Part shown: positions 1 to 50,949 of the stretch, in pieces | How the letters are laid out: each line of letters starts with the position of its first letter | How positions within the stretch are numbered: the first letter of the stretch is position 1 | Origin: an uncultured Bacilli bacterium | GTDB lineage: Bacteria > Bacillota_I > Bacilli_A > RF39 > UBA660 | Reading direction: 5' to 3' | DNA length: 50,949 nt | Assembly: GCA_947623665.1 (NCBI GenBank) | Contig: CANQHJ010000002.1 | Location: 1-50,949 of the forward strand | Made by a program: the position numbers and the translations under genes | Notes under the pieces: generated by a model | Databases searched by the model: none | Seen by the model: only the letters and a program-made list of their open reading frames with translations | What the model was told of the DNA's origin: nothing

Positions 1-130
1 TTATTAAAAAAGTATCAAAGATTTCAATTAAGATAAAAATTAATTAAAATTCTTCGTAAAAAACCGAAACTCAAATTGAGTTAATATTGTATTTTTTACA
101 TTAATGTGATAAAATTAGTATTATTTCTTA

Positions 131-179
131 CAAAAGTGTGATATTTTTGTGAATATTTGTTGCAAAAGTGTGATATAAT
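131..179 (+). promoter_or_regulatory. Duplicated 14-nt element CAAAAGTGTGATAT (131-144 and 163-176). The second copy runs into an extended -10 TGATATAAT (171-179) upstream of the ATPase gene.
   Basis: Exact 14/14 direct repeat with 32-nt periodicity, read directly. TGATATAAT matches the TGnTATAAT extended -10. RBS GGAG lies at 186-189 and ATG at 198. Confidence 0.4.
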
Positions 180-197
180 ATTATTGGAGATGATATT

Positions 198-1502
198 ATG
201 AAAAGATTTATTACTGAAAAACTAATTAAATGGAAAAACAGTAAGAGTAGGAAACCACTTATTTTAAAGGGTTCAAGGCAAGTAGGAAAAACATATATAT
301 TAAAAGAATTTGGTGAAGAAAATTATGATAATGTTGCGTATTTTAACTTTGATCATGATGATGGTCTTGCAGAATTATTTTCTAATACAAAAGATCCCTT
401 AAGAATAATTGAGCAATTATCACTAGCAAATGGTAGAAAAATAAGTCCTAATACTACATTAATTATTTTTGATGAAATTCAAGAATGTCCTAATGCTTTA
501 AATTCTTTGAAGTATTTTTGTGAAGAGGCTAGTGAATATCATGTGGCTTGTGCAGGTTCGTTACTTGGTATTAGATTGTCAAAAACATCATTTCCAGTAG
601 GTAAAGTTGATTTTTTAAATATGTATCCAATGACTTTTAGTGAGTTTTTAATTGCTGATGGTTCAAAAAATTTGGTTGAAGTTATGGAAAAAACAATAGA
701 AATAAAAGAAATTCCAAGTATATTCGAATCACAATTACTTGAAAAGTTAAAAGTATATTATATAGTAGGTGGAATGCCAGAAGTAGTATTTAGTTGGGTT
801 AATGATAAAGATATTGAAAAAGTTAATAAGATACAAAAGGATATACTTAACTCATATGAAAGTGATTTCTCTAAACATGTTGTGGCAAGTGAAGCAAATA
901 AGATTTCTTTAATTTGGAATTGTATTCCTTCACAACTTGCTCGTGAAAATAAAAAATTTGTATATCAAGTAATAAAAAAAGGTGCTCGTGCTAGAGAATA
1001 TGAGGGAGCTTTAAATTGGTTAAATGATGCTAATTTGATTTCTAAATGTTATTTAGTTAATAAATGTGCATTTCCACTTAAAGGATATCAAGATTTATCA
1101 GCTTTTAAAATATATATGAATGATGTTGGACTTCTTAGAAGAATGTCTAATTTAAATAGTAGTATTATATTAGAAGGTAATAAATTACTTGAAGAATTTA
1201 AAGGAGCTTTTACAGAAAACTATGTTATTAATGTTTTAAACTATTTATTTGATGAAAATGTTCATTATTATACATTTGATAGAAATGAACTTGATTTTGT
1301 TATTCAAAGAAAAAATGAAATAATTCCTATTGAAGTTAAATCAAACAAAAATAACAATCATAATAGCTTAACAAAGTATAATGCTAATAATGATAATAAA
1401 ATATCGTTTAGATTTTCATTAAACAATTTAAGAAAAGATGGAAAGATTGTTAATGTACCATTATATTTTATAGAATATATTAATAAACTAAATTTAGATT
1501 AA
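198..1502 (+). CDS. AAA-type ATP-binding protein (AAA_14 + DUF4143-like family)
   Basis: 434-aa ORF with Walker A GSRQVGKTY and Walker B-like LIIFDEIQ. Length and layout are typical of the widespread 'ATPase, DUF4143' family. Confidence 0.8.
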   Translation: MKRFITEKLIKWKNSKSRKPLILKGSRQVGKTYILKEFGEENYDNVAYFNFDHDDGLAELFSNTKDPLRIIEQLSLANGRKISPNTTLIIFDEIQECPNALNSLKYFCEEASEYHVACAGSLLGIRLSKTSFPVGKVDFLNMYPMTFSEFLIADGSKNLVEVMEKTIEIKEIPSIFESQLLEKLKVYYIVGGMPEVVFSWVNDKDIEKVNKIQKDILNSYESDFSKHVVASEANKISLIWNCIPSQLARENKKFVYQVIKKGARAREYEGALNWLNDANLISKCYLVNKCAFPLKGYQDLSAFKIYMNDVGLLRRMSNLNSSIILEGNKLLEEFKGAFTENYVINVLNYLFDENVHYYTFDRNELDFVIQRKNEIIPIEVKSNKNNNHNSLTKYNANNDNKISFRFSLNNLRKDGKIVNVPLYFIEYINKLNLD

Positions 1503-1541
1503 TATTTGTATAACAAAAAATATCAAGCACATGTGTGCCCA

Positions 1542-1661
1542 ATGAGAACTAAAGTAATAAATCATCATATTTACAAACATACATATAGACCAGATTATTC
1601 TTGTTGTGAAGAAAATGTTGTAAGTAATATGCAATGTGGATCTTGTTGTAATTTTAGATAA
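1542..1661 (+). CDS. Hypothetical Cys-rich small peptide (39 aa from ATG 1542; 51 aa if TTG 1506 is used)
   Basis: My own translation: MRTKVINHHIYKHTYRPDYSCCEENVVSNMQCGSCCNFR. It is followed immediately by a good terminator hairpin. There is no convincing RBS. It is not in the supplied ORF track (too short). Confidence 0.25.
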   Translation: MRTKVINHHIYKHTYRPDYSCCEENVVSNMQCGSCCNFR

Positions 1662-1672
1662 TAATTTGAAAT

Positions 1673-1698
1673 AAGACTTTCATAAGTCTTTTTCTTTT
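1673..1698 (+). terminator. Rho-independent terminator
   Basis: AAGACTT (1673-1679), loop TCAT, AAGTCTT (1684-1690), then TTTCTTTT. Confidence 0.6.
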
Positions 1699-1706
1699 GG
1701 TATAGT
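1698..1706 (+). promoter_or_regulatory. Extended -10 element TGGTATAGT for the ferritin-like gene
   Basis: TGnTATAgT lies directly after the terminator T-run, about 45 nt upstream of the CDS. Confidence 0.35.
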
Positions 1707-1752
1707 TTGGATAATTGTATTAAATTTTAGTATTGGTAATATAATTAATTAG

Positions 1753-2271
1753 GTGATTATATTGGAATGTAGAGTTGATAAACCATATCCAGAAGTTAGA
1801 GTTGAAAGAAAAAATATAGAGTATGCAAAATTGTTACTTGATGATTATGCATCTGAAGTAGGAGAAGATAGAGCTATTCATCAATATGTTTATCAGAAGT
1901 TTGATAAATTTAAAGATAATCCTTTGTTTTCTAAAACATTATCACAGATTGCTATGGTAGAAATGAGGCATTTAGAACTTTTAGGTGAGACTATTAAGTT
2001 GTTAGGAGTTAATCCAGAATTTAGATTTGTAGATAAAAATACTAATTATTTAGTTTATTGGAATAGTAGTTTTGTTGATTATACTACAGATATAGTAGAA
2101 ATGCTTAGAAGTGATATTAAAATTGAAGAAGAGGCTATTAGAAAGTATAGATATCATATTAGTTTAATTAATGATAAATATATAAAAGCTTTACTATATA
2201 GAATAATAGAAGATGAAGAAGTTCATATAAAATGTTTTAATATGTTACTTAATAGAATACTTTATGGATAG
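1753..2271 (+). CDS. Ferritin-like / Mn-catalase-family (CotJC-like) di-iron protein
   Basis: 172-aa ORF with paired E..H helix motifs (VEMRHLELLGE; EDEEVH) typical of ferritin-like four-helix-bundle proteins. The start is uncertain: GTG 1753, or TTG 1762 behind AGGTGA. Confidence 0.6.
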   Translation: MIILECRVDKPYPEVRVERKNIEYAKLLLDDYASEVGEDRAIHQYVYQKFDKFKDNPLFSKTLSQIAMVEMRHLELLGETIKLLGVNPEFRFVDKNTNYLVYWNSSFVDYTTDIVEMLRSDIKIEEEAIRKYRYHISLINDKYIKALLYRIIEDEEVHIKCFNMLLNRILYG

Positions 2272-2322
2272 TTATTTTATAAACTATTCTTTTTTGTTAT
2301 AATTAAATTGGAAGGTGATATA

Positions 2323-2676
2323 ATGCAATTTATAGAATATGCAAAGTGTTCTACTTGTAAAAAAGCTAAAAAATTTTTAGATGATAATAATATTAAATAT
2401 GTGGATAGGGCAATTAAAGAAGATACTCCTACTTATGAAGAGATTAGTTTATGGATTGAAAAATTTAATCTTGATGTAAAGAGATTATTTAATACTAGTG
2501 GTATGAAGTATAGAGAGTTAGGACTAAAGACTAAACTTGTTGATATGAATATTGATGATAAAATAAAATTATTGTCAAGTGATGGAATGCTTATTAAAAG
2601 ACCTATACTAGTAGGAGATGATAAGATTCTTATTGGTTTTAAAGAAAAAGAATGGATGGAATATTTCAATAAATAA
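2323..2676 (+). CDS. ArsC/Spx/MgsR-family thioredoxin-fold protein (YffB-like)
   Basis: N-terminal CxxC (AKCSTCKKAKKFL) and C-terminal LIKRPIL motif. ATG 2323 is preceded by GGAAGGTGA; the track ORF starts at an upstream TTG (2308). Confidence 0.75.
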   Translation: MQFIEYAKCSTCKKAKKFLDDNNIKYVDRAIKEDTPTYEEISLWIEKFNLDVKRLFNTSGMKYRELGLKTKLVDMNIDDKIKLLSSDGMLIKRPILVGDDKILIGFKEKEWMEYFNK

Positions 2677-2812
2677 CTTACATGTTTTTACTTGTAAATA
2701 ATTTGTCGATATATGTCAAAATATAGTGTAAAAAAATATTGTCAAATTGTGTCGTATTGCTTGCATACTTTACAACTATAGTTTATATTTAAACTAGGGA
2801 GTGTGATACAAA

Positions 2813-3013
2813 ATGATTTATCCATCTATTGATAAATTATTGAATGTGGTTGACTCTAAATATGAGTTGGTTCACATAGCGGCTAGACGCAGTAAGGAAA
2901 TATCGAAAACTAATCATCTACAAATGCCTGAGAGTGAATATAAATGCTCAAAGGAAATTGGTAGAGCACTTGAAGAAGTTTCTGAAGGACTTCTTAAGAT
3001 AAAGAAAGATTAA
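2813..3013 (+). CDS. rpoZ: DNA-directed RNA polymerase subunit omega
   Basis: 66 aa. The N-terminus MIYPSIDKLLNVVDSKYELVHIAARRSKEI matches the conserved RpoZ pattern of Firmicutes. RBS GGGAG is present. Confidence 0.8.
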   Translation: MIYPSIDKLLNVVDSKYELVHIAARRSKEISKTNHLQMPESEYKCSKEIGRALEEVSEGLLKIKKD

Positions 3014-3028
3014 TATCTTTCTTTTTTC
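3001..3028 (+). terminator. Rho-independent terminator overlapping the rpoZ stop
   Basis: AAAGAAAGAT (3001-3010), loop TAAT, ATCTTTCTTT (3015-3024), then a T-run. Confidence 0.6.
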
Positions 3029-3030
3029 TA

Positions 3031-3039
3031 TGGTATAAT
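3031..3039 (+). promoter_or_regulatory. Extended -10 TGGTATAAT for recX
   Basis: Perfect TGnTATAAT 24 nt upstream of the recX ATG, directly after the terminator. Confidence 0.45.
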
Positions 3040-3062
3040 ATTTTTATGAGGGTGATGGAAGT

Positions 3063-3818
3063 ATGCAAGTTAAAGTAAAAAAATATACTAAGAAGAAAAA
3101 TGGTTTATATCATATATTGTTTGAAAATGGGAAAGTTTTAGATTTGTATGAGGAAGTAATACTTAAATATAATCTACTTATTAGACCACTTGATGTAACA
3201 ATGATGTATGAAATAGAAAAATATAATCAAGAGTGGGAAGTTTATTATGTAGCACTTAAATATATAAAATATAAAGCTAGAACTGTTGATGAAGTAAGAG
3301 TTCATTTAAAGAAAAAAGAATATCCTATTGATATTATTAATAAGATACTTACAAAGTTAGAATCTCAAGGTTATTTAAATGATTTATCATATAGTAAAAG
3401 TTTTTTAAATATGAAAATATTGACTACTACTCATGGTCCTAGTCGAGTTAGAGAAGATTTGAGAAAACGTGGAGTATCTTCTGAAATAATAGAAGAAGTA
3501 ATAGAAGAGTATACAGATGATATACAAAGAGAAAAAATTAAAAAAGTTATTAGCAAAAAAATAAATAGTAATCATAATAAGAGTGCTAGAGTGTTAAAAG
3601 TAAAAATTGTTTCTGAACTTTTAAATGATGGATTTAGTCGTGAACTGGTTTTAGAAGAAATTGCTAAGAATCCTATAAAAGATTCTCCTGATTTAGTTAA
3701 AAGAGAATATCAAAAAATATATAATAAACTTAGTCGTAAGTATGAAGGAGAAGAGCTTAAATATAAAATAAGACAAAAAATGTATCAGAAAGGATTGAAT
3801 TATGAAGAGTTTTATTAA
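3063..3818 (+). CDS. recX: Recombination regulator RecX
   Basis: 251 aa. Repeated three-helix units carry the RecX-like pattern ALKYIKYKARTVDEVRVHLKKKEY...LESQGYLNDLSYSKSF. Confidence 0.8.
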   Translation: MQVKVKKYTKKKNGLYHILFENGKVLDLYEEVILKYNLLIRPLDVTMMYEIEKYNQEWEVYYVALKYIKYKARTVDEVRVHLKKKEYPIDIINKILTKLESQGYLNDLSYSKSFLNMKILTTTHGPSRVREDLRKRGVSSEIIEEVIEEYTDDIQREKIKKVISKKINSNHNKSARVLKVKIVSELLNDGFSRELVLEEIAKNPIKDSPDLVKREYQKIYNKLSRKYEGEELKYKIRQKMYQKGLNYEEFY

Positions 3819-5229
3819 AAAAGAAAAGATTACTATCATAATATGTTTATTTTTGATAGGAATTTTATGTTTTATAAATATAAAAGCAGGAATAGATCCA
3901 GATTATTATTGGCATATAAAAGCTGGAAGATTTATGCTTGAGCATGGAGTTATTTTAAAAAGTGATGTTTTTTCTTGGGTTAGTGATATAACAAATGCTT
4001 ATTGGATGTCTCATGAATGGCTATTTGAAGTATTGATTGCATCTTTAGCTAATATATTTCCAAAGTATCATGTTTTAATTTATACTTTTTTTCTGTTTGG
4101 TATTTTACTTTTTGTATTATTTTTTATGAATAAAGATAAATGGCTTAAAAATGTTTTATTTACTTTGATTTGGTTTACTATTTCTATTGCATTTTTTATG
4201 CCTTTTGTACTTCCTAGACCACAACTTTTTGATTTTATATTTTTGGCATTTTGTTTTTATTTACTTTATGATTTAAAAGAAAAAGAAAATTCTAAAAAAA
4301 TATATTTTATGCCTATTATTTCTCTTGTGTGGGCTAATATTCATGGTGGTTCTTCTAACATTCCTTATATTTTAATTTTAATTTTTATAATTGCTGGTTT
4401 ATTTAATTTTAATTGCTCTCATCTTGAAAGTAAAAGATTATCTAGAAAACAATTAAAAAAATATTTTATAGTTTTTATACTTTGTATTTTAGTTATTATT
4501 ATAAATCCTCATGGTATTAAGATGCTTTCTTATCCATATGTTAATATGGCAGATAGTTTTATGCTTGAGACTATTACAGAATGGGCTCCAACTAATTTTA
4601 ATAAAAGTTATCATATATTATTTTATATATATTTTAGTATTAATCTTTTAGTTATACTTACTAGTAAGAAAAAGTTAGAATTTACAGATTTATGTATTTT
4701 AGGTTTTACTTTGTTTTTAGGCTTTAAAAGTGTTAGATTTTGGATTTTCTTTTGTATTGCATCTTTTTCTATAATATGTAATTATATACCTAATTATAAA
4801 ATTAAAAAAAATGATGAAAATTATATTTTATTATTAGTTATTTTACTTATTACTTTATCTTTGAGTAGTTATAATAAAACATTTAAAAATATAGAGAAAA
4901 AAGAATTGTCAACAAAAATTATTAGTTATTTAAAAGATGTTAAGCCAAAAAGACTTTATAATTATTATGATTATGGAGGATATCTTATTTATAATAATAT
5001 AGAAGTTTTTATTGATGGTAGAGCAGATTTATATTCAAAATATAATTATGAAGATGCTTATAGATTATCTAAGTTAAGTGGTAATTTTCAAAAGATAATA
5101 GATAAATATAATTTTGATTATTATTTAGTTAATAAAAATTCTGGTTTAAGTAATTATTTAAAATTGAGTAATAACTATGATTTAGTTATGAGTGATAAAA
5201 AAGTATCTATATACAAAACAAAAGAGTAG
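3802..5229 (+). CDS. Polytopic membrane protein, putative GT-C-fold glycosyltransferase-like
   Basis: 475 aa with about 11 hydrophobic segments. An acidic motif GIDPDYYWH follows TM1, where GT-C enzymes carry their catalytic Asp. The ORF overlaps the recX stop by 17 nt. Function is inferred only. Confidence 0.45.
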   Translation: MKSFIKKEKITIIICLFLIGILCFINIKAGIDPDYYWHIKAGRFMLEHGVILKSDVFSWVSDITNAYWMSHEWLFEVLIASLANIFPKYHVLIYTFFLFGILLFVLFFMNKDKWLKNVLFTLIWFTISIAFFMPFVLPRPQLFDFIFLAFCFYLLYDLKEKENSKKIYFMPIISLVWANIHGGSSNIPYILILIFIIAGLFNFNCSHLESKRLSRKQLKKYFIVFILCILVIIINPHGIKMLSYPYVNMADSFMLETITEWAPTNFNKSYHILFYIYFSINLLVILTSKKKLEFTDLCILGFTLFLGFKSVRFWIFFCIASFSIICNYIPNYKIKKNDENYILLLVILLITLSLSSYNKTFKNIEKKELSTKIISYLKDVKPKRLYNYYDYGGYLIYNNIEVFIDGRADLYSKYNYEDAYRLSKLSGNFQKIIDKYNFDYYLVNKNSGLSNYLKLSNNYDLVMSDKKVSIYKTKE

Positions 5230-5247
5230 GTTTTCTACTCTTTTATT
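5221..5247. terminator. Bidirectional terminator between convergent genes
   Basis: AAGAGTAG (5222-5229), loop GTTTT, CTACTCTT (5235-5242), flanked by A- and T-runs. Confidence 0.6.
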
Positions 5248-6253
5248 GATTTGTTTCTTGAGTGTTTGATGAATTTGATATTTGGTTATTTACATATTCT
5301 TTATATTTTTTCTTTAAATTTGAATCTTTAAATGTAACTTTTTTCTTTTCTCTGTAATCTCTTAGAGTTTTATAATATAGTGTTGAATCATTATCTAATT
5401 TATCTTCAACTATTTTTTTAATTACATCATTTTTTACTTTTTTCAAAGTAGGTTTTTTCTTTTGTTTTTCTTTTAGAATGATATGATATCCATATTGTGA
5501 TTTTACTGGTTCTTCAGTGAATTTTCCTACTTCTAGGTCTTTAGCAGCTTTAAAGAAATTTTCATCGAAGTTGTCATCTGAGTTGAAGTATCCTAGTTCT
5601 CCACCTTCTTTAGCAGTACCAGTATCATCTGAATGTTTTTTTGCAAGTTCTTTAAAATCTTTACCATTTTTTAATTCACTAATTATTTCTTCTGCTTCTT
5701 CTTTTGCTTCTTTATCAGCTTTTTCTTTATCTTCATCACTCATATCATCATTTGTTTCAACATTTATTAAAATATGTTTTGCTTTGATATCTCCAATAAT
5801 GTTTTCTTTGTAGTAAGCATCGATTTCTCCATCTCCAACTTCATCTTTTAGATAATTGTTTACTGCTTGATTTCTTTTGTATTCAAGTGAAAGCATATCA
5901 CGAAGTTCATCTTCATCATCTACTCCAAAATATTGTTGTAATACTGTTTTCCATTGTGATTCATCAGACCCGTATTGTGATTTCATTTGTGTTATTTGTT
6001 GTTCAACTTGTGTTGTTTCTTCTTTTGTTGTTTTTACATCTTTTTCAAGCAATTCTTGGTCAATTAAATCAACTAGCATACTTACACCATATTTATCACA
6101 TAGTTTTTTGTAATAAGTATCAGATGATATTTTACTACCACTCATAGTTACAGCAGCTTTTTCTCCATTTTTTAAAGTTACATTTCCACATCCAGTAGTA
6201 AAGCATGTTAAAACAAGTAAAACACTTACACTACCAATTAATTTTTTGTTCAT
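5243..6253 (-). CDS. prsA: Foldase lipoprotein PrsA (parvulin-type peptidyl-prolyl isomerase)
   Basis: Signal peptide with a lipobox-like TTGC. Parvulin motifs KAKHILI, GGELGYF and SQYGYHII are present. RBS GGAGGAGG. Confidence 0.85.
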   Translation of the reverse strand: MNKKLIGSVSVLLVLTCFTTGCGNVTLKNGEKAAVTMSGSKISSDTYYKKLCDKYGVSMLVDLIDQELLEKDVKTTKEETTQVEQQITQMKSQYGSDESQWKTVLQQYFGVDDEDELRDMLSLEYKRNQAVNNYLKDEVGDGEIDAYYKENIIGDIKAKHILINVETNDDMSDEDKEKADKEAKEEAEEIISELKNGKDFKELAKKHSDDTGTAKEGGELGYFNSDDNFDENFFKAAKDLEVGKFTEEPVKSQYGYHIILKEKQKKKPTLKKVKNDVIKKIVEDKLDNDSTLYYKTLRDYREKKKVTFKDSNLKKKYKEYVNNQISNSSNTQETNQ

Positions 6254-6398
6254 AATTTCCTCCTCCTGAAATTCATAATTATCATATCAAAAAATTGTTA
6301 ATAGTGCAAATCTTTATTTTATCTGGATATATATAATCACACAATTTAACCTTTTACCATAAAATAATGTGAATACCAAAAAAAAGGAGGAAAAGCCT

Positions 6399-6479
6399 AT
6401 GGGTAGTTATGTATCATCATCAGCAATTGTTTTAGTATTATTTATTTTATTAGTTATCTTACTAGGTGCTTATATTTAA
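6399..6479 (+). CDS. Tiny transmembrane peptide, YjcZ-like (26 aa)
   Basis: My own translation: MGSYVSSSAIVLVLFILLVILLGAYI. Strong RBS AAGGAGG with 8-nt spacing. It resembles the 'tiny TM' sporulation peptide family (YjcZ, TIGR01732-like). It is absent from the ORF track. Confidence 0.6.
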   Translation: MGSYVSSSAIVLVLFILLVILLGAYI

Positions 6480-6497
6480 TTTTAAGGAGGTGTAATT

Positions 6498-6611
6498 ATG
6501 GCTTGTGAAAATAATAATACAAATACTAATCGTTGTGGAGGAGGATATATTATAATCATTGTATTATATATCTTACTTGCAATTATTTTAGGAGGAGTTG
6601 TTAGTTGCTAA
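6498..6611 (+). CDS. Tiny transmembrane peptide, YjcZ-like (37 aa)
   Basis: My own translation: MACENNNTNTNRCGGGYIIIIVLYILLAIILGGVVSC. RBS AAGGAGG. A Gly-rich stretch followed by one TM is typical of YjcZ-like peptides. Confidence 0.6.
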   Translation: MACENNNTNTNRCGGGYIIIIVLYILLAIILGGVVSC

Positions 6612-6668
6612 TAGCTCTTTTTCTTTTTATTAAAATATGTTAAAATATAGTAAGTAAAGGAGAATTAT

Positions 6669-7529
6669 ATGAAGAAATTTAAAAAAGTTTTATCTATAAT
6701 TATTTGTGTAATACTTTTTTTCTTAATTAGTGCAGATGTTTTTTTAATATCTATTAAGAATATGGCAAATGTGGGTTTTGTAAATAATGTTTTGGATGAT
6801 ATTGATGTTTCTAGTACTGTACATGATTTTAGAGAAAGTGGTGGAACAATAGGTGAAGTAATTGATGAATTGTATGAAAGAGCAGAAGTTCATGGATTTA
6901 GTGAAGAACAAGTTGATAAAGTAGTCGGTAGTGATGTAACAAAAGAGATAATTGAACGTTATGCTGATTCTATGATTAACGATTCTAAAAGTATAAGTGA
7001 TGAAGATGTTGAAAAAATCATTGAAAATAATGTTGATGATATTATAGATAATTCAAATGGAGTTTTAAAGAAAGAAGATAAAAGTGAACTTTTGAGGGCA
7101 GCAGATACTTGGTCTGAGGCTATTACAGAAAATCTTCCTAATAAAGATGAATTAAAAAAAGCAATGAATATGGATGAAAGTAAAAATGAAAGAATTTCTT
7201 TGACAATGCCTATTATTGTAATGATAGTTATAACTGTTATATTGTTAGGATTAGTAATTTATCTTGCTTGGGATAAGTTTAAATGGGTATTATATACTGG
7301 TGTTACTATAATGGTATCTACTATTCCTATGTTTTTATTAGTAGTACTTTTTAAAATTCTTTCATCAGCTAAGCTAGATGATTATGTAATAAGTAATATT
7401 TCAGGTCCTTTATTTTCAAAAGCATCTGGTGTAATGCTTACTTCATCTTTGATATGTTTAGTTTTTGGAGTAATAGAAATAGTGGTATATATATTTTTAA
7501 AAAAGAATATGAAAAAAGAAGCTAAATAA
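6669..7529 (+). CDS. Membrane protein of unknown function
   Basis: 286 aa with an N-terminal TM, an acidic about 150-aa soluble region and about 4 C-terminal TMs. RBS AAGGAG. Confidence 0.7.
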   Translation: MKKFKKVLSIIICVILFFLISADVFLISIKNMANVGFVNNVLDDIDVSSTVHDFRESGGTIGEVIDELYERAEVHGFSEEQVDKVVGSDVTKEIIERYADSMINDSKSISDEDVEKIIENNVDDIIDNSNGVLKKEDKSELLRAADTWSEAITENLPNKDELKKAMNMDESKNERISLTMPIIVMIVITVILLGLVIYLAWDKFKWVLYTGVTIMVSTIPMFLLVVLFKILSSAKLDDYVISNISGPLFSKASGVMLTSSLICLVFGVIEIVVYIFLKKNMKKEAK

Positions 7530-8589
7530 TTAGTTTCTTTTCTTTTGTTAGATTATTATTTTTAGTTGGAGATTCCAATAAAAAGATCTTTTTGTTGGTA
7601 AAATCTATTTGTATGTCTGTACCTAATGGTAAAATACCAATAGGATTAGCATGGCCTATATTAATATTATACATTACTGGTAAATTTTCTTGATTAAATT
7701 CTTTTAGTACTTTTTTATAAACTTCTTTATATTCTTCATAATATTTTTCTTCTTGAGGTTTACCTATTATAATACCTTTTATGACATCAAATATTCCTTG
7801 TGCTCCTAAATTACGAAGATAATATGTTATTAGATTAGGAGATGGTTTTTCTTCACTTGTTTCTAATAATAGTATTTTATCAGTCCATTCTTCTTTTGTT
7901 GGCCAAATTTCAGTACCAATTATCATTGGAAAGACATCGATACAGCCACCTAATAATTGTCCTGTTACTATTCCAGAACCTTGTATTGTTTCGTATCCAT
8001 GTTCATCTTTAATAAGTTTTTTAGTTATATTAATGTTTTCTGTTTTCCATGGAACAAAGTCCTTTGACCACATTTTGCTTGATTTGATTTCGTAATTCTT
8101 GCAATCTTTAAATAATATGTTTTCAACAGCATTTTTGGTATATTCAAACATATTGCCATATTCACCAAATTCACACATTATTGATGGACCATAAAAAGAT
8201 GTAATACCTGCTTTATGCATCATGAAGTGATTGACTGTTGTATCGGAGTATCCCATAAATATTTTGGGATTGTTTTTAATTATTTGATAGTCAATATAAG
8301 GTAATAATCTTATAGCATCATCTCCACCAATAGCACAAAAAATCCCTTTAATAGTTTTATCTTGAAAAGCATCCATTAAATCTTTTGCTCTTGCTTCTGG
8401 ATGATTATATATAAATTCACTTCCTTTTAAGGCATTTGGCATTGTGATTACTTCTAATCCGAAGTCATTTTCTAATCTATCTTTTGCAATATAATATTTA
8501 TGAATTAAATCTTTATCACCTAATCCTCCCCAAGAAAGACTTACGATTGCAATTTTATCTTTTTCTTGCAACATTTCTGGTTTAATCAT
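7522..8589 (-). CDS. LD-carboxypeptidase / MccF-like serine peptidase (S66 family)
   Basis: 355 aa with a nucleophile motif GYSDTT and a C-terminal IGHANP His motif. Size fits the long MccF-like S66 subgroup. Confidence 0.8.
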   Translation of the reverse strand: MIKPEMLQEKDKIAIVSLSWGGLGDKDLIHKYYIAKDRLENDFGLEVITMPNALKGSEFIYNHPEARAKDLMDAFQDKTIKGIFCAIGGDDAIRLLPYIDYQIIKNNPKIFMGYSDTTVNHFMMHKAGITSFYGPSIMCEFGEYGNMFEYTKNAVENILFKDCKNYEIKSSKMWSKDFVPWKTENINITKKLIKDEHGYETIQGSGIVTGQLLGGCIDVFPMIIGTEIWPTKEEWTDKILLLETSEEKPSPNLITYYLRNLGAQGIFDVIKGIIIGKPQEEKYYEEYKEVYKKVLKEFNQENLPVMYNINIGHANPIGILPLGTDIQIDFTNKKIFLLESPTKNNNLTKEKKLII

Positions 8590-8608
8590 AATTAGTTACT
8601 CCTTAATT

Positions 8609-9004
8609 TTAATTTGTAAGTTTTTTAAATACTTCATCAAGTTCTATTAAAATGTCTTTATTAAATTTATTTGTAAGATTATCGTTTTTATATCTTGGTG
8701 TTAAGTGAATATGAAAATGTTTAATATCTTGTCCAAAATCATTATTTTCAACTATTGTAAGACCTTCACAATTTAGTTTTTCTTTTAATAATGGATATAT
8801 TTTTTCTCTTGTTAAATTTAGAGAATGTGTAATTATTTTTTCATCTACATCACAAATGTTATTATAATGTTTTTTTGGTATTATTAATAAATCTCCATTA
8901 GTTGATGGATTAATATCTAAAAATACTTTTACTAATTCATCTTCATATACTGTTTTAGAAGGTATTTCTCCTTTTACAATTTTACAAAATAAGCAATCTT
9001 CCAT
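8609..9004 (-). CDS. HIT-family nucleotide hydrolase/transferase
   Basis: 131 aa with the histidine triad HFHIHLTPR and an N-terminal CLFCKI motif. Confidence 0.9.
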   Translation of the reverse strand: MEDCLFCKIVKGEIPSKTVYEDELVKVFLDINPSTNGDLLIIPKKHYNNICDVDEKIITHSLNLTREKIYPLLKEKLNCEGLTIVENNDFGQDIKHFHIHLTPRYKNDNLTNKFNKDILIELDEVFKKLTN

Positions 9005-9016
9005 TTTTCTTCCTCC

Positions 9017-9769
9017 TTAATAATTATATTTTTTTAATATTTCTTTTTTATTATCTTTAATTGCTGGGACTAATTCATTTAAAATAGATTCTTTTATTAA
9101 TGATACTTTTAAATCTTCTATTTTAAAACTTTCTCCAGATAGTTTTGGATTAGTAATATAAAAATCATATGATATAGGATTAAATTTTTGTTCTTGTACA
9201 GCTTTGTTAAATCCTATAATAGAAGAATTGACATCATCATATGTCCAATTGTTTATAATTAATTCTCCTTCTATTTCATATATATTTAATTGTTTATAAT
9301 TATTAGAATTAATTATATCTTCTTTTATACTAGGATTAAAGTCATCTAAGTCTTTATTTATTTTTATTTTTAGAGTTTCATACGATGGATTATGTTTTTT
9401 ATTTAAGTTTTGGAATTCTTTTGTTAGTTTTTTTTCTATTTTGTTTAAAAGACTTCTTCCTTTTTTATAATCTTTGTTATAAGTACTTGATATTTTTTTG
9501 TTTTTATAAGTTACTGTAAAGTATAAATCTTTATTTTCTTTATTAGTAATTTTTGTTTTAAAGCAACTACATTTAGTAATGTATTTTGTTTTTCCTAGTT
9601 CTATATCTTCATTTTTATAATTACTTTTTACATATGTAGTTATTTTCTTTTTAGCATCTGGTAGTTTTTTCATATTTATTTTTTCGTTCATAATTATAAT
9701 AGCAAAACTAAGTAAAAAGAAAATAAATAAAAATCCCATACTATAAGTTAATCTATCCTTTTCATTCAT
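9017..9769 (-). CDS. Membrane-anchored Lys-rich hypothetical protein
   Basis: The ORF track starts at 9859. The internal ATG at 9769 (MNEKDRLTYSMGFLFIFFLL...) places a single N-terminal TM sensibly. No family was recognised. Confidence 0.55.
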   Translation of the reverse strand: MNEKDRLTYSMGFLFIFFLLSFAIIIMNEKINMKKLPDAKKKITTYVKSNYKNEDIELGKTKYITKCSCFKTKITNKENKDLYFTVTYKNKKISSTYNKDYKKGRSLLNKIEKKLTKEFQNLNKKHNPSYETLKIKINKDLDDFNPSIKEDIINSNNYKQLNIYEIEGELIINNWTYDDVNSSIIGFNKAVQEQKFNPISYDFYITNPKLSGESFKIEDLKVSLIKESILNELVPAIKDNKKEILKKYNY

Positions 9770-9968
9770 ATAAATCACACTCAAATTTATTGTATCTAAA
9801 AAATCGTATAAAGGCAATAAAAAGGGAATCTTTTGATTCCCAGAACATGAATTCAGCAAATATTCACAATTTTATTATGTAAAATAAATTTGTTTTTTAT
9901 TCAAAATATCTTGTTTTGAATTTTATAATATGTTATCATTAATTTAGAATAATAGGTGGTGGCTAGAA

Positions 9969-11396
9969 ATGAATATACAAAGAGGTTTAGTAAAAGATTT
10001 AGGATATGAAGATACTGAATGTACTTATGTTACAGGAGTTGATGGTGTTCAATATTACTTTGTACAAGGAACAACTTTAACAGATGGGTTGTATGTTGCA
10101 ACTCCTAATGTAAAAGAAGCAGTTGGACATGAGTCATATTCTACACTTGGTGTAATTGATGAAAACACTAATGTAATAATTCCTTGTAATAATAAGCGTA
10201 TTGAATTAGTTGCAGATCGTTTTCTTTTGGTTGAAAAGAATGAAGTAGAAGGAATTGATGTTAAAGCATCTCTTGCTGTTAAGGATGATCCTACTCAAGC
10301 AAGTGCTTATAATAATGATTCATTAAATATTAAGCGTGCTATGGAAAATCAAATGGGATCTGAGGGAGTATTTATTTTTGATGATATGTTCTCTGAGGCT
10401 AATTTGTATGATTTTACTGGTAAGAAGATTTTAGGAGATGATTCTACTGGGTTTAGTTTTATTGGACAAGTAGGTAATGATTTATATTTACATACTATAA
10501 ATATTCATGATTCAATTAAAGTTATTAAAACGCCAGTTACTAATGAAGAAGAGCCAGCTGAACCTATTGCACCAGCACCTGATGTTATTGCACCTACAAC
10601 TTTACAAACTGATGTTTCTGAAGAAGAAAGTACATCATCACCTGTTGTAAGTGATAATTTTAATATTCCAACACCACAACCAGTTGTATCTGATGATTTG
10701 TCTGGAATGGGAAATAATAGTTTTGGTACTGATAATCTTGGAGTAAATGATAATGCTGATGTTTCTATTCCAACTGATGTTACACCAACTGCTGTTCCAA
10801 ATCCTGATATTAATCCAACACCAGTTGTACCTACTGAGCCTGTTGTAAGTGATACTTTACCAACTGAGGTTTCTCAAACTGAAGAGATTAGTGCTATTGA
10901 TAAGTATTTAGATCCTGAAGATGAAAAGGAAGATAGTGTTGCTAGTGTTCAAGAAGTACCTAGTATAGTTCCTACATCACATGAGAAGCCAGGTGTTAAA
11001 AATGCTGTTTATGATGAGGCAGTTGAGGCTATTAAAAATTTAGTTGATAAAAATAAAAGATTAGAAAATGATATAGAAAGTAAGGGGGTAAGGATTAAGG
11101 AATTGGAAATTGATAATAAAGATTTTGCTAAAACAATAAAAAATCAAAAGGAATTGATAGAAAAATTAGAAAATGAAAAACAAGAGCATTTACTTGAAAT
11201 TAAACAAAATAGAAAAAATATTGAAACTTTAGAGGCAGAAAAGAAGGAGTTTTTGAAAACTATAGAAAGTCAAAGAATAAGAATAGAAGAGCAAGAAAGT
11301 AAACTTAAAGCTCAAGATGAACAACTTACTCAACATGAATCTGGTAAAGAAGAGTTAGTAAGACTTTTAGAAAATGTTGGTGAAGTTTTAGATTAA
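9969..11396 (+). CDS. Hypothetical tripartite protein: globular N-domain (WG-repeat-like), Pro/Thr/Val-rich linker, C-terminal coiled coil
   Basis: 475 aa with no signal peptide. YSTLGVIDENTNVIIPCNNKRIELVADRFLLVEKN resembles a WG-containing repeat. The motif PVVSD occurs three times in the linker. Heptad-like KELIEKLENEK... occupies the last about 130 aa. Confidence 0.65.
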   Translation: MNIQRGLVKDLGYEDTECTYVTGVDGVQYYFVQGTTLTDGLYVATPNVKEAVGHESYSTLGVIDENTNVIIPCNNKRIELVADRFLLVEKNEVEGIDVKASLAVKDDPTQASAYNNDSLNIKRAMENQMGSEGVFIFDDMFSEANLYDFTGKKILGDDSTGFSFIGQVGNDLYLHTINIHDSIKVIKTPVTNEEEPAEPIAPAPDVIAPTTLQTDVSEEESTSSPVVSDNFNIPTPQPVVSDDLSGMGNNSFGTDNLGVNDNADVSIPTDVTPTAVPNPDINPTPVVPTEPVVSDTLPTEVSQTEEISAIDKYLDPEDEKEDSVASVQEVPSIVPTSHEKPGVKNAVYDEAVEAIKNLVDKNKRLENDIESKGVRIKELEIDNKDFAKTIKNQKELIEKLENEKQEHLLEIKQNRKNIETLEAEKKEFLKTIESQRIRIEEQESKLKAQDEQLTQHESGKEELVRLLENVGEVLD

Positions 11397-11400
11397 GTAT

Positions 11401-11430
11401 AAAACATCTCTTGAAGGAGATGTTTTCTTA
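11401..11430 (+). terminator. Rho-independent terminator
   Basis: AAAACATCTC (11401-11410), loop TTGAAG, GAGATGTTTT (11417-11426), then CTT. Confidence 0.65.
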
Positions 11431-11461
11431 ATATAAATAATATAGGAGGTGTTTTTCTATT

Positions 11462-11761
11462 ATGGATATGATTAGTTTTATAATTGAAAGCATAGATGGT
11501 TATAGTTATATATTAAAAAGTAATGCAAAAAAAATTAGAAGAGATATAAAATTTTATGATTTAGATAAAGAGTGTATGCCAGAGGTTGGAGATAAAATTT
11601 TAGTTAATCAGAATTTTATTTTGTTAGAAAGTGATGTAGTTATTAGATATGGAAATATGGATTCTCCTTATGGAAAGAGGATATCAAATATTAAAGATGA
11701 TGATTTATTGGTATTAATTAAAAATACGAAAAAATATTATTTGAAAAGAATTTATGGTTAG
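11462..11761 (+). CDS. Small protein A1 (99 aa), paralog of 14871-15158; unknown function
   Basis: RBS TAGGAGGTG. It shares with A2 the pattern I.ES.D.Y.Y.L.......I.F.DLD, VND/NQNF, YG..D..YG..I.....DLLVL and a C-terminal YLKR[IF]YG. Confidence 0.7.
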   Translation: MDMISFIIESIDGYSYILKSNAKKIRRDIKFYDLDKECMPEVGDKILVNQNFILLESDVVIRYGNMDSPYGKRISNIKDDDLLVLIKNTKKYYLKRIYG

Positions 11762-11770
11762 GTGATTTAA

Positions 11771-13498
11771 ATGAGAAAAGGAAAAAAAGATGATTATGGA
11801 ATTATAAAAAGTAAGTATGGTGAAAAAATGGCTCAATTATGTAGAACTTTATTTCCAGAAATATTAGATGTTGATGGATTACTTCCTAAGGTTCTTATGG
11901 ATACTTTTTATCCTAGTAGAGATGTATATAATGCTATTATGTATAACGATTTAAAAGAACAGTTTAAAGATTTAATATTTTTTAAATCTGGAATAGATGA
12001 GGTAGTTAAAAAAGAAGTTGCTACTGATAAAACTCCTTTTGAGCTTATGGAAGAAGAAGGTTATACTTTATATGAATGTCATACTTATGAGGATATTTTA
12101 GAATTTAAGAAGTATTATTCTTATGGAGAAATACTTTGTACTTTTGATGATCCACAAAGAATTGATGAGTGCCATGTGTTTTTTGCAGTTAAAAATAATG
12201 TTGATGAAATAAAAAGGGAGGATTTTATAAATCCACAAAGAGAAGATGAATATAGTCTTTCTGTTGTTTCTATTCAATTTAATAGAGAGAATTTTCGTGT
12301 ATCTATAAAGTCTAGATATAACCATACTGTTAAAAATCCAGATGCAACTTATGGTAATGATTTGGATAAACTTGCTAAAGGATTAAAATACTCTTTTGAG
12401 AAAGTATATGGTTTCAAAAGAAAAATAGATGTTAGTGAAGATGATTTTTGGGAAGATTATAACTTTGTAAAAGCTGATGATGGAAGATTTTACTTATTTA
12501 ATCATTTTGATTTTTTAAACGATATATATATTTGTCCAAATAATATGATAATTAAAAACGGTATCCCAAAACAGTTACCACCAGAAAAATTTACAATTAT
12601 AGATAGTCAGTATATACTTGATTTAAGAACAGGTCAAATGTGGAATTATGATGGAAAAAATGATAGTTTTTTGGATACTATTCAAAATGTAGAAAGTTAT
12701 AAGATGGAAAAAGTTGAAGGTGGTAAAAAAATTACATATACCGTTAAAGATGGTGAAGATATTGAGATAGTTATTAATAAAAATAATAATATTGTTAAAT
12801 ATAAAAATAATAATATTATTGAGATAGGGGATAGATTTTTGTTTTCTAATGAAGAGTTAGAAGAGTTAGAAATAAAAAATGTTATAAAAATAGGGGATGA
12901 TTTTTGTCATTACAATAATGGTTTAAAAGAACTAGAATTAGATAATGTTTTACAAATAGGTGATTATGCATTAACTAGCAATACTGTTATGGAGAAGTTT
13001 AAAGCTGATAAATTAATAAAAGTTGGAGATGACTTTCTATGTAAAGATTTTGCTTTGCGCTTTTTGAATCTTCCTAATTTAGAAAAGCTTTCGGAAGGTT
13101 GTTTTTATCAATGTGAAAATTTAGAAGTATTATATGCTTTTAAATTAAAGAAGATAGAAAAAGAGTGTTTAACATATGCTAGTAAACTAAAAAAACTTTA
13201 TGTACCTAATTTAGAAGAAATAGGTAATGATGTTCTTACATATAATGATGAACTTTCTACTTTTTTTGCTCCAAGGTTATGTAATATTGGGGAAGATGTA
13301 CTTTATTGTAATACTACATTAGAATTTGCTGATTTTTCAAGTTTATTATACTGTGAAGATGGCTTTTTAAATAATCATCCAAATATAAGTAAATTTTCTT
13401 TTCCTAATTTAATAATGTGTAGTTTTTTATTTAGGTATTTATCTGAAAAATCTATTTCTATATTTAATAGGAATGATAAAGGTGATAGAAAAATGTAG
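11771..13498 (+). CDS. Large protein L1 (575 aa): conserved unknown N-domain + BspA-type leucine-rich repeats
   Basis: No signal peptide. The N-terminal about 340 aa are paralogous to L2 (YGE.MA..CR, FYPSR, LCTF.D, IKREDF, REDEYS, KNP.A....LD). The C-terminal part holds about 8 LRR_5-like units (IGD.F.....L..L.L.N...IG...). The RBS TAGGTGA overlaps the A1 stop. Confidence 0.75.
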   Translation: MRKGKKDDYGIIKSKYGEKMAQLCRTLFPEILDVDGLLPKVLMDTFYPSRDVYNAIMYNDLKEQFKDLIFFKSGIDEVVKKEVATDKTPFELMEEEGYTLYECHTYEDILEFKKYYSYGEILCTFDDPQRIDECHVFFAVKNNVDEIKREDFINPQREDEYSLSVVSIQFNRENFRVSIKSRYNHTVKNPDATYGNDLDKLAKGLKYSFEKVYGFKRKIDVSEDDFWEDYNFVKADDGRFYLFNHFDFLNDIYICPNNMIIKNGIPKQLPPEKFTIIDSQYILDLRTGQMWNYDGKNDSFLDTIQNVESYKMEKVEGGKKITYTVKDGEDIEIVINKNNNIVKYKNNNIIEIGDRFLFSNEELEELEIKNVIKIGDDFCHYNNGLKELELDNVLQIGDYALTSNTVMEKFKADKLIKVGDDFLCKDFALRFLNLPNLEKLSEGCFYQCENLEVLYAFKLKKIEKECLTYASKLKKLYVPNLEEIGNDVLTYNDELSTFFAPRLCNIGEDVLYCNTTLEFADFSSLLYCEDGFLNNHPNISKFSFPNLIMCSFLFRYLSEKSISIFNRNDKGDRKM

Positions 13499-13533
13499 AT
13501 TTAAATTATTCTTTTTAGAAAGGTATGATATGT

Positions 13534-14874
13534 ATGACTAATGAATTAAAAAAGATAAAAAGAAAATATGGTGAAGATATGGCTAAGTTTTGTCGTGCTT
13601 TTCTTGCTCCTATTTTAGAACATGAGGGTCTACTTTATGAGATACTTATGGATAACTTTTATCCTAGTAGAGAATTATATAAAGATATTAAAGATAATAA
13701 TTTATGTGGAGAATTTATTAGTTATATTCATGGGCTTGCTGATATTGAACAAGAAAGAATAATTACTGATAAAACTGTTGAAGATCTTACAAAAGATGCA
13801 GGATATTCTGTGTTTAATCCTAAAACGATAGAGGAATTACAATCAATGAAAAAGTATTATGCAGAAGAAGAGGAACTTTGTACATTTAAAGATTCTAAAA
13901 GAATAGAAAACTCTATTATTTTCTTTTTTATAAAAGACGATATAGATTCTATTAAAAGAGAAGATTTTCCTAAAGCAACAAGAGAAGATGAATATTCTTC
14001 ATCTTTAGTTTGTGTTCAATATGATATAGATACAAAAGAACTTAAACTAATTGTTACTAGACGTAATCATGGCTCTAAAAAAGATATTGAAAATGGTGGA
14101 GAAATTAAAAATCCTAATGCTGCATTTGATTGTAATTTAGATAATTTTATTCCTGGACTTACTTGTGCTATGGAAAAAGATTATGGTTTAAGGCCAAAAA
14201 AACCTAGTGATTTTTTTGAAATACCTGGTTATATAGTAGCTCATGATGGTAAATTTTATAAATATAATTATAGTATGGATTCTTTATATTTTTGTAGTGA
14301 TAATGTAATTATAGATCATGGAGAAGTAAGGAAAATGCCATCAGAGAAATTTATTGTTATGGATTATTATCTTTTTGATTTAAGAAGTGGTAATGTATGG
14401 CTTTTATATGATAAAAGTGGAATAAAAGATTGTTTTCCTGATACTATAAAAGATATTGAAGATATAAAGATTTCTAATGATGGTAAGCAGGGGAAGACTA
14501 TAGAACTTAAAACAAGAAACAAAAAAGATATAGAGATTATACTTGATAGTAGAAATAGAATTATTTCTTATAAAAATGATGATATTGATGAAGTAGGAGA
14601 TAACTTTATGTTTTTTAATAATAATTTAGAGTCAATTGAATTATCTAATGTTAGAAAGATTGGGGATAATTGTTTGGATTTAAATGAGGTTGCTAAGAGA
14701 GTTGTTGTTCCTAAAATAGATAGTATAGGAGATAATTTTTTAATTACTAATACTGCTTTAAGAGATATTTATCTTCCAGAAGATGTATCTTTAGGTAAAA
14801 ATTGTTTTTTTTGGAATGATTTCTTGAATATTCATAATATGAGAGATGAAGAAAGAGGTAGTATAAAAAGATGA
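13534..14874 (+). CDS. Large protein L2 (about 446 aa): paralog of L1 with a shorter LRR region
   Basis: Same N-domain motifs as L1 but only about 4 LRR units. ATG 13534 is better spaced from GAAAGG than the track start at 13525. The stop TGA overlaps the A2 ATG (ATGA). Confidence 0.75.
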   Translation: MTNELKKIKRKYGEDMAKFCRAFLAPILEHEGLLYEILMDNFYPSRELYKDIKDNNLCGEFISYIHGLADIEQERIITDKTVEDLTKDAGYSVFNPKTIEELQSMKKYYAEEEELCTFKDSKRIENSIIFFFIKDDIDSIKREDFPKATREDEYSSSLVCVQYDIDTKELKLIVTRRNHGSKKDIENGGEIKNPNAAFDCNLDNFIPGLTCAMEKDYGLRPKKPSDFFEIPGYIVAHDGKFYKYNYSMDSLYFCSDNVIIDHGEVRKMPSEKFIVMDYYLFDLRSGNVWLLYDKSGIKDCFPDTIKDIEDIKISNDGKQGKTIELKTRNKKDIEIILDSRNRIISYKNDDIDEVGDNFMFFNNNLESIELSNVRKIGDNCLDLNEVAKRVVVPKIDSIGDNFLITNTALRDIYLPEDVSLGKNCFFWNDFLNIHNMRDEERGSIKR

Positions 14875-15158
14875 TAAAATTAATTGTAGATAGTGTTGAT
14901 AGATATCATTATGTTTTAAGAGATAAAGATAATAATAAATATAAGTTTGATATAGAATTTCATGATTTGGATAAAGACCCTGAAGTAGAAGATGTTTTCT
15001 TTGTAAATGATAATTTTTTAAGACTTAGGAATACTTTTCTTAGTTATGGTAGTATAGATGAGAGGTATGGTAGGAAAATTAAGAGTTCGAAAGATGAGGA
15101 TTTATTAGTGTTGTTTCATGATGGAGAAAATATTTATTTAAAAAGATTTTATGGATAA
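14871..15158 (+). CDS. Small protein A2 (95 aa), paralog of A1
   Basis: Translationally coupled to L2 by a 4-nt ATGA overlap. It shares the A1 motifs and the C-terminal YLKRFYG. Confidence 0.7.
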   Translation: MIKLIVDSVDRYHYVLRDKDNNKYKFDIEFHDLDKDPEVEDVFFVNDNFLRLRNTFLSYGSIDERYGRKIKSSKDEDLLVLFHDGENIYLKRFYG

Positions 15159-15180
15159 ATACCTTTTGGTATTTTTTCTT
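15157..15180 (+). terminator. Weak Rho-independent terminator after A2
   Basis: AAATACC / GGTATTT short AT-rich stem with loop TTTT, followed by TTTCTTTT. Confidence 0.4.
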
Positions 15181-15250
15181 TTAAAAAAAGATATTTTGTG
15201 TTATTATATGAGGAAATTGTAAAAGAAATAGAAAATTTTTTCTTGATTTG

Positions 15251-15259
15251 TGGTATACT
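15251..15259 (+). promoter_or_regulatory. Extended -10 TGGTATACT for the suf operon
   Basis: TGnTATAcT lies 26 nt upstream of the sufC ATG at 15285. No good -35 was seen. Confidence 0.4.
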
Positions 15260-15284
15260 ATAAATGTTTGAGAGGGTTGATAAT

Positions 15285-16049
15285 ATGCTTGTAATTAAAG
15301 ATTTAAAAGTTAAGGTATCTGATACTGATAAAGTAATACTTGATAATTTTAATTTATCTATTAATGAAGGTGAAGTACATGTTATTATGGGTCCTAATGG
15401 GACAGGTAAGAGTACTTTAGCAAAAACTATACTTGGACATTATAAGTTTGAAGTAGAATGTGGAGATATAGAGTTTTATGGAAAGAAACTTAATAGTCTT
15501 AGTACTGATGAGAGAGCTAAGTTAGGTATTTTTCTTGCTATGCAGGATCCTACTGAAATAGAGGGTGTTAGTAATAGTGAATTTTTACGTACTGCTTTAG
15601 GAGAGGTTAGTGGTAGTAAAGTAAATTTATATGAATTTATTACTGCTATTGAGAAGGCATATGATGATGTTTCTTTAAATAAAGATATGTTACATCGTTT
15701 TGTTAATAAAGGTTTTAGTGGTGGAGAAAAGAAGAAGAATGAAGTATTACAACTTAAGATGTTAAAACCTAAACTTATAATACTTGATGAGTTAGATTCA
15801 GGACTTGATGTTGATAGTTTAAAGATAGTTTGTAAAAATATTAATGATTATTTAAAAGAAAATAAAAAAGCATCTGTTCTTATTATTACTCATTATCCTA
15901 GAATTCTAGATTATTTAAAACCTGACTATGTTCATATTATGAAAAATGGTAATATAAAACAAACTGGGGATTTAAGTTTAGCAAGTTTTGTTGAAAAAAA
16001 TGGATATGATGGTATAAACGCTGTGGAAGAGCGTGATTTAAATGAATAG
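15285..16049 (+). CDS. sufC: Fe-S cluster assembly ATPase SufC
   Basis: Walker A GPNGTGKST, signature FSGGEKKK, Walker B LIILDELDSGLD. ATG 15285 is preceded by GAGAGGG; the track start at 15264 lies upstream of the RBS. Confidence 0.9.
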   Translation: MLVIKDLKVKVSDTDKVILDNFNLSINEGEVHVIMGPNGTGKSTLAKTILGHYKFEVECGDIEFYGKKLNSLSTDERAKLGIFLAMQDPTEIEGVSNSEFLRTALGEVSGSKVNLYEFITAIEKAYDDVSLNKDMLHRFVNKGFSGGEKKKNEVLQLKMLKPKLIILDELDSGLDVDSLKIVCKNINDYLKENKKASVLIITHYPRILDYLKPDYVHIMKNGNIKQTGDLSLASFVEKNGYDGINAVEERDLNE

Positions 16050-16647
16050 AATAACAGTAGGAAAGAATTTTAGTGAGGAAGTTTATTTAGATAGTAAGGA
16101 TAGTAAATATTATATTGAAGTAGAAGAGAATGCAAGTCTAAAAGTATATCATTATGCTGTTGATAAAAGTTTTGAGGTTGAAATACATTTAAAAGGAGAA
16201 AATGCTAGTGTTGAGTATTTTTATAGTACATTAAATAGAAAAGATAATTATTTTAGGATAAAAGTTTTTCATGATGTTTCTAATACTAAAAGTAATTTAG
16301 TTAATCATGGAGTAAATATTTTAGATAAAAAATTAAATTTTGTTGTGGATGGTATTATACCTAAAGATGTAGTAGGATGTGTTTGTAGTCAAGATAATAA
16401 GATTATGAATTTATGTGAAGGTAAGAGTTCTATCGCACCTAATCTTTTAATTGATAGTCATGATAATATTGCTAATCATTCTGCTTATATTGGAAACTTT
16501 AAAGAAGATGTTTTATTTTATTTAAAGAGTAGAGGTATTTCACAGAAGATTGCTACAAAAATGCTTACTTTAGGATTTTTAGTACATGATTTAGAAAATG
16601 AAGAAGAGATAAAAGACTTTCTAAAATATATAGATGAATTAAGTTAG
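16042..16647 (+). CDS. sufD: SufD-like Fe-S assembly protein, short form (201 aa)
   Basis: It sits between sufC and sufS and overlaps the sufC stop by 8 nt. The C-terminal part resembles the SufB/SufD core (LFYLKSRGIS...A..ML..GF). It is about half the usual SufD length. Confidence 0.7.
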   Translation: MNRITVGKNFSEEVYLDSKDSKYYIEVEENASLKVYHYAVDKSFEVEIHLKGENASVEYFYSTLNRKDNYFRIKVFHDVSNTKSNLVNHGVNILDKKLNFVVDGIIPKDVVGCVCSQDNKIMNLCEGKSSIAPNLLIDSHDNIANHSAYIGNFKEDVLFYLKSRGISQKIATKMLTLGFLVHDLENEEEIKDFLKYIDELS

Positions 16648-16658
16648 GAGGTGTATTT

Positions 16659-17855
16659 ATGAATAGAGAAGACTTTCCAGTGTTAAAAAAAGATATTGTA
16701 TATTTTGATAATGGTGCTACTACATTAAAACCAAAATGTGTTATTTCAAAAATGGATGATTATTATTTGAATCATACTTCTAATATACATCGTGGTGAAT
16801 ATGATTTTTCTATTATTACAAATAGGCTTTATGATGAGGTTAGAGGTTTAGTTAAACACTTTATTAATGCAGAAAGTGAAAAAGAAATTGTTTATACTAG
16901 TGGTACTACTGAGAGTATGAATATGATTGTTTTTGGTTTTATGATGCAACATTTGAAAAAGGGAGATGTTGTTTTAACTGATAGAGCTGAACATGCCTCT
17001 AGTGTTTTACCTTGGCTTGTTTTACAAAAAAGAATAGGTATTGAAGTTAGATATGTAGATTTAGAAGATGATTATTCTCTTAGTGTAGAAAAATTAAAAA
17101 AACAAATAGATGATAAAGTAAAAGTTATCTCTATTGCACACATTAGTAATGTTGTTGGAGATATTAGAGATACTTATAGTATTGGGAAGATTTGTAAGAG
17201 TAAGGGAATTTATTTTGTAGTGGATGCTGCTCAAGCTGCTTCTCATATTCCTATTGATGTTTTAAAAGATAATATTTCTTTTATGGGATTTTCAGGACAT
17301 AAGATGGCTGGTCCAACAGGAGTTGGAATACTTTATGGTAAATATGATTTATTAGAAGAGATGGAACCTTTAAAATATGGTGGAGGAATGAATCAAGAGT
17401 TTGAGTCAAGTGGGGATTTTGAATTGAAAGAAGTTCCTATTAAGTTTGAAGCAGGAACACCACCAATTGCTGAGGTTATTGGACTGGGTGAGGCTATTAG
17501 GTATATAGAGTCTATTGGAGTTGTTAATATTCATAAGCATGAAGTGGAACTTAAGAGATATTTAGTAAGTAAATTAAAAAATATACCTAATATAATTTTA
17601 TATAATGAAAATAGTGAAAGTGGTATTTTAGCATTTAATATAGATGGAGTTTTTGCTCAAGATACAGCAATATTTTTAAATCATTATAATATTTATGTTA
17701 GAGCAGGAAATCATTGTACTAAGATGTTAAAAGAAGAGATGAATATTAGAAATACTTGTCGTATAAGTATGTATTTATATAATAATAAAGAAGATGTTGA
17801 TAGACTTGTTGATGCTTTATTAAAAAGTGAAGATATATTTAAAGTGGTGATATAG
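16659..17855 (+). CDS. sufS: Cysteine desulfurase SufS (class V aminotransferase)
   Basis: PLP-lysine motif FSGHKM and catalytic Cys in RAGNHCT. 398 aa. Confidence 0.9.
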   Translation: MNREDFPVLKKDIVYFDNGATTLKPKCVISKMDDYYLNHTSNIHRGEYDFSIITNRLYDEVRGLVKHFINAESEKEIVYTSGTTESMNMIVFGFMMQHLKKGDVVLTDRAEHASSVLPWLVLQKRIGIEVRYVDLEDDYSLSVEKLKKQIDDKVKVISIAHISNVVGDIRDTYSIGKICKSKGIYFVVDAAQAASHIPIDVLKDNISFMGFSGHKMAGPTGVGILYGKYDLLEEMEPLKYGGGMNQEFESSGDFELKEVPIKFEAGTPPIAEVIGLGEAIRYIESIGVVNIHKHEVELKRYLVSKLKNIPNIILYNENSESGILAFNIDGVFAQDTAIFLNHYNIYVRAGNHCTKMLKEEMNIRNTCRISMYLYNNKEDVDRLVDALLKSEDIFKVVI

Positions 17856-18284
17856 ATGGATAGTAATTTAAGACGTGAGATTATACTTGAGAATTATCAA
17901 AATCCTGTGAATAGAGGACTTGTTGATGATGATAGTTATATTTTAAAGAATACTAATAATGATAGTTGTATTGATAATATAGATATTATGGTTAAAGTTG
18001 AAGACGGAATACTTAAAGATATTCGTTTTGATGGAGAAGCGTGTGCTATATCTACAAGTGCAACTTCTGTTATGATTAATAGACTTCTTGGTAAGAGTGT
18101 AGAAGAGGCAAAAGAGGTTTTGAAAAACTATCAAAATATGATTAATGAAGCAGAATATGATAAAGAGTTACTTGGAGAGTTAAATGTTTATGATGAGGTT
18201 AGTCGTCAACCAAATAGAAAAATGTGTGCACTACTTCCTAGTAATGCTATTAGTAGTATTTTAAAAATGTTAGAAGAAAAATAA
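17856..18284 (+). CDS. sufU: Sulfur-transfer / scaffold protein SufU
   Basis: 142 aa with conserved Cys positions (NDSCID, GEACAIS, MCALLP) typical of SufU/IscU-like proteins. The ATG directly abuts the sufS stop. Confidence 0.85.
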   Translation: MDSNLRREIILENYQNPVNRGLVDDDSYILKNTNNDSCIDNIDIMVKVEDGILKDIRFDGEACAISTSATSVMINRLLGKSVEEAKEVLKNYQNMINEAEYDKELLGELNVYDEVSRQPNRKMCALLPSNAISSILKMLEEK

Positions 18285-18302
18285 CGACAGGAGTGATGAT
18301 AG

Positions 18303-19616
18303 ATGGAAGTCGTCGGTTTAAGTCGTGATAAGATAAAAAAAATATCACAATATAAAAATGAAGATAAATGGATTTTAGATTATCGCTTAAAAAGTTATGA
18401 TTTATTTAAGAATTTTCCTATGCCTAAATTTGGTCCAGAGATTAATCTTAATTTTGATGATATTATTTATTATAAAGCAGATGATAGGGATTTAGAGATT
18501 AAGAAGGATTGGAATCAGGTATTAAAACCTATTCAAGATGAATTTAGGGATCTTGGTGTTATTGAGAGTGAGGCTCATATGGATGGTATGGGTATTCAAT
18601 ATGAGAGTGAAGTAATATATCATAATATGTTAGATGAGATAGAAAAAAAGAATGTAATTTTTACATCTATTGAGGATGCTATGAAGAAGTATCCTGATCT
18701 TGTTAAAAAGTATTTTGGTAAGATTGTCTCTAATGATGATAATAAATTTGCTTCTTTAAATAGTGCAGTTTTTAGTGGAGGTAGTTTTATATATATTCCA
18801 CCTAATACTACTCTTGATAGACCACTTCAAAGTTATTTTCGTATTAATAGTCGTAATATGGGACAGTTTGAGAGAAGTTTAATTATTGTTGATGATAATA
18901 GTTCTCTACATTATATAGAAGGTTGTACTGCACCTACTTATGCTGAGAGTTCTTTACATGCTGCGGTTGTTGAGATTTATGTTGGAAAGAACAGTAAATG
19001 TCGTTATTCTACTATTCAAAACTGGGCTGTTAATGTTTATAATTTAGTTACTAAAAGAGCATTAGTTGATGATGGTGGAACAATGGAATGGATAGATGGT
19101 AATATTGGAAGTAATGTTACAATGAAATATCCTTGTTGTGTGTTAAAAGGTGATAAATCTAGTGGTACTTGTGTAACTATTAGTGTTGCAACTAATAATC
19201 AAAATCAAGATACGGGTGCTAAAATGATACATTTAGGAAAAGACACTCATAGTAATATTATTTCTAAGAGTATTGCAAGAAGTGGAGGAAATGCTACTTA
19301 TCGTGGAAAAGTATTTATTGATAAAGATGCTTCTAATAGTGAGGCAGTAGTTAAATGTGATACTTTAATAATTGATGATAAATCTAAAAGTGATACATAT
19401 CCTATTAATATTTGTTATAATCATGATAGTAATATAGAACATGAGGCTACTGTTTCTAAGATTAGTGAAGATAAACTTTTCTATATGAAAAGTCGTGGTA
19501 TAAATGAAGAGAAAGCAGTAGAATTAATAGTTTTAGGATTTATTGAAAAGTTTAGAGAAGAGTTACCTGTTGAATATGCAGTTGAATTAAATCAATTAAT
19601 TAAGAGAAACTTGTAA
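18303..19616 (+). CDS. sufB: Fe-S cluster assembly scaffold SufB
   Basis: 437 aa with a SufB-type core (GGSFIYIPPN, HYIEGCTAP, LFYMKSRGI). Confidence 0.9.
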   Translation: MEVVGLSRDKIKKISQYKNEDKWILDYRLKSYDLFKNFPMPKFGPEINLNFDDIIYYKADDRDLEIKKDWNQVLKPIQDEFRDLGVIESEAHMDGMGIQYESEVIYHNMLDEIEKKNVIFTSIEDAMKKYPDLVKKYFGKIVSNDDNKFASLNSAVFSGGSFIYIPPNTTLDRPLQSYFRINSRNMGQFERSLIIVDDNSSLHYIEGCTAPTYAESSLHAAVVEIYVGKNSKCRYSTIQNWAVNVYNLVTKRALVDDGGTMEWIDGNIGSNVTMKYPCCVLKGDKSSGTCVTISVATNNQNQDTGAKMIHLGKDTHSNIISKSIARSGGNATYRGKVFIDKDASNSEAVVKCDTLIIDDKSKSDTYPINICYNHDSNIEHEATVSKISEDKLFYMKSRGINEEKAVELIVLGFIEKFREELPVEYAVELNQLIKRNL

Positions 19617-19655
19617 TGTTGTTTATTCAAATACATATTTAATACTAATTTATAA

Positions 19656-19681
19656 AATTCCCTTAGGGGAATTCTTTTTTT
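19656..19681 (+). terminator. Rho-independent terminator after sufB
   Basis: AATTCCC (19656-19662), short loop, GGGAATT (19667-19673), then CTTTTTTT. Confidence 0.6.
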
Positions 19682-19718
19682 GCTTGTAAAAGCCTTATGA
19701 AATAACGGTTTTAGTGGT

Positions 19719-19747
19719 TTGCAAAAAGTTTTAAAAGCATCTATTAT
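19719..19747 (+). promoter_or_regulatory. Sigma-A-type promoter for ssb
   Basis: TTGCAA (19719-19724), 17-nt spacer, TATTAT (19742-19747). Confidence 0.45.
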
Positions 19748-19768
19748 ACACTTTTGAAAGGAGGTAAT

Positions 19769-20119
19769 ATGCTAAATTATATTAACTTAGTAGGTCGATT
19801 AGTTAGAAAACCTAAGCTTGCTAAGACTGATAGTGGTAAGACAATTACTACAGTTACACTTGCTGTTCCAAGAAGTTTTAAAAATATGGATGGAGTATAT
19901 GATACTGATTTTATTGATTGTACTTGTTGGGATAGTGTTGCAATTAATACTCATGAGTATTGTAATGTAGGAGATGTTTTATGCATTAAAGGACGTCTTA
20001 GTTCTAGATTAGTTGCAGAGGAAGACTTTAATAAGAAAAAGTTAGAAGTTATTGCAGAGAAGATTACTTTTTTAACAACTAGAAAAAAAGAAGAAACAGA
20101 AGAAGAAGTAGACGAATAA
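19769..20119 (+). CDS. ssb: Single-stranded DNA-binding protein, short form
   Basis: OB-fold pattern NLVGRLVRKPKL...TVTLAV.R....DFIDC..W. ATG 19769 lies behind AAAGGAGG. About 116 aa, with an acidic tail EEEVDE but no D-D-D-[IL]-P-F tip. Confidence 0.8.
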   Translation: MLNYINLVGRLVRKPKLAKTDSGKTITTVTLAVPRSFKNMDGVYDTDFIDCTCWDSVAINTHEYCNVGDVLCIKGRLSSRLVAEEDFNKKKLEVIAEKITFLTTRKKEETEEEVDE

Positions 20120-20197
20120 ATTTCTTATTAGTTAACTTTTTACAATTTAGAGTTCTCTATCTTTATAATTAATTGTGTTATAGAGGTGAGCAATTAT

Positions 20198-20548
20198 ATG
20201 TTAGGTAAGAGAATTAAAGAGTTGAGGAAACAACATGGACTTACTCAGGAAGCTTTTGGAAAAATTATTAATGTTACTAAAGTTAGTGTTTGTTGTTATG
20301 AAAATGGAACAAGAACTCCTACTTTAGATACGTTACATAAACTTTCTGACTATTTTGGGAAAGATATTAATTATTTTTTAGGTAATGATGAATATGTAGT
20401 TGCGGATAGTGATGTAAAGTATGGAAGATCTATGGCACATGAAGAAATAGAATTTATTGAGGAGATACGTAAATACTCTAAACTTCACAGTAAGATTATA
20501 GATGATCCAAAAAGAATAGCACAATTAATTAGTAAAAAAATAGGATAA
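20198..20548 (+). CDS. XRE-family helix-turn-helix transcriptional regulator
   Basis: HTH_3 pattern LGKRIKELRKQHGLTQEAFGKIINVTKVSVCCYENGTRTP. ATG 20198 lies behind AGAGGTGA. Confidence 0.8.
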   Translation: MLGKRIKELRKQHGLTQEAFGKIINVTKVSVCCYENGTRTPTLDTLHKLSDYFGKDINYFLGNDEYVVADSDVKYGRSMAHEEIEFIEEIRKYSKLHSKIIDDPKRIAQLISKKIG

Positions 20549-20576
20549 AACTAAATTATTTTAGTTTTTTTCTTTT
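20547..20576 (+). terminator. AT-rich Rho-independent terminator
   Basis: AAAACTAAA, loop TTAT, TTTAGTTTT, then TTTCTTTTT. Confidence 0.45.
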
Positions 20577-20615
20577 TAAAAAAATGTTATACTAAGATAA
20601 AGGTAGGGTGGTTTT

Positions 20616-21254
20616 ATGATAAGAAAATATAAAATTATGGATAAAAAGTCGAGTTATATTGATAGTAGTGTAATAATTGGGGAAAATGTAGTTATTGGAC
20701 CTAATGTTTCTTTACGTGGTAAGACTGTGATTGGAGATAATACTGTTATTGATCAAAATACTATTATTGTAGATAGTGTTATTGGTAAAAATAATTATAT
20801 AGTTTCTTCTGTTATAGAGAAAAATAATTTAATAGGAGATAATAATAAAATAGGACCTTTTACTCATTTAAAAGAGGATAATACTATTGGTGAATATAAT
20901 GAAATTGGTAGTTATGTTGAGATGAAAAAAAGTAGTATTGGAAATAATAATAAGATGAAACATTTATCTTATCTTGGAAATGTTGAAATAGAAAATAATG
21001 TTAATATAGGTGCTGGAGTTGTGTTTGCTAATTATAATTCTAAGACTAAAGTTAAAGCAGAATGTAGAGTTTTAGATAATGCAAGTATTGGGTCTAATTG
21101 TACAATAGTTGCACCAGTTACTGTTGGTAAAAATAGTTTGATAGGTGCTGGTACTGTTGTAAGAGAAGATATAGAAGATGATAGTCTATATTTCACTTGT
21201 GGAAAAGAAGTTTATAAAAAAGGATATTATCAAGGTGATAAGGATGATAGTTGA
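20616..21254 (+). CDS. Stand-alone left-handed beta-helix (hexapeptide-repeat) acyltransferase, GlmU C-terminal-domain-like
   Basis: 212 aa of [LIV]-G-x4 hexapeptide repeats (VIIGENVVIGPNVSLRGKTVIGDNTVI...). No N-terminal nucleotidyltransferase domain is present. Confidence 0.7.
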   Translation: MIRKYKIMDKKSSYIDSSVIIGENVVIGPNVSLRGKTVIGDNTVIDQNTIIVDSVIGKNNYIVSSVIEKNNLIGDNNKIGPFTHLKEDNTIGEYNEIGSYVEMKKSSIGNNNKMKHLSYLGNVEIENNVNIGAGVVFANYNSKTKVKAECRVLDNASIGSNCTIVAPVTVGKNSLIGAGTVVREDIEDDSLYFTCGKEVYKKGYYQGDKDDS

Positions 21255-22470
21255 TATAATTAATAAAAAAAGAAGAGGAGAAAGTTTAACTCATGAAGAG
21301 TTAGATAAAATATTTCTTGGTTATTTAAATGATGAAGTATTTGATTATCAGATGAGTGCTTTTTTGATGGCTGTGTGTTTAAATGGTATGAATGATGATG
21401 AAATATTTTATGTTACAGATTTATTTATAAATAGTGGAAAAGTTTTAGATTTATCAGATATAGAAGGTGTTAAAGTAGATAAACATTCAACAGGTGGTAT
21501 TGGAGATAAAACTACTTTGATAATCTCTCCAATAGTTGCAGCTTTAAATGTTCCTGTTGTTAAATTTAGTGGTAGAGGACTTGGTATTACTGGTGGTACT
21601 ATTGATAAACTTTCGTCTATTCCAGGTTTTAATTGTAATCTTAGTTATGATGAAATAATTAAGCAAGCAAAAGAGATTGGTATAGTTAATTGTGCTGTTA
21701 GTGATGATTTAGTTCCTCTTGATAAAAAGGTTTATGCGCTAAGAGATGTTACTGGAACTAGTGAATCTATTCCTTTAATTGCAATCAGTATTATGAGTAA
21801 AAAGATTGCTGGGGGTGCTGATAAAATTTTACTTGATGTAAAATATGGAGATGGTGCTCTTGTAAAGAAAAAAGAAGAGGCATTAGAACTTGCAAATCTT
21901 ATGGCTAATATTGGAGAAAAATATAAAAAAGAAGTCAGATATGTAATTTCTGATATGAATGCTCCTTTGGGGTATGCTATTGGTAATAGATTAGAAGTAA
22001 TGGAAGCTTTACTTTTATTAAGAGATAATAAAGCTAATCCTAATTTAAAGAAATTATGTGTTGAACTAGCTTCTAATATGGTTAGTATGGCTTGGAATAT
22101 ACCAGTTGATGTTGCATCACTTCAAGTTGAGGAGGTTATTGAGTCTGGTAAGGCATATCGTAAGTTTTTAGATTTAGTAAAATATCAAAAAGGTGATATA
22201 GAAAAGCTAAAAGTAGAGGCTAAACAAAAGGATATAATTTCTACTAAATCTGGTATAATAAAAGAGATAAAGGCTTTAGAATTTGGTAAATATTCAATAG
22301 AACTTGGTAGTGGACGTATGGATAAAGATAGTGATATTAATCCTAATGTAGGAATATATCTTCATTGTAAAGTTGGGGATAATATTAAACAAGGAGATGT
22401 TTTATGTAATATTTTTTATGATAAAAAATTTCCAGAGTTTGATATAGATAAATTTTTTGTAATAAAGTAA
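21244..22470 (+). CDS. pdp: Pyrimidine-nucleoside (thymidine) phosphorylase
   Basis: Motif DKHSTGGIGDK, about 408 aa. The internal ATG 21244 (MIVDIINKKRRGE) is the sensible start; the track start at 21178 lies inside the preceding gene. Confidence 0.9.
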   Translation: MIVDIINKKRRGESLTHEELDKIFLGYLNDEVFDYQMSAFLMAVCLNGMNDDEIFYVTDLFINSGKVLDLSDIEGVKVDKHSTGGIGDKTTLIISPIVAALNVPVVKFSGRGLGITGGTIDKLSSIPGFNCNLSYDEIIKQAKEIGIVNCAVSDDLVPLDKKVYALRDVTGTSESIPLIAISIMSKKIAGGADKILLDVKYGDGALVKKKEEALELANLMANIGEKYKKEVRYVISDMNAPLGYAIGNRLEVMEALLLLRDNKANPNLKKLCVELASNMVSMAWNIPVDVASLQVEEVIESGKAYRKFLDLVKYQKGDIEKLKVEAKQKDIISTKSGIIKEIKALEFGKYSIELGSGRMDKDSDINPNVGIYLHCKVGDNIKQGDVLCNIFYDKKFPEFDIDKFFVIK

Positions 22471-22563
22471 AATTGTGTAAAAAATAAAAAAATATTGTAA
22501 AGTGTTCCTTTTTTTGAAAATTTATGCTATACTATAAGCGTGAGAAAGGGAGGAAGGTTTAAT

Positions 22564-23805
22564 ATGATGAAAGGTGATAATATGAAAAAGAAAAGAAATA
22601 AAATGGATCCTATAGGAAATTTTGTAAGGTATGGTAGTTCTTCTGCTAAATGGACAGCATTATTTTCATTGCTTGCAATATTTTCAATATTAACAATGAG
22701 TATTGCACAAGTGTCTTTTGCAATTGGAACTGATTATCCAGAACAACTTACTCAATCTAGTATGGATACAGAAATGCAATTAAAAGATAGTAGTAAGCAA
22801 TATGCTATTCCAAATGGAGGAATTAAACCTAAATATGCTATGGCAAATGGAAAGAAAGTTCCTGTTTATTGTTTAGAGATTTGGGCTGAGTTTCCAACAA
22901 GCGCATATCCTAAAACTTTTGACAAGACAAGTGAACAAACTTATATGACTCCAGGAGTTGCTGCATTACTTACTTATGCTGATTCAGTTGAAGGACCATT
23001 TGGAAAAGTTCTTTCTGATACTCCAGATAGTAATAAGGCAGAACAAGCTTCTGTTCAACTTGCATTATGGCTTTATCTATATACAAAGAATGTTAATGAT
23101 TATCAAAATAAAGTTGCACAAGTTCATAATGCTGGTGGTACAGCAGCACAATTTTATATGGATTCAACTTCAGAGGCAAAGATTTATTCTTACCCAGTAT
23201 ATGGTGCTAAGATAAAACAATTAGTTCAATTTGCTAGAGACCATGAGGGAGACTTTAATAGTCCATCAGTTGGAGTTTCTACAGAAAATCCAAGTTGGTC
23301 TACTGAAGGAGACTATAAAGTTTCTGAAGGAATTACACTTAATATTAGTCCAATTGAAACATTAGAATCATTTAATATTACTATAAATGATGATGTACCA
23401 GAAGGAACAGTTATCTTAGTTGGTGATGAAGAATTTACTAAGGATCAACTTGGTGAAAATAAATCATTTACTAAAGCTGATGCTTCTAAGACTATAAAAA
23501 TTAAAGTTCCAATTAGTCAAATAACTAATACAAAAGGAAATATTAGTTTAGGTGTTACTACTAGACATATGAAATACAATGGTTGGGAATATAAAACTGA
23601 TAATGGTTCTACTCAAAAAATTGCATCAGGAAAACCTGTACCTGAGAGTGCAGATCATCAAATTAATGTTACAATAGAAGAAAAAGTTGAAGTTCCTGAG
23701 ACAGCACAAAACAGTTCAGTGGCATTATATATTATTGGCTTAATAGTTCTATTATGTGGTATTGGAATTGTGTACGCTAATGTTAACCCAACAAAACAAA
23801 AATAG
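22564..23805 (+). CDS. Cell-surface adhesin with putative thioester (TQXA-type) domain and sortase sorting signal
   Basis: The signal peptide ends ...AQVSFA/IG. Candidate thioester pair: VYCLEIW (Cys codon 22870-22872) and SVQLALW (Gln codon 23056-23058). The C-terminus is VPETA + hydrophobic TM + short basic tail. ATG 22564 lies behind AAAGGGAGGAAGG. Confidence 0.6.
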   Translation: MMKGDNMKKKRNKMDPIGNFVRYGSSSAKWTALFSLLAIFSILTMSIAQVSFAIGTDYPEQLTQSSMDTEMQLKDSSKQYAIPNGGIKPKYAMANGKKVPVYCLEIWAEFPTSAYPKTFDKTSEQTYMTPGVAALLTYADSVEGPFGKVLSDTPDSNKAEQASVQLALWLYLYTKNVNDYQNKVAQVHNAGGTAAQFYMDSTSEAKIYSYPVYGAKIKQLVQFARDHEGDFNSPSVGVSTENPSWSTEGDYKVSEGITLNISPIETLESFNITINDDVPEGTVILVGDEEFTKDQLGENKSFTKADASKTIKIKVPISQITNTKGNISLGVTTRHMKYNGWEYKTDNGSTQKIASGKPVPESADHQINVTIEEKVEVPETAQNSSVALYIIGLIVLLCGIGIVYANVNPTKQK

Positions 23806-24442
23806 AAAAAGAGTACAAAAGAGTCAAATTTTATTACTTGGCTCTTTACTTATATTTTTAGGTGGTATATCTTTATCTTATAACTTTATTAAAAGTTTAA
23901 AAGAAGATATTTTTGAAGAAATGAAACAGTTAATGGTTCAAGATAGACCATCTATACAGAATGTAAATAGTAATAATATTCCTATTACATCTGAACAAAC
24001 TGATGACGGTAGTAGTAATAATGTCGGAAGAACTGAAAATTTTGATAAATATTTGGGGATTTTGGAAATACCAAAAATAGGGTTGAAAAAAGGATTTTAC
24101 AATGTCGATTCAAGATATAATTCGATACAATATAATGTAACAGTAATACAAGGTTCTACTTTTCCAGATGTGGCGGGTGGTAATCTTATGTTAATGGCCC
24201 ACTCGGGTACTGCTTATATATCTTATTTTAGGTATTTATATAAACTTCAAGTAGGAGATATGGCATATGTAACTTATGGTGGTAATAAATATCAGTATAA
24301 GATTGTAAATATTTATAATGTCGATAAAACTGGTTCAGTTACTGTTGAAAGAAATTTTGACATTACTACACTAACCTTGATTACTTGTACTTATAAAGAT
24401 GATACTAAACAAACAGTTTATATTGCTGAATTAGTACAATAA
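23780..24442 (+). CDS. Sortase-family transpeptidase
   Basis: N-terminal TM anchor, His motif LMAHSG and catalytic Cys motif TLITCT. The start is uncertain (GTG 23756 or ATG 23780; both overlap the adhesin 3' end). Confidence 0.8.
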   Translation: MLTQQNKNRKRVQKSQILLLGSLLIFLGGISLSYNFIKSLKEDIFEEMKQLMVQDRPSIQNVNSNNIPITSEQTDDGSSNNVGRTENFDKYLGILEIPKIGLKKGFYNVDSRYNSIQYNVTVIQGSTFPDVAGGNLMLMAHSGTAYISYFRYLYKLQVGDMAYVTYGGNKYQYKIVNIYNVDKTGSVTVERNFDITTLTLITCTYKDDTKQTVYIAELVQ

Positions 24443-24458
24443 AAAGGAGGTTAGTAAT

Positions 24459-25034
24459 ATGGATTTAAATTCATTTGAAAAAATCGTTACAATATTTAAA
24501 TATATGATTTCTTCTTTTATGAATATTGAAATATTACTAATCATCCTTTTATTTTTTGGTTTAATATTTCTTAATGTTAAAAGAAATAATTTATATTTTA
24601 AAATTGGTGCTATTGTAAGTTTAATTATATTTTTTATAACAATATTTATATATTATTCTAGTTATGTGGGAGAATGTGTTACTAAGTTTATTAAATTACT
24701 TTTGAATTTATTTTATTTTCCTCCTACAGGTGTTTATTTTGTATATATGATATTTGTATTTATTGTTTTGATAATTAATTTATTTTATAAAAAAATAGAT
24801 ATTATATTTAGGCGTATTAATATAGTTTATTCGGGAGTTCTTTTTCTTTTTTATAGTGATGCTATAGCTTTTATTTTAACGAATAAAATTAATGTTTTTG
24901 ATAAAGCTTCTGTTTATGGAGATAATATATTACTTTCTATTATACAAATTAGTAATTTATTACTTGTAATATGGATTGCTTTTATGATTGGTTATATTTT
25001 GTATATGGTATTTAAGAAAGAAGATAATACTTGA
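24459..25034 (+). CDS. Polytopic membrane protein of unknown function
   Basis: 191 aa with about 5 hydrophobic helices. RBS AAGGAGG. Confidence 0.7.
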   Translation: MDLNSFEKIVTIFKYMISSFMNIEILLIILLFFGLIFLNVKRNNLYFKIGAIVSLIIFFITIFIYYSSYVGECVTKFIKLLLNLFYFPPTGVYFVYMIFVFIVLIINLFYKKIDIIFRRINIVYSGVLFLFYSDAIAFILTNKINVFDKASVYGDNILLSIIQISNLLLVIWIAFMIGYILYMVFKKEDNT

Positions 25035-25037
25035 GAT

Positions 25038-25856
25038 TTAGTTCTCAAGTTTTTGTATGTATTCTTCTAATGTTATTTTATGTTTATTTATGTAGGTAGC
25101 TATATTTTTTCCTACATATCGGTAATGCCAAGGTTCAAATTGGTATCCTGTTATATATTCTTTACTTTTTGGAAATCTTAATATAAAACCATATTTATAA
25201 CAATTTTTAATCATCCATTTATATTCTTTAGTTTTTTCAAAATTATTATAATCTGTATATATATTATCTACATCTAGAGAAAGACCTGTTTGATGTTCTG
25301 AAAAGCCTGGTCTTGCAGAGTAAGTGTCTGCATTTTCTTTACTATCATTTTTAACATAATTATTATATAATTTCTTTTGATAATCGTAGCTTCTATAGGC
25401 TGATATTGCTCTTATATAAAGATGTTTTTTATTATAAGCATCACTAGCAAGACTCTCGAAAGCAATTCTTGCTTCATGAACAAGAGTTAATCTACCTTTT
25501 TGATATCCATCATTAATCATTTCTAAGTTATTTGGAATATAGTTTTTTTCTAAATAATAATACTTATTTACTAATATTTTTTCTGTGTTTAAGTTGTTTG
25601 CCTTTTTAGTATGTGTGTAAAATTTATAGTCTAGATTTAAATTTACTCTATTTATTATTTCAGCCTTTGAAAGGTTTAAATTGTGTTTAGAATAATTTTC
25701 ATATCTACTTAAATTCTTTTCTTTGTAATTTTTAATATTATAAAAATTGTTGTTTATTTTTTTGTTAGTATATTTTTTAGGTATTATTAATAATAAAATT
25801 ATAGAAGTTATAGTTATAAAAATAATAAATATAATAATTAAAATATTTTTATTCAT
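25038..25856 (-). CDS. VanY-type D-alanyl-D-alanine carboxypeptidase (peptidase M15B)
   Basis: N-terminal TM. Zn-ligand motifs SEHQTGLSLD and EPWHYRYVG. Confidence 0.85.
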   Translation of the reverse strand: MNKNILIIIFIIFITITSIILLLIIPKKYTNKKINNNFYNIKNYKEKNLSRYENYSKHNLNLSKAEIINRVNLNLDYKFYTHTKKANNLNTEKILVNKYYYLEKNYIPNNLEMINDGYQKGRLTLVHEARIAFESLASDAYNKKHLYIRAISAYRSYDYQKKLYNNYVKNDSKENADTYSARPGFSEHQTGLSLDVDNIYTDYNNFEKTKEYKWMIKNCYKYGFILRFPKSKEYITGYQFEPWHYRYVGKNIATYINKHKITLEEYIQKLEN

Positions 25857-25946
25857 ATATTTCTCCTTATCATATTATAGTTATAAATAGTTTATATTAT
25901 GTATATTTTTGTTTAAAATGCATAAATGTTTTGTAGGAGTGGTTTA

Positions 25947-27113
25947 ATGAAGAAATTTATAATATTACTTTTATTAGTTGTTTTAATATTTCCTTGTATT
26001 GTTTATGCAGAGGAGAATAAGATAAATGAAACTAAGATGCTTGATAATGCTGTTAGTGGTTTATTGATGGAAGAATCAACTGGAGAAGTTATTTTTGAAA
26101 AAGAAAAAGATAAGCAAGTGGCAGTTGCTTCTATGACTAAGATGGTTGCACAAATAATAATACTTGAAAATATTGAAAATGGTTCAATTAAATGGAGTGA
26201 TGTAGTAACTGTTTCTCCAAATGCAGCAGAAATGGGAGGTTCTCAGATATATTTAGAGGCTGGAGAGAAAATGACTGTTAAGGACTTATTTAAGGGTGTT
26301 TCTATGGCAAGTGCTAATGATGCAGTTGTTCAACTTGCAGAAGTTATTAGTGGAAGTGAAGCAAAGTTTGTAGAACTTATGAATAAAAAAGTAAAAGATT
26401 TAGGACTTAAGAATACTAATTTTGTTAATGCTACTGGTCTTGATGAGGATGGTCATTATTCATCTGCTTATGATATGGCTGTTATTGCAAGAGAGTTACT
26501 TAAACATGAGGAGATATTAAAGTTTTCATCTGTATATGAAGATTATTTAAGAGAAGATAGTGAAGATAAGTTTTGGCTTGTTAATACAAATCGATTAGTT
26601 AAATTTTATGATGGTGCAGATGGTTTAAAAACAGGTCATACTGATAATGCCAAGTATTGTATTGCTGCAACTGCAAAAAGAGATGATATGAGACTTATTG
26701 CTATAGTGCTTGGAGAGGAGAATAGTAAAACTCGTAATGCAGAGACAATGGCACTTTTAGATTTTGGATTTAATAGTAAAAAGGTGAAAGTTTTAAAGAA
26801 AAAAGGGGAAGTTATAGATAAAATAAATATTTCACATGGTAGTAGAGAATATTTAGATTTGGTTACTGATTCTGACTTAGGTGTTTTAGAAAATAAAGGT
26901 ATTTCTAATAAAAAGTATAATATTGATACAAAAATAGATAATATTACTTTACCAATAAAAAAAGGAGAAATAGTGGGTAAGGTTTATATAAAAGAAAAAG
27001 GGAAAAAGGTGTTAGAAAAAGATTTATTTGCAGGCAGTAATATAGAAAAATTAAGTTTTATAGATATATATTTGGATACTTTAAAAAATGGTTTACTAGG
27101 TAAGGTAAATTAA
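25947..27113 (+). CDS. Serine-type D-Ala-D-Ala carboxypeptidase (PBP5/DacA-DacB-like, S11)
   Basis: Signal peptide, SMTK (SxxK), SAN (SxN) and KTGHT (KTG), plus a PBP5 C-terminal beta-domain. ATG 25947 lies behind TAGGAGTGG. Confidence 0.85.
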   Translation: MKKFIILLLLVVLIFPCIVYAEENKINETKMLDNAVSGLLMEESTGEVIFEKEKDKQVAVASMTKMVAQIIILENIENGSIKWSDVVTVSPNAAEMGGSQIYLEAGEKMTVKDLFKGVSMASANDAVVQLAEVISGSEAKFVELMNKKVKDLGLKNTNFVNATGLDEDGHYSSAYDMAVIARELLKHEEILKFSSVYEDYLREDSEDKFWLVNTNRLVKFYDGADGLKTGHTDNAKYCIAATAKRDDMRLIAIVLGEENSKTRNAETMALLDFGFNSKKVKVLKKKGEVIDKINISHGSREYLDLVTDSDLGVLENKGISNKKYNIDTKIDNITLPIKKGEIVGKVYIKEKGKKVLEKDLFAGSNIEKLSFIDIYLDTLKNGLLGKVN

Positions 27114-27137
27114 GTTCACTTATGTGAACTTTTTTCT
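27113..27137 (+). terminator. Rho-independent terminator
   Basis: AGTTCAC, loop TTAT, GTGAACT, then TTTTTTC. Confidence 0.6.
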
Positions 27138-27145
27138 TTTAATTG

Positions 27146-27154
27146 TGGTAAAAT
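27146..27154 (+). promoter_or_regulatory. Extended -10 TGGTAAAAT for mgtE
   Basis: TGnTAAAAT lies 21 nt upstream of the mgtE ATG. The intergenic region is only about 60 nt. Confidence 0.35.
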
Positions 27155-27174
27155 AATAGAAAGGAGTTGATATT

Positions 27175-28512
27175 ATGGAAAAAGAAAAATTAGAATTATT
27201 ATTAGATGAGAAGAATTATAAAAAAGCAAAAGAATTGCTTCTTGAAATGAATGAACATGATATTGCCTCCATTATAGAAGATTTACCTATTAATGAACTT
27301 GCAAAAGTATTTAGATTACTTCCTAAAGATATGGCTACTAAAGTATTTGTAAATATGGAAGATGTAGTACAGAAAGATTTGATAACTTTACTTTCTGATT
27401 TAGAAGCTGTTTATTTGCTTGAAGATATGTTTACTGATGATGCAGCTGATTTACTTGATGAGATGCCAGCAATGATTGTTAAATCACTTCTTAATAATGT
27501 ATCTCATGATAGAAGAAATCACATTAATTCACTTTTAAAGTATCCTGATAATAGTGCTGGTACTTTAATGGCTATGGAATATATACATTTAAAAAAAGGA
27601 CTTACTGTTAAAGAGTCAATTGATAGTATTAGAAATCAAAAAGAAGATTTTGTTTCATATGATTCTTGTTTTGTTACAGATGATGAGAGAAGATTACTTG
27701 GTAGAGTTTCTATTAAGAATTTGATTTTAGCAAATCCTGATGATTTAATTGATAACGTTATGGAAAAGTGTAGACATGTTGTAAATACTACTCTTGATCA
27801 AGAAGATGTAGTTAAGTGTTTCCAAGATTATGATTATAGATCTTTGCCAGTTGTGGATAATGAAAATAGATTAGTTGGAATTATTACTATTGATGATGTA
27901 ATGGATGTTATGGAAGCTGAAGCAACAGAAGATATGGAAAAGATGGCTGCAATTGTTCCAACTGAAAAACCTTATGATAAAGTTACAATCTTTGAAACGT
28001 TTAAAGCTAGAATTCCTTGGTTGTTACTTTTAATGATTTCGGCAACTTTTACGGGAAAAATTATTCAAAGTTTTGAAAATCAATTAGCGGCTTATACAAT
28101 ACTTACAGCATTTATTCCAATGCTTATGGATACTGGAGGAAATGCAGGAGGACAAGCAAGTGTTAGTATTATAAGAGCTTTATCTTTAAATGATATAGAG
28201 TTTAAAGATTTATTTAAAGTAATTTGTAAAGAGTCTGGGGTTGCTGTGTTGTGTGCAGTTACTTTAGGAATATGTAATTTTGTGAAAATAATATTGATTG
28301 ATAAAGTAACAGTACCAGTTGCATTATGTGTTTGTATAACTTTAGTATTAGTTGTGATACTAGCTAAATTTATTGGATGTACTTTACCTATGTTTGCTAA
28401 AAAAATAGGATTTGATCCTGCGGTTATGGCTAGTCCATTTATCACAACTATAGTAGATGCTTGTTCTTTACTTATATATTTTAAAGTAGCAGGACTTATA
28501 TTAGGATTTTAA
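27175..28512 (+). CDS. mgtE: Magnesium transporter MgtE
   Basis: MgtE N-domain, a CBS pair, and a C-terminal 5-TM module with PMLMDTGGNAGGQ. Confidence 0.9.
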   Translation: MEKEKLELLLDEKNYKKAKELLLEMNEHDIASIIEDLPINELAKVFRLLPKDMATKVFVNMEDVVQKDLITLLSDLEAVYLLEDMFTDDAADLLDEMPAMIVKSLLNNVSHDRRNHINSLLKYPDNSAGTLMAMEYIHLKKGLTVKESIDSIRNQKEDFVSYDSCFVTDDERRLLGRVSIKNLILANPDDLIDNVMEKCRHVVNTTLDQEDVVKCFQDYDYRSLPVVDNENRLVGIITIDDVMDVMEAEATEDMEKMAAIVPTEKPYDKVTIFETFKARIPWLLLLMISATFTGKIIQSFENQLAAYTILTAFIPMLMDTGGNAGGQASVSIIRALSLNDIEFKDLFKVICKESGVAVLCAVTLGICNFVKIILIDKVTVPVALCVCITLVLVVILAKFIGCTLPMFAKKIGFDPAVMASPFITTIVDACSLLIYFKVAGLILGF

Positions 28513-28523
28513 TCCAAAAGAAA

Positions 28524-28552
28524 AGAAGCAATTTTAATGGTTGCTTCTTTTT
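28524..28552. terminator. Bidirectional terminator between mgtE and the LCP gene
   Basis: AGAAGCAA (28524-28531), 9-nt loop, TTGCTTCT (28541-28548), flanked by A- and T-runs. Confidence 0.6.
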
Positions 28553-30566
28553 ATGGTGTATCTTCTTCTCCTTTTTCATTATCATTTGTACATTGTGGAT
28601 TAGTAGGATCTGATCCACATACACATTCTTTACTTGTTTTATCTTTATAACATGAACATGCTGTGCTATTTGGATCAGTATCACAAGGAGTAGTTTTTAC
28701 TTCTTCTTTTGGCTCTGTTGTTGTTTTATTAGTGGTTGTATTGTTTGTACTTGTTCCTCCTGAAAGTGTTAGAGTAATAGTTCCAGCTTTATCTATTCTT
28801 TGGTTTGCTTTTCCTGATTGAGATACTACTGTTCCACCACTTCCTACAAATCTAACTTTTATTCCATATCTATTTGCAATAGATTGTGCAACTGATTGTG
28901 AATAACCAACGAAGTTTGGTACTAATGTATATTCTGTATCTTCTTTATATGGACCATATCCTATAATTTCTTTTTCATATGGTTCATTTATTGAGAAGTT
29001 AAGTTTCTTTATTGTTTTATGTTTTTTCTTTCCTAAGTTGATATACATTGCTTCTTTAATATCTTTTTTACTTTTCTTACTTGGTACGTAATCCCATAAT
29101 ACCATTTTCATTCTTTCATCATAAATCATTTGTCCACTACCTTGTAGGTATAGTTGTTGAATGCTTATAACATCTGAATCATCTTTAGCAAGGGACTTCT
29201 TTAATATATCTTTACCAATATTATAGAATGAAAGTATTTGTGAAGTAGTAAAGTTTGTATCTAAGTTAGCAGAGATTGTATTTAATATTTCTGTGAATTT
29301 TTTTACGCTTGAAATATTTTTCATTTTATTTATTAAAGCTTGAATAACTAATTGTTGATTTTGTCCACGATCTAAATCTCCACCTTGTAATTGTTTCCTG
29401 TTTCTAGCAAGTACTAAGGCTTCTTCACCATTTAAGTGTTGCATTCCTTCTTTTATACATACTTGTTTCCATCTATTAGAATCATCTGTACATAAATCAG
29501 CAGGAACTTCGGCATCAATTCCTCCAACAGCATCTACTAAGTGAACTAAACCTTTAAAGTTTATTTTTGCATAATAGTCGATTGTAATGTCAAAGTAATT
29601 TTCTATCGTTTTCATCATGCAATCTGTTCCATACCAAGCAGCATGTGTTATTTTATTTTCGGCATGATCATTAAAACAAGCAATTGGGACATAACTATCT
29701 CTTGGAATTGAAAGCATTGTTGCACTTAATGTTTTAGGATTAAATGTAACTAATATAAGTGAATCTCCATTAGCAACTGCGTTTTGTTCTAGACCTTCTT
29801 CTATTGAATCAATTCCCATTAATAAAATTGTAAATGGTTCTTTTAGGCTTTTTCCTGTTGACTTATTATCACTGTCTGATTTTTTCTCCATCTTTTTGGA
29901 TTTTTTAGCAATTACTTTTGTATCGGTTGCAATGTTTTCATATTCTGGAATAGATGAATACATTGAAACATAATCACTAGATATAAACATAGCATCTATT
30001 TCATCATTATATAAATCAGAAATCATTTGTGAATAGTCATCATATTTTTTTATATCATTTTCATCTTCTAATTTATTTTTTTCAATCATTTCTAATGGGA
30101 TAATATATCCATCAGGAGACTTTTTATCTTTTATCATTCCAATAGTAGCATCTTCTAAATCTTTAGCAGTGTTTGCTGCATTTGTACCTTTTACAACTAA
30201 ACTAGAAGAGTAGGTTACATATTTTTTATTAACACTGCTTATTAGATTATATCCATATGTTATTATTATTCCAATTGCAATGTAAATAATTGTAAGTAAA
30301 AGTATAAAGGTAAGTAAAACTCTATGTCTTTTTTTCTTTTTGTTTTTAAATATTAAGATAGTCTTTATTAAGAAGAATAAATCTAGTACTATGAATGCTC
30401 CTATTACTATGTATCTTATTAAATCTTCTATGCTATCTAATAAAAATAAATTGTATATTGCAAATACACTAGCAGCCAAATTTATTATTTGCAAAATTAA
30501 TATTAATATTTGATTTGTGGGTTTTTTAGGTTTTTTTACTTTTTTCTTTTGGTTTTCATTTTCCAT
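28551..30566 (-). CDS. LytR-CpsA-Psr (LCP) glycopolymer ligase with PASTA-like domain and Cys-rich tail
   Basis: Three N-terminal TMs. LCP motifs FTILLMGIDS, GDSLILVTFNP, SIPRDSYV and ARNRK..GGDLDRGQNQQ. The PASTA-like segment is VPNFVGYSQSVAQSIANRYGIKVRFVGSGGTVVSQSG...ITLTLS. Six Cys lie in the last about 45 aa. Confidence 0.85.
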   Translation of the reverse strand: MENENQKKKVKKPKKPTNQILILILQIINLAASVFAIYNLFLLDSIEDLIRYIVIGAFIVLDLFFLIKTILIFKNKKKKRHRVLLTFILLLTIIYIAIGIIITYGYNLISSVNKKYVTYSSSLVVKGTNAANTAKDLEDATIGMIKDKKSPDGYIIPLEMIEKNKLEDENDIKKYDDYSQMISDLYNDEIDAMFISSDYVSMYSSIPEYENIATDTKVIAKKSKKMEKKSDSDNKSTGKSLKEPFTILLMGIDSIEEGLEQNAVANGDSLILVTFNPKTLSATMLSIPRDSYVPIACFNDHAENKITHAAWYGTDCMMKTIENYFDITIDYYAKINFKGLVHLVDAVGGIDAEVPADLCTDDSNRWKQVCIKEGMQHLNGEEALVLARNRKQLQGGDLDRGQNQQLVIQALINKMKNISSVKKFTEILNTISANLDTNFTTSQILSFYNIGKDILKKSLAKDDSDVISIQQLYLQGSGQMIYDERMKMVLWDYVPSKKSKKDIKEAMYINLGKKKHKTIKKLNFSINEPYEKEIIGYGPYKEDTEYTLVPNFVGYSQSVAQSIANRYGIKVRFVGSGGTVVSQSGKANQRIDKAGTITLTLSGGTSTNNTTTNKTTTEPKEEVKTTPCDTDPNSTACSCYKDKTSKECVCGSDPTNPQCTNDNEKGEEDTP

Positions 30567-30691
30567 AATTTATAGGTCCTCCAAATTTTAAACTCTATAT
30601 AATTATATCGGAATAGGTAGTATTTTTCAATGTTTTTGTGTAATTTTTATAAAACATGTTATAATTAAAGAGAAGAGTGAAATTATCTTTA

Positions 30692-30720
30692 TTGCTTTAA
30701 TAGAAAATATGCTTTATAAT
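30692..30720 (+). promoter_or_regulatory. Sigma-A-type promoter of the glycopolymer operon
   Basis: TTGCTT (30692-30697), 17-nt spacer, TATAAT (30715-30720), 20 nt upstream of ATG 30740. Confidence 0.45.
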
Positions 30721-30739
30721 GAGTTTAGGGTGGTAAAAG

Positions 30740-31630
30740 ATGAAAAAAAGTAATAAGAAAATAGGTTTTATTATAATAAATTATAATGATTATGAGTCGA
30801 CTAAAAAATTACTTTGGAATATTAAAGATTATAAATGTTTAGATTTAATTGTTGTTGTGGATAATAATTCTACGGATGATAGTTTTAATAAACTTAAAAA
30901 GTTGAAAACTTTAAGTAATAAAAATATTGATTTTATTAAAACAAATGAAAATGGGGGATATGCAAAAGGACTTAATTTTGGAGCACGTTATGCTTTGAAG
31001 AAACTTAAAAAGGCTAATTTAATTTTTTCTAATTCGGATATTATCGTTAATAGTGAGGATGATATTAAAAAACTTTCAAGTGATATTAATAATCATGGTA
31101 TTGGTATTGGTGTAGTCGGACCTACTATAGTTGAGAGAGATAAATTAAATAGAGGTTGGAAGATGCCTAGTGTTAATGATGAGATTAAAGCAAATCTTCC
31201 ACTTATAAGTCGTTATTTTAATAGAAGTCGTTATTATAGTGATGATTATTATAAAGGACATAATAGTTTTGTTTCTGTTGTATCAGGTAGTTTTTTTATG
31301 GTTGATGGAGATTTACTTAAAGATATAGATTTTTTTGATGAGAATACTTTTCTTTATTATGAGGAAAATATTTTTTCTAAGAAAATTGAAAAAACTCATA
31401 GAAAAGTTGCGGTTGATAATGACGTTAGAGTTATACATAATCATTCAGTTACAATAGATAAGAATTTTAAAAGAGTAGAAAAATATAAAGAATTAAAGAA
31501 AAGCCAAAGATATTTTGTAAGTGAATATTTGGATGCTAGTGGTTTTCAATTGTTTTTGTTGGATGCTACTAATAAGTTATCACTTTTTGTTCTACATATT
31601 AGAAATTTATTTAGGAGGGATGTTAAATAA
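30740..31630 (+). CDS. Family 2 glycosyltransferase
   Basis: IIINYNDYEST, VVDNNSTDDS and the following acidic motifs are typical of GT-A/GT2. The stop overlaps the rmlA ATG (TAATG). Confidence 0.8.
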   Translation: MKKSNKKIGFIIINYNDYESTKKLLWNIKDYKCLDLIVVVDNNSTDDSFNKLKKLKTLSNKNIDFIKTNENGGYAKGLNFGARYALKKLKKANLIFSNSDIIVNSEDDIKKLSSDINNHGIGIGVVGPTIVERDKLNRGWKMPSVNDEIKANLPLISRYFNRSRYYSDDYYKGHNSFVSVVSGSFFMVDGDLLKDIDFFDENTFLYYEENIFSKKIEKTHRKVAVDNDVRVIHNHSVTIDKNFKRVEKYKELKKSQRYFVSEYLDASGFQLFLLDATNKLSLFVLHIRNLFRRDVK

Positions 31631-32508
31631 TGAAAGGTATAATTTTAGCTGGGGGTACTGGTTCAAGACTTTTTCCAATTACTGAGGGTGTTAGTAAACA
31701 ATTAATGCCTATTTATGATAAACCTATGATATTTTATCCTTTATCTACTTTAATGAGTGCTGGTATTAGGGATATTTTACTTATTTCAACAGAGGAGGAT
31801 CAAGCATCTTTTAAAAGACTTTTAGGAGATGGCTCTAAATTTGGTGTTAATATTAAATATGTTATTCAACCAAGTCCAGATGGTCTTGCTCAAGCATTTT
31901 TACTTGATAAGGAATTTATTAAAGATGAAAGTGTTGCAATGATACTTGGAGATAATATATTTTATGGTGCTAATATGACTGATAAATTATTAGAAGCAAA
32001 GACTAATGCTGAAAATGGTAAGGCTACTATTTTTGGATATCAAGTAAAAGATCCAGAAAGATTTGGAATTATGGAAATAAATAGTGAGGGTAAGGTTTTA
32101 AGTGTTGAAGAAAAACCAGAGCATCCTAAAAGTGATTATGCAATTACTGGTCTTTATTTTTATCCAAGTGATGTAGTTAGTCATGCGGAAAAAGTAGAAC
32201 CTTCTGCAAGAGGAGAATTAGAAATTACTACTTTAAATGATTTTTATTTACAAGAAGATAGATTACAAAGTGAGTTATTAGGAGATGGTTATACTTGGTA
32301 TGATACTGGTACTTTTGAGTCTATGAATGAGGCTAGTAATATGATTAAGTCTGTTGAGACACAGGGTAATAGGCTTATTTGTTCACCTGAGGTTATTGCG
32401 TATAATAATGGATGGTTAGATAAAAATATATTACAAAAAAGAGCAGAGCTTTTAAGTAAAAATACTTATGGTAAATATTTAGAAAATATTATAAAGAAAG
32501 GTCGTTAA
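31630..32508 (+). CDS. rfbA: Glucose-1-phosphate thymidylyltransferase
   Basis: ILAGGTGSRLFPIT and YDKPMIFYPL motifs. 292 aa. Confidence 0.92.
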   Translation: MKGIILAGGTGSRLFPITEGVSKQLMPIYDKPMIFYPLSTLMSAGIRDILLISTEEDQASFKRLLGDGSKFGVNIKYVIQPSPDGLAQAFLLDKEFIKDESVAMILGDNIFYGANMTDKLLEAKTNAENGKATIFGYQVKDPERFGIMEINSEGKVLSVEEKPEHPKSDYAITGLYFYPSDVVSHAEKVEPSARGELEITTLNDFYLQEDRLQSELLGDGYTWYDTGTFESMNEASNMIKSVETQGNRLICSPEVIAYNNGWLDKNILQKRAELLSKNTYGKYLENIIKKGR

Positions 32509-32509
32509 T

Positions 32510-33076
32510 ATGAAAAAGATTAATACTGATTTAAAAGATTGTTATATAATTGAACCTGATGTTTTTTTAGATGAAAGAGGATATTTTAGTGAGTATTATA
32601 GTACTTTAAAATTTGAAAATGATGAGTTAGATTCTATTTTCAATGGAGTTGTTCAAGCTAATAGGTCTAAGAGTTGTAAAGGGACTCTTCGTGGAATGCA
32701 TTTTCAAAAAGGAGAGCATGCTCAAGCTAAGTTAGTTGAATGTGTTAAGGGTGCTGTTTTGGATGTTGTTGTGGATATGAGAAGAGATTCTTATAGTTTT
32801 GGAAAATGGATAAGTGTAGAACTTACTGCTCTTAATCATAGACAACTTCTAGTACCTAAAGGATTTGCTCATGGATTTTTAACACTTGAGGATGATACTG
32901 TTTTTCAATATTTGGTAGATAGTTTATATAATCCTGATAGTGAAGGTGGATTTGCTTATAATGATAAAGAGGTAAATATTGATTGGCAGTTTGATAAGTA
33001 TGGAATAGATGAAGTTATTTTGTCTGATAAAGATAAAAGTAGGGGTAGTTTTTTGGAAAATAAAGATGATTGTTGA
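32510..33076 (+). CDS. rfbC: dTDP-4-dehydrorhamnose 3,5-epimerase
   Basis: Cupin-fold RmlC motifs DERGYF, LRGMHFQ, AKLV.CV.GAVLDVVVDMR and HGF. Confidence 0.9.
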   Translation: MKKINTDLKDCYIIEPDVFLDERGYFSEYYSTLKFENDELDSIFNGVVQANRSKSCKGTLRGMHFQKGEHAQAKLVECVKGAVLDVVVDMRRDSYSFGKWISVELTALNHRQLLVPKGFAHGFLTLEDDTVFQYLVDSLYNPDSEGGFAYNDKEVNIDWQFDKYGIDEVILSDKDKSRGSFLENKDDC

Positions 33077-33085
33077 GGAGAAATT

Positions 33086-34694
33086 ATGGCTAAAAAATAT
33101 AGAATTGCTCATGTAGGAACTTTTGATGTAGAAAATTATGGTGATTTGTTATTTCCTACAGTGTTAAAACATAATTTTTTGGATTATGAAATAGACCTTT
33201 TTTCACCCATAGGGGGGGGGTCAATTCTTACCAAATAAGGAAGATGTTTTTTCTATAAAGGATTTGGAAAAGAAACATTTGGAAAATAGATATGATGCTA
33301 TTGTGATAGGTGGAGGTAATTTAATAAGAACTGACTCTGTTGTTGCTTACACTTATGAAAAGTCTAATGATGTTTCTTTGAGTTTATGGGCTTTGCCTAC
33401 ATTAATAGGAAAAAAATATAATATACCAGTATTATATAATTGTCCTGGTGTATTAAGACAGTTTAAAAGATGTGAAAGAGAAGTAATAAAAGAAATATTT
33501 AAAGATGTAGATTATATTTCTGTTAGAGATGAAGATTCTAAGTTATTGTTAGAAGAATGTGGAGTTTCTTCTGTAAAAGTAGTGCCTGATACAGTTCTTA
33601 GTATTGATAATATTATAAAATATGAAGATACAAAGAGAATAAAAAAACAACTTGAAAAAGATAAGAAGATTCCTAAATTAGAAAATTATATTGTAATTCA
33701 ACATATTAGATTTAATTTAGATGATGAACATTATGTTAATGAGTTAAAGAAGTTAATGAATATAATTATTGAAGAGTATAATTATAATATTCTTCTGTTA
33801 CCTATTGGATATGTTCATTTTGATATAGAAGCAATGGAGAAACTTAATGATTTAGAAAATGAAAATATTAAGATGATAAAAAATAAACTTAATCCATTAG
33901 AAATGTTGAGTGTGATTGCAAATAGTTGTGGTTATATTGGAACAAGTATGCATGGTGAAGTTACTGCTTATGCTTATGGTAAACCTATATTGATGATTAA
34001 TACAGATAATATGGTTAAAAGAAGTGGATTAGTAAAAATTATTAATAGAGAAAATATAGAAGTAAATAATATCGATGAACTAATAGAAATATTTAGAGAA
34101 CATTTTTTTGATGAGGTAAATAAAGATGATAAAAATGAGATTAATAAAAAAATAAAAACTCATTTTAAAAATATTAGAGATATTATAGAATCTGGAAAAA
34201 GGAAAAATTATTTTAATGTAGAATTTGATATTTTAAAAAGTGCTTTTAATGGTTTTGAATTAAAAGGTGAAGTATATGATACTATATCCGTTTATTTAGA
34301 TAATGGATGTGGATATTCTGAAGAATTAAAAAAAGAAATAAAGGTAGATAATTGTAATAAAATAAAATTTAATATGAGTTTTTCTGATGAGGTAAGACAA
34401 ATACGTATTGATCCTTTTGAAGGAGTTATAGTTAAAGTTAATAAAATAGAAATTAAATCTAATGATAAAATATTAGATTATAAGATACCTGATATGTATT
34501 TAGATAAATATATTCTTTCTGTTGATCCAAATATTTATGTAGATATAGACTTTTCTGTTAAAGATATTGATGTAGAAATGGATATTGAAATAGTAGATTA
34601 TAGTTCTTTAGTTAATTTATATAAAGACGAAATAAAAAATAAAGATAATGTAGATAATAATAGATCTATAATAAGAAAAATATTTAAAAGATAA
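33086..34694 (+). pseudogene. Polysaccharide pyruvyl transferase family gene, frame-shifted at a G9 tract (OFF phase, or a sequencing error)
   Basis: ATG 33086 lies behind a strong GAGGAG RBS and opens a 50-aa reading frame (..ENYGDLLFP..SPIGGG) that stops at 33236-33238. The +1 frame continues without a stop from the G-tract into ORF 33264-34694 (GGGQFLPNKEDVFSIKDLEKKHLENRYDAIVIGGGNLI..., ISVRDEDS). A G8 tract would give one ORF of about 535 aa. Confidence 0.7.
33212..33220 (+). repeat. Homopolymeric G9 tract inside a coding region
   Basis: Counted directly: a + 9 g at 33211-33220. It is by far the longest G/C run I saw in this AT-rich window. Confidence 0.9.
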
Positions 34695-34711
34695 ATAAAG
34701 GAGGTTGTTAG

Positions 34712-35560
34712 ATGAAGTTTTTTATAACTGGTAGTGGAGGGCAACTAGGATATGATATTATTTTAGAACTTGAAAAAAGAGGATATAAAGATATTGTCGC
34801 ACCTACTTTAGAGGAGTTAGATATTACTAATAGAGATAAAGTTATTGAGATGATTACCTTGGTAAAGCCTGATGTTATTTTTCATTGTGCTGCATATACT
34901 GCGGTTGATAGTGCTGAGGATAATAAAGATATTTGTTATAAGGTTAATGTTGATGGTACTAAGAATATAGTGGATGCTAGTAAAATGGTAGATGCTAAAA
35001 TTATTTTTATGAGTACTGATTATATTTTTGATGGAGAAAAAAGTGGAGAATATGTAGAGGCAGATATTCCTAATCCTAAGAATGTTTATGGAGAAAGTAA
35101 AGTGTTAGGAGAAGAGATAGTAAGAAGTAATCCTAAACATTTTATTACTCGTATTTCTTGGGTGTTTGGTAAGAATGGTAAAAATTTTATTAAGACTATG
35201 TTAGAACTTTCTAAAACAAAAACAGAGTTGAATGTAGTATCTGATCAAATAGGTTCTCCTACTTATACAGTTGATTTGGCTAAAGTATTAGTTGATATGT
35301 CTTTTTCTTCTTTGTATGGTACTTATAATGTTACTAATAGTGGTTATTGTTCTTGGGCAGAGTTTGCAGATGAGATATTTAAGAAAGCTGGTAAGGATGT
35401 ATTAGTTAATCATATTAATAGTGAAGAGTATCCACAAAAGGCATATCGTCCTAGAAATTCTAAGCTTAATAAAGAAAAACTTAAAAATAATTTTTCTTTG
35501 CTTCCTACTTGGCAAGATGCAGTGGAGAAATATTTAAAAGAAATAGAGGTGATAAAATGA
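34712..35560 (+). CDS. rfbD: dTDP-4-dehydrorhamnose reductase
   Basis: Rossmann motif ITGSGGQLG, catalytic YGESK, 282 aa. The stop overlaps the rfbB ATG (ATGA). Confidence 0.9.
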   Translation: MKFFITGSGGQLGYDIILELEKRGYKDIVAPTLEELDITNRDKVIEMITLVKPDVIFHCAAYTAVDSAEDNKDICYKVNVDGTKNIVDASKMVDAKIIFMSTDYIFDGEKSGEYVEADIPNPKNVYGESKVLGEEIVRSNPKHFITRISWVFGKNGKNFIKTMLELSKTKTELNVVSDQIGSPTYTVDLAKVLVDMSFSSLYGTYNVTNSGYCSWAEFADEIFKKAGKDVLVNHINSEEYPQKAYRPRNSKLNKEKLKNNFSLLPTWQDAVEKYLKEIEVIK

Positions 35561-36561
35561 AATTTTTAATAACTGGAGGAGCAGGTTTTATTGGAAGTAA
35601 CTATTTACATTATGTTACAGAAAAATATAATGATGATTATTTTGTTTGTATAGACGCTTTAACTTATGCAGGTAATTATAATAATATTAAATCATTAGAA
35701 GAAAAGGATAATTTTAAATTTATAAAAGCAGATATTACTGATCGTGATGTTATATATCAAATATTTGAAGAAGAAAAGTTTGATTATGTCGTTAATTTTG
35801 CAGCAGAGTCTCATGTGGATAATTCTATTAAAAATCCAGAAGTGTTTTTGACTACTAATATTATTGGTACTGCAGTATTAATGGATGCTTGTTTAAAATA
35901 TGGTATTAAGAGATTTCATCAAATTTCAACAGATGAGGTTTATGGAGATTTACCACTTGATAGATTAGATTTATTATTTAAAGAAGATACTCCACTTCAT
36001 ACATCAAGTCCCTATTCATCTAGTAAAGCAAGTGCTGATTTATTAGCTATGGCATATCACAGAACTTTTAATCTTCCTGTTACAATAAGTCGTTGTTCTA
36101 ATAATTATGGTCCTTATCAATTTCCAGAGAAATTAATTCCTGTTGTTATATCAAAAGCATTAAAAAATGAGAAAGTTCCTGTTTATGGTAAGGGTGAAAA
36201 TGTAAGAGATTGGATACATGTTCATGATCATAATGTTGGTGTTGATATGATTGTAAGAAATGGTCGTGATGGAGAAGTTTATAATTTAGGAGGACATTCT
36301 GAAAGATGTAATTTGGATGTTGTAAAAACTATACTTCATCATCTTGGTAAGAGTGAGGATTTAATAGAGTTTGTAGGAGATAGACCAGGACATGATTTAC
36401 GTTATGCAATAGATTCTTCTAAAGTAGAAAAGGAACTTGGTTGGTCTTTAAGTTATAATTTTGAAGATGGGATTAAAGAGACTGTTGATTGGTATTTAAA
36501 TAATGAAGATTGGATAAATAATATTTTATCTGGTGAATATAAAAATAGTTATAAAAATTAA
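35557..36561 (+). CDS. rfbB: dTDP-glucose 4,6-dehydratase
   Basis: ITGGAGFIGSN, catalytic YSSSKASAD, and PGHDLRYAID near the C-terminus. ATG 35557 is the correct start, not the track start at 35509. Confidence 0.92.
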   Translation: MKFLITGGAGFIGSNYLHYVTEKYNDDYFVCIDALTYAGNYNNIKSLEEKDNFKFIKADITDRDVIYQIFEEEKFDYVVNFAAESHVDNSIKNPEVFLTTNIIGTAVLMDACLKYGIKRFHQISTDEVYGDLPLDRLDLLFKEDTPLHTSSPYSSSKASADLLAMAYHRTFNLPVTISRCSNNYGPYQFPEKLIPVVISKALKNEKVPVYGKGENVRDWIHVHDHNVGVDMIVRNGRDGEVYNLGGHSERCNLDVVKTILHHLGKSEDLIEFVGDRPGHDLRYAIDSSKVEKELGWSLSYNFEDGIKETVDWYLNNEDWINNILSGEYKNSYKN

Positions 36562-36564
36562 GTG

Positions 36565-36591
36565 ATATCCACAATTTTCTGTGGATATTTT
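36565..36591 (+). terminator. Rho-independent terminator after rfbB
   Basis: ATATCCACA (36565-36573), loop ATTTTC, TGTGGATAT (36580-36588), then TTT. Confidence 0.55.
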
Positions 36592-36663
36592 AAAATGTTG
36601 TAGATTTTAGGTAATTTATTTGTTAAAATGATTTATGTAGGCAGTAAAAAAGGTAGTGATTAT

Positions 36664-37776
36664 ATGGCAGTTCAAAATAATAGAAAAGTTAAAGTCTCTA
36701 CTAATCAAGTTTCTAATAGCAAAAAGAATAATACTGTTAGTAAAACAATGGGAAAAATAGATACAAAAAAAGTTTTTCCTAAAAAAAAGGATTCAGTAGA
36801 GGTAGAAGAAATTAGTGTAGAAGAAGCGTTATCTACTAGAGTTAAAAGATATCAAAAGTTTTATGATAATAGTACTAATAAAAACATTGAAGAAAAAAAG
36901 GGAGATAATAACCTATCTATTACTAAACAACAAAAATTTAATTTTGAAAATACATCTATAGAAGATGAGATGGATACTAGTTTTACAGATGAAAATAAAA
37001 AAAAGAAAGTATCTAATAAAAAGGAAAATGTTAGTGTAAAAATTGAAGAGATTCCAATAAAAAGAGAATATATTCAAAAACATGAAGATTATTTTACAAT
37101 AACAACATTATTTTTGACTGTAGTGATAGTTTTTATGGGTGTGTTTTTAATATATCATTTTGGAACTTTTGATCATGATAAAGTAAAAGTGGTTACTAAA
37201 GTTAAGAAGGTGGCAGTAGTTCCTGAAAATATTGTGTTTTTAGGAGACTCTATTACTAATTTTTATGATTTGGATAAATTTTATAAAAATAAAAACGTTG
37301 TTAATAGTGGAGTTAATGGAAATATGACTACTGATATATTAGATGATTTGAAAACAAGAGTTTATCGATATAATCCATCTCATGTGATATTATTAATAGG
37401 TACAAATGATTTAGCTGATGGAAGAGGTAAAGAAGAAATTGTTGATAATATAAAAAAAATTATTAAGGAAATTAAGAAAAATGTTCCTAATGCAAAAATA
37501 TATTTGGAAAGTATTTATCCTATTAATGATAGTGATGATGATAAGATAAATCATAATACAGTTGATGAAAGAAAAAATGATGATATTAAAGATATAAATA
37601 AAGATTTAAAGAAGTATGCAAATGATGCAAAAATTAAATATATTGATTTGTATGATAAGCTTGCAGATGATGATGGTAAGTTAAAAATTGATTATACTAA
37701 AGATGGATTACATTTAAGTGATAAAGGTTATGATGAGGTTACTTTTTATATTAAGAAAATATTAAAAGATGAGTAG
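36664..37776 (+). CDS. Membrane-anchored SGNH/GDSL hydrolase
   Basis: Lys-rich about 150-aa N-terminal region, one TM (ITTLFLTVVIVFMGVFLIY), then SGNH blocks FLGDSITN, LIGTNDL and DGLHLS. ATG 36664 lies behind AAAAGGTAGTGA. Confidence 0.75.
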   Translation: MAVQNNRKVKVSTNQVSNSKKNNTVSKTMGKIDTKKVFPKKKDSVEVEEISVEEALSTRVKRYQKFYDNSTNKNIEEKKGDNNLSITKQQKFNFENTSIEDEMDTSFTDENKKKKVSNKKENVSVKIEEIPIKREYIQKHEDYFTITTLFLTVVIVFMGVFLIYHFGTFDHDKVKVVTKVKKVAVVPENIVFLGDSITNFYDLDKFYKNKNVVNSGVNGNMTTDILDDLKTRVYRYNPSHVILLIGTNDLADGRGKEEIVDNIKKIIKEIKKNVPNAKIYLESIYPINDSDDDKINHNTVDERKNDDIKDINKDLKKYANDAKIKYIDLYDKLADDDGKLKIDYTKDGLHLSDKGYDEVTFYIKKILKDE

Positions 37777-37802
37777 AAAAGATATTCATCTTTTATTTTT
37801 TT
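37777..37802 (+). terminator. Rho-independent terminator
   Basis: AAAAGAT, loop ATTC, ATCTTTT, then ATTTTTTT. Confidence 0.45.
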
Positions 37803-37808
37803 GAATAA

Positions 37809-37838
37809 TTGCATTACTAACTTGTTTCATGATATAAT
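37809..37838 (+). promoter_or_regulatory. Sigma-A-type promoter with extended -10 for the ABC-transporter/GT operon
   Basis: TTGCAT (37809-37814), 18-nt spacer ending in TGA, TATAAT (37833-37838). Confidence 0.5.
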
Positions 37839-37877
37839 TATTAAAGAGTTGTTTAATTAAAGAGGTGATTAAATCTT

Positions 37878-38633
37878 ATGAGAAAACATGATAGAAAACA
37901 TGAAAATCAGAATGCTATTGTAGTTACTAATGTTTATAAAAAGTTTAAATTATTTTATGATAAGCCAAATACTTTAAAAGAACGTTTAGTATTTTGGAAT
38001 AAAACTAAAGTAAATTATCATGAGGTTTTAAAAAATATTAACTTGAAAATAAAAAGAGGGGAGACTGTTGCTTTAATAGGTGTTAATGGTAGTGGAAAAA
38101 GTACACTTTTAAAGTTGATGACTAAAATAATTTATCCAACAACAGGGGAGATTAAGACTTATGGAAAATTAACATCACTTCTAGAGTTGGGAGCAGGTTT
38201 TCATCCTGATTTTACAGGACGTGAAAACATTTATTTTAATGCTTCTATTTTTGGCCTTAGTGCAGCAGAAATTGATAAAAGAGTTCAAGATATAATTGAT
38301 TTTTCCGAACTTGGAGATTATATTGATACTCCTGTTAGGACGTATTCATCTGGAATGTATATGCGACTTGCTTTTTCGGTTGCAATAAATGTTGATGCAG
38401 AGATACTATTAATTGATGAAATACTTGCAGTTGGAGATCAACACTTTCAAGAAAAATGTTTTGCTAAATTACAAGAACTTAAAAAGAGTGATAAAACTAT
38501 TGTAATTGTTAGTCATAGCTTAAATTCAGTAAAAAAATTATGTGATAGAGCTGTTTGGATTTATGAAGGTGAAGTTAGAATGGATGGAAAAGCTGATAAA
38601 GTAATAGATGAATATTTGAAAGTGTGTGGGTAG
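37878..38633 (+). CDS. Polysaccharide/teichoic-acid export ABC transporter, ATP-binding subunit (TagH/Wzt/RgpD-like)
   Basis: Walker A GVNGSGKST, signature YSSGMYMRL, Walker B ILLIDE. 251 aa, with no C-terminal carbohydrate-binding extension. Confidence 0.85.
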   Translation: MRKHDRKHENQNAIVVTNVYKKFKLFYDKPNTLKERLVFWNKTKVNYHEVLKNINLKIKRGETVALIGVNGSGKSTLLKLMTKIIYPTTGEIKTYGKLTSLLELGAGFHPDFTGRENIYFNASIFGLSAAEIDKRVQDIIDFSELGDYIDTPVRTYSSGMYMRLAFSVAINVDAEILLIDEILAVGDQHFQEKCFAKLQELKKSDKTIVIVSHSLNSVKKLCDRAVWIYEGEVRMDGKADKVIDEYLKVCG

Positions 38634-38642
38634 GTGATTGTA

Positions 38643-39413
38643 ATGTTAAGAAATCTTTATAATTATAGACAATTACTTAAAAGTAATGTAAAAAAAGAAA
38701 TTCGTGGTAAATATAAAGGGTCTTTTTTGGGGGTTATTTGGTCATTTGTTAATCCTTTATTACAAGTTTTGGTTTATGCAATAGTATTTCCTTTTATTAT
38801 GAGAAATACTCAAGAAAATTATGTTGTATTTTTGATTATAGGAATTTTACCATGGACTTGGTTTGTTACTTCAATATCTCAAGGAACATCTTGTATTTTA
38901 GCTAATCAAGGTATTATTAAAAAAGTATATTTTCCAAGAGAAATATTGCCTATATCTGTTGTAACTAGTGGATTAATTAATTTTTTAATTTCATGTATTA
39001 TAATATTTATATTTTTATTATTTAGTGGTATAGGATTTAGTTTTTATATAGTATTTTTACCACTTGTTATTATAATTCAGTATATTTTTTCTTTAGGTGT
39101 TTTGCTTATTACTAGTGCAATAGATGTATATATTAGGGATGCTGAATATATTATTAATTTTTTTGTAAATATGTTATTTTATGCTACACCTATTTTGTAT
39201 TCTCCTGATATTTTTGCAGGTTCACCTATTAGTATGATAATAAAAGCAAATCCTCTTGCTATAATTATTACTGGTTATAGAGATGCTTTATTTTATAAGA
39301 CTATGCCTAATTTAAGTTCACTTTTTATAGCTTTTGTAGGTAGTTTAATATTATTGTTTTTAGGAATAGCTATATTTAAAAAATTAGAAAAAGGTTTTGC
39401 AGAGGAGGTATAG
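38643..39413 (+). CDS. ABC-2-type polysaccharide export permease (TagG/Wzm/RgpC-like)
   Basis: About 6 TM helices. The N-terminal region ...YRQLLKSNVKKEIRGKYKGSFLGVIWSF.NPLL is typical of ABC2_membrane. The start is ATG 38643 or GTG 38634. Confidence 0.85.
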   Translation: MLRNLYNYRQLLKSNVKKEIRGKYKGSFLGVIWSFVNPLLQVLVYAIVFPFIMRNTQENYVVFLIIGILPWTWFVTSISQGTSCILANQGIIKKVYFPREILPISVVTSGLINFLISCIIIFIFLLFSGIGFSFYIVFLPLVIIIQYIFSLGVLLITSAIDVYIRDAEYIINFFVNMLFYATPILYSPDIFAGSPISMIIKANPLAIIITGYRDALFYKTMPNLSSLFIAFVGSLILLFLGIAIFKKLEKGFAEEV

Positions 39414-39414
39414 T

Positions 39415-41613
39415 ATGAGTAAATGTGATGTTATTGTTCCTATATATAATGCATACGATTGTGTTATTGAGTGTATCGAGTCAATAATTAAAAATACTAA
39501 GTTTGATGGTAATAAGTTAATATTAATTGATGATAAAAGTAGTGATGAAAAAGTATTACCTAAACTAGAAGAATATGAAAAAAAATATGATTTTATTAAA
39601 CTTTTGAAGAATGAAGAAAATTTAGGTTTTGTTGGTACTGTTAACAAAGGTATGAAGTATTCAAAAAATGATGTAATACTTTTAAATAGTGATACTGAGG
39701 TAACAGATGGTTGGTTAGAAAAAATAGTTAAGTGTGCATATAGTGAAAAAATGATAGCTACAGTAACACCACTTTCTAATAATGCTACTTTAGTTTCTGT
39801 GCCAGTGGGGTTGCAAGAAAATGATTTACCTAATAATATGACGCTTGCAGAGTATTCTAAATTGATAGAAGATGTTGCATATAATGAAAATCAGCAGTTG
39901 CCAACTGCTCATGGATTTTGTATGTTTATTAAAAGAGAAGTTTTAGACATTGTTGGTTATTTTGATGTAGAGGCTTTTGGTCGTGGATATGGAGAGGAAA
40001 ATGATTTTTCTTTTAGATGTTTAGATTATGGGTATAAAAATATATTGTGTGATAATGTAATAATTTATCATAAAGAAAAACAATCATTTTCAGAAGAGAG
40101 AGAAAAATTAGTTAAAGAAAATTTGAAGACACTTCATGATAGATATCCTGTATATTCTAGAAGAATTGAACTTTGGTGTGAGAATTTTCCTATAAAAAAG
40201 ATATGTGAAAATATTGATTATCAGATAAAACTTCATGATAGAAAGAATATTTTAATATTAATACATGATTGGGAAGATGCTAAAAATAGTGTTGGAGGAA
40301 CAACACTACATGTATGGGATTTAATACAAAATTTAAGAAAGTATTATAACTTTCATGTTTTAGCGCCCTCAGATGGTATTTATAAATTAGTTTCATATTT
40401 TGAAAATGATGAGAAAATGGTTAAATTTAATCCAGTTGATAATTATGGTATGTTTTCTTTTTATAATAGGCAATATAGAGATATGATAGATAAAATAATT
40501 GAGGGATTTAGAATTGATACTGTTCATATTCATCATATGTTAGGACATTTTTTTGATGTTGTTGATGTGTGTAAAAAAAGAGGTGTTTATTCGATGATTA
40601 CTCTTCATGATTTTTATTCATTATGTCCTTCTATTAATATGTTATATAAGATGGAGAGGTATTGTCCTAGAATGAAAGAGAAAAACTGTGGTGAATGTTT
40701 AGTATATAAAACAGGTATAAAAAATAATATAGTTGATAATTGGCATAAAGTATGGGCAGAAAATTTATCTCAATTTGATAAAATAGTTGTTCCATCTAGT
40801 GATACTAAAAAAGAAATTAATAATGTTTATAAAGATATAAAAATTGATGTTATGGAACATGGTTTAAATTTAGAGAAAAGCTCTTATAGAAGTTCTATAA
40901 ATAATACAGAAGAGTTTAATGTTGCTTTTGTTGGTGTTATGGCTGCTCATAAGGGAGGTAAAATTTTACAATCATTAATTAAACATACTAAAAGTAAAAA
41001 TATTAAATATCATTTATTTGGAACTAGTGAATTTAAGGAATTAGAAAATAATAAGTCAAATTATGTATATCATGGTAGATATAAAAGAGAAGATTTGCCT
41101 AATTTACTTGCAGAAAATAAAATTAATTTAGTTTGTAATTTTTCTATTTGGGCTGAGACTTATTCATATACACTTACAGAAGAGATTGCCAGTGGTGTTC
41201 CGGTTTTAAGCTTTGATATTGGTGCAGTTGGTGATAGAATAAAAAAATATAAATTTGGATATGTTATGAATGTTGATAGTAGTACAGAAGAAATACTTTC
41301 TAAAATAGATAGTATATTTAGTGATAAAGATGCATATCAAAAGGTCATTGAAAATATTGATAAATATAAAATTAAGACTGTTTTAGAGATGTGTAGTGAA
41401 TATGATGATATTTATAAAAGTATTAAGATGATTAAAGTTAATAAAGATAATTCTAAAATATTAAGAAGTATAATTGAAGATAATTATGAAGTGTTAGAGA
41501 CTGTTAATTCTGCTGAGACTGCATGGATATTAAATTCTTTAAAATGGAAAATAGTTTCTAAAATTAAAGTACCAGAATTTGTAAAAAAAGTTGCTCGAAA
41601 GATTGTGAGGTAA
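39415..41613 (+). CDS. Two-domain glycosyltransferase (N-terminal GT2 + C-terminal GT4/GT-B) with C-terminal amphipathic helix
   Basis: The GT2 part has VIVPIYNAY, LIDDKSSD and LLNSDTEV. The GT-B part has ETYSYTLTEEIASGVPVLSFDIGAVGDR. The tail is SLKWKIVSKIKVPEFVKKVARKIVR. ATG 39415 lies behind GAGGAGG. Confidence 0.75.
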   Translation: MSKCDVIVPIYNAYDCVIECIESIIKNTKFDGNKLILIDDKSSDEKVLPKLEEYEKKYDFIKLLKNEENLGFVGTVNKGMKYSKNDVILLNSDTEVTDGWLEKIVKCAYSEKMIATVTPLSNNATLVSVPVGLQENDLPNNMTLAEYSKLIEDVAYNENQQLPTAHGFCMFIKREVLDIVGYFDVEAFGRGYGEENDFSFRCLDYGYKNILCDNVIIYHKEKQSFSEEREKLVKENLKTLHDRYPVYSRRIELWCENFPIKKICENIDYQIKLHDRKNILILIHDWEDAKNSVGGTTLHVWDLIQNLRKYYNFHVLAPSDGIYKLVSYFENDEKMVKFNPVDNYGMFSFYNRQYRDMIDKIIEGFRIDTVHIHHMLGHFFDVVDVCKKRGVYSMITLHDFYSLCPSINMLYKMERYCPRMKEKNCGECLVYKTGIKNNIVDNWHKVWAENLSQFDKIVVPSSDTKKEINNVYKDIKIDVMEHGLNLEKSSYRSSINNTEEFNVAFVGVMAAHKGGKILQSLIKHTKSKNIKYHLFGTSEFKELENNKSNYVYHGRYKREDLPNLLAENKINLVCNFSIWAETYSYTLTEEIASGVPVLSFDIGAVGDRIKKYKFGYVMNVDSSTEEILSKIDSIFSDKDAYQKVIENIDKYKIKTVLEMCSEYDDIYKSIKMIKVNKDNSKILRSIIEDNYEVLETVNSAETAWILNSLKWKIVSKIKVPEFVKKVARKIVR

Positions 41614-41617
41614 TAGT

Positions 41618-42493
41618 ATGAAGATAGTAGGTGTAGTAGTTTTATACAATCCAGAAGATAATGTTATTAATAATATTAAATCTTATTTAGGTTTAATAGA
41701 TAAATTGTATGTTGTTGATAATACTCCTATTCCTAACAATAATATTAATGTTTTTAAAGATAAAAAGATTAAGTATATTTCTAATAATGGTAATAAAGGA
41801 ATTGCTTATGCTTTGAATGAGGGTGCAAAAGAAGCTATTAAAGATAAAGCTGATTGGCTTCTTACTATGGATCAAGATAGTTCATTTAAAGAAGGATCTT
41901 TGGAAAAAATGATAAACTTTTTACAGGAGATAAAGAAAAATAAATTATTAGAAGAGGTATTAGGTCTTAGTTATGATAAAATAGGTGTTTTATCAGTATG
42001 TCATAGGACTGAATTTAATAAAGGAGAAAAACTAACAGGTATTAGTTATCCACTTGTTGTAATGACTTCTGGTAATCTTATTAATTTAGATGTTTATAAA
42101 AAAGTAGGTGGATTTAAAGATTGGTTGTTTATAGATGCTGTTGATTTTGATTATTGCTTAAATGTTCAAAAACATAAATATGAAGTAGTGCAAATGAATA
42201 CAGCTGAATTAAAACATAATTTAGGAAATATTAAGAGAATAGAGTTTTTAGGTAGAACGATGTTTGTAACTAATCATAGTGCTACTAGAAGATATTATAT
42301 AACAAGGAATAGACATTATTTATATGATTTATATCAGGAGGACTTTTTAGATTATTGTGCTATTGAACTTGGTAGAACTAGAAAAGAATTGATTAAAATT
42401 ATTCTTTTTGAAGATAATAAATTAGAAAAAATAAAAGCAATATATAAAGGATATAAAGATTATAAGAAAGGTATTAAAGGTGGGTTAAAATGA
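41618..42493 (+). CDS. Family 2 glycosyltransferase (rhamnosyltransferase-like)
   Basis: VVLYNP, VVDNTP and TMDQDS motifs, as in WbbL/RgpB-type GT2 enzymes. Confidence 0.75.
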   Translation: MKIVGVVVLYNPEDNVINNIKSYLGLIDKLYVVDNTPIPNNNINVFKDKKIKYISNNGNKGIAYALNEGAKEAIKDKADWLLTMDQDSSFKEGSLEKMINFLQEIKKNKLLEEVLGLSYDKIGVLSVCHRTEFNKGEKLTGISYPLVVMTSGNLINLDVYKKVGGFKDWLFIDAVDFDYCLNVQKHKYEVVQMNTAELKHNLGNIKRIEFLGRTMFVTNHSATRRYYITRNRHYLYDLYQEDFLDYCAIELGRTRKELIKIILFEDNKLEKIKAIYKGYKDYKKGIKGGLK

Positions 42494-44562
42494 AAAAATA
42501 TTATAAATCAATAATAGTATTGTTAATATCTATTTTAATACCTTGTATAGTTGAAAAGTTTATATATGTAGAAGAGGCATTTTCTTTTATAAGATTTGGA
42601 ATTTTATTTGGGTTACTTTTTATATTGTTAATTCCTTTTGGCGTTTTTGATAGAAAGAAAGCATTAGAGTTTATATATGATAAAAGATATATAATTGGAA
42701 TATTTATTTTTGCTATATTAGTCTTATTTGGTTTTCATGGTTCTTCTATTTCAATATATAATGAAGCAATACAACCTAATCATAATATTAAAATAGCTAA
42801 TCCTATATTTGGAGAGTCTAGATTAATAAGAGGTGATGAATGGGCTGTTGGAACTCCTACTTTACTTTCACAAACTAAAAATAATTTTAATGAGAAAAGT
42901 AGAATATTAAATGCTAAATTAGATTATGTAACTTTATATCCTAAGGTAATTGCAAAATCTATAAGTTCACTTTCTATGCCTAATTATTTAGGATTCTTAT
43001 TTTTACCTACAGAGCAAGCATTTTCTTTTTCTTGGTATTTTGGATATTTCTTATTGTTTTTTGCTTCATTTGAATTTTTGATGTTAATACTTAAAAAAAA
43101 TAAGTTTTATTCAACTATGGGCGCTATAGTAATAACTTTTTCATCTGTTGTACAATGGTGGGAATGTTGGACTTTAATTTCTTATGGTGAGATTGCAATA
43201 GTATTGTTTGATAAATATTTGAAACAAAAGAAATTATTAAATCAAGTACTATTGGCTATGCTAATTGGTATAGTTGGATGTTGTTATATTATGTGTTTAT
43301 ATCCAGCATGGCAAGTACCTTATGGTTATTTGTTCTTAATATTATCTATTTGGACTATGAAAAATAACAAAGATGATTGTAGTTGGAAAAAGATGTTGAT
43401 GTTAATAGCAATAATTTTTATCATGATTGGAATTATTGTAGTACCTACACTTTTAAAATCTTATGATATATACTCACTTATGACTAATACTGTATATCCT
43501 GGTAAGAGACTTAGTTTAGGTGGATATGGATGGTTTGGTTTATTTAATTATTTTATTTCAAACTTTAGTGTTTTTATGGAAATGGATAATCCATGTGAGG
43601 CTTCACAATTTGTATCATTATTTCCAATACCAGTTATAATGGGAATGTATTATTGGTATAATAATAAAAGAAAATTTAAAAAAGACTTTTTATTAGTAGG
43701 ATTAACTGTTTTAGTTATATTATTATCAGTTTGGAATTTTGTTCCACTACCTGGTTGGGTAGCAAAAATTACTTTACTATCTATGTCTACTCCTAGAAGA
43801 TGTTTGGTAGTTTCGGGATTTATTTGTTTGTTACTTTTGTTTTATTGTTTGTCAAATTATCAAGAAAAAAGTTTAAAATATTTAGTTAAGTTCCAAAACC
43901 TTATTATAGCTGTTTGTATTGTTGCTTTTGGAATATATGTTACTAAGATTCATTATGCAAAATATTTTACTACTAAATTTATTATTATTGATATTATGTT
44001 TTTTGTTCCTGTAATGTTTTTATGCTTATTAAATTATAGAAAAACTAATAAAATTGTATTTGTTTTATTAGCAATCTTTACCTTTGTTGGTGGCGTTTTG
44101 GTTCATCCTTTAAATATTGGATTAGATGTAATTTATAAAAAACCTGTTTCTTTAGAAATAGAAAAAATAGAAAAGAAAGATAAAGATGCTAATTGGATGG
44201 TAGTTGGTAATCAATATTTTGTTCAAAACTATTTAGTTGCTAATGGTGCAGATACAATTAATTCAACAAATTATTATCCTAATTTTGAGTTATGGAAAAA
44301 AATAGGATTAGAAAATAAAGAAAAAATATATAATAGATATGCTCATATTTTAGTTAATTTAACTAATAAAAAATCTTCAGTTAAATTAAATTATAGTGAT
44401 CAATTAGGCTTATTTCTAAATAGTAATGATGTTTGTAAGTTAGATGTTGATTATTTATTGACAACAGGAGAAGAAATAGATAAATATAATACTAATATAG
44501 TTAAATTTAGAAAAATATATGATGAAGATAATATTTTAATATATTCTGTTAAGTGTAATTAG
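42490..44562 (+). CDS. Large polytopic membrane protein, putative GT-C-fold glycosyltransferase (GacL/YfhO-role candidate)
   Basis: 690 aa with about 14 TMs and an acidic loop motif LIRGDEWAV after the early TMs, plus a C-terminal soluble about 150 aa. It overlaps the previous gene by ATGA. The functional call is by context only. Confidence 0.5.
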   Translation: MKKYYKSIIVLLISILIPCIVEKFIYVEEAFSFIRFGILFGLLFILLIPFGVFDRKKALEFIYDKRYIIGIFIFAILVLFGFHGSSISIYNEAIQPNHNIKIANPIFGESRLIRGDEWAVGTPTLLSQTKNNFNEKSRILNAKLDYVTLYPKVIAKSISSLSMPNYLGFLFLPTEQAFSFSWYFGYFLLFFASFEFLMLILKKNKFYSTMGAIVITFSSVVQWWECWTLISYGEIAIVLFDKYLKQKKLLNQVLLAMLIGIVGCCYIMCLYPAWQVPYGYLFLILSIWTMKNNKDDCSWKKMLMLIAIIFIMIGIIVVPTLLKSYDIYSLMTNTVYPGKRLSLGGYGWFGLFNYFISNFSVFMEMDNPCEASQFVSLFPIPVIMGMYYWYNNKRKFKKDFLLVGLTVLVILLSVWNFVPLPGWVAKITLLSMSTPRRCLVVSGFICLLLLFYCLSNYQEKSLKYLVKFQNLIIAVCIVAFGIYVTKIHYAKYFTTKFIIIDIMFFVPVMFLCLLNYRKTNKIVFVLLAIFTFVGGVLVHPLNIGLDVIYKKPVSLEIEKIEKKDKDANWMVVGNQYFVQNYLVANGADTINSTNYYPNFELWKKIGLENKEKIYNRYAHILVNLTNKKSSVKLNYSDQLGLFLNSNDVCKLDVDYLLTTGEEIDKYNTNIVKFRKIYDEDNILIYSVKCN

Positions 44563-44571
44563 GAGGTTTAT

Positions 44572-45297
44572 GTGAAAAATAAAGTTTTGTTGATAATACC
44601 TGCTTATAATGAAGAAGCAAATATTTTGAATACTTATAATAATATTATGAAATATAATAAGAATAATAAAGAAAAGTTAGATGTTATAGTTATTAATGAT
44701 TGCTCAACGGATAGAACTAGTGAAATTTGCCATAATAATAATATACCTGTTATTGATTTAATTCATAATTTGGGAATTGGTGGTGCTGTTCAGACTGGAT
44801 ATAAATATGCTTATAAGAATGGATATGATATTGCAGTTCAATTTGATGGTGATGGACAACATAATGTTAATTATGTTAAAAATATTATTGAACCTATAAA
44901 AAGTAAAGAGGCTGATTTTGTAATTGGTTCTAGATTTGTATCAGATATTGATACATTTAAAACTTCTTTTGCAAGAAGAATAGGTATAAGAATAATTTCT
45001 TTCTTTTTAAAAATTACTACTGGATATAAAATATATGATGTAACATCAGGATTTAGAGCTTGTTCTAAAGAGATTATTAAAGATTTTTCTATATCATATC
45101 CACCTGAATATCCAGAACCTGTTACAAATGCAGAACTTCTTAGAAAAAAATTTGTAATAAAAGAAGTTCCTGTTGAAATGCAAGAGAGAACAGCAGGAGT
45201 ATCATCTATTGGTTCTTGGAAAAATATATATTATATGGTAAATGTTTGTTTATCACTTTTAGTTATAAGGATAAGGAGGTATAAAAGATGCCCTTAA
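44572..45297 (+). CDS. Polyprenyl-phosphate glycosyltransferase (GT2; GtrB/CsbB/GacI-like)
   Basis: IIPAYNEE, VINDCSTDRT, FDGDGQH and a C-terminal TM, matching the DPM1/GtrB architecture. GTG start behind AGGAGG. Confidence 0.8.
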   Translation: MKNKVLLIIPAYNEEANILNTYNNIMKYNKNNKEKLDVIVINDCSTDRTSEICHNNNIPVIDLIHNLGIGGAVQTGYKYAYKNGYDIAVQFDGDGQHNVNYVKNIIEPIKSKEADFVIGSRFVSDIDTFKTSFARRIGIRIISFFLKITTGYKIYDVTSGFRACSKEIIKDFSISYPPEYPEPVTNAELLRKKFVIKEVPVEMQERTAGVSSIGSWKNIYYMVNVCLSLLVIRIRRYKRCP

Positions 45298-45629
45298 ATT
45301 TGATAATTGCTTTAATAACTTTTTCAGTTGTTTTATTTATAATTACTACAATAATATTAAAAAAAGGAAGAATGCCTGAAAAATACTCTTTATTATGGTA
45401 TTTTATATCTTTAGTAATCTTTATGGTTGCTGTGTTTCCTAATACATTTGCTTTTATAACAGAAAAAGCTGGATTTCAAACTATGTCTAATATGATTATT
45501 GGAATAGTTCTTGTTTTACTTACATTTTTGACAATGGCTTTAACTATTATAGTTTCTGGTCAGAAGAAAAAAACAACACTTTTGATTCAAGAAATATCAC
45601 TTTTAAAAAGTGAAATTAAGAAAAAATAA
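45288..45629 (+). CDS. Small 3-4 TM membrane protein (DUF2304/GacJ-like partner of the preceding GT2)
   Basis: 113 aa. It overlaps the GT2 stop by 10 nt behind AGGAGG. Size, topology and position match the DUF2304 proteins that follow GtrB-like GT2 genes. Confidence 0.6.
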   Translation: MPLNLIIALITFSVVLFIITTIILKKGRMPEKYSLLWYFISLVIFMVAVFPNTFAFITEKAGFQTMSNMIIGIVLVLLTFLTMALTIIVSGQKKKTTLLIQEISLLKSEIKKK

Positions 45630-45752
45630 TTAAAAGAATTTTTTCTTTTCTTTTTTATTTTTTTACGTAAAAATAATATATATTTATTAAAATATATTTA
45701 GTTTTGTTGAATTTTGGATTATAATGTCCATATAGGGTAGGAGGTTATATTT

Positions 45753-48700
45753 ATGAAAGGATATTTTGAGAAAGTACTTAAAATTTTATTAGTTTTTGTA
45801 ATTCTTTTTACATATGTGATGCCTGTTTATGCAGTTGGGGATAGTGATAAAAATTCCTCTTCTAAAAATATTAGTTTAACTGATAAGGTTATTGGATTAA
45901 AAGATAATAGTGGTGATAAAGATTTTAATTATAAAGTTAATGTTAGTGATAGTATTAACTTGATTTATAATGCTAATTTTAATAAAAAAGATTATTTTCT
46001 TAAAATATTAAAAGAAAAAGTTAATGATAATAATATCAATATAACTATAAATAAAATAGAAGGTAATAGCGTTAAATATACTTTAAATGGATATAATGAT
46101 AGCTATAGTGGAGAATTTACTTATGAAAATACTTTAACTTTAGAATTGTCTGATACTAAGAAAGAGACTGTTGTTAAGTATTTTAAAGATATATTAGGAG
46201 ATGTTGATGTTAATGTTGATGATAGTGAAGATAAAGTAAAAGTTACTATAAATGGTATTAGTGAGAGTTTTGATGTAGTAAAGAAAGTAAATAATTCAGT
46301 TACTAAGAAAATATTAAATGATGATGCTAAGATTACTTATCAAGGTCATGTACAAGAAGTAGGATGGAAAGAATATGTAAATGATGGTGAGACTGGTGGT
46401 TCTACTGGAATAAAGAAAGGATTAGAGGCTCTTAGAATAAAACTTGAATCTGGAATAGATGGTGATATAAAGTATCAAGCACATGTTTCTGATATAGGAT
46501 GGCAAGAGTTTGCTAGTGTAAGAAATGGTGAGATGATTGGTACTACAGGTAAACATTTAAGTATGGAAGCTATTAAAATTAAACTTACTGGTCAACTAGC
46601 AGAGAAATATGATATTTATTATAGAGCACATGTAGAAGAAACTGGTTGGTTAGGATGGACTAAAAATGGGAAAATTGCTGGTACTACAAGTTTAGGTTTG
46701 AATTTAGAGGCAGTACAAATAAAACTTGTAAAAAAGACTGAAAGTGGTCCTGCTACTAGTGATGCTTCTATTGTTAAACCAATGGTTTTAAAATATCAAG
46801 CCCATGTTTCTGATGTAGGATGGCAAGATTATGTAACTAATAATACAGAAGCAGGAGTTGATAAACATAGATTAGAAGCATTAAAACTTAATTTAGATTA
46901 TCAATTTACTGATGGAAGTATAGTGTATCAAGCACATGTTTCTGGTATTGGATGGCAAAATGAAGTTAAAAATGGTGCACAAGTAGGGACAACTGGACAA
47001 AGTAGAGCAGTAGAAGCAATTAGAATTAAACTTACTGGTAATTTAGCGGATATATATGATGTGTTTTATCGTGTTAAAATTCAAGATATTGGTTGGTTAA
47101 ACTGGGCAAAAAATGGTGAGGATGCTGGAAGTAGTGGTGCTGCTAAAGCTGTTTATCAAATTCAAGTTAAATTAGTAAAAAAAGACTCAGAAGTTATAGA
47201 TCCTAGTACTCCTAGTTTTATGAATGCTACTCCATCAATTAGTTATAGTACATATAGTAGTGATGCATGGAGTAAGCAAGTTTCTAATGGAACAACTTCT
47301 GGTTCTGCTAATGATGATGCTAATAATTTAAAAGCAATGAAACTTCATCTTGAAAGCCAAATGTATAAAGCAAAAATAAATTATCAAGTTAAAAATTTTA
47401 ATGGAGATTGGCAAAGTGATACTTTAGATAATAATGAAGCTGGAGATATTAATAGTAGTGATGGAATAGAGGCTATTAAAATAAATATGTCTGGAGAAAT
47501 TACTAAATATTTTAGTGTATTTTATAGGACTTATGTTGCTGGACATGGATGGTTAGGATGGGCTAAGAATGGAGAGCCTGCTGGATCAACTGGTTTAAAT
47601 GCTAAAGTATTAGCTATTCAAGTTAAGGTTATTACAAGTGATACTCCTCCTAAATCTGATACTCTAGCATACTTATCAAATGATACTTTAATTTCTTATA
47701 AAGCGCATGTTTCAGATGTGGGATGGCAAGATTATGTTAATAGTGGTGAGACAGCTGGTGTTATCGGTAATAGATTAGAAGCATTAAAGATAAAAGTTAA
47801 TGATGACTCTGTTAAAGGAGATATTATTTATCAAGCACATGTTTCTGGTATTGGATGGCAAGATGAAGTTAAAAATGATGCAGTAGCAGGAACAACTGGA
47901 AAAGGTAAAGCAGTAGAAGCAATTAGAATAAGATTAACTAAAGATTTAGAGAAAAAATATGATGTTTATTATCGTACTTATATTTCTGATGTTGATGGTT
48001 ATACTTGGTTAGGATGGGCTAAGAATGGAGAGTCTGCTGGTAGTGTTAATGGTGCTAAAGCTTTACAAGCAATAGAAATTAAAATAGTTAATAAATCTAC
48101 TCCTGTTGATCAATCTACTCCTAGTTTTTTGAATGCTATTCCTAATATAAAATATAGTACTTATGATACTGATTGGTCGAAAGAAGCATCTGATGGTTCT
48201 ACTTCTGGTAGTGCTGAAAAATCTAGTCAATCTAAAGGTATTAAATCTTTGAAATTATCTCTTGAAAGTCAAATGTATGCTGGTCAAGTTAATTATCAAA
48301 TAAAAAGTATTAATAATGATTGGTTAGGTGAAGTAAGTGATGGCACTTTAGCTGGGGATATTCAATCTGATAATTTAATTGAAGCTGTTAGAATTAAACT
48401 TACTGGTAAAGTTAATGAGATTTTCTCTATATATTATAGAGTATATATTAAAGATAAAGGATGGTTAGGTTGGGCAAAAGATGGTGAAGTTTCAGGAAGT
48501 GAAGGATTTAATACTCCTATTGAGGCTATTCAAGTTAAATTAGTAACAAGAGATACAAAAGTAGATAAAGGTGGAAGAGCATTTGTAAGTAAAGCTGTAG
48601 ATGTTAGTTATCAAGCTCATGTTGGTAAAGTTGGATGGAAAGAAGAAGTTAAAAATGGAGAGTTAGCAGGAACAACTGGACAAGCTAAACCTATGGAAGC

Positions 48701-49937
48701 TGTAAAAATAAAACTTTCTAATACTTCTTTAGAAGGTAGTATTGAATATATGGTTAATATTGGACATAAGGGATGGACGAAAGATTATGTACGTGATGGA
48801 GCTCTTGGTGGTACTACTGGAGAGTCGTTAAAACTTGAAGGTATTAGAATAAAATTAACTGGTGAAATTGCTGATTATTTTGATGTATACTATCGAGTTC
48901 ATGTTGGTAATATAGGATGGCTTGATTGGGCTTCTAATAATCAAAAAACTGGAACTAGTGGTTCTGGAAAAGCACTTGAGGCTATTGAGATTAAACTTGT
49001 TGAAAAAGGTCAACCTGCTCCTGGTAATACAAATGATATTTATCGTGAAGGTAGTTGGGGAGTAGATTCTTATGCAGGTATTACTTTCCAGACTTATACT
49101 ACGCCATATCCATTTAATCAACGTGCTAATGATTTTAAATATATTGATGGAAGAAAATATTTCTTTAATTCTGCGGGAATGTTGCTTGTATCTGATGCCA
49201 AAAGAATAATTGATGTGTCTCATCATCAAAAAGATATTGATTGGGAGCAAGTAAAATATGCAGGACGTGATGATGAAAGAGATGAAATAGATGGTGTAAT
49301 TATTAGGGTTGGTGCTTACTTTAAAAGAGATGGTCTTGATGGAAAACTTAAAAAAAATATTGACGGTGTAAGAAAGTATGGAATAAATTATGGAATATAT
49401 TTATATAGTTATGCAGATAATGATAGTTATTGTCTTGATAGTGATGATTTAGATCTTCATTTTGGTTGTGCTCATAGTGGTGCAATGGATGCTAAAGCAA
49501 TTGAGGCAGCTGTTGATAAATATGATATGAATGATATGCATCATTCAATATTCTATGATTTAGAAATATGGGAAGACGATTCTAATAGATATTGGAATTA
49601 TTCTAATTATGAACCTATTATTAGAGAATTTGATAAACAAATGCAAAATTATGCTAATTCGTATAGTGGAAATCTTAGTAATAAATTTAGAAATTGGCAA
49701 ATATATTCAGGTCCAGCACGAATGGAACAGACTTTACATGATAAAGATGAATCTATTTGGAATAGAGTAACTTGGATTTCTCATTATAGTCATTACTTAG
49801 GTTATGGACATCCTATTAATGATACTTATAGATTATGGCAATATACTAGATCCTCATATGTTCCTGGTATTTCAGGAAATGTTGATTCTAGTGTAGCTGG
49901 TAATTTCCAATATAATCCTAAATATTTTGTTTATTAA
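45753..49937 (+). CDS. Secreted cell-wall hydrolase: 18 ChW repeats + one CW_binding_1-like repeat + GH25 muramidase
   Basis: Signal peptide ...MPVYA/VG. There are 18 copies of Y[QRK]xHVxxxGW...G[ST]TG...[LM]EA[IV]xIKL, which is the ChW repeat (PF07538-like). YIDGRKYFFNSAGML is a choline/glucan-binding-type repeat. GH25 motifs are IIDVSHHQKDIDW, IDGVIIRVG and YDLEIWE. Confidence 0.85.
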   Translation: MKGYFEKVLKILLVFVILFTYVMPVYAVGDSDKNSSSKNISLTDKVIGLKDNSGDKDFNYKVNVSDSINLIYNANFNKKDYFLKILKEKVNDNNINITINKIEGNSVKYTLNGYNDSYSGEFTYENTLTLELSDTKKETVVKYFKDILGDVDVNVDDSEDKVKVTINGISESFDVVKKVNNSVTKKILNDDAKITYQGHVQEVGWKEYVNDGETGGSTGIKKGLEALRIKLESGIDGDIKYQAHVSDIGWQEFASVRNGEMIGTTGKHLSMEAIKIKLTGQLAEKYDIYYRAHVEETGWLGWTKNGKIAGTTSLGLNLEAVQIKLVKKTESGPATSDASIVKPMVLKYQAHVSDVGWQDYVTNNTEAGVDKHRLEALKLNLDYQFTDGSIVYQAHVSGIGWQNEVKNGAQVGTTGQSRAVEAIRIKLTGNLADIYDVFYRVKIQDIGWLNWAKNGEDAGSSGAAKAVYQIQVKLVKKDSEVIDPSTPSFMNATPSISYSTYSSDAWSKQVSNGTTSGSANDDANNLKAMKLHLESQMYKAKINYQVKNFNGDWQSDTLDNNEAGDINSSDGIEAIKINMSGEITKYFSVFYRTYVAGHGWLGWAKNGEPAGSTGLNAKVLAIQVKVITSDTPPKSDTLAYLSNDTLISYKAHVSDVGWQDYVNSGETAGVIGNRLEALKIKVNDDSVKGDIIYQAHVSGIGWQDEVKNDAVAGTTGKGKAVEAIRIRLTKDLEKKYDVYYRTYISDVDGYTWLGWAKNGESAGSVNGAKALQAIEIKIVNKSTPVDQSTPSFLNAIPNIKYSTYDTDWSKEASDGSTSGSAEKSSQSKGIKSLKLSLESQMYAGQVNYQIKSINNDWLGEVSDGTLAGDIQSDNLIEAVRIKLTGKVNEIFSIYYRVYIKDKGWLGWAKDGEVSGSEGFNTPIEAIQVKLVTRDTKVDKGGRAFVSKAVDVSYQAHVGKVGWKEEVKNGELAGTTGQAKPMEAVKIKLSNTSLEGSIEYMVNIGHKGWTKDYVRDGALGGTTGESLKLEGIRIKLTGEIADYFDVYYRVHVGNIGWLDWASNNQKTGTSGSGKALEAIEIKLVEKGQPAPGNTNDIYREGSWGVDSYAGITFQTYTTPYPFNQRANDFKYIDGRKYFFNSAGMLLVSDAKRIIDVSHHQKDIDWEQVKYAGRDDERDEIDGVIIRVGAYFKRDGLDGKLKKNIDGVRKYGINYGIYLYSYADNDSYCLDSDDLDLHFGCAHSGAMDAKAIEAAVDKYDMNDMHHSIFYDLEIWEDDSNRYWNYSNYEPIIREFDKQMQNYANSYSGNLSNKFRNWQIYSGPARMEQTLHDKDESIWNRVTWISHYSHYLGYGHPINDTYRLWQYTRSSYVPGISGNVDSSVAGNFQYNPKYFVY
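46785..48570 (+). repeat. Intragenic tandem super-repeat (about 0.9 kb x 2), each unit encoding six ChW repeats
   Basis: Unit A starts at LKYQAHVSDVGWQDYV (about 46785) and unit B at ISYKAHVSDVGWQDYV (about 47688). Long near-identical DNA stretches occur, e.g. TATCAAGCACATGTTTCTGGTATTGGATGGCAA at about 46927 and about 47830. The linker STPSF[ML]NA.P is in the same place in both units. Confidence 0.6.
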
Positions 49938-49999
49938 TAAAAAGGGATATACTTTTATCTCTTTTTGTTTTATACTATTTTTAGATTGGAGTGATAATT

Positions 50000-50949
50000 A
50001 TGGGCTTTTTATTTCCGATAATATATTTTATTTTAGCAAATGGATTATTAGTGTTAGTATCTAAGAAAAGTTTTGGTAAGTGTTTACCTGTTACAATGAT
50101 GATTAATGCATTTGTATATTTTTTTAGTCAAGTAATATTTCATACATTTAAAATAGGTTTTATTTTAAATATTTTATTTGCAATTATGTTTATAGTTACT
50201 TTAATTTATATGATGGTAAAGAAGAAAGATTTTACTTTATTAAAGAAAAACTTTTTTTCTAAAGGATTTTATGCTTTTTTAGTAGCATATGTGGTAATAT
50301 TTATTTTTGATTTTAATAAATCATTTACGGCAGCAGATGAATTTTCTCATTGGGGTATGATGATTAAAGAAATGCTTAGACTTGATAGATTTTATTCTAT
50401 TCTAACTTCTACTTTATTAGCACATAAAGATTATCCACCTATTATGCAACTTTTAGAATTGTTTTTTTGTAATATTGCAGGTGGATATAAAGAAGCATAT
50501 TTAGTAAGATGTATGAATTTATTTTGTTTTTCATTGTTTATTCCATTTTTTGATACCAATGAAAAATTTTATAAAATTAATAATATAGTAAAAACTGTGT
50601 TTATAATGGGAATAGTATTTTTAACTGTTTTGTTATTTGATATGCATAATGTAATTAATACTATTTATAATGATTATTTAATGGCTATATTAGTTGCTTA
50701 TTTACTTGGATTTATAATAACTTCTAAAAATCCTCTTGGTAAATTCAATTTAATAGCACTATCTATTGGTTTAAGTTTTTTGATTTATACTAAACAAATA
50801 GCACTTACATTATATTTGATGGTATTGTTTATGTTTTTTGTTGATGTATTCTTAAAATATAGACAAGATAAGATTAAACTTTCTAAAAAAGATACCATAT
50901 ATATGGTATTAAAAGTAATATTACTTTTAATAGTCGTTCCTTTACTATT
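50000..50949 (+). CDS. Partial polytopic membrane protein (5' part; runs off the window), GT-C-like
   Basis: My own translation from ATG 50000 is open to the window end: MGFLFPIIYFILANGLLVLV...AADEFSHWGMMIKEM... It has multiple TMs and an acidic DE..H motif after TM3/4. RBS GGAGTGA. It is not in the ORF track because no stop lies in the window. Confidence 0.6.
   Translation, partial: MGFLFPIIYFILANGLLVLVSKKSFGKCLPVTMMINAFVYFFSQVIFHTFKIGFILNILFAIMFIVTLIYMMVKKKDFTLLKKNFFSKGFYAFLVAYVVIFIFDFNKSFTAADEFSHWGMMIKEMLRLDRFYSILTSTLLAHKDYPPIMQLLELFFCNIAGGYKEAYLVRCMNLFCFSLFIPFFDTNEKFYKINNIVKTVFIMGIVFLTVLLFDMHNVINTIYNDYLMAILVAYLLGFIITSKNPLGKFNLIALSIGLSFLIYTKQIALTLYLMVLFMFFVDVFLKYRQDKIKLSKKDTIYMVLKVILLLIVVPLL

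Follow-up and report, generated by a model that had tools for sequence, protein, structure and literature searches.

A widespread leucine-rich-repeat protein family and its small predicted beta-barrel partner in uncultured low-GC gut bacteria

A four-gene unit between two hairpins

The window analysed here is a 50,949-nucleotide stretch of DNA from an uncultured Bacilli bacterium (contig CANQHJ010000002.1). It contains four open reading frames in the order A1-L1-L2-A2, all on the plus strand and lying between two terminator-like hairpins. A1 (11462–11761) encodes a small partner protein of 99 amino acids. L1 (11771–13498) encodes a soluble protein of 575 amino acids: a conserved N-terminal domain (N-domain) followed by leucine-rich repeats (LRRs). 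L2 (13534–14874) encodes a 446-residue paralog of L1 with the same two parts, and A2 (14871–15158) a 95-residue paralog of A1. The mechanical open reading frame of L2 opens at 13525 (449 residues), but a start at 13534 (M4) is more likely, since the spacing from the ribosome-binding site fits and the gene calls on near-identical contigs start there.

The hairpin at the 5′ boundary (11401–11426, plus strand) ends the upstream gene, which encodes 475 residues. It has an 11-bp stem and a folding energy of −11.7 kcal/mol (z −4.64), and none of 200 shuffled sequences folded equally well. The 3′ boundary (15153–15182, plus strand) overlaps the A2 stop codon and precedes the suf operon; its hairpin (15153–15178; −8.7 kcal/mol, z −2.28) is followed by a U-tract, sequence UUUUUUCUUUU. 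A consensus terminator scan missed both hairpins because it demands three G-C pairs, and a folding scan of the L1–L2 interval found no hairpin. The open reading frames and the folding together bear out the layout proposed in a first-pass annotation of this DNA. So does the tight coupling described there: A1 and L1 are 9 nt apart, with a ribosome-binding site (AGGTGA) spanning the A1 stop codon, and the A2 start overlaps the L2 stop in an ATGA.

A1 and A2 align from end to end at 45% identity (E = 1e-25), and L1 and L2 over ~430 residues at 37% (E = 1e-89); every motif quoted in the first-pass annotation is present in the alignments. The N-domains of L1 and L2 are 39% identical, and each is closer to many genes of other genomes. 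By sequence comparison, L1 and L2 are old paralogs.

Domain architecture of the L and A proteins

In L1, the conserved N-domain (residues 1–300; 11771–12670, plus strand) is followed by a beta-rich linker (residues ~300–345) whose strands run into the LRR region (residues ~346–549; 12806–13417). The latter consists of nine BspA/TpLRR-type units of 22 residues each, rather than the eight or so counted before; the count of four 22-residue units in L2 (14593–14856, plus strand) was upheld by repeat phasing. The period is exactly 22 residues in both proteins and perfectly phased in L1. In a Pfam search of the four proteins, the sole domain was LRR_5 (PF13306), found in the C-terminal parts of L1 (47.4 bits) and L2 (27.8 bits; gathering cut-off, 27.7). 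The LRR_5 proteins of known structure 4fs7 and 4h09 were matched at E = 1.5e-19 and 6e-12. The C-terminal part is of LRR_5 type across the L family, with the domain detected in 28 of 52 members at E ≤ 1 and in 51 of 78 at E ≤ 0.001.

The N-domain is another matter. Searches of Pfam, NCBIfam, PADLOC, PHROGs and PDB sequences returned no match to these ~300 residues, and Foldseek found no significant match to a confident AlphaFold model of L in the PDB or BFVD; the top PDB match had E = 0.075 and TM < 0.2, and no enzyme fold was among the matches. We considered a PD-(D/E)xK or Rpb5_N-like domain and rejected it: RNA_pol_Rpb5_N matches were weak (5 of 52 members, best E = 0.058 over 37 residues), Foldseek gave no support, and a conserved D...(D/E)xK motif is absent from the right strands.

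The N-domain occupies residues ~1–300 in nearly all of the 150 matches listed, and about 20 polar residues are invariant within its 300 positions. The universally conserved ones include Cys123, His185, Arg130/157/182, Asp159/191, Ser164, Gln169 and Asn184/196, together with a SIKNRYNH-x-V-x-NPDAT loop. Distant relatives of the N-domain and LRR (25–28% identity) are embedded in giant phage open reading frames (L083–L089, 3550–4025 amino acids), the remainder of which had no matches. One of these, L083, adjoins the large terminase gene TerL, on the only contig whose neighbours were identified. The phage relatives keep Cys123 and His185; Cys24 and Cys255, invariant in bacterial L proteins, are lost in them. 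It is plausible that the N-domain is enzyme-like, with conservation pointing to a Cys/His centre. The same guess had been made in the first-pass annotation.

The A family comprises at least 62 stand-alone proteins of 87–119 residues with an invariant C-terminus, ...LKRxYG, which in A1 reads ...YLKRIYG-stop. This RxYG ending resembles the IKKKYGE motif near the N-terminus of L. A had no match in Pfam, NCBIfam, PADLOC, PHROGs or PDB sequences. The AF2 model of A1 (pLDDT 86.6, pTM 0.79) predicts a small all-beta barrel of seven strands; although confident, it had no significant PDB match by Foldseek. OB barrels were matched with a Foldseek probability of up to 0.99, at E = 0.009–0.07 and TM ~0.35–0.40, over ~50 residues with an rmsd of ~3 Å. 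A ubiquitin-like identity was discarded: the last strand of the model reaches residue 98, there was no beta-grasp match, and the terminus carries one invariant Gly rather than a flexible Gly-Gly tail.

BspA-type LRRs are classically extracellular. By hydropathy, however, A1, L1, L2 and A2 have neither a signal peptide nor a transmembrane segment (top 19-residue Kyte-Doolittle mean, 1.12; hydrophilic N-termini), as the first-pass annotation had stated, and 52 relatives likewise lack any signal peptide, lipobox, transmembrane segment or anchor (top mean, 1.5).

Distribution, gene order and diversification of the family

Clustered at 50% identity, the L family falls into at least 1259 groups at E ≤ 1e-3, 727 of them at E ≤ 1e-30. 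Species-representative genomes contain at least 474 relatives, and the hosts are almost all uncultured low-GC gut Bacillota, represented by metagenome-assembled genomes (median GC, 26.5%) deposited as Bacilli, 'Tenericutes' or Clostridia.

Of 54 complete L clusters, 33 have A next to L on the same strand, usually overlapping it or within ~30 nt; junction gaps are mostly −7 to +34 nt, and translational coupling of the two genes is frequent. In the reciprocal test, all eight A genes found independently of L lie directly upstream of an L gene. The module is widespread in these bacteria, L usually standing next to a tiny predicted beta-barrel partner, and neither of the two new parts resembles a known family or fold. 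All three points on which the first-pass proposal had staked itself hold: the absence of a family match, the significance of the A1/A2 similarity and the adjacency in other genomes.

The pairing is not one to one. The 78 species-level loci and the window together hold 143 L and 47 A genes, a ratio of A to L of about 1:3. Arrays such as LLLLLLLA, ALLLALL and LLALL occur, the largest with ~14 L genes and one detected A; two stretches of a single 58-kb contig carry ~14 tandem L copies. Seventeen complete clusters consist of a lone L, and 21 of the 54 have no A within reach, so A is either dispensable or encoded at another site in the genomes concerned. The mirror order emphasised in the first-pass annotation is therefore incidental: ALLA was seen in this window only, and it juxtaposes two common forms, AL and LA, each found in 13 clusters. 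We read the four genes as two old copies, one of each type, of a single self-contained module lying side by side.

A and L were themselves the only recurrent neighbours in family loci. A census of 114 flanking genes yielded 179 Pfam families, none present in more than four loci, of an ordinary housekeeping character; defence genes, integrases and mobile-element markers were not enriched beyond chance. Secretion-system genes were not recurrent nearby, and the stand-alone form of L had no copies on the plasmids or INPHARED phages searched.

L multiplies by lineage-specific tandem duplication, and its LRR diverges much faster than its N-domain. Among paralogs in the same array, N-domains are ~75% identical (55–92%) and LRRs ~45% (34–67%), with LRR lengths of 107–519 residues. 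One family member carries a LysM insertion. One abundant species is polymorphic for an intact and a disrupted allele.

Possible functions and relation to known systems

The reading we prefer, while holding it with less than even confidence, is that L proteins are soluble enzymes built around a Cys/His centre and directed to their targets by the LRR. They would diversify as families engaged in conflict or recognition do, and would share A as an accessory subunit. L would act inside the cell, or wherever it is delivered without a Sec signal, as a target-specific enzyme or binder: the variable LRR would pick a protein or glycan ligand, and the conserved N-domain would act on the ligand so selected. 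The pattern of diversification would fit a repertoire directed against phage, competitor or host. Gene adjacency suggests that A binds L. A may serve L proteins in general as a regulator, chaperone or adaptor subunit by recognising a conserved part of L, and would not be a cognate immunity protein.

A weaker but serious competitor, to which we give perhaps one chance in four, is that L is a BspA-like surface or secreted adhesin or antigen, exported non-classically and binding host, mucus or microbes, with the N-domain as an export or anchor module and A as an export chaperone. LRR_5/TpLRR repeats are a typical feature of surface proteins, among them T. forsythia BspA. In host-associated microbes, BspA-like families are known to expand: Ca. 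Mycoplasma girerdii has 26 members and Trichomonas vaginalis more than 900 (PMC4206474). The tandem expansion and rapid LRR divergence of L resemble antigen or adhesin variation, and both the LysM insertion and the allele polymorphism would suit a surface role. However, neither the four window proteins nor the 52 relatives show a segment for export or anchoring, whereas 23 of the 26 M. girerdii proteins have a C-terminal transmembrane segment (PMC4206474). Moreover, with its ~20 invariant polar residues the N-domain looks less like an export signal than like a catalytic or ligand-binding domain, and recurrent secretion-system genes are missing from the neighbourhood.

It is rather unlikely that the module is an anti-phage or anti-mobile-element sensor and effector, with the LRR detecting a protein of the invader, the N-domain serving as effector, and A acting as an inhibitor or regulator that is set free on detection. 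A soluble protein that joins a variable repeat sensor to a conserved enzyme-like domain is what such a system might contain; copy number and presence differ between genomes, and the homologous unit in giant phage proteins suggests traffic between phage and host. The housekeeping character of the flanks weakens this reading, as does the lack of plasmid and phage copies. No PADLOC-DB v2 family matched A1, L1, L2 or A2 at E ≤ 1, and it would be unusual for a known defence system to form arrays of up to ~14 paralogs in a very small genome.

A bolder reading is about as improbable. The N-domain would be a new enzyme fold (Cys123/His185) which, with the hypervariable LRR, would form a hitherto unrecognised intracellular repertoire for target recognition and modification, common to gut bacteria with reduced genomes and to the giant phage proteins that are injected; A would dock, or be processed, via its free C-terminal ...RxYG. 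Given the resemblance of RxYG to the IKKKYGE of L, A could regulate L by mimicry, and it could even be conjugated via its terminal Gly.

Least probable, and in our judgement very doubtful, are the 1:1 cognate pairs of the first-pass annotation, toxin/immunity or toxin/antitoxin-like with each A neutralising its own L. In their favour, the four-gene unit has a small gene closely linked to a large one at each end, and this adjacency is kept in other genomes. Against them, a single A was detected for up to ~14 L genes and some clusters are a lone L; A can stand on either flank of L; and the N-domain and A matched no toxin, antitoxin or immunity family (Pfam, NCBIfam, PADLOC). The loci also show no sign of a mobile element or defence island, and what varies in L is its LRR, whereas in polymorphic toxins it is a C-terminal toxin domain.

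Uncultured low-GC gut Bacillota are common in animal and human guts and almost unstudied, and the L family can fill tens of kilobases of such genomes. The conserved enzyme-like domain, the fast-evolving LRR and the relatives in giant phage proteins point to a function in recognition or conflict. If that is so, the family would bring bacterial biology a new domain together with a new small partner, and perhaps a new way of selecting targets; it would also offer a route to studying the interactions of these bacteria with phages, neighbours or the host. If A proved to act by mimicry or Gly conjugation, the module would represent protein targeting of a new kind.

Among known systems, the BspA/TpLRR families (T. 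forsythia BspA, Ca. Mycoplasma girerdii, T. vaginalis TvBspA, 4fs7 and 4h09) share the 22-residue LRR_5 repeat type of L, and BspA-like families have, as L has, grown in particular lineages into numerous paralogs that vary in length (PMC4206474). Unlike them, L adds the conserved ~300-residue N-domain and a dedicated small partner gene, and by hydropathy it has no signal peptide, transmembrane segment or anchor. The phage relatives share their giant-ORF form with the virion-packaged, injected multidomain polyvalent effectors of phages and conjugative elements, for which the same genomic context has been described (Iyer, Burroughs, Anand, de Souza and Aravind, 2017; PMC5512222); TerL adjacency was shown in L083. 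The terms 'LRR' and 'leucine-rich' do not occur in that paper, and the N-domain is not among the domains it names. The L proteins of the window differ from polyvalent proteins in being encoded by stand-alone chromosomal genes, at 446–575 residues.

The nearest structural neighbours of A are the OB-fold substrate-entry domains of proteasomal ATPases (Mpa, PAN and Rpt) and other small beta-barrels, with structural E-values that are not significant and no sequence similarity; A stands alone and ends in an invariant RxYG, which those domains lack.

The NEL E3 ligases IpaH and SspH fuse a target-selecting LRR to a conserved Cys-containing domain and occur as multiple paralogs per genome. L is not an NEL-type ligase, as it has no NEL Pfam match and carries its conserved domain N-terminal to the LRR. 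That catalytic-like domain stands in reversed order, and L also differs in its phylum, its separate small partner and the lack of a type III secretion context. What L and IpaH/SspH share is a design principle: an LRR joined to a conserved Cys-containing domain, in multiple paralogs.

The four-gene unit in the window

Two small genes, A1 (11462-11761, 99 aa) and A2 (14871-15158, 95 aa), enclose two large ones, L1 (11771-13498, 575 aa) and L2 (13525-14874, 449 aa). All four lie on the forward strand, and an ORF listing places them exactly where the first-pass annotation had them. The L2 bounds are those of the mechanical ORF: an in-frame ATG at 13534 is probably the true start, favored by a ribosome-binding site (AAAGG, 13519-13523) and by the gene calls on near-identical contigs. 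The paralogy proposed for both pairs was borne out. A full-length alignment of A1 with A2 gives 45% identity (E = 1e-25), and one of L1 with L2 gives 37% across ~430 residues (E = 1e-89); these alignments contain every motif quoted for them. The genes are also coupled as described: AGGTGA overlaps the A1 stop codon 9 nt ahead of the L1 start, and ATGA combines the A2 start codon with the stop codon of L2.

As had been proposed, the unit lies between two hairpins, one 5' of it at 11401-11426 (ΔG -11.7 kcal/mol, z -4.6) and one 3' of it at 15153-15178 (ΔG -8.7, z -2.3), the latter followed by a U-tract. Neither was picked up by a consensus terminator scan, owing to its requirement for three G-C pairs. 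No comparable hairpin was found between L1 and L2, and no phase-variation or inversion repeats were found around the module. Hydropathy agreed with the earlier reading that none of the four proteins carries a signal peptide or membrane segment. The only Pfam family detected was LRR_5, in the C-terminal parts of the L proteins, where the leucine-rich repeat (LRR) units number nine in L1, all phased at 22 residues, rather than the roughly eight first counted, and four in L2, as counted.

The module is flanked by an LD-carboxypeptidase, a HIT protein, two orphans and the sufCDSUB operon. Directly upstream, one orphan of 475 aa (9969-11396, forward strand) has a coiled coil at its C-terminus, which gives weak SMC-like matches, joined to its N-terminal domain by a repetitive linker rich in Pro, Thr and Val; the linker is encoded by DNA repeats (10555-10871) with local GC up to 0.335. 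This gene is not a conserved neighbor of L in other loci. Directly downstream lies the sufC-sufD-sufS-sufU-sufB iron-sulfur assembly operon (15264-19616, forward strand), whose SufD, at 201 aa, is unusually short. Since suf genes occur near L clusters in just two other loci, L032 and L072, their presence probably reflects shared synteny and not a functional link.

Distribution, linkage and expansion of the L and A families

At least 538 proteins were recovered when the L1 N-domain served as query in a word-indexed search. None bore a functional name, and the sole informative source name was 'hypothetical protein'. An exhaustive HMMER search against 1.84 billion cluster representatives gave 1259 matches at E ≤ 1e-3, of which 727 reached E ≤ 1e-30. 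Among the 150 matches listed, the N-domain nearly always begins at or near the N-terminus, and the proteins span 357-821 aa. Species-representative genomes contain at least 474 L relatives. Almost all of these relatives derive from metagenome-assembled genomes of uncultured Bacilli, 'Tenericutes', 'Mollicutes' or Clostridia from animal and human guts, and the median GC of the loci is 26.5%. Two L-bearing contigs with a GC of ~23% come from genomes titled Bacteroidaceae and Muribaculaceae (L011, L070), and are probably mis-binned low-GC Bacillota contigs. A literature search for the L and A families found general BspA papers only.

The association of L with A extends well beyond the window. Iterative searching (jackhmmer) with A1 and A2 against all ORFs of 78 fetched loci and the window found 48 ORFs, A1 and A2 included, each on the same strand as the adjacent L. 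All-against-all clustering recovered L as 143 copies in 79 of 79 sources and A as 47 copies in 43, and these were the only recurrent gene families at the 79 sources; the third-largest cluster consisted of antisense artefacts within LRRs. Among the 54 clusters complete within the fetched DNA, gene orders were L (17), LA (13), AL (13), LL (3) and LLA (3), with single cases of LLL, LAL, LLAL, ALLLALL and ALLA, the last being the window itself. The prediction that the small gene would stand beside the large one in other genomes thus holds in 33 of 54 complete L clusters, and it also holds in the other direction: all eight A proteins found with an A profile alone lie directly upstream of an L-family or LRR_5 gene, and an HMM confirmed the N-domain in all four neighbors checked, truncated in one. 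Junctions are short, mostly -4 to +11 nt from A to L and -7 to +34 nt from L to A. No A-L fusion was found among the 150 L matches listed or the 62 A matches.

No further partner emerged. The 114 flanking genes surveyed carry 179 Pfam families, each confined to at most four loci, and show no enrichment for defense, mobile-element, secretion or cell-wall genes. A conserved third gene, the Suf operon and cell-wall (dcw) linkage were each set aside, being confined to a few related loci with no overall enrichment. Two related lineages (L099-L101 and L106-L107) have the A-L pair within the dcw cluster of cell-division and cell-wall genes, flanked by ftsW on one side and murA/ftsQ on the other. L genes beside A do not form a separate clade; the A-upstream subtype alone clusters. 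At three loci (L096:4415-5422, L097:2385-3392 and L098:1077-2083) A is followed by a 335-aa L without the first ~200 N-domain residues, further split into two ORFs in L098; these shortened genes likely represent decay.

Paralogs within one array share 55-92% identity in their N-domains (~75% on average), and 34-67% (~45%) in their LRR parts, which range from 107 to 519 aa. Compared with the ~45-50% identity seen between genomes, these values indicate that the expansions are recent and lineage-specific, with the LRR as the fast-evolving part. The window departs from this pattern. Identity between its two L N-domains is 39%, below that of each to many genes of other genomes, and between A1 and A2 it is 47%. 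A is located upstream in several of the nearest relatives of L1 and downstream in several of those of L2. The mirror order is thus not a designed symmetry but the juxtaposition of two common arrangements, AL and LA.

In one abundant species, intact and disrupted L alleles coexist, a frameshift parting the N-domain ORF from the LRR ORF. In the disrupted allele (L109:4689-7258, the context of protein P0013) a 334-aa N-domain ORF ends just past an A-rich tract and a 223-aa ORF in a different frame carries the LRR; other samples contain intact alleles (P0015, P0018). This is possibly an on/off polymorphism.

Predicted folds and phage relatives

As the first-pass annotation had supposed, neither the L N-domain nor A matched a family in Pfam, NCBIfam, PADLOC or PHROGs. 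Pfam searches of 52 and a further 78 L relatives returned essentially LRR_5 alone and left the N-domain unmatched, and searches of 63 A relatives returned no family. Against PDB sequence profiles only the LRR part of L matched, and A matched nothing. The C-terminal part of L relatives is always LRR_5-like, apart from one DUF285 match and one LysM insertion. The latter, at residues ~290-335 of P0205, is LysM-like (Pfam E = 5.6e-07) and lies between the beta-rich region and the LRR, a hint that this one protein may bind peptidoglycan.

AlphaFold2, given 52 sequences, modeled L1 residues 1-345 with confidence (pLDDT 83.4). The model passes from a helical bundle (8-95) through a small alpha/beta unit (98-215) and short beta hairpins (230-300) to a beta meander that leads into the LRR. 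Foldseek searches with this model against PDB and BFVD gave no match at E < 0.001, with best TM-scores below 0.2. Family alignments contain many invariant polar residues. A PD-(D/E)xK or Rpb5_N identity was dropped because the matches were weak and inconsistent. Visual comparison of the conserved residues and the secondary-structure prediction with the triads of ADP-ribosyltransferases (R-S-E), papain/NlpC-P60 and transglutaminases gave no convincing fit.

The A1 model (pLDDT 86.6, pTM 0.79) is a seven-strand all-beta barrel. Its sole Foldseek neighbors in PDB are OB barrels of proteasomal ATPases, at a non-significant E of 0.009-0.07. A ubiquitin-like identity was rejected on fold, the model not being a beta-grasp. 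On these models, the N-domain and A are apparently two novel folds. The 62 proteins matched by the A profile all stand alone, unfused, at 87-119 aa, and A showed no homology to any subdomain of L. Complete A sequences end exactly in LKRxYG and a stop, the terminal Gly being invariant, with one exception: an A gene without a stop codon (L046:9957-10529), which reads into a 95-aa extension for a total of 190 aa. The A terminus (LKRxYG, 11741-11758) resembles the most conserved N-terminal motif of L (IKKKYGE, L residues 9-18, 11795-11824), a resemblance that is not significant (hhalign P = 0.26).

No stand-alone L gene was found in INPHARED phages or PLSDB plasmids. Seven IMG/VR contigs of 30-68 kb (L083-L089) do encode distant relatives (25-28% identity, HMM E 3e-47 to 1e-43), in which the N-domain and then LRR_5 repeats lie midway in single ORFs of 3550-4025 aa. 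On L083 this giant ORF (3657-14393), with the unit in its middle, immediately precedes a large-terminase gene (PHROG E = 5e-76), whose product shares ~30% identity with the terminases of Flavobacterium and Cellulophaga podophages. The rest of the giant ORFs had no Pfam or PDB match; they contained no transmembrane segment and no DxDxD (virion RNA polymerase) motif, and no A-like gene was found near them. Phage and bacterial N-domains both keep IKKKxGE, Arg25, Gly-Tyr97-98, Cys123 (in LCT) and Arg130, then Arg157-x-Asp159-x-Tyr161-Gly-Thr-Ser164...Gln169 and the block SIKNRYNH185-x-V-x-NPDAT-F-x-N196-x-L; Cys24 and Cys255 are not among the shared residues. Injected polyvalent effectors are described as giant proteins encoded beside virion genes (PMC5512222), a context that the phage proteins may resemble by analogy.

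Possible function and relation to known systems

In our working model, the N-domain would catalyze a reaction or bind a ligand, around a candidate center of Cys123 and His185 ringed by Arg, Asp, Asn and Ser residues. Target specificity would come from the LRR, and the family would act in recognition or conflict. Because one A serves several L and is well conserved, A would be a generic accessory subunit of L. Taken jointly, we hold this model tentatively, at a little below even confidence.

Among the alternatives, an adhesin or antigen family exported non-classically is rather unlikely: the repeats of L are of the ordinary BspA/TpLRR kind, but hydropathy reveals none of the export signals that define BspA-like surface proteins. 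We think a bona fide anti-phage sensor-effector system quite improbable; L has its phage relatives, and the flanks show no defense enrichment. Least probable are the cognate toxin/immunity pairs of the first-pass annotation, tightly coupled as the genes are, since the 1:1 pairing of A and L fails in arrays with one detected A, such as those on a 58-kb contig, where the overlapping stretches L009 and L039 have seven L each and ~14 in total. The rest of the probability falls to functions not yet imagined.

The membership features of toxin-antitoxin systems, PADLOC defense systems, NEL ligases, ubiquitin-like modifiers and PD-(D/E)xK nucleases were all absent. That L and A constitute a categorically new protein-targeting system seems to us distinctly unlikely. 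They are a solid, widespread and undescribed family with a phage connection, for which the function given here is a proposal. The nearest kinds to L are an expanded LRR family or an effector combining LRRs with a catalytic domain; what is new here are the N-domain, the small partner A and their conserved linkage.

Follow-up and report, generated by a model that had tools for sequence, protein, structure and literature searches.

Most documented cases of switching of gene expression by simple-sequence repeats come from a small number of Gram-negative pathogens, and surface variation in gut Firmicutes is mostly ascribed to invertible promoters. Homopolymer switches described in Firmicutes include the A8/A9 tract of Bacillus subtilis swrA and the poly-A of Listeria monocytogenes inlA. 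As in the case dealt with here, gain or loss of one base in a homopolymer within the coding sequence truncates the protein in a Gram-positive; with swrA and inlA the change is reversible, with mismatch repair present. They differ from the present case in that their poly-A is common in AT-rich genomes, whereas the tract here is poly-G against a strong codon bias, and in their targets, modification of a wall polysaccharide being the predicted one here. Other parallels are the poly-G/C loci of Campylobacter jejuni (and of Neisseria, Haemophilus and Helicobacter), where, as here, a rare run of 8 or 9 Gs lies early in the ORF for a surface-glycan enzyme in a low-GC genome, one-base changes switch translation, and the tract is polymorphic among near-identical strains. 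Campylobacter phase variation is described as relying on hypermutable G/C homopolymeric tracts (PMC8355987). In contrast to such loci, the present tract belongs to an uncultured Firmicute of low GC content and gut type, it is the only one seen in 51 kb, and the target is a putative pyruvyl transferase. In a comparison of SufB, the nearest named hits are MAGs labelled 'Bacilli bacterium' and 'Firmicutes bacterium', at 78% identity.

With regard to the enzyme, CsaB of Bacillus anthracis and Paenibacillus alvei pyruvylates the secondary cell-wall polymer for anchoring of SLH-domain proteins. With regard to the genetic setting, the side-chain decorations specified in streptococcal Rgp and group A carbohydrate (gac) loci are GlcNAc, Glc and glycerol phosphate, and we know of no description of pyruvylation, or of a switch based on simple-sequence repeats, in these loci. 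A literature search turned up no pyruvyl transferase described as being under simple-sequence-repeat control, the sole co-mention being in an Akkermansia capsule paper in which a pyruvyltransferase merely appears in the locus table (PMC13343947). The mechanism itself is already known, and no new one is opened by what follows. The reading favored here, to which we give a probability of about 0.7 on the evidence of sequence, is that of a slipped-strand contingency locus toggling pyruvylation of what is most likely a rhamnose-containing wall polysaccharide.

The G tract and the frames it joins

The window, meaning the whole stretch of DNA that was analyzed, comprises 50,949 bp with 26% GC. A scan for runs finds in it a single run of G or C longer than 5, a G9 at 33212..33220 on the + strand that occupies codons 43-45 (Gly-Gly-Gly), 8% into its ORF, and that is the candidate slippage site. 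Runs of at least 9 Gs would be expected 0.006 times in the window with independent bases and 0.010 times under a first-order Markov model, in agreement with the contention of the earlier note that such a run is improbable by chance. Its scrambled counterpart is GGTGGAGGT.

The gene as a whole extends over 33086..34694 (+), frameshifted here and stop-free at G8, at which it specifies 535 aa. Its ATG at 33086 is preceded, 5 nt upstream, by a Shine-Dalgarno GAGGAG (33075..33080, +) that is the same in three metagenome contigs dealt with below (L001, L003 and L004). Ribosomes remaining in frame 0 would make a 50-aa N-terminal fragment, starting MAKKYRIAHVGTFDVENYGDLLFP, from an ORF at 33086..33238 (+) whose TAA terminator (33236-33238) starts 16 nt past the tract. 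The +1 frame is open on the same strand from 33213 to 34694, is closed just 5′ of this region by a TAG (33210-33212), and specifies, up to its stop at 34692-34694, residues 43-535 of the uninterrupted protein; from its first possible start codon onwards, this frame is what is listed as ORF 33264-34694. The ribosome-binding site, start codon, tract, terminator and open +1 frame had all been described in the earlier note and are confirmed, as is its proposal that loss of one G or gain of two would fuse the two ORFs. Translation by tract length gives 535 aa at G8, 50 aa at G9, 57 aa at G10 and 536 aa at G11, so that G8 and G11 are in frame and G9 is out of frame, with both wrong frames stopping within 0-12 codons. 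A 1-nt change at the tract merges reading frames, with an increase from 53 to 538 codons, and among the A/T runs of at least 7 and the G/C runs of at least 5 in the window this is the sole run at which such a change does so.

Two tract lengths in each of two species

Near-identical relatives of the window sequence carry one or other of two tract lengths. Two metagenome contigs, L001 and L003, have G8 and an unbroken gene, the product of which has 535 aa on L003 (allele P0121) and 519 aa on L001 (allele P0001), while a third, L004, has G9 with the gene split as in the window. The tally for the window species is accordingly G9 twice and G8 twice. Around the tract these sequences are 99-100% identical (99.4-100% in the flanks). 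Over a shared 834 nt, no difference other than that at the tract itself separates the window, L001 and L003, and because of this a haplotype test for recurrent mutation is uninformative. L004 has two private SNPs in the 834 nt, and its 50-aa OFF product differs from that of the window by one D-to-E change. A search of JGI metagenomes with the exact DNA pattern of tract plus flanks gave 0 matches, and P0001 had only a spurious 32% match in the genome collection, to a Bartonella MAG.

In a sister species the orthologue, with 55% amino acid identity, is at a different genomic position. At the same codons its tract reads GTG GGG GGG GGT, which puts G9 in frame (the four loci read, L005-L008), the product having 548 aa with nine Gs and 46 aa with eight. 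The sequence of the G8 product (46 aa, ending SPVGGVIF) was predicted first and then looked up in the protein collection by exact match, and it was found on L011 and L012, two contigs additional to those above, each of which is 100% identical to L005 over ~1 kb outside the tract. The sister species thus has G9 on the four loci read and G8 on two, a tally in which the ON count is biased because it was an exact match to the full-length protein that brought up contigs of the L005-L008 type. The protein collection yielded no products of G6, G7 or G10 for the window species and none of G7, G10 or G11 for the sister species, and G8 and G9 are the only lengths observed across both. Comparison of tract length in relatives, for which the earlier note had called, therefore reveals polymorphism in both species. 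The occurrence of G8 and G9 among near-identical relatives lends support to its suggestion of a candidate phase-variation switch in a wall-glycopolymer locus.

Loss of function, miscalling and recoding

Of the alternatives, the one that survives best, though it is still unlikely, is ordinary recent loss of function, with the tract a mutational hot spot, G9 a young pseudogene, and no reversible switch being maintained. Since mutation is fast in any G8 run, alleles in the OFF state would segregate even in the absence of selection for switching. That both species retain the tract is also statistically not compelling; this was considered as a sign of selection and found to be a weak one, since 71% of the codons for conserved residues are identical anyway. 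Set against this is the persistence of the tract in spite of the rarity of its codons. GGG accounts for just 5.2% of the 783 glycine codons in 36 window ORFs, and the 45 other Gly-Gly dicodons there include no GGG-GGG. The conserved FSPxGG is written with GGT, GGA or GGC in 19 other low-GC family members, all 19 of which lack the tract, and ~100 kb of their loci contains no G/C run of 7 or more. Composition or codon usage does not explain the tract, which employs the rarest codon pair and which AT mutation pressure would be expected to erode. Also against simple loss are the OFF alleles in both species and the fact that the tract occupies corresponding codons in both, with the proteins so diverged and the genes at different loci. 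Nor has the split gene decayed further. In the window the 476 codons downstream are open, and comparison of the corrected window gene with the intact L003 allele reveals 5 synonymous and 2 non-synonymous codon differences (small numbers). A tract fixed at G9 with continuing decay, which the earlier note had considered as the mark of a plain pseudogene, is not what is seen, given the existence of intact alleles.

It is distinctly improbable that there is in reality one fixed tract length, with the other arising from homopolymer miscalls or from slippage in library PCR in low-coverage assemblies, i.e. a sequencing or assembly artefact. The earlier note had raised an invariant G8 in this connection, and the relatives are not all G8. 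Several features lend the artefact some plausibility. The k-mer coverage of L004, L011 and L012 is 2.19, 2.16 and 1.57, respectively (it is ~3 for L001 and L003), and the private SNPs of L004 are also pertinent. L004, L011 and L012 are short contigs, and at such coverage a single-read error can survive assembly. However, these two lengths are met again in 4 of ~10 independent contigs from two species, the 50.9-kb window differs from L001 and L003 within their 834 nt at the tract only, and nothing else differs in ~2 kb of L011 and L012. In a control comparison, A/T runs of 8-9 nt in sister-species contigs changed length in 0 of ~40 comparisons (and one A8 in the window species was unchanged), as against 4 of 8 comparisons for the G tract, a control that is imperfect because G/C homopolymers err more than A/T on most Illumina instruments (PMC8002175). 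A common Illumina artefact is substitution of the base after a homopolymer (PMC8002175); the T that follows the tract is retained in both G8 and G9 alleles, so the difference between them is a true 1-nt indel rather than the usual substitution of this type. In addition, no other homopolymer splits an ORF in the 51 kb, which argues against an error-prone long-read assembly.

Recoding, with a ribosomal +1 shift or RNA polymerase slippage on the run keeping G9 expressed and the gene leaky or constitutively on, is plausible from general knowledge (peptidyl-tRNA-Gly can re-pair perfectly one base downstream on a run of Gs, and long homopolymers permit transcriptional slippage) but is very improbable here, as the frameshifted arrangement is not conserved, the in-frame alleles of L001, L003 and L005-L008 in the same and the sister species exclude a fixed programmed frameshift, and the 0-frame stop lies 16 nt away and does not serve as a slow codon at the shift site. 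Recoding would be compatible with switching at the DNA level, and would then only make the OFF state leaky.

The enzyme, its locus and what switching may mean

Corrected to G8, the protein matches Pfam PF04230 (PS_pyruv_trans) at 94.3 bits (cut-off 25.3; E=1.6e-26) over the full profile, 1-280/280, with its residues 17-308. Since the match covers the profile end to end, the frameshift is inside one domain, and the claim of the earlier note that the run of Gs splits a pyruvyl transferase gene is borne out at the level of family assignment. From this membership and the gene context, we infer that the protein has polysaccharide pyruvyl transferase activity and what its acceptor would be. The catalytic region (aa 17-308; 33134..34010, +) is predicted to have a GT-B-like two-lobe fold. 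An AlphaFold2 model of the protein has a pLDDT of 88, and its top Foldseek matches in the PDB are GT-B-fold UDP-GlcNAc 2-epimerases and WaaA (E ~1e-10), with no solved pyruvyl transferase among the top 50 or found by sequence. In the family alignment the invariant A8, G11, F13, N17, G19, D20 and S40 are all upstream of the frameshift.

The second domain, a C-terminal beta-sandwich at aa ~395-505 (34269..34601, +) with the motif IRIDPxEG, is delimited by alignment and by AlphaFold2 (pLDDT 87), and is conserved in the closest family members. It has no Pfam match even at E=1, no sequence match in the PDB and no structural analogue there, the best Foldseek hit of a separate, confident model of the domain having an E of 5e-3 and a TM below 0.45. 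The JGI name 'LPS transport ATP-binding protein' on some homologues gave rise to the idea of a Wzt_C-type glycan-end-binding module, and this was set aside with no support from Pfam, PDB sequence or Foldseek. In some homologues the pyruvyl transferase is fused to RgpF (PF05045).

CsaB shares membership of the PF04230 superfamily, and there as here (in prediction) a cytoplasmic enzyme acts on a wall glycopolymer. The earlier note had leaned on the CsaB/SLH paradigm, and that part found no support. An orthologue of CsaB is ruled out by a TIGR03609 score of 59.4 bits against a cut-off of 213.1, and no SLH domain was found in the window ORFs scanned, in which ChW repeats are the only wall-binding modules seen. 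The protein here also differs from CsaB in its predicted extra 200-aa helical linker plus beta-sandwich, and its gene differs in being within rml genes in a rhamnan-type locus with an ABC transporter.

That locus, as delimited by Pfam scans, occupies 28551..45629 on both strands. The gene for the pyruvyl transferase directly adjoins rmlA (31630-32508) and rmlC (32510-33076) upstream and rmlD (34712-35560) and rmlB (35557-36561) downstream, all on the + strand in an operon-like array. The assignments are from the ORFs together with Pfam matches to NTP_transferase and dTDP_sugar_isom on the identical L001 genes for rmlA and rmlC, and to RmlD_sub_bind and GDP_Man_Dehyd/Epimerase on L001 and L003 for rmlD and rmlB, respectively. 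rmlD has its own ribosome-binding site, AAAGGAGG. No terminator-like site was found on the + strand at 30400-36560, and a promoter scan gave 54 promoter-like sites where 55 were expected. Further Pfam matches are to an LCP ligase (28551-30566, - strand), GT2 genes (starts at 30740, 41618 and 44572), a GDSL esterase (36628), ABC_tran (37878), ABC2_membrane (38634), GT2+GT4 (39397), DUF7657/DUF7654 (42490) and DUF2304 (45288). With rmlABCD, an ABC-2 transporter pair, several GT2/GT4 genes and an LCP ligase clustered as in the streptococcal Rgp and gac loci, the locus is by its gene content of the ABC-transporter-dependent rhamnose wall-polysaccharide type (Rgp/GAC). It also shares with them a GT2+DUF2304 pair, which we take to resemble GacI/GacJ.

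On the contingency-locus reading, the tract at codons 43-45 would be a hypermutable simple-sequence repeat within the gene for a soluble two-domain enzyme, and slipped-strand mispairing at replication would alter it by one G. G8 (or G11) would be the ON state, with full enzyme, and G9 the OFF state, with translation ending after 50 aa. Everything past the first beta-alpha unit would be missing from this short product, and the invariant N-terminal residues from any product of a restart further downstream. When ON, the enzyme would place a pyruvate ketal, derived from PEP, on what is most likely a lipid-linked rhamnose-containing wall polysaccharide, and would do so on the cytoplasmic face before the polymer is exported by the ABC transporter and attached by the LCP ligase. 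With the gene OFF, it would be without the negative charge of the pyruvate. Slippage as the cause, and reversibility, are likewise what we infer. Switching could have effects on the binding of phage, immune components or wall proteins, and the consequences for the surface or for phage receptors envisaged in the earlier note may follow.

A bolder version, which we regard as unlikely, is that a selected contingency locus is retained in at least two species of a low-GC lineage of uncultured Firmicutes and involves an undescribed class of two-domain enzyme, with its beta-sandwich lacking a structural analogue, that caps or decorates rhamnan before ABC export. If so, switching would alter the charge of the polymer and possibly chain termination. 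An OFF-state effect on rmlD and rmlB is conceivable because in the window species the gene sits between rmlC and rmlD. The 1.45 kb of untranslated OFF mRNA could lower expression of these two genes, coupling modification to rhamnose supply.

From a practical perspective, prediction of the out-of-frame peptide followed by exact look-up can reveal alleles of both states in metagenome catalogues without recourse to reads. The analysis also flags a conserved, structurally unmatched C-terminal domain in a subfamily of pyruvyl transferases. For the organism, the sequences found in natural samples from the two species suggest that in an uncultured low-GC Firmicute a wall modification conferring charge is toggled by means of a poly-G tract and, if this is confirmed, pyruvylation would join the glycan decorations that are under stochastic control.

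The divided reading frame and its product

On the + strand, a GAGGAG at 33075-33080 precedes an ATG at 33086, from which the frame-0 product starts MAKKYRIAHVGTFDVENYGDLLFP, enters a run of nine Gs (G9, 33212-33220) and ends at a TAA (33236-33238) after 50 aa; the +1 frame, following a TAG at 33210-33212, is open from 33213 to 34694. In all of this the sequence reads as the earlier note had it. By computed translation, removal of one G yields a single protein of 535 aa and addition of two yields 536 aa, so that the fusion proposed for G8 or G11 stands, with the size of 535 aa applying to the former. In a window with a GC content of 26%, the expected number of G runs this long or longer is 0.006 to 0.01, agreeing with the improbability already claimed, and there is no other G/C run of more than 5 in the whole window; the tract can hardly be put down to chance. 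Among the window homopolymers scanned (A/T runs of at least 7 and G/C runs of at least 5), it is the sole one at which a 1-nt change merges frames.

With one G removed, the corrected protein matches the entire Pfam PS_pyruv_trans profile (PF04230; profile 1-280 of 280, aa 17-308, 94.3 bits with a cut-off of 25.3), and the frameshift therefore divides one domain in two. A hydrophobic segment is absent (maximum Kyte-Doolittle 19-residue mean 1.05), and from this hydropathy profile the enzyme is predicted to be soluble and cytoplasmic. The AlphaFold2 model, from a 32-sequence alignment, is confident (pLDDT 88) and has an N-terminal GT-B-like two-lobe fold joined by a helical linker to a C-terminal beta-sandwich; top Foldseek matches to the model are UDP-GlcNAc 2-epimerases and WaaA (E about 1e-10). 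The beta-sandwich, placed by model and alignment at 34269-34601 (columns about 430-560 of the family alignment, A4), has invariant R-x-D-x-x-E (IRIDPxEG) and D-P motifs shared by about 20 family members. Pfam has no match for it and, when it is modelled alone (pLDDT 87), no structural analogue was found in the PDB; neither result supports a role as a Wzt_C-like glycan-end reader, and the domain may merit separate study. Fusion of some family members to RgpF (PF05045) fits a tie to rhamnan synthesis. One intact allele of the same species, on metagenome contig L001, carries a 48-nt in-frame deletion (window 34586-34633; L001 2967-2971), not present in contig L003 or the window, by which the poorly conserved C-terminal tail loses 16 aa (EIVDYSSLVNLYKDEI) and the protein is left with 519 aa instead of 535.

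Tract lengths in two species

A search with the corrected protein retrieved an intact protein, P0001, 97% identical, which shares its cluster with the intact 535-aa P0121 and with the 471-aa fragment from the window itself; the 50-aa fragment of the window falls in a cluster with another protein of that length, called in a different assembly. When the contigs were fetched, the comparison of tract length in relatives that had been advised returned both states: G8 with the gene intact in L001 and L003, and G9 with the gene split in L004 as in the window. Over the 834 nt common to all four, the window, L001 and L003 differ only by one G, and L004 adds two SNPs of its own. All four keep the T that follows the tract, making the length difference a true indel; the Illumina artefact typical near homopolymers is substitution of the next base (PMC8002175). 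Between the window and L001, nucleotide identity is 99.4% from rmlA to the pyruvyl transferase gene and drops to about 96% from about 34629 onward, at the 3′ end of the gene and through rmlD/rmlB, and L003 is 96.6% identical to the window overall with the differences mostly downstream, which suggests a recombination breakpoint near the gene end.

The next relative, P0002 (55% identical; found in MAG GCA_947631155.1 and in several metagenome assemblies whose accessions belong to the same series), represents a sister species where the gene is elsewhere, at the end of a glycosyltransferase cluster adjoining yabG, veg and spoVG. At the same codons its contigs L005-L008 have GTG GGG GGG GGT, a G9 that is in frame; a different preceding codon is why the in-frame length is G8 in the window species and G9 here. 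Products for other tract lengths were computed from L005 and submitted to exact-sequence look-up. That predicted for G8 (46 aa, ending SPVGGVIF) is present on two further contigs, L011 and L012, both identical (100%) to L005 across about 1 kb except for the missing G; the look-up gave no exact match for the G7, G10 and G11 products. Natural samples of each species, then, contain a tract length that keeps the frame and another that breaks it. Gene-disrupting deletions outside homopolymers also occur in sister-species contigs (loci L005 14736-16463 and 12229-13017): 17 nt in L006 (L005:15685) and a gap of about 45 nt in L007 (L005:15633-15679), each splitting the same 575-aa ABC transporter gene, and 10 nt in L008 (L005:12350) in a yabG-like Peptidase_U57 gene. 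These are either real decay or low-coverage assembly artefact.

Slippage and the other explanations

The sequences show how the frames relate, which domain is encoded, and that ON (in-frame) and OFF (out-of-frame) alleles occur in nature; the best explanation is that slipped-strand mispairing in the coding poly-G tract toggles the pyruvyl transferase, a change to G8 putting it ON and one to G9 OFF in the window species. The 50-aa OFF product cannot be functional, and restart at TTG 33264 or 33279 leaves out the invariant A8, G11, F13, N17, G19, D20 and S40. Tract length changed in four of eight comparisons; A/T runs of 8-9 nt in sister-species contigs showed no length change in about 40, nor did the single A8 compared for the window species.

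That the gene is merely a young pseudogene at a mutational hot spot is unlikely, having to accommodate OFF alleles in both species and the keeping of disfavoured codons in both, two points that speak for a maintained switch. In 36 window ORFs, GGG is 5.2% of 783 glycine codons, and none of 45 other Gly-Gly pairs is GGG-GGG. The family alignment (FSPxGG) shows almost no variation at the two tract glycines, and 19 other low-GC members from metagenomes encode both as GGT, GGA or GGC, with no G/C run of at least 7 in about 100 kb of their loci; rarity of GGG and the lack of a G run in these relatives mark the tract as lineage-specific and made of disfavoured codons. Its retention in both species is weak evidence for selection, since at conserved residues the two share 71% of their codons anyway. 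The further decay of the frame by which the earlier note would have recognized a pseudogene is absent: the split gene differs from the intact L003 allele by five synonymous and two non-synonymous codon changes (binomial p about 0.01 for this split, if about three quarters are expected to be non-synonymous without constraint), and is not decaying.

Sequencing or assembly artefact is a still poorer prospect. K-mer coverage reaches only 1.6-2.2 in three variant contigs, and on most Illumina machines errors are more frequent in G/C than in A/T runs (PMC8002175), but the same two lengths recur in two species, the flanks are clean with the following T retained, and the window differs from the better-covered L001 and L003. 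Ribosomal or transcriptional recoding, though it could leave the OFF state leaky, is very improbable, with in-frame alleles excluding a fixed programmed frameshift.

Slippage here would work as it does at the poly-G contingency loci known from Campylobacter jejuni and from Neisseria, Haemophilus and Helicobacter (PMC8355987, PMC2831843). By its sequence-level features the tract fits that class, the defining trait of which is switching within a clone. A literature search found no report of a repeat-controlled pyruvyl transferase. The feature is real; the class of switch is already known.

The wall-polysaccharide locus and proposed consequences of switching

The gene is flanked by rmlA-rmlC and rmlD-rmlB at gaps of 9-17 nt, and no terminator-like sites were found on the + strand of this block. 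The OFF state could conceivably act in a polar manner on rmlD/rmlB, but not as a general rule, because the sister-species gene is not within an rml operon. Surrounding genes, for an LCP ligase, several GT2/GT4 glycosyltransferases, an ABC-2 permease and ATPase, a GDSL esterase, a DUF7657/DUF7654 membrane protein and a GT2+DUF2304 pair, form what is probably an ABC-transporter-dependent, rhamnose-type wall-polysaccharide locus. The LCP-family protein (671 aa; 28551-30566, minus strand) has an unusual domain mix: LytR_cpsA_psr, PASTA and a region resembling a phosphonate-type substrate-binding protein. Further surface-adhesin loci are indicated at 11771-14874 and 22540-24442, with genes for two neighbouring BspA-type leucine-rich-repeat proteins and for a possible thioester-domain protein (TED, weak match), the last overlapping a sortase gene. 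SufB, for which the nearest named matches, at 78% identity, are MAGs labelled 'Bacilli bacterium' and 'Firmicutes bacterium', places the organism among uncultured low-GC Firmicutes.

The phase-variation proposal of the earlier note holds for frames and alleles and fails in its CsaB/SLH parallel: this PF04230 member is not a CsaB orthologue (59.4 bits, cut-off 213.1), none of the scanned window ORFs gave an SLH match, and the SLH-anchoring paradigm does not transfer. Directly downstream of the locus, 45753-49937 encodes a 1394-aa candidate for wall binding, which has 14 ChW repeats (PF07538, E=1.4e-166) and matches GH25 muramidase weakly; the polymer of this locus could be what it binds.

The 240-aa GT2 and 110-aa DUF2304 membrane protein are encoded by overlapping genes (44572-45297 and 45288-45629), and with L005 5656-6716 and L009 1572-2619 the pair is beside this pyruvyl transferase family at three different loci. 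We take it to resemble GacI/GacJ, a lipid-linked sugar donor synthase and activator; if so, it would imply a second, extracytoplasmic side-chain decoration. The acceptor and phenotype of the pyruvyl transferase, like the reversibility and rate of its switching, we infer. Going by its family and gene surroundings, the enzyme of ON cells would work on the cytoplasmic side and attach a pyruvate ketal to the rhamnose polymer while this is still lipid-linked, ahead of ABC export and LCP-mediated attachment, and in OFF cells the polymer would be unpyruvylated and less anionic.
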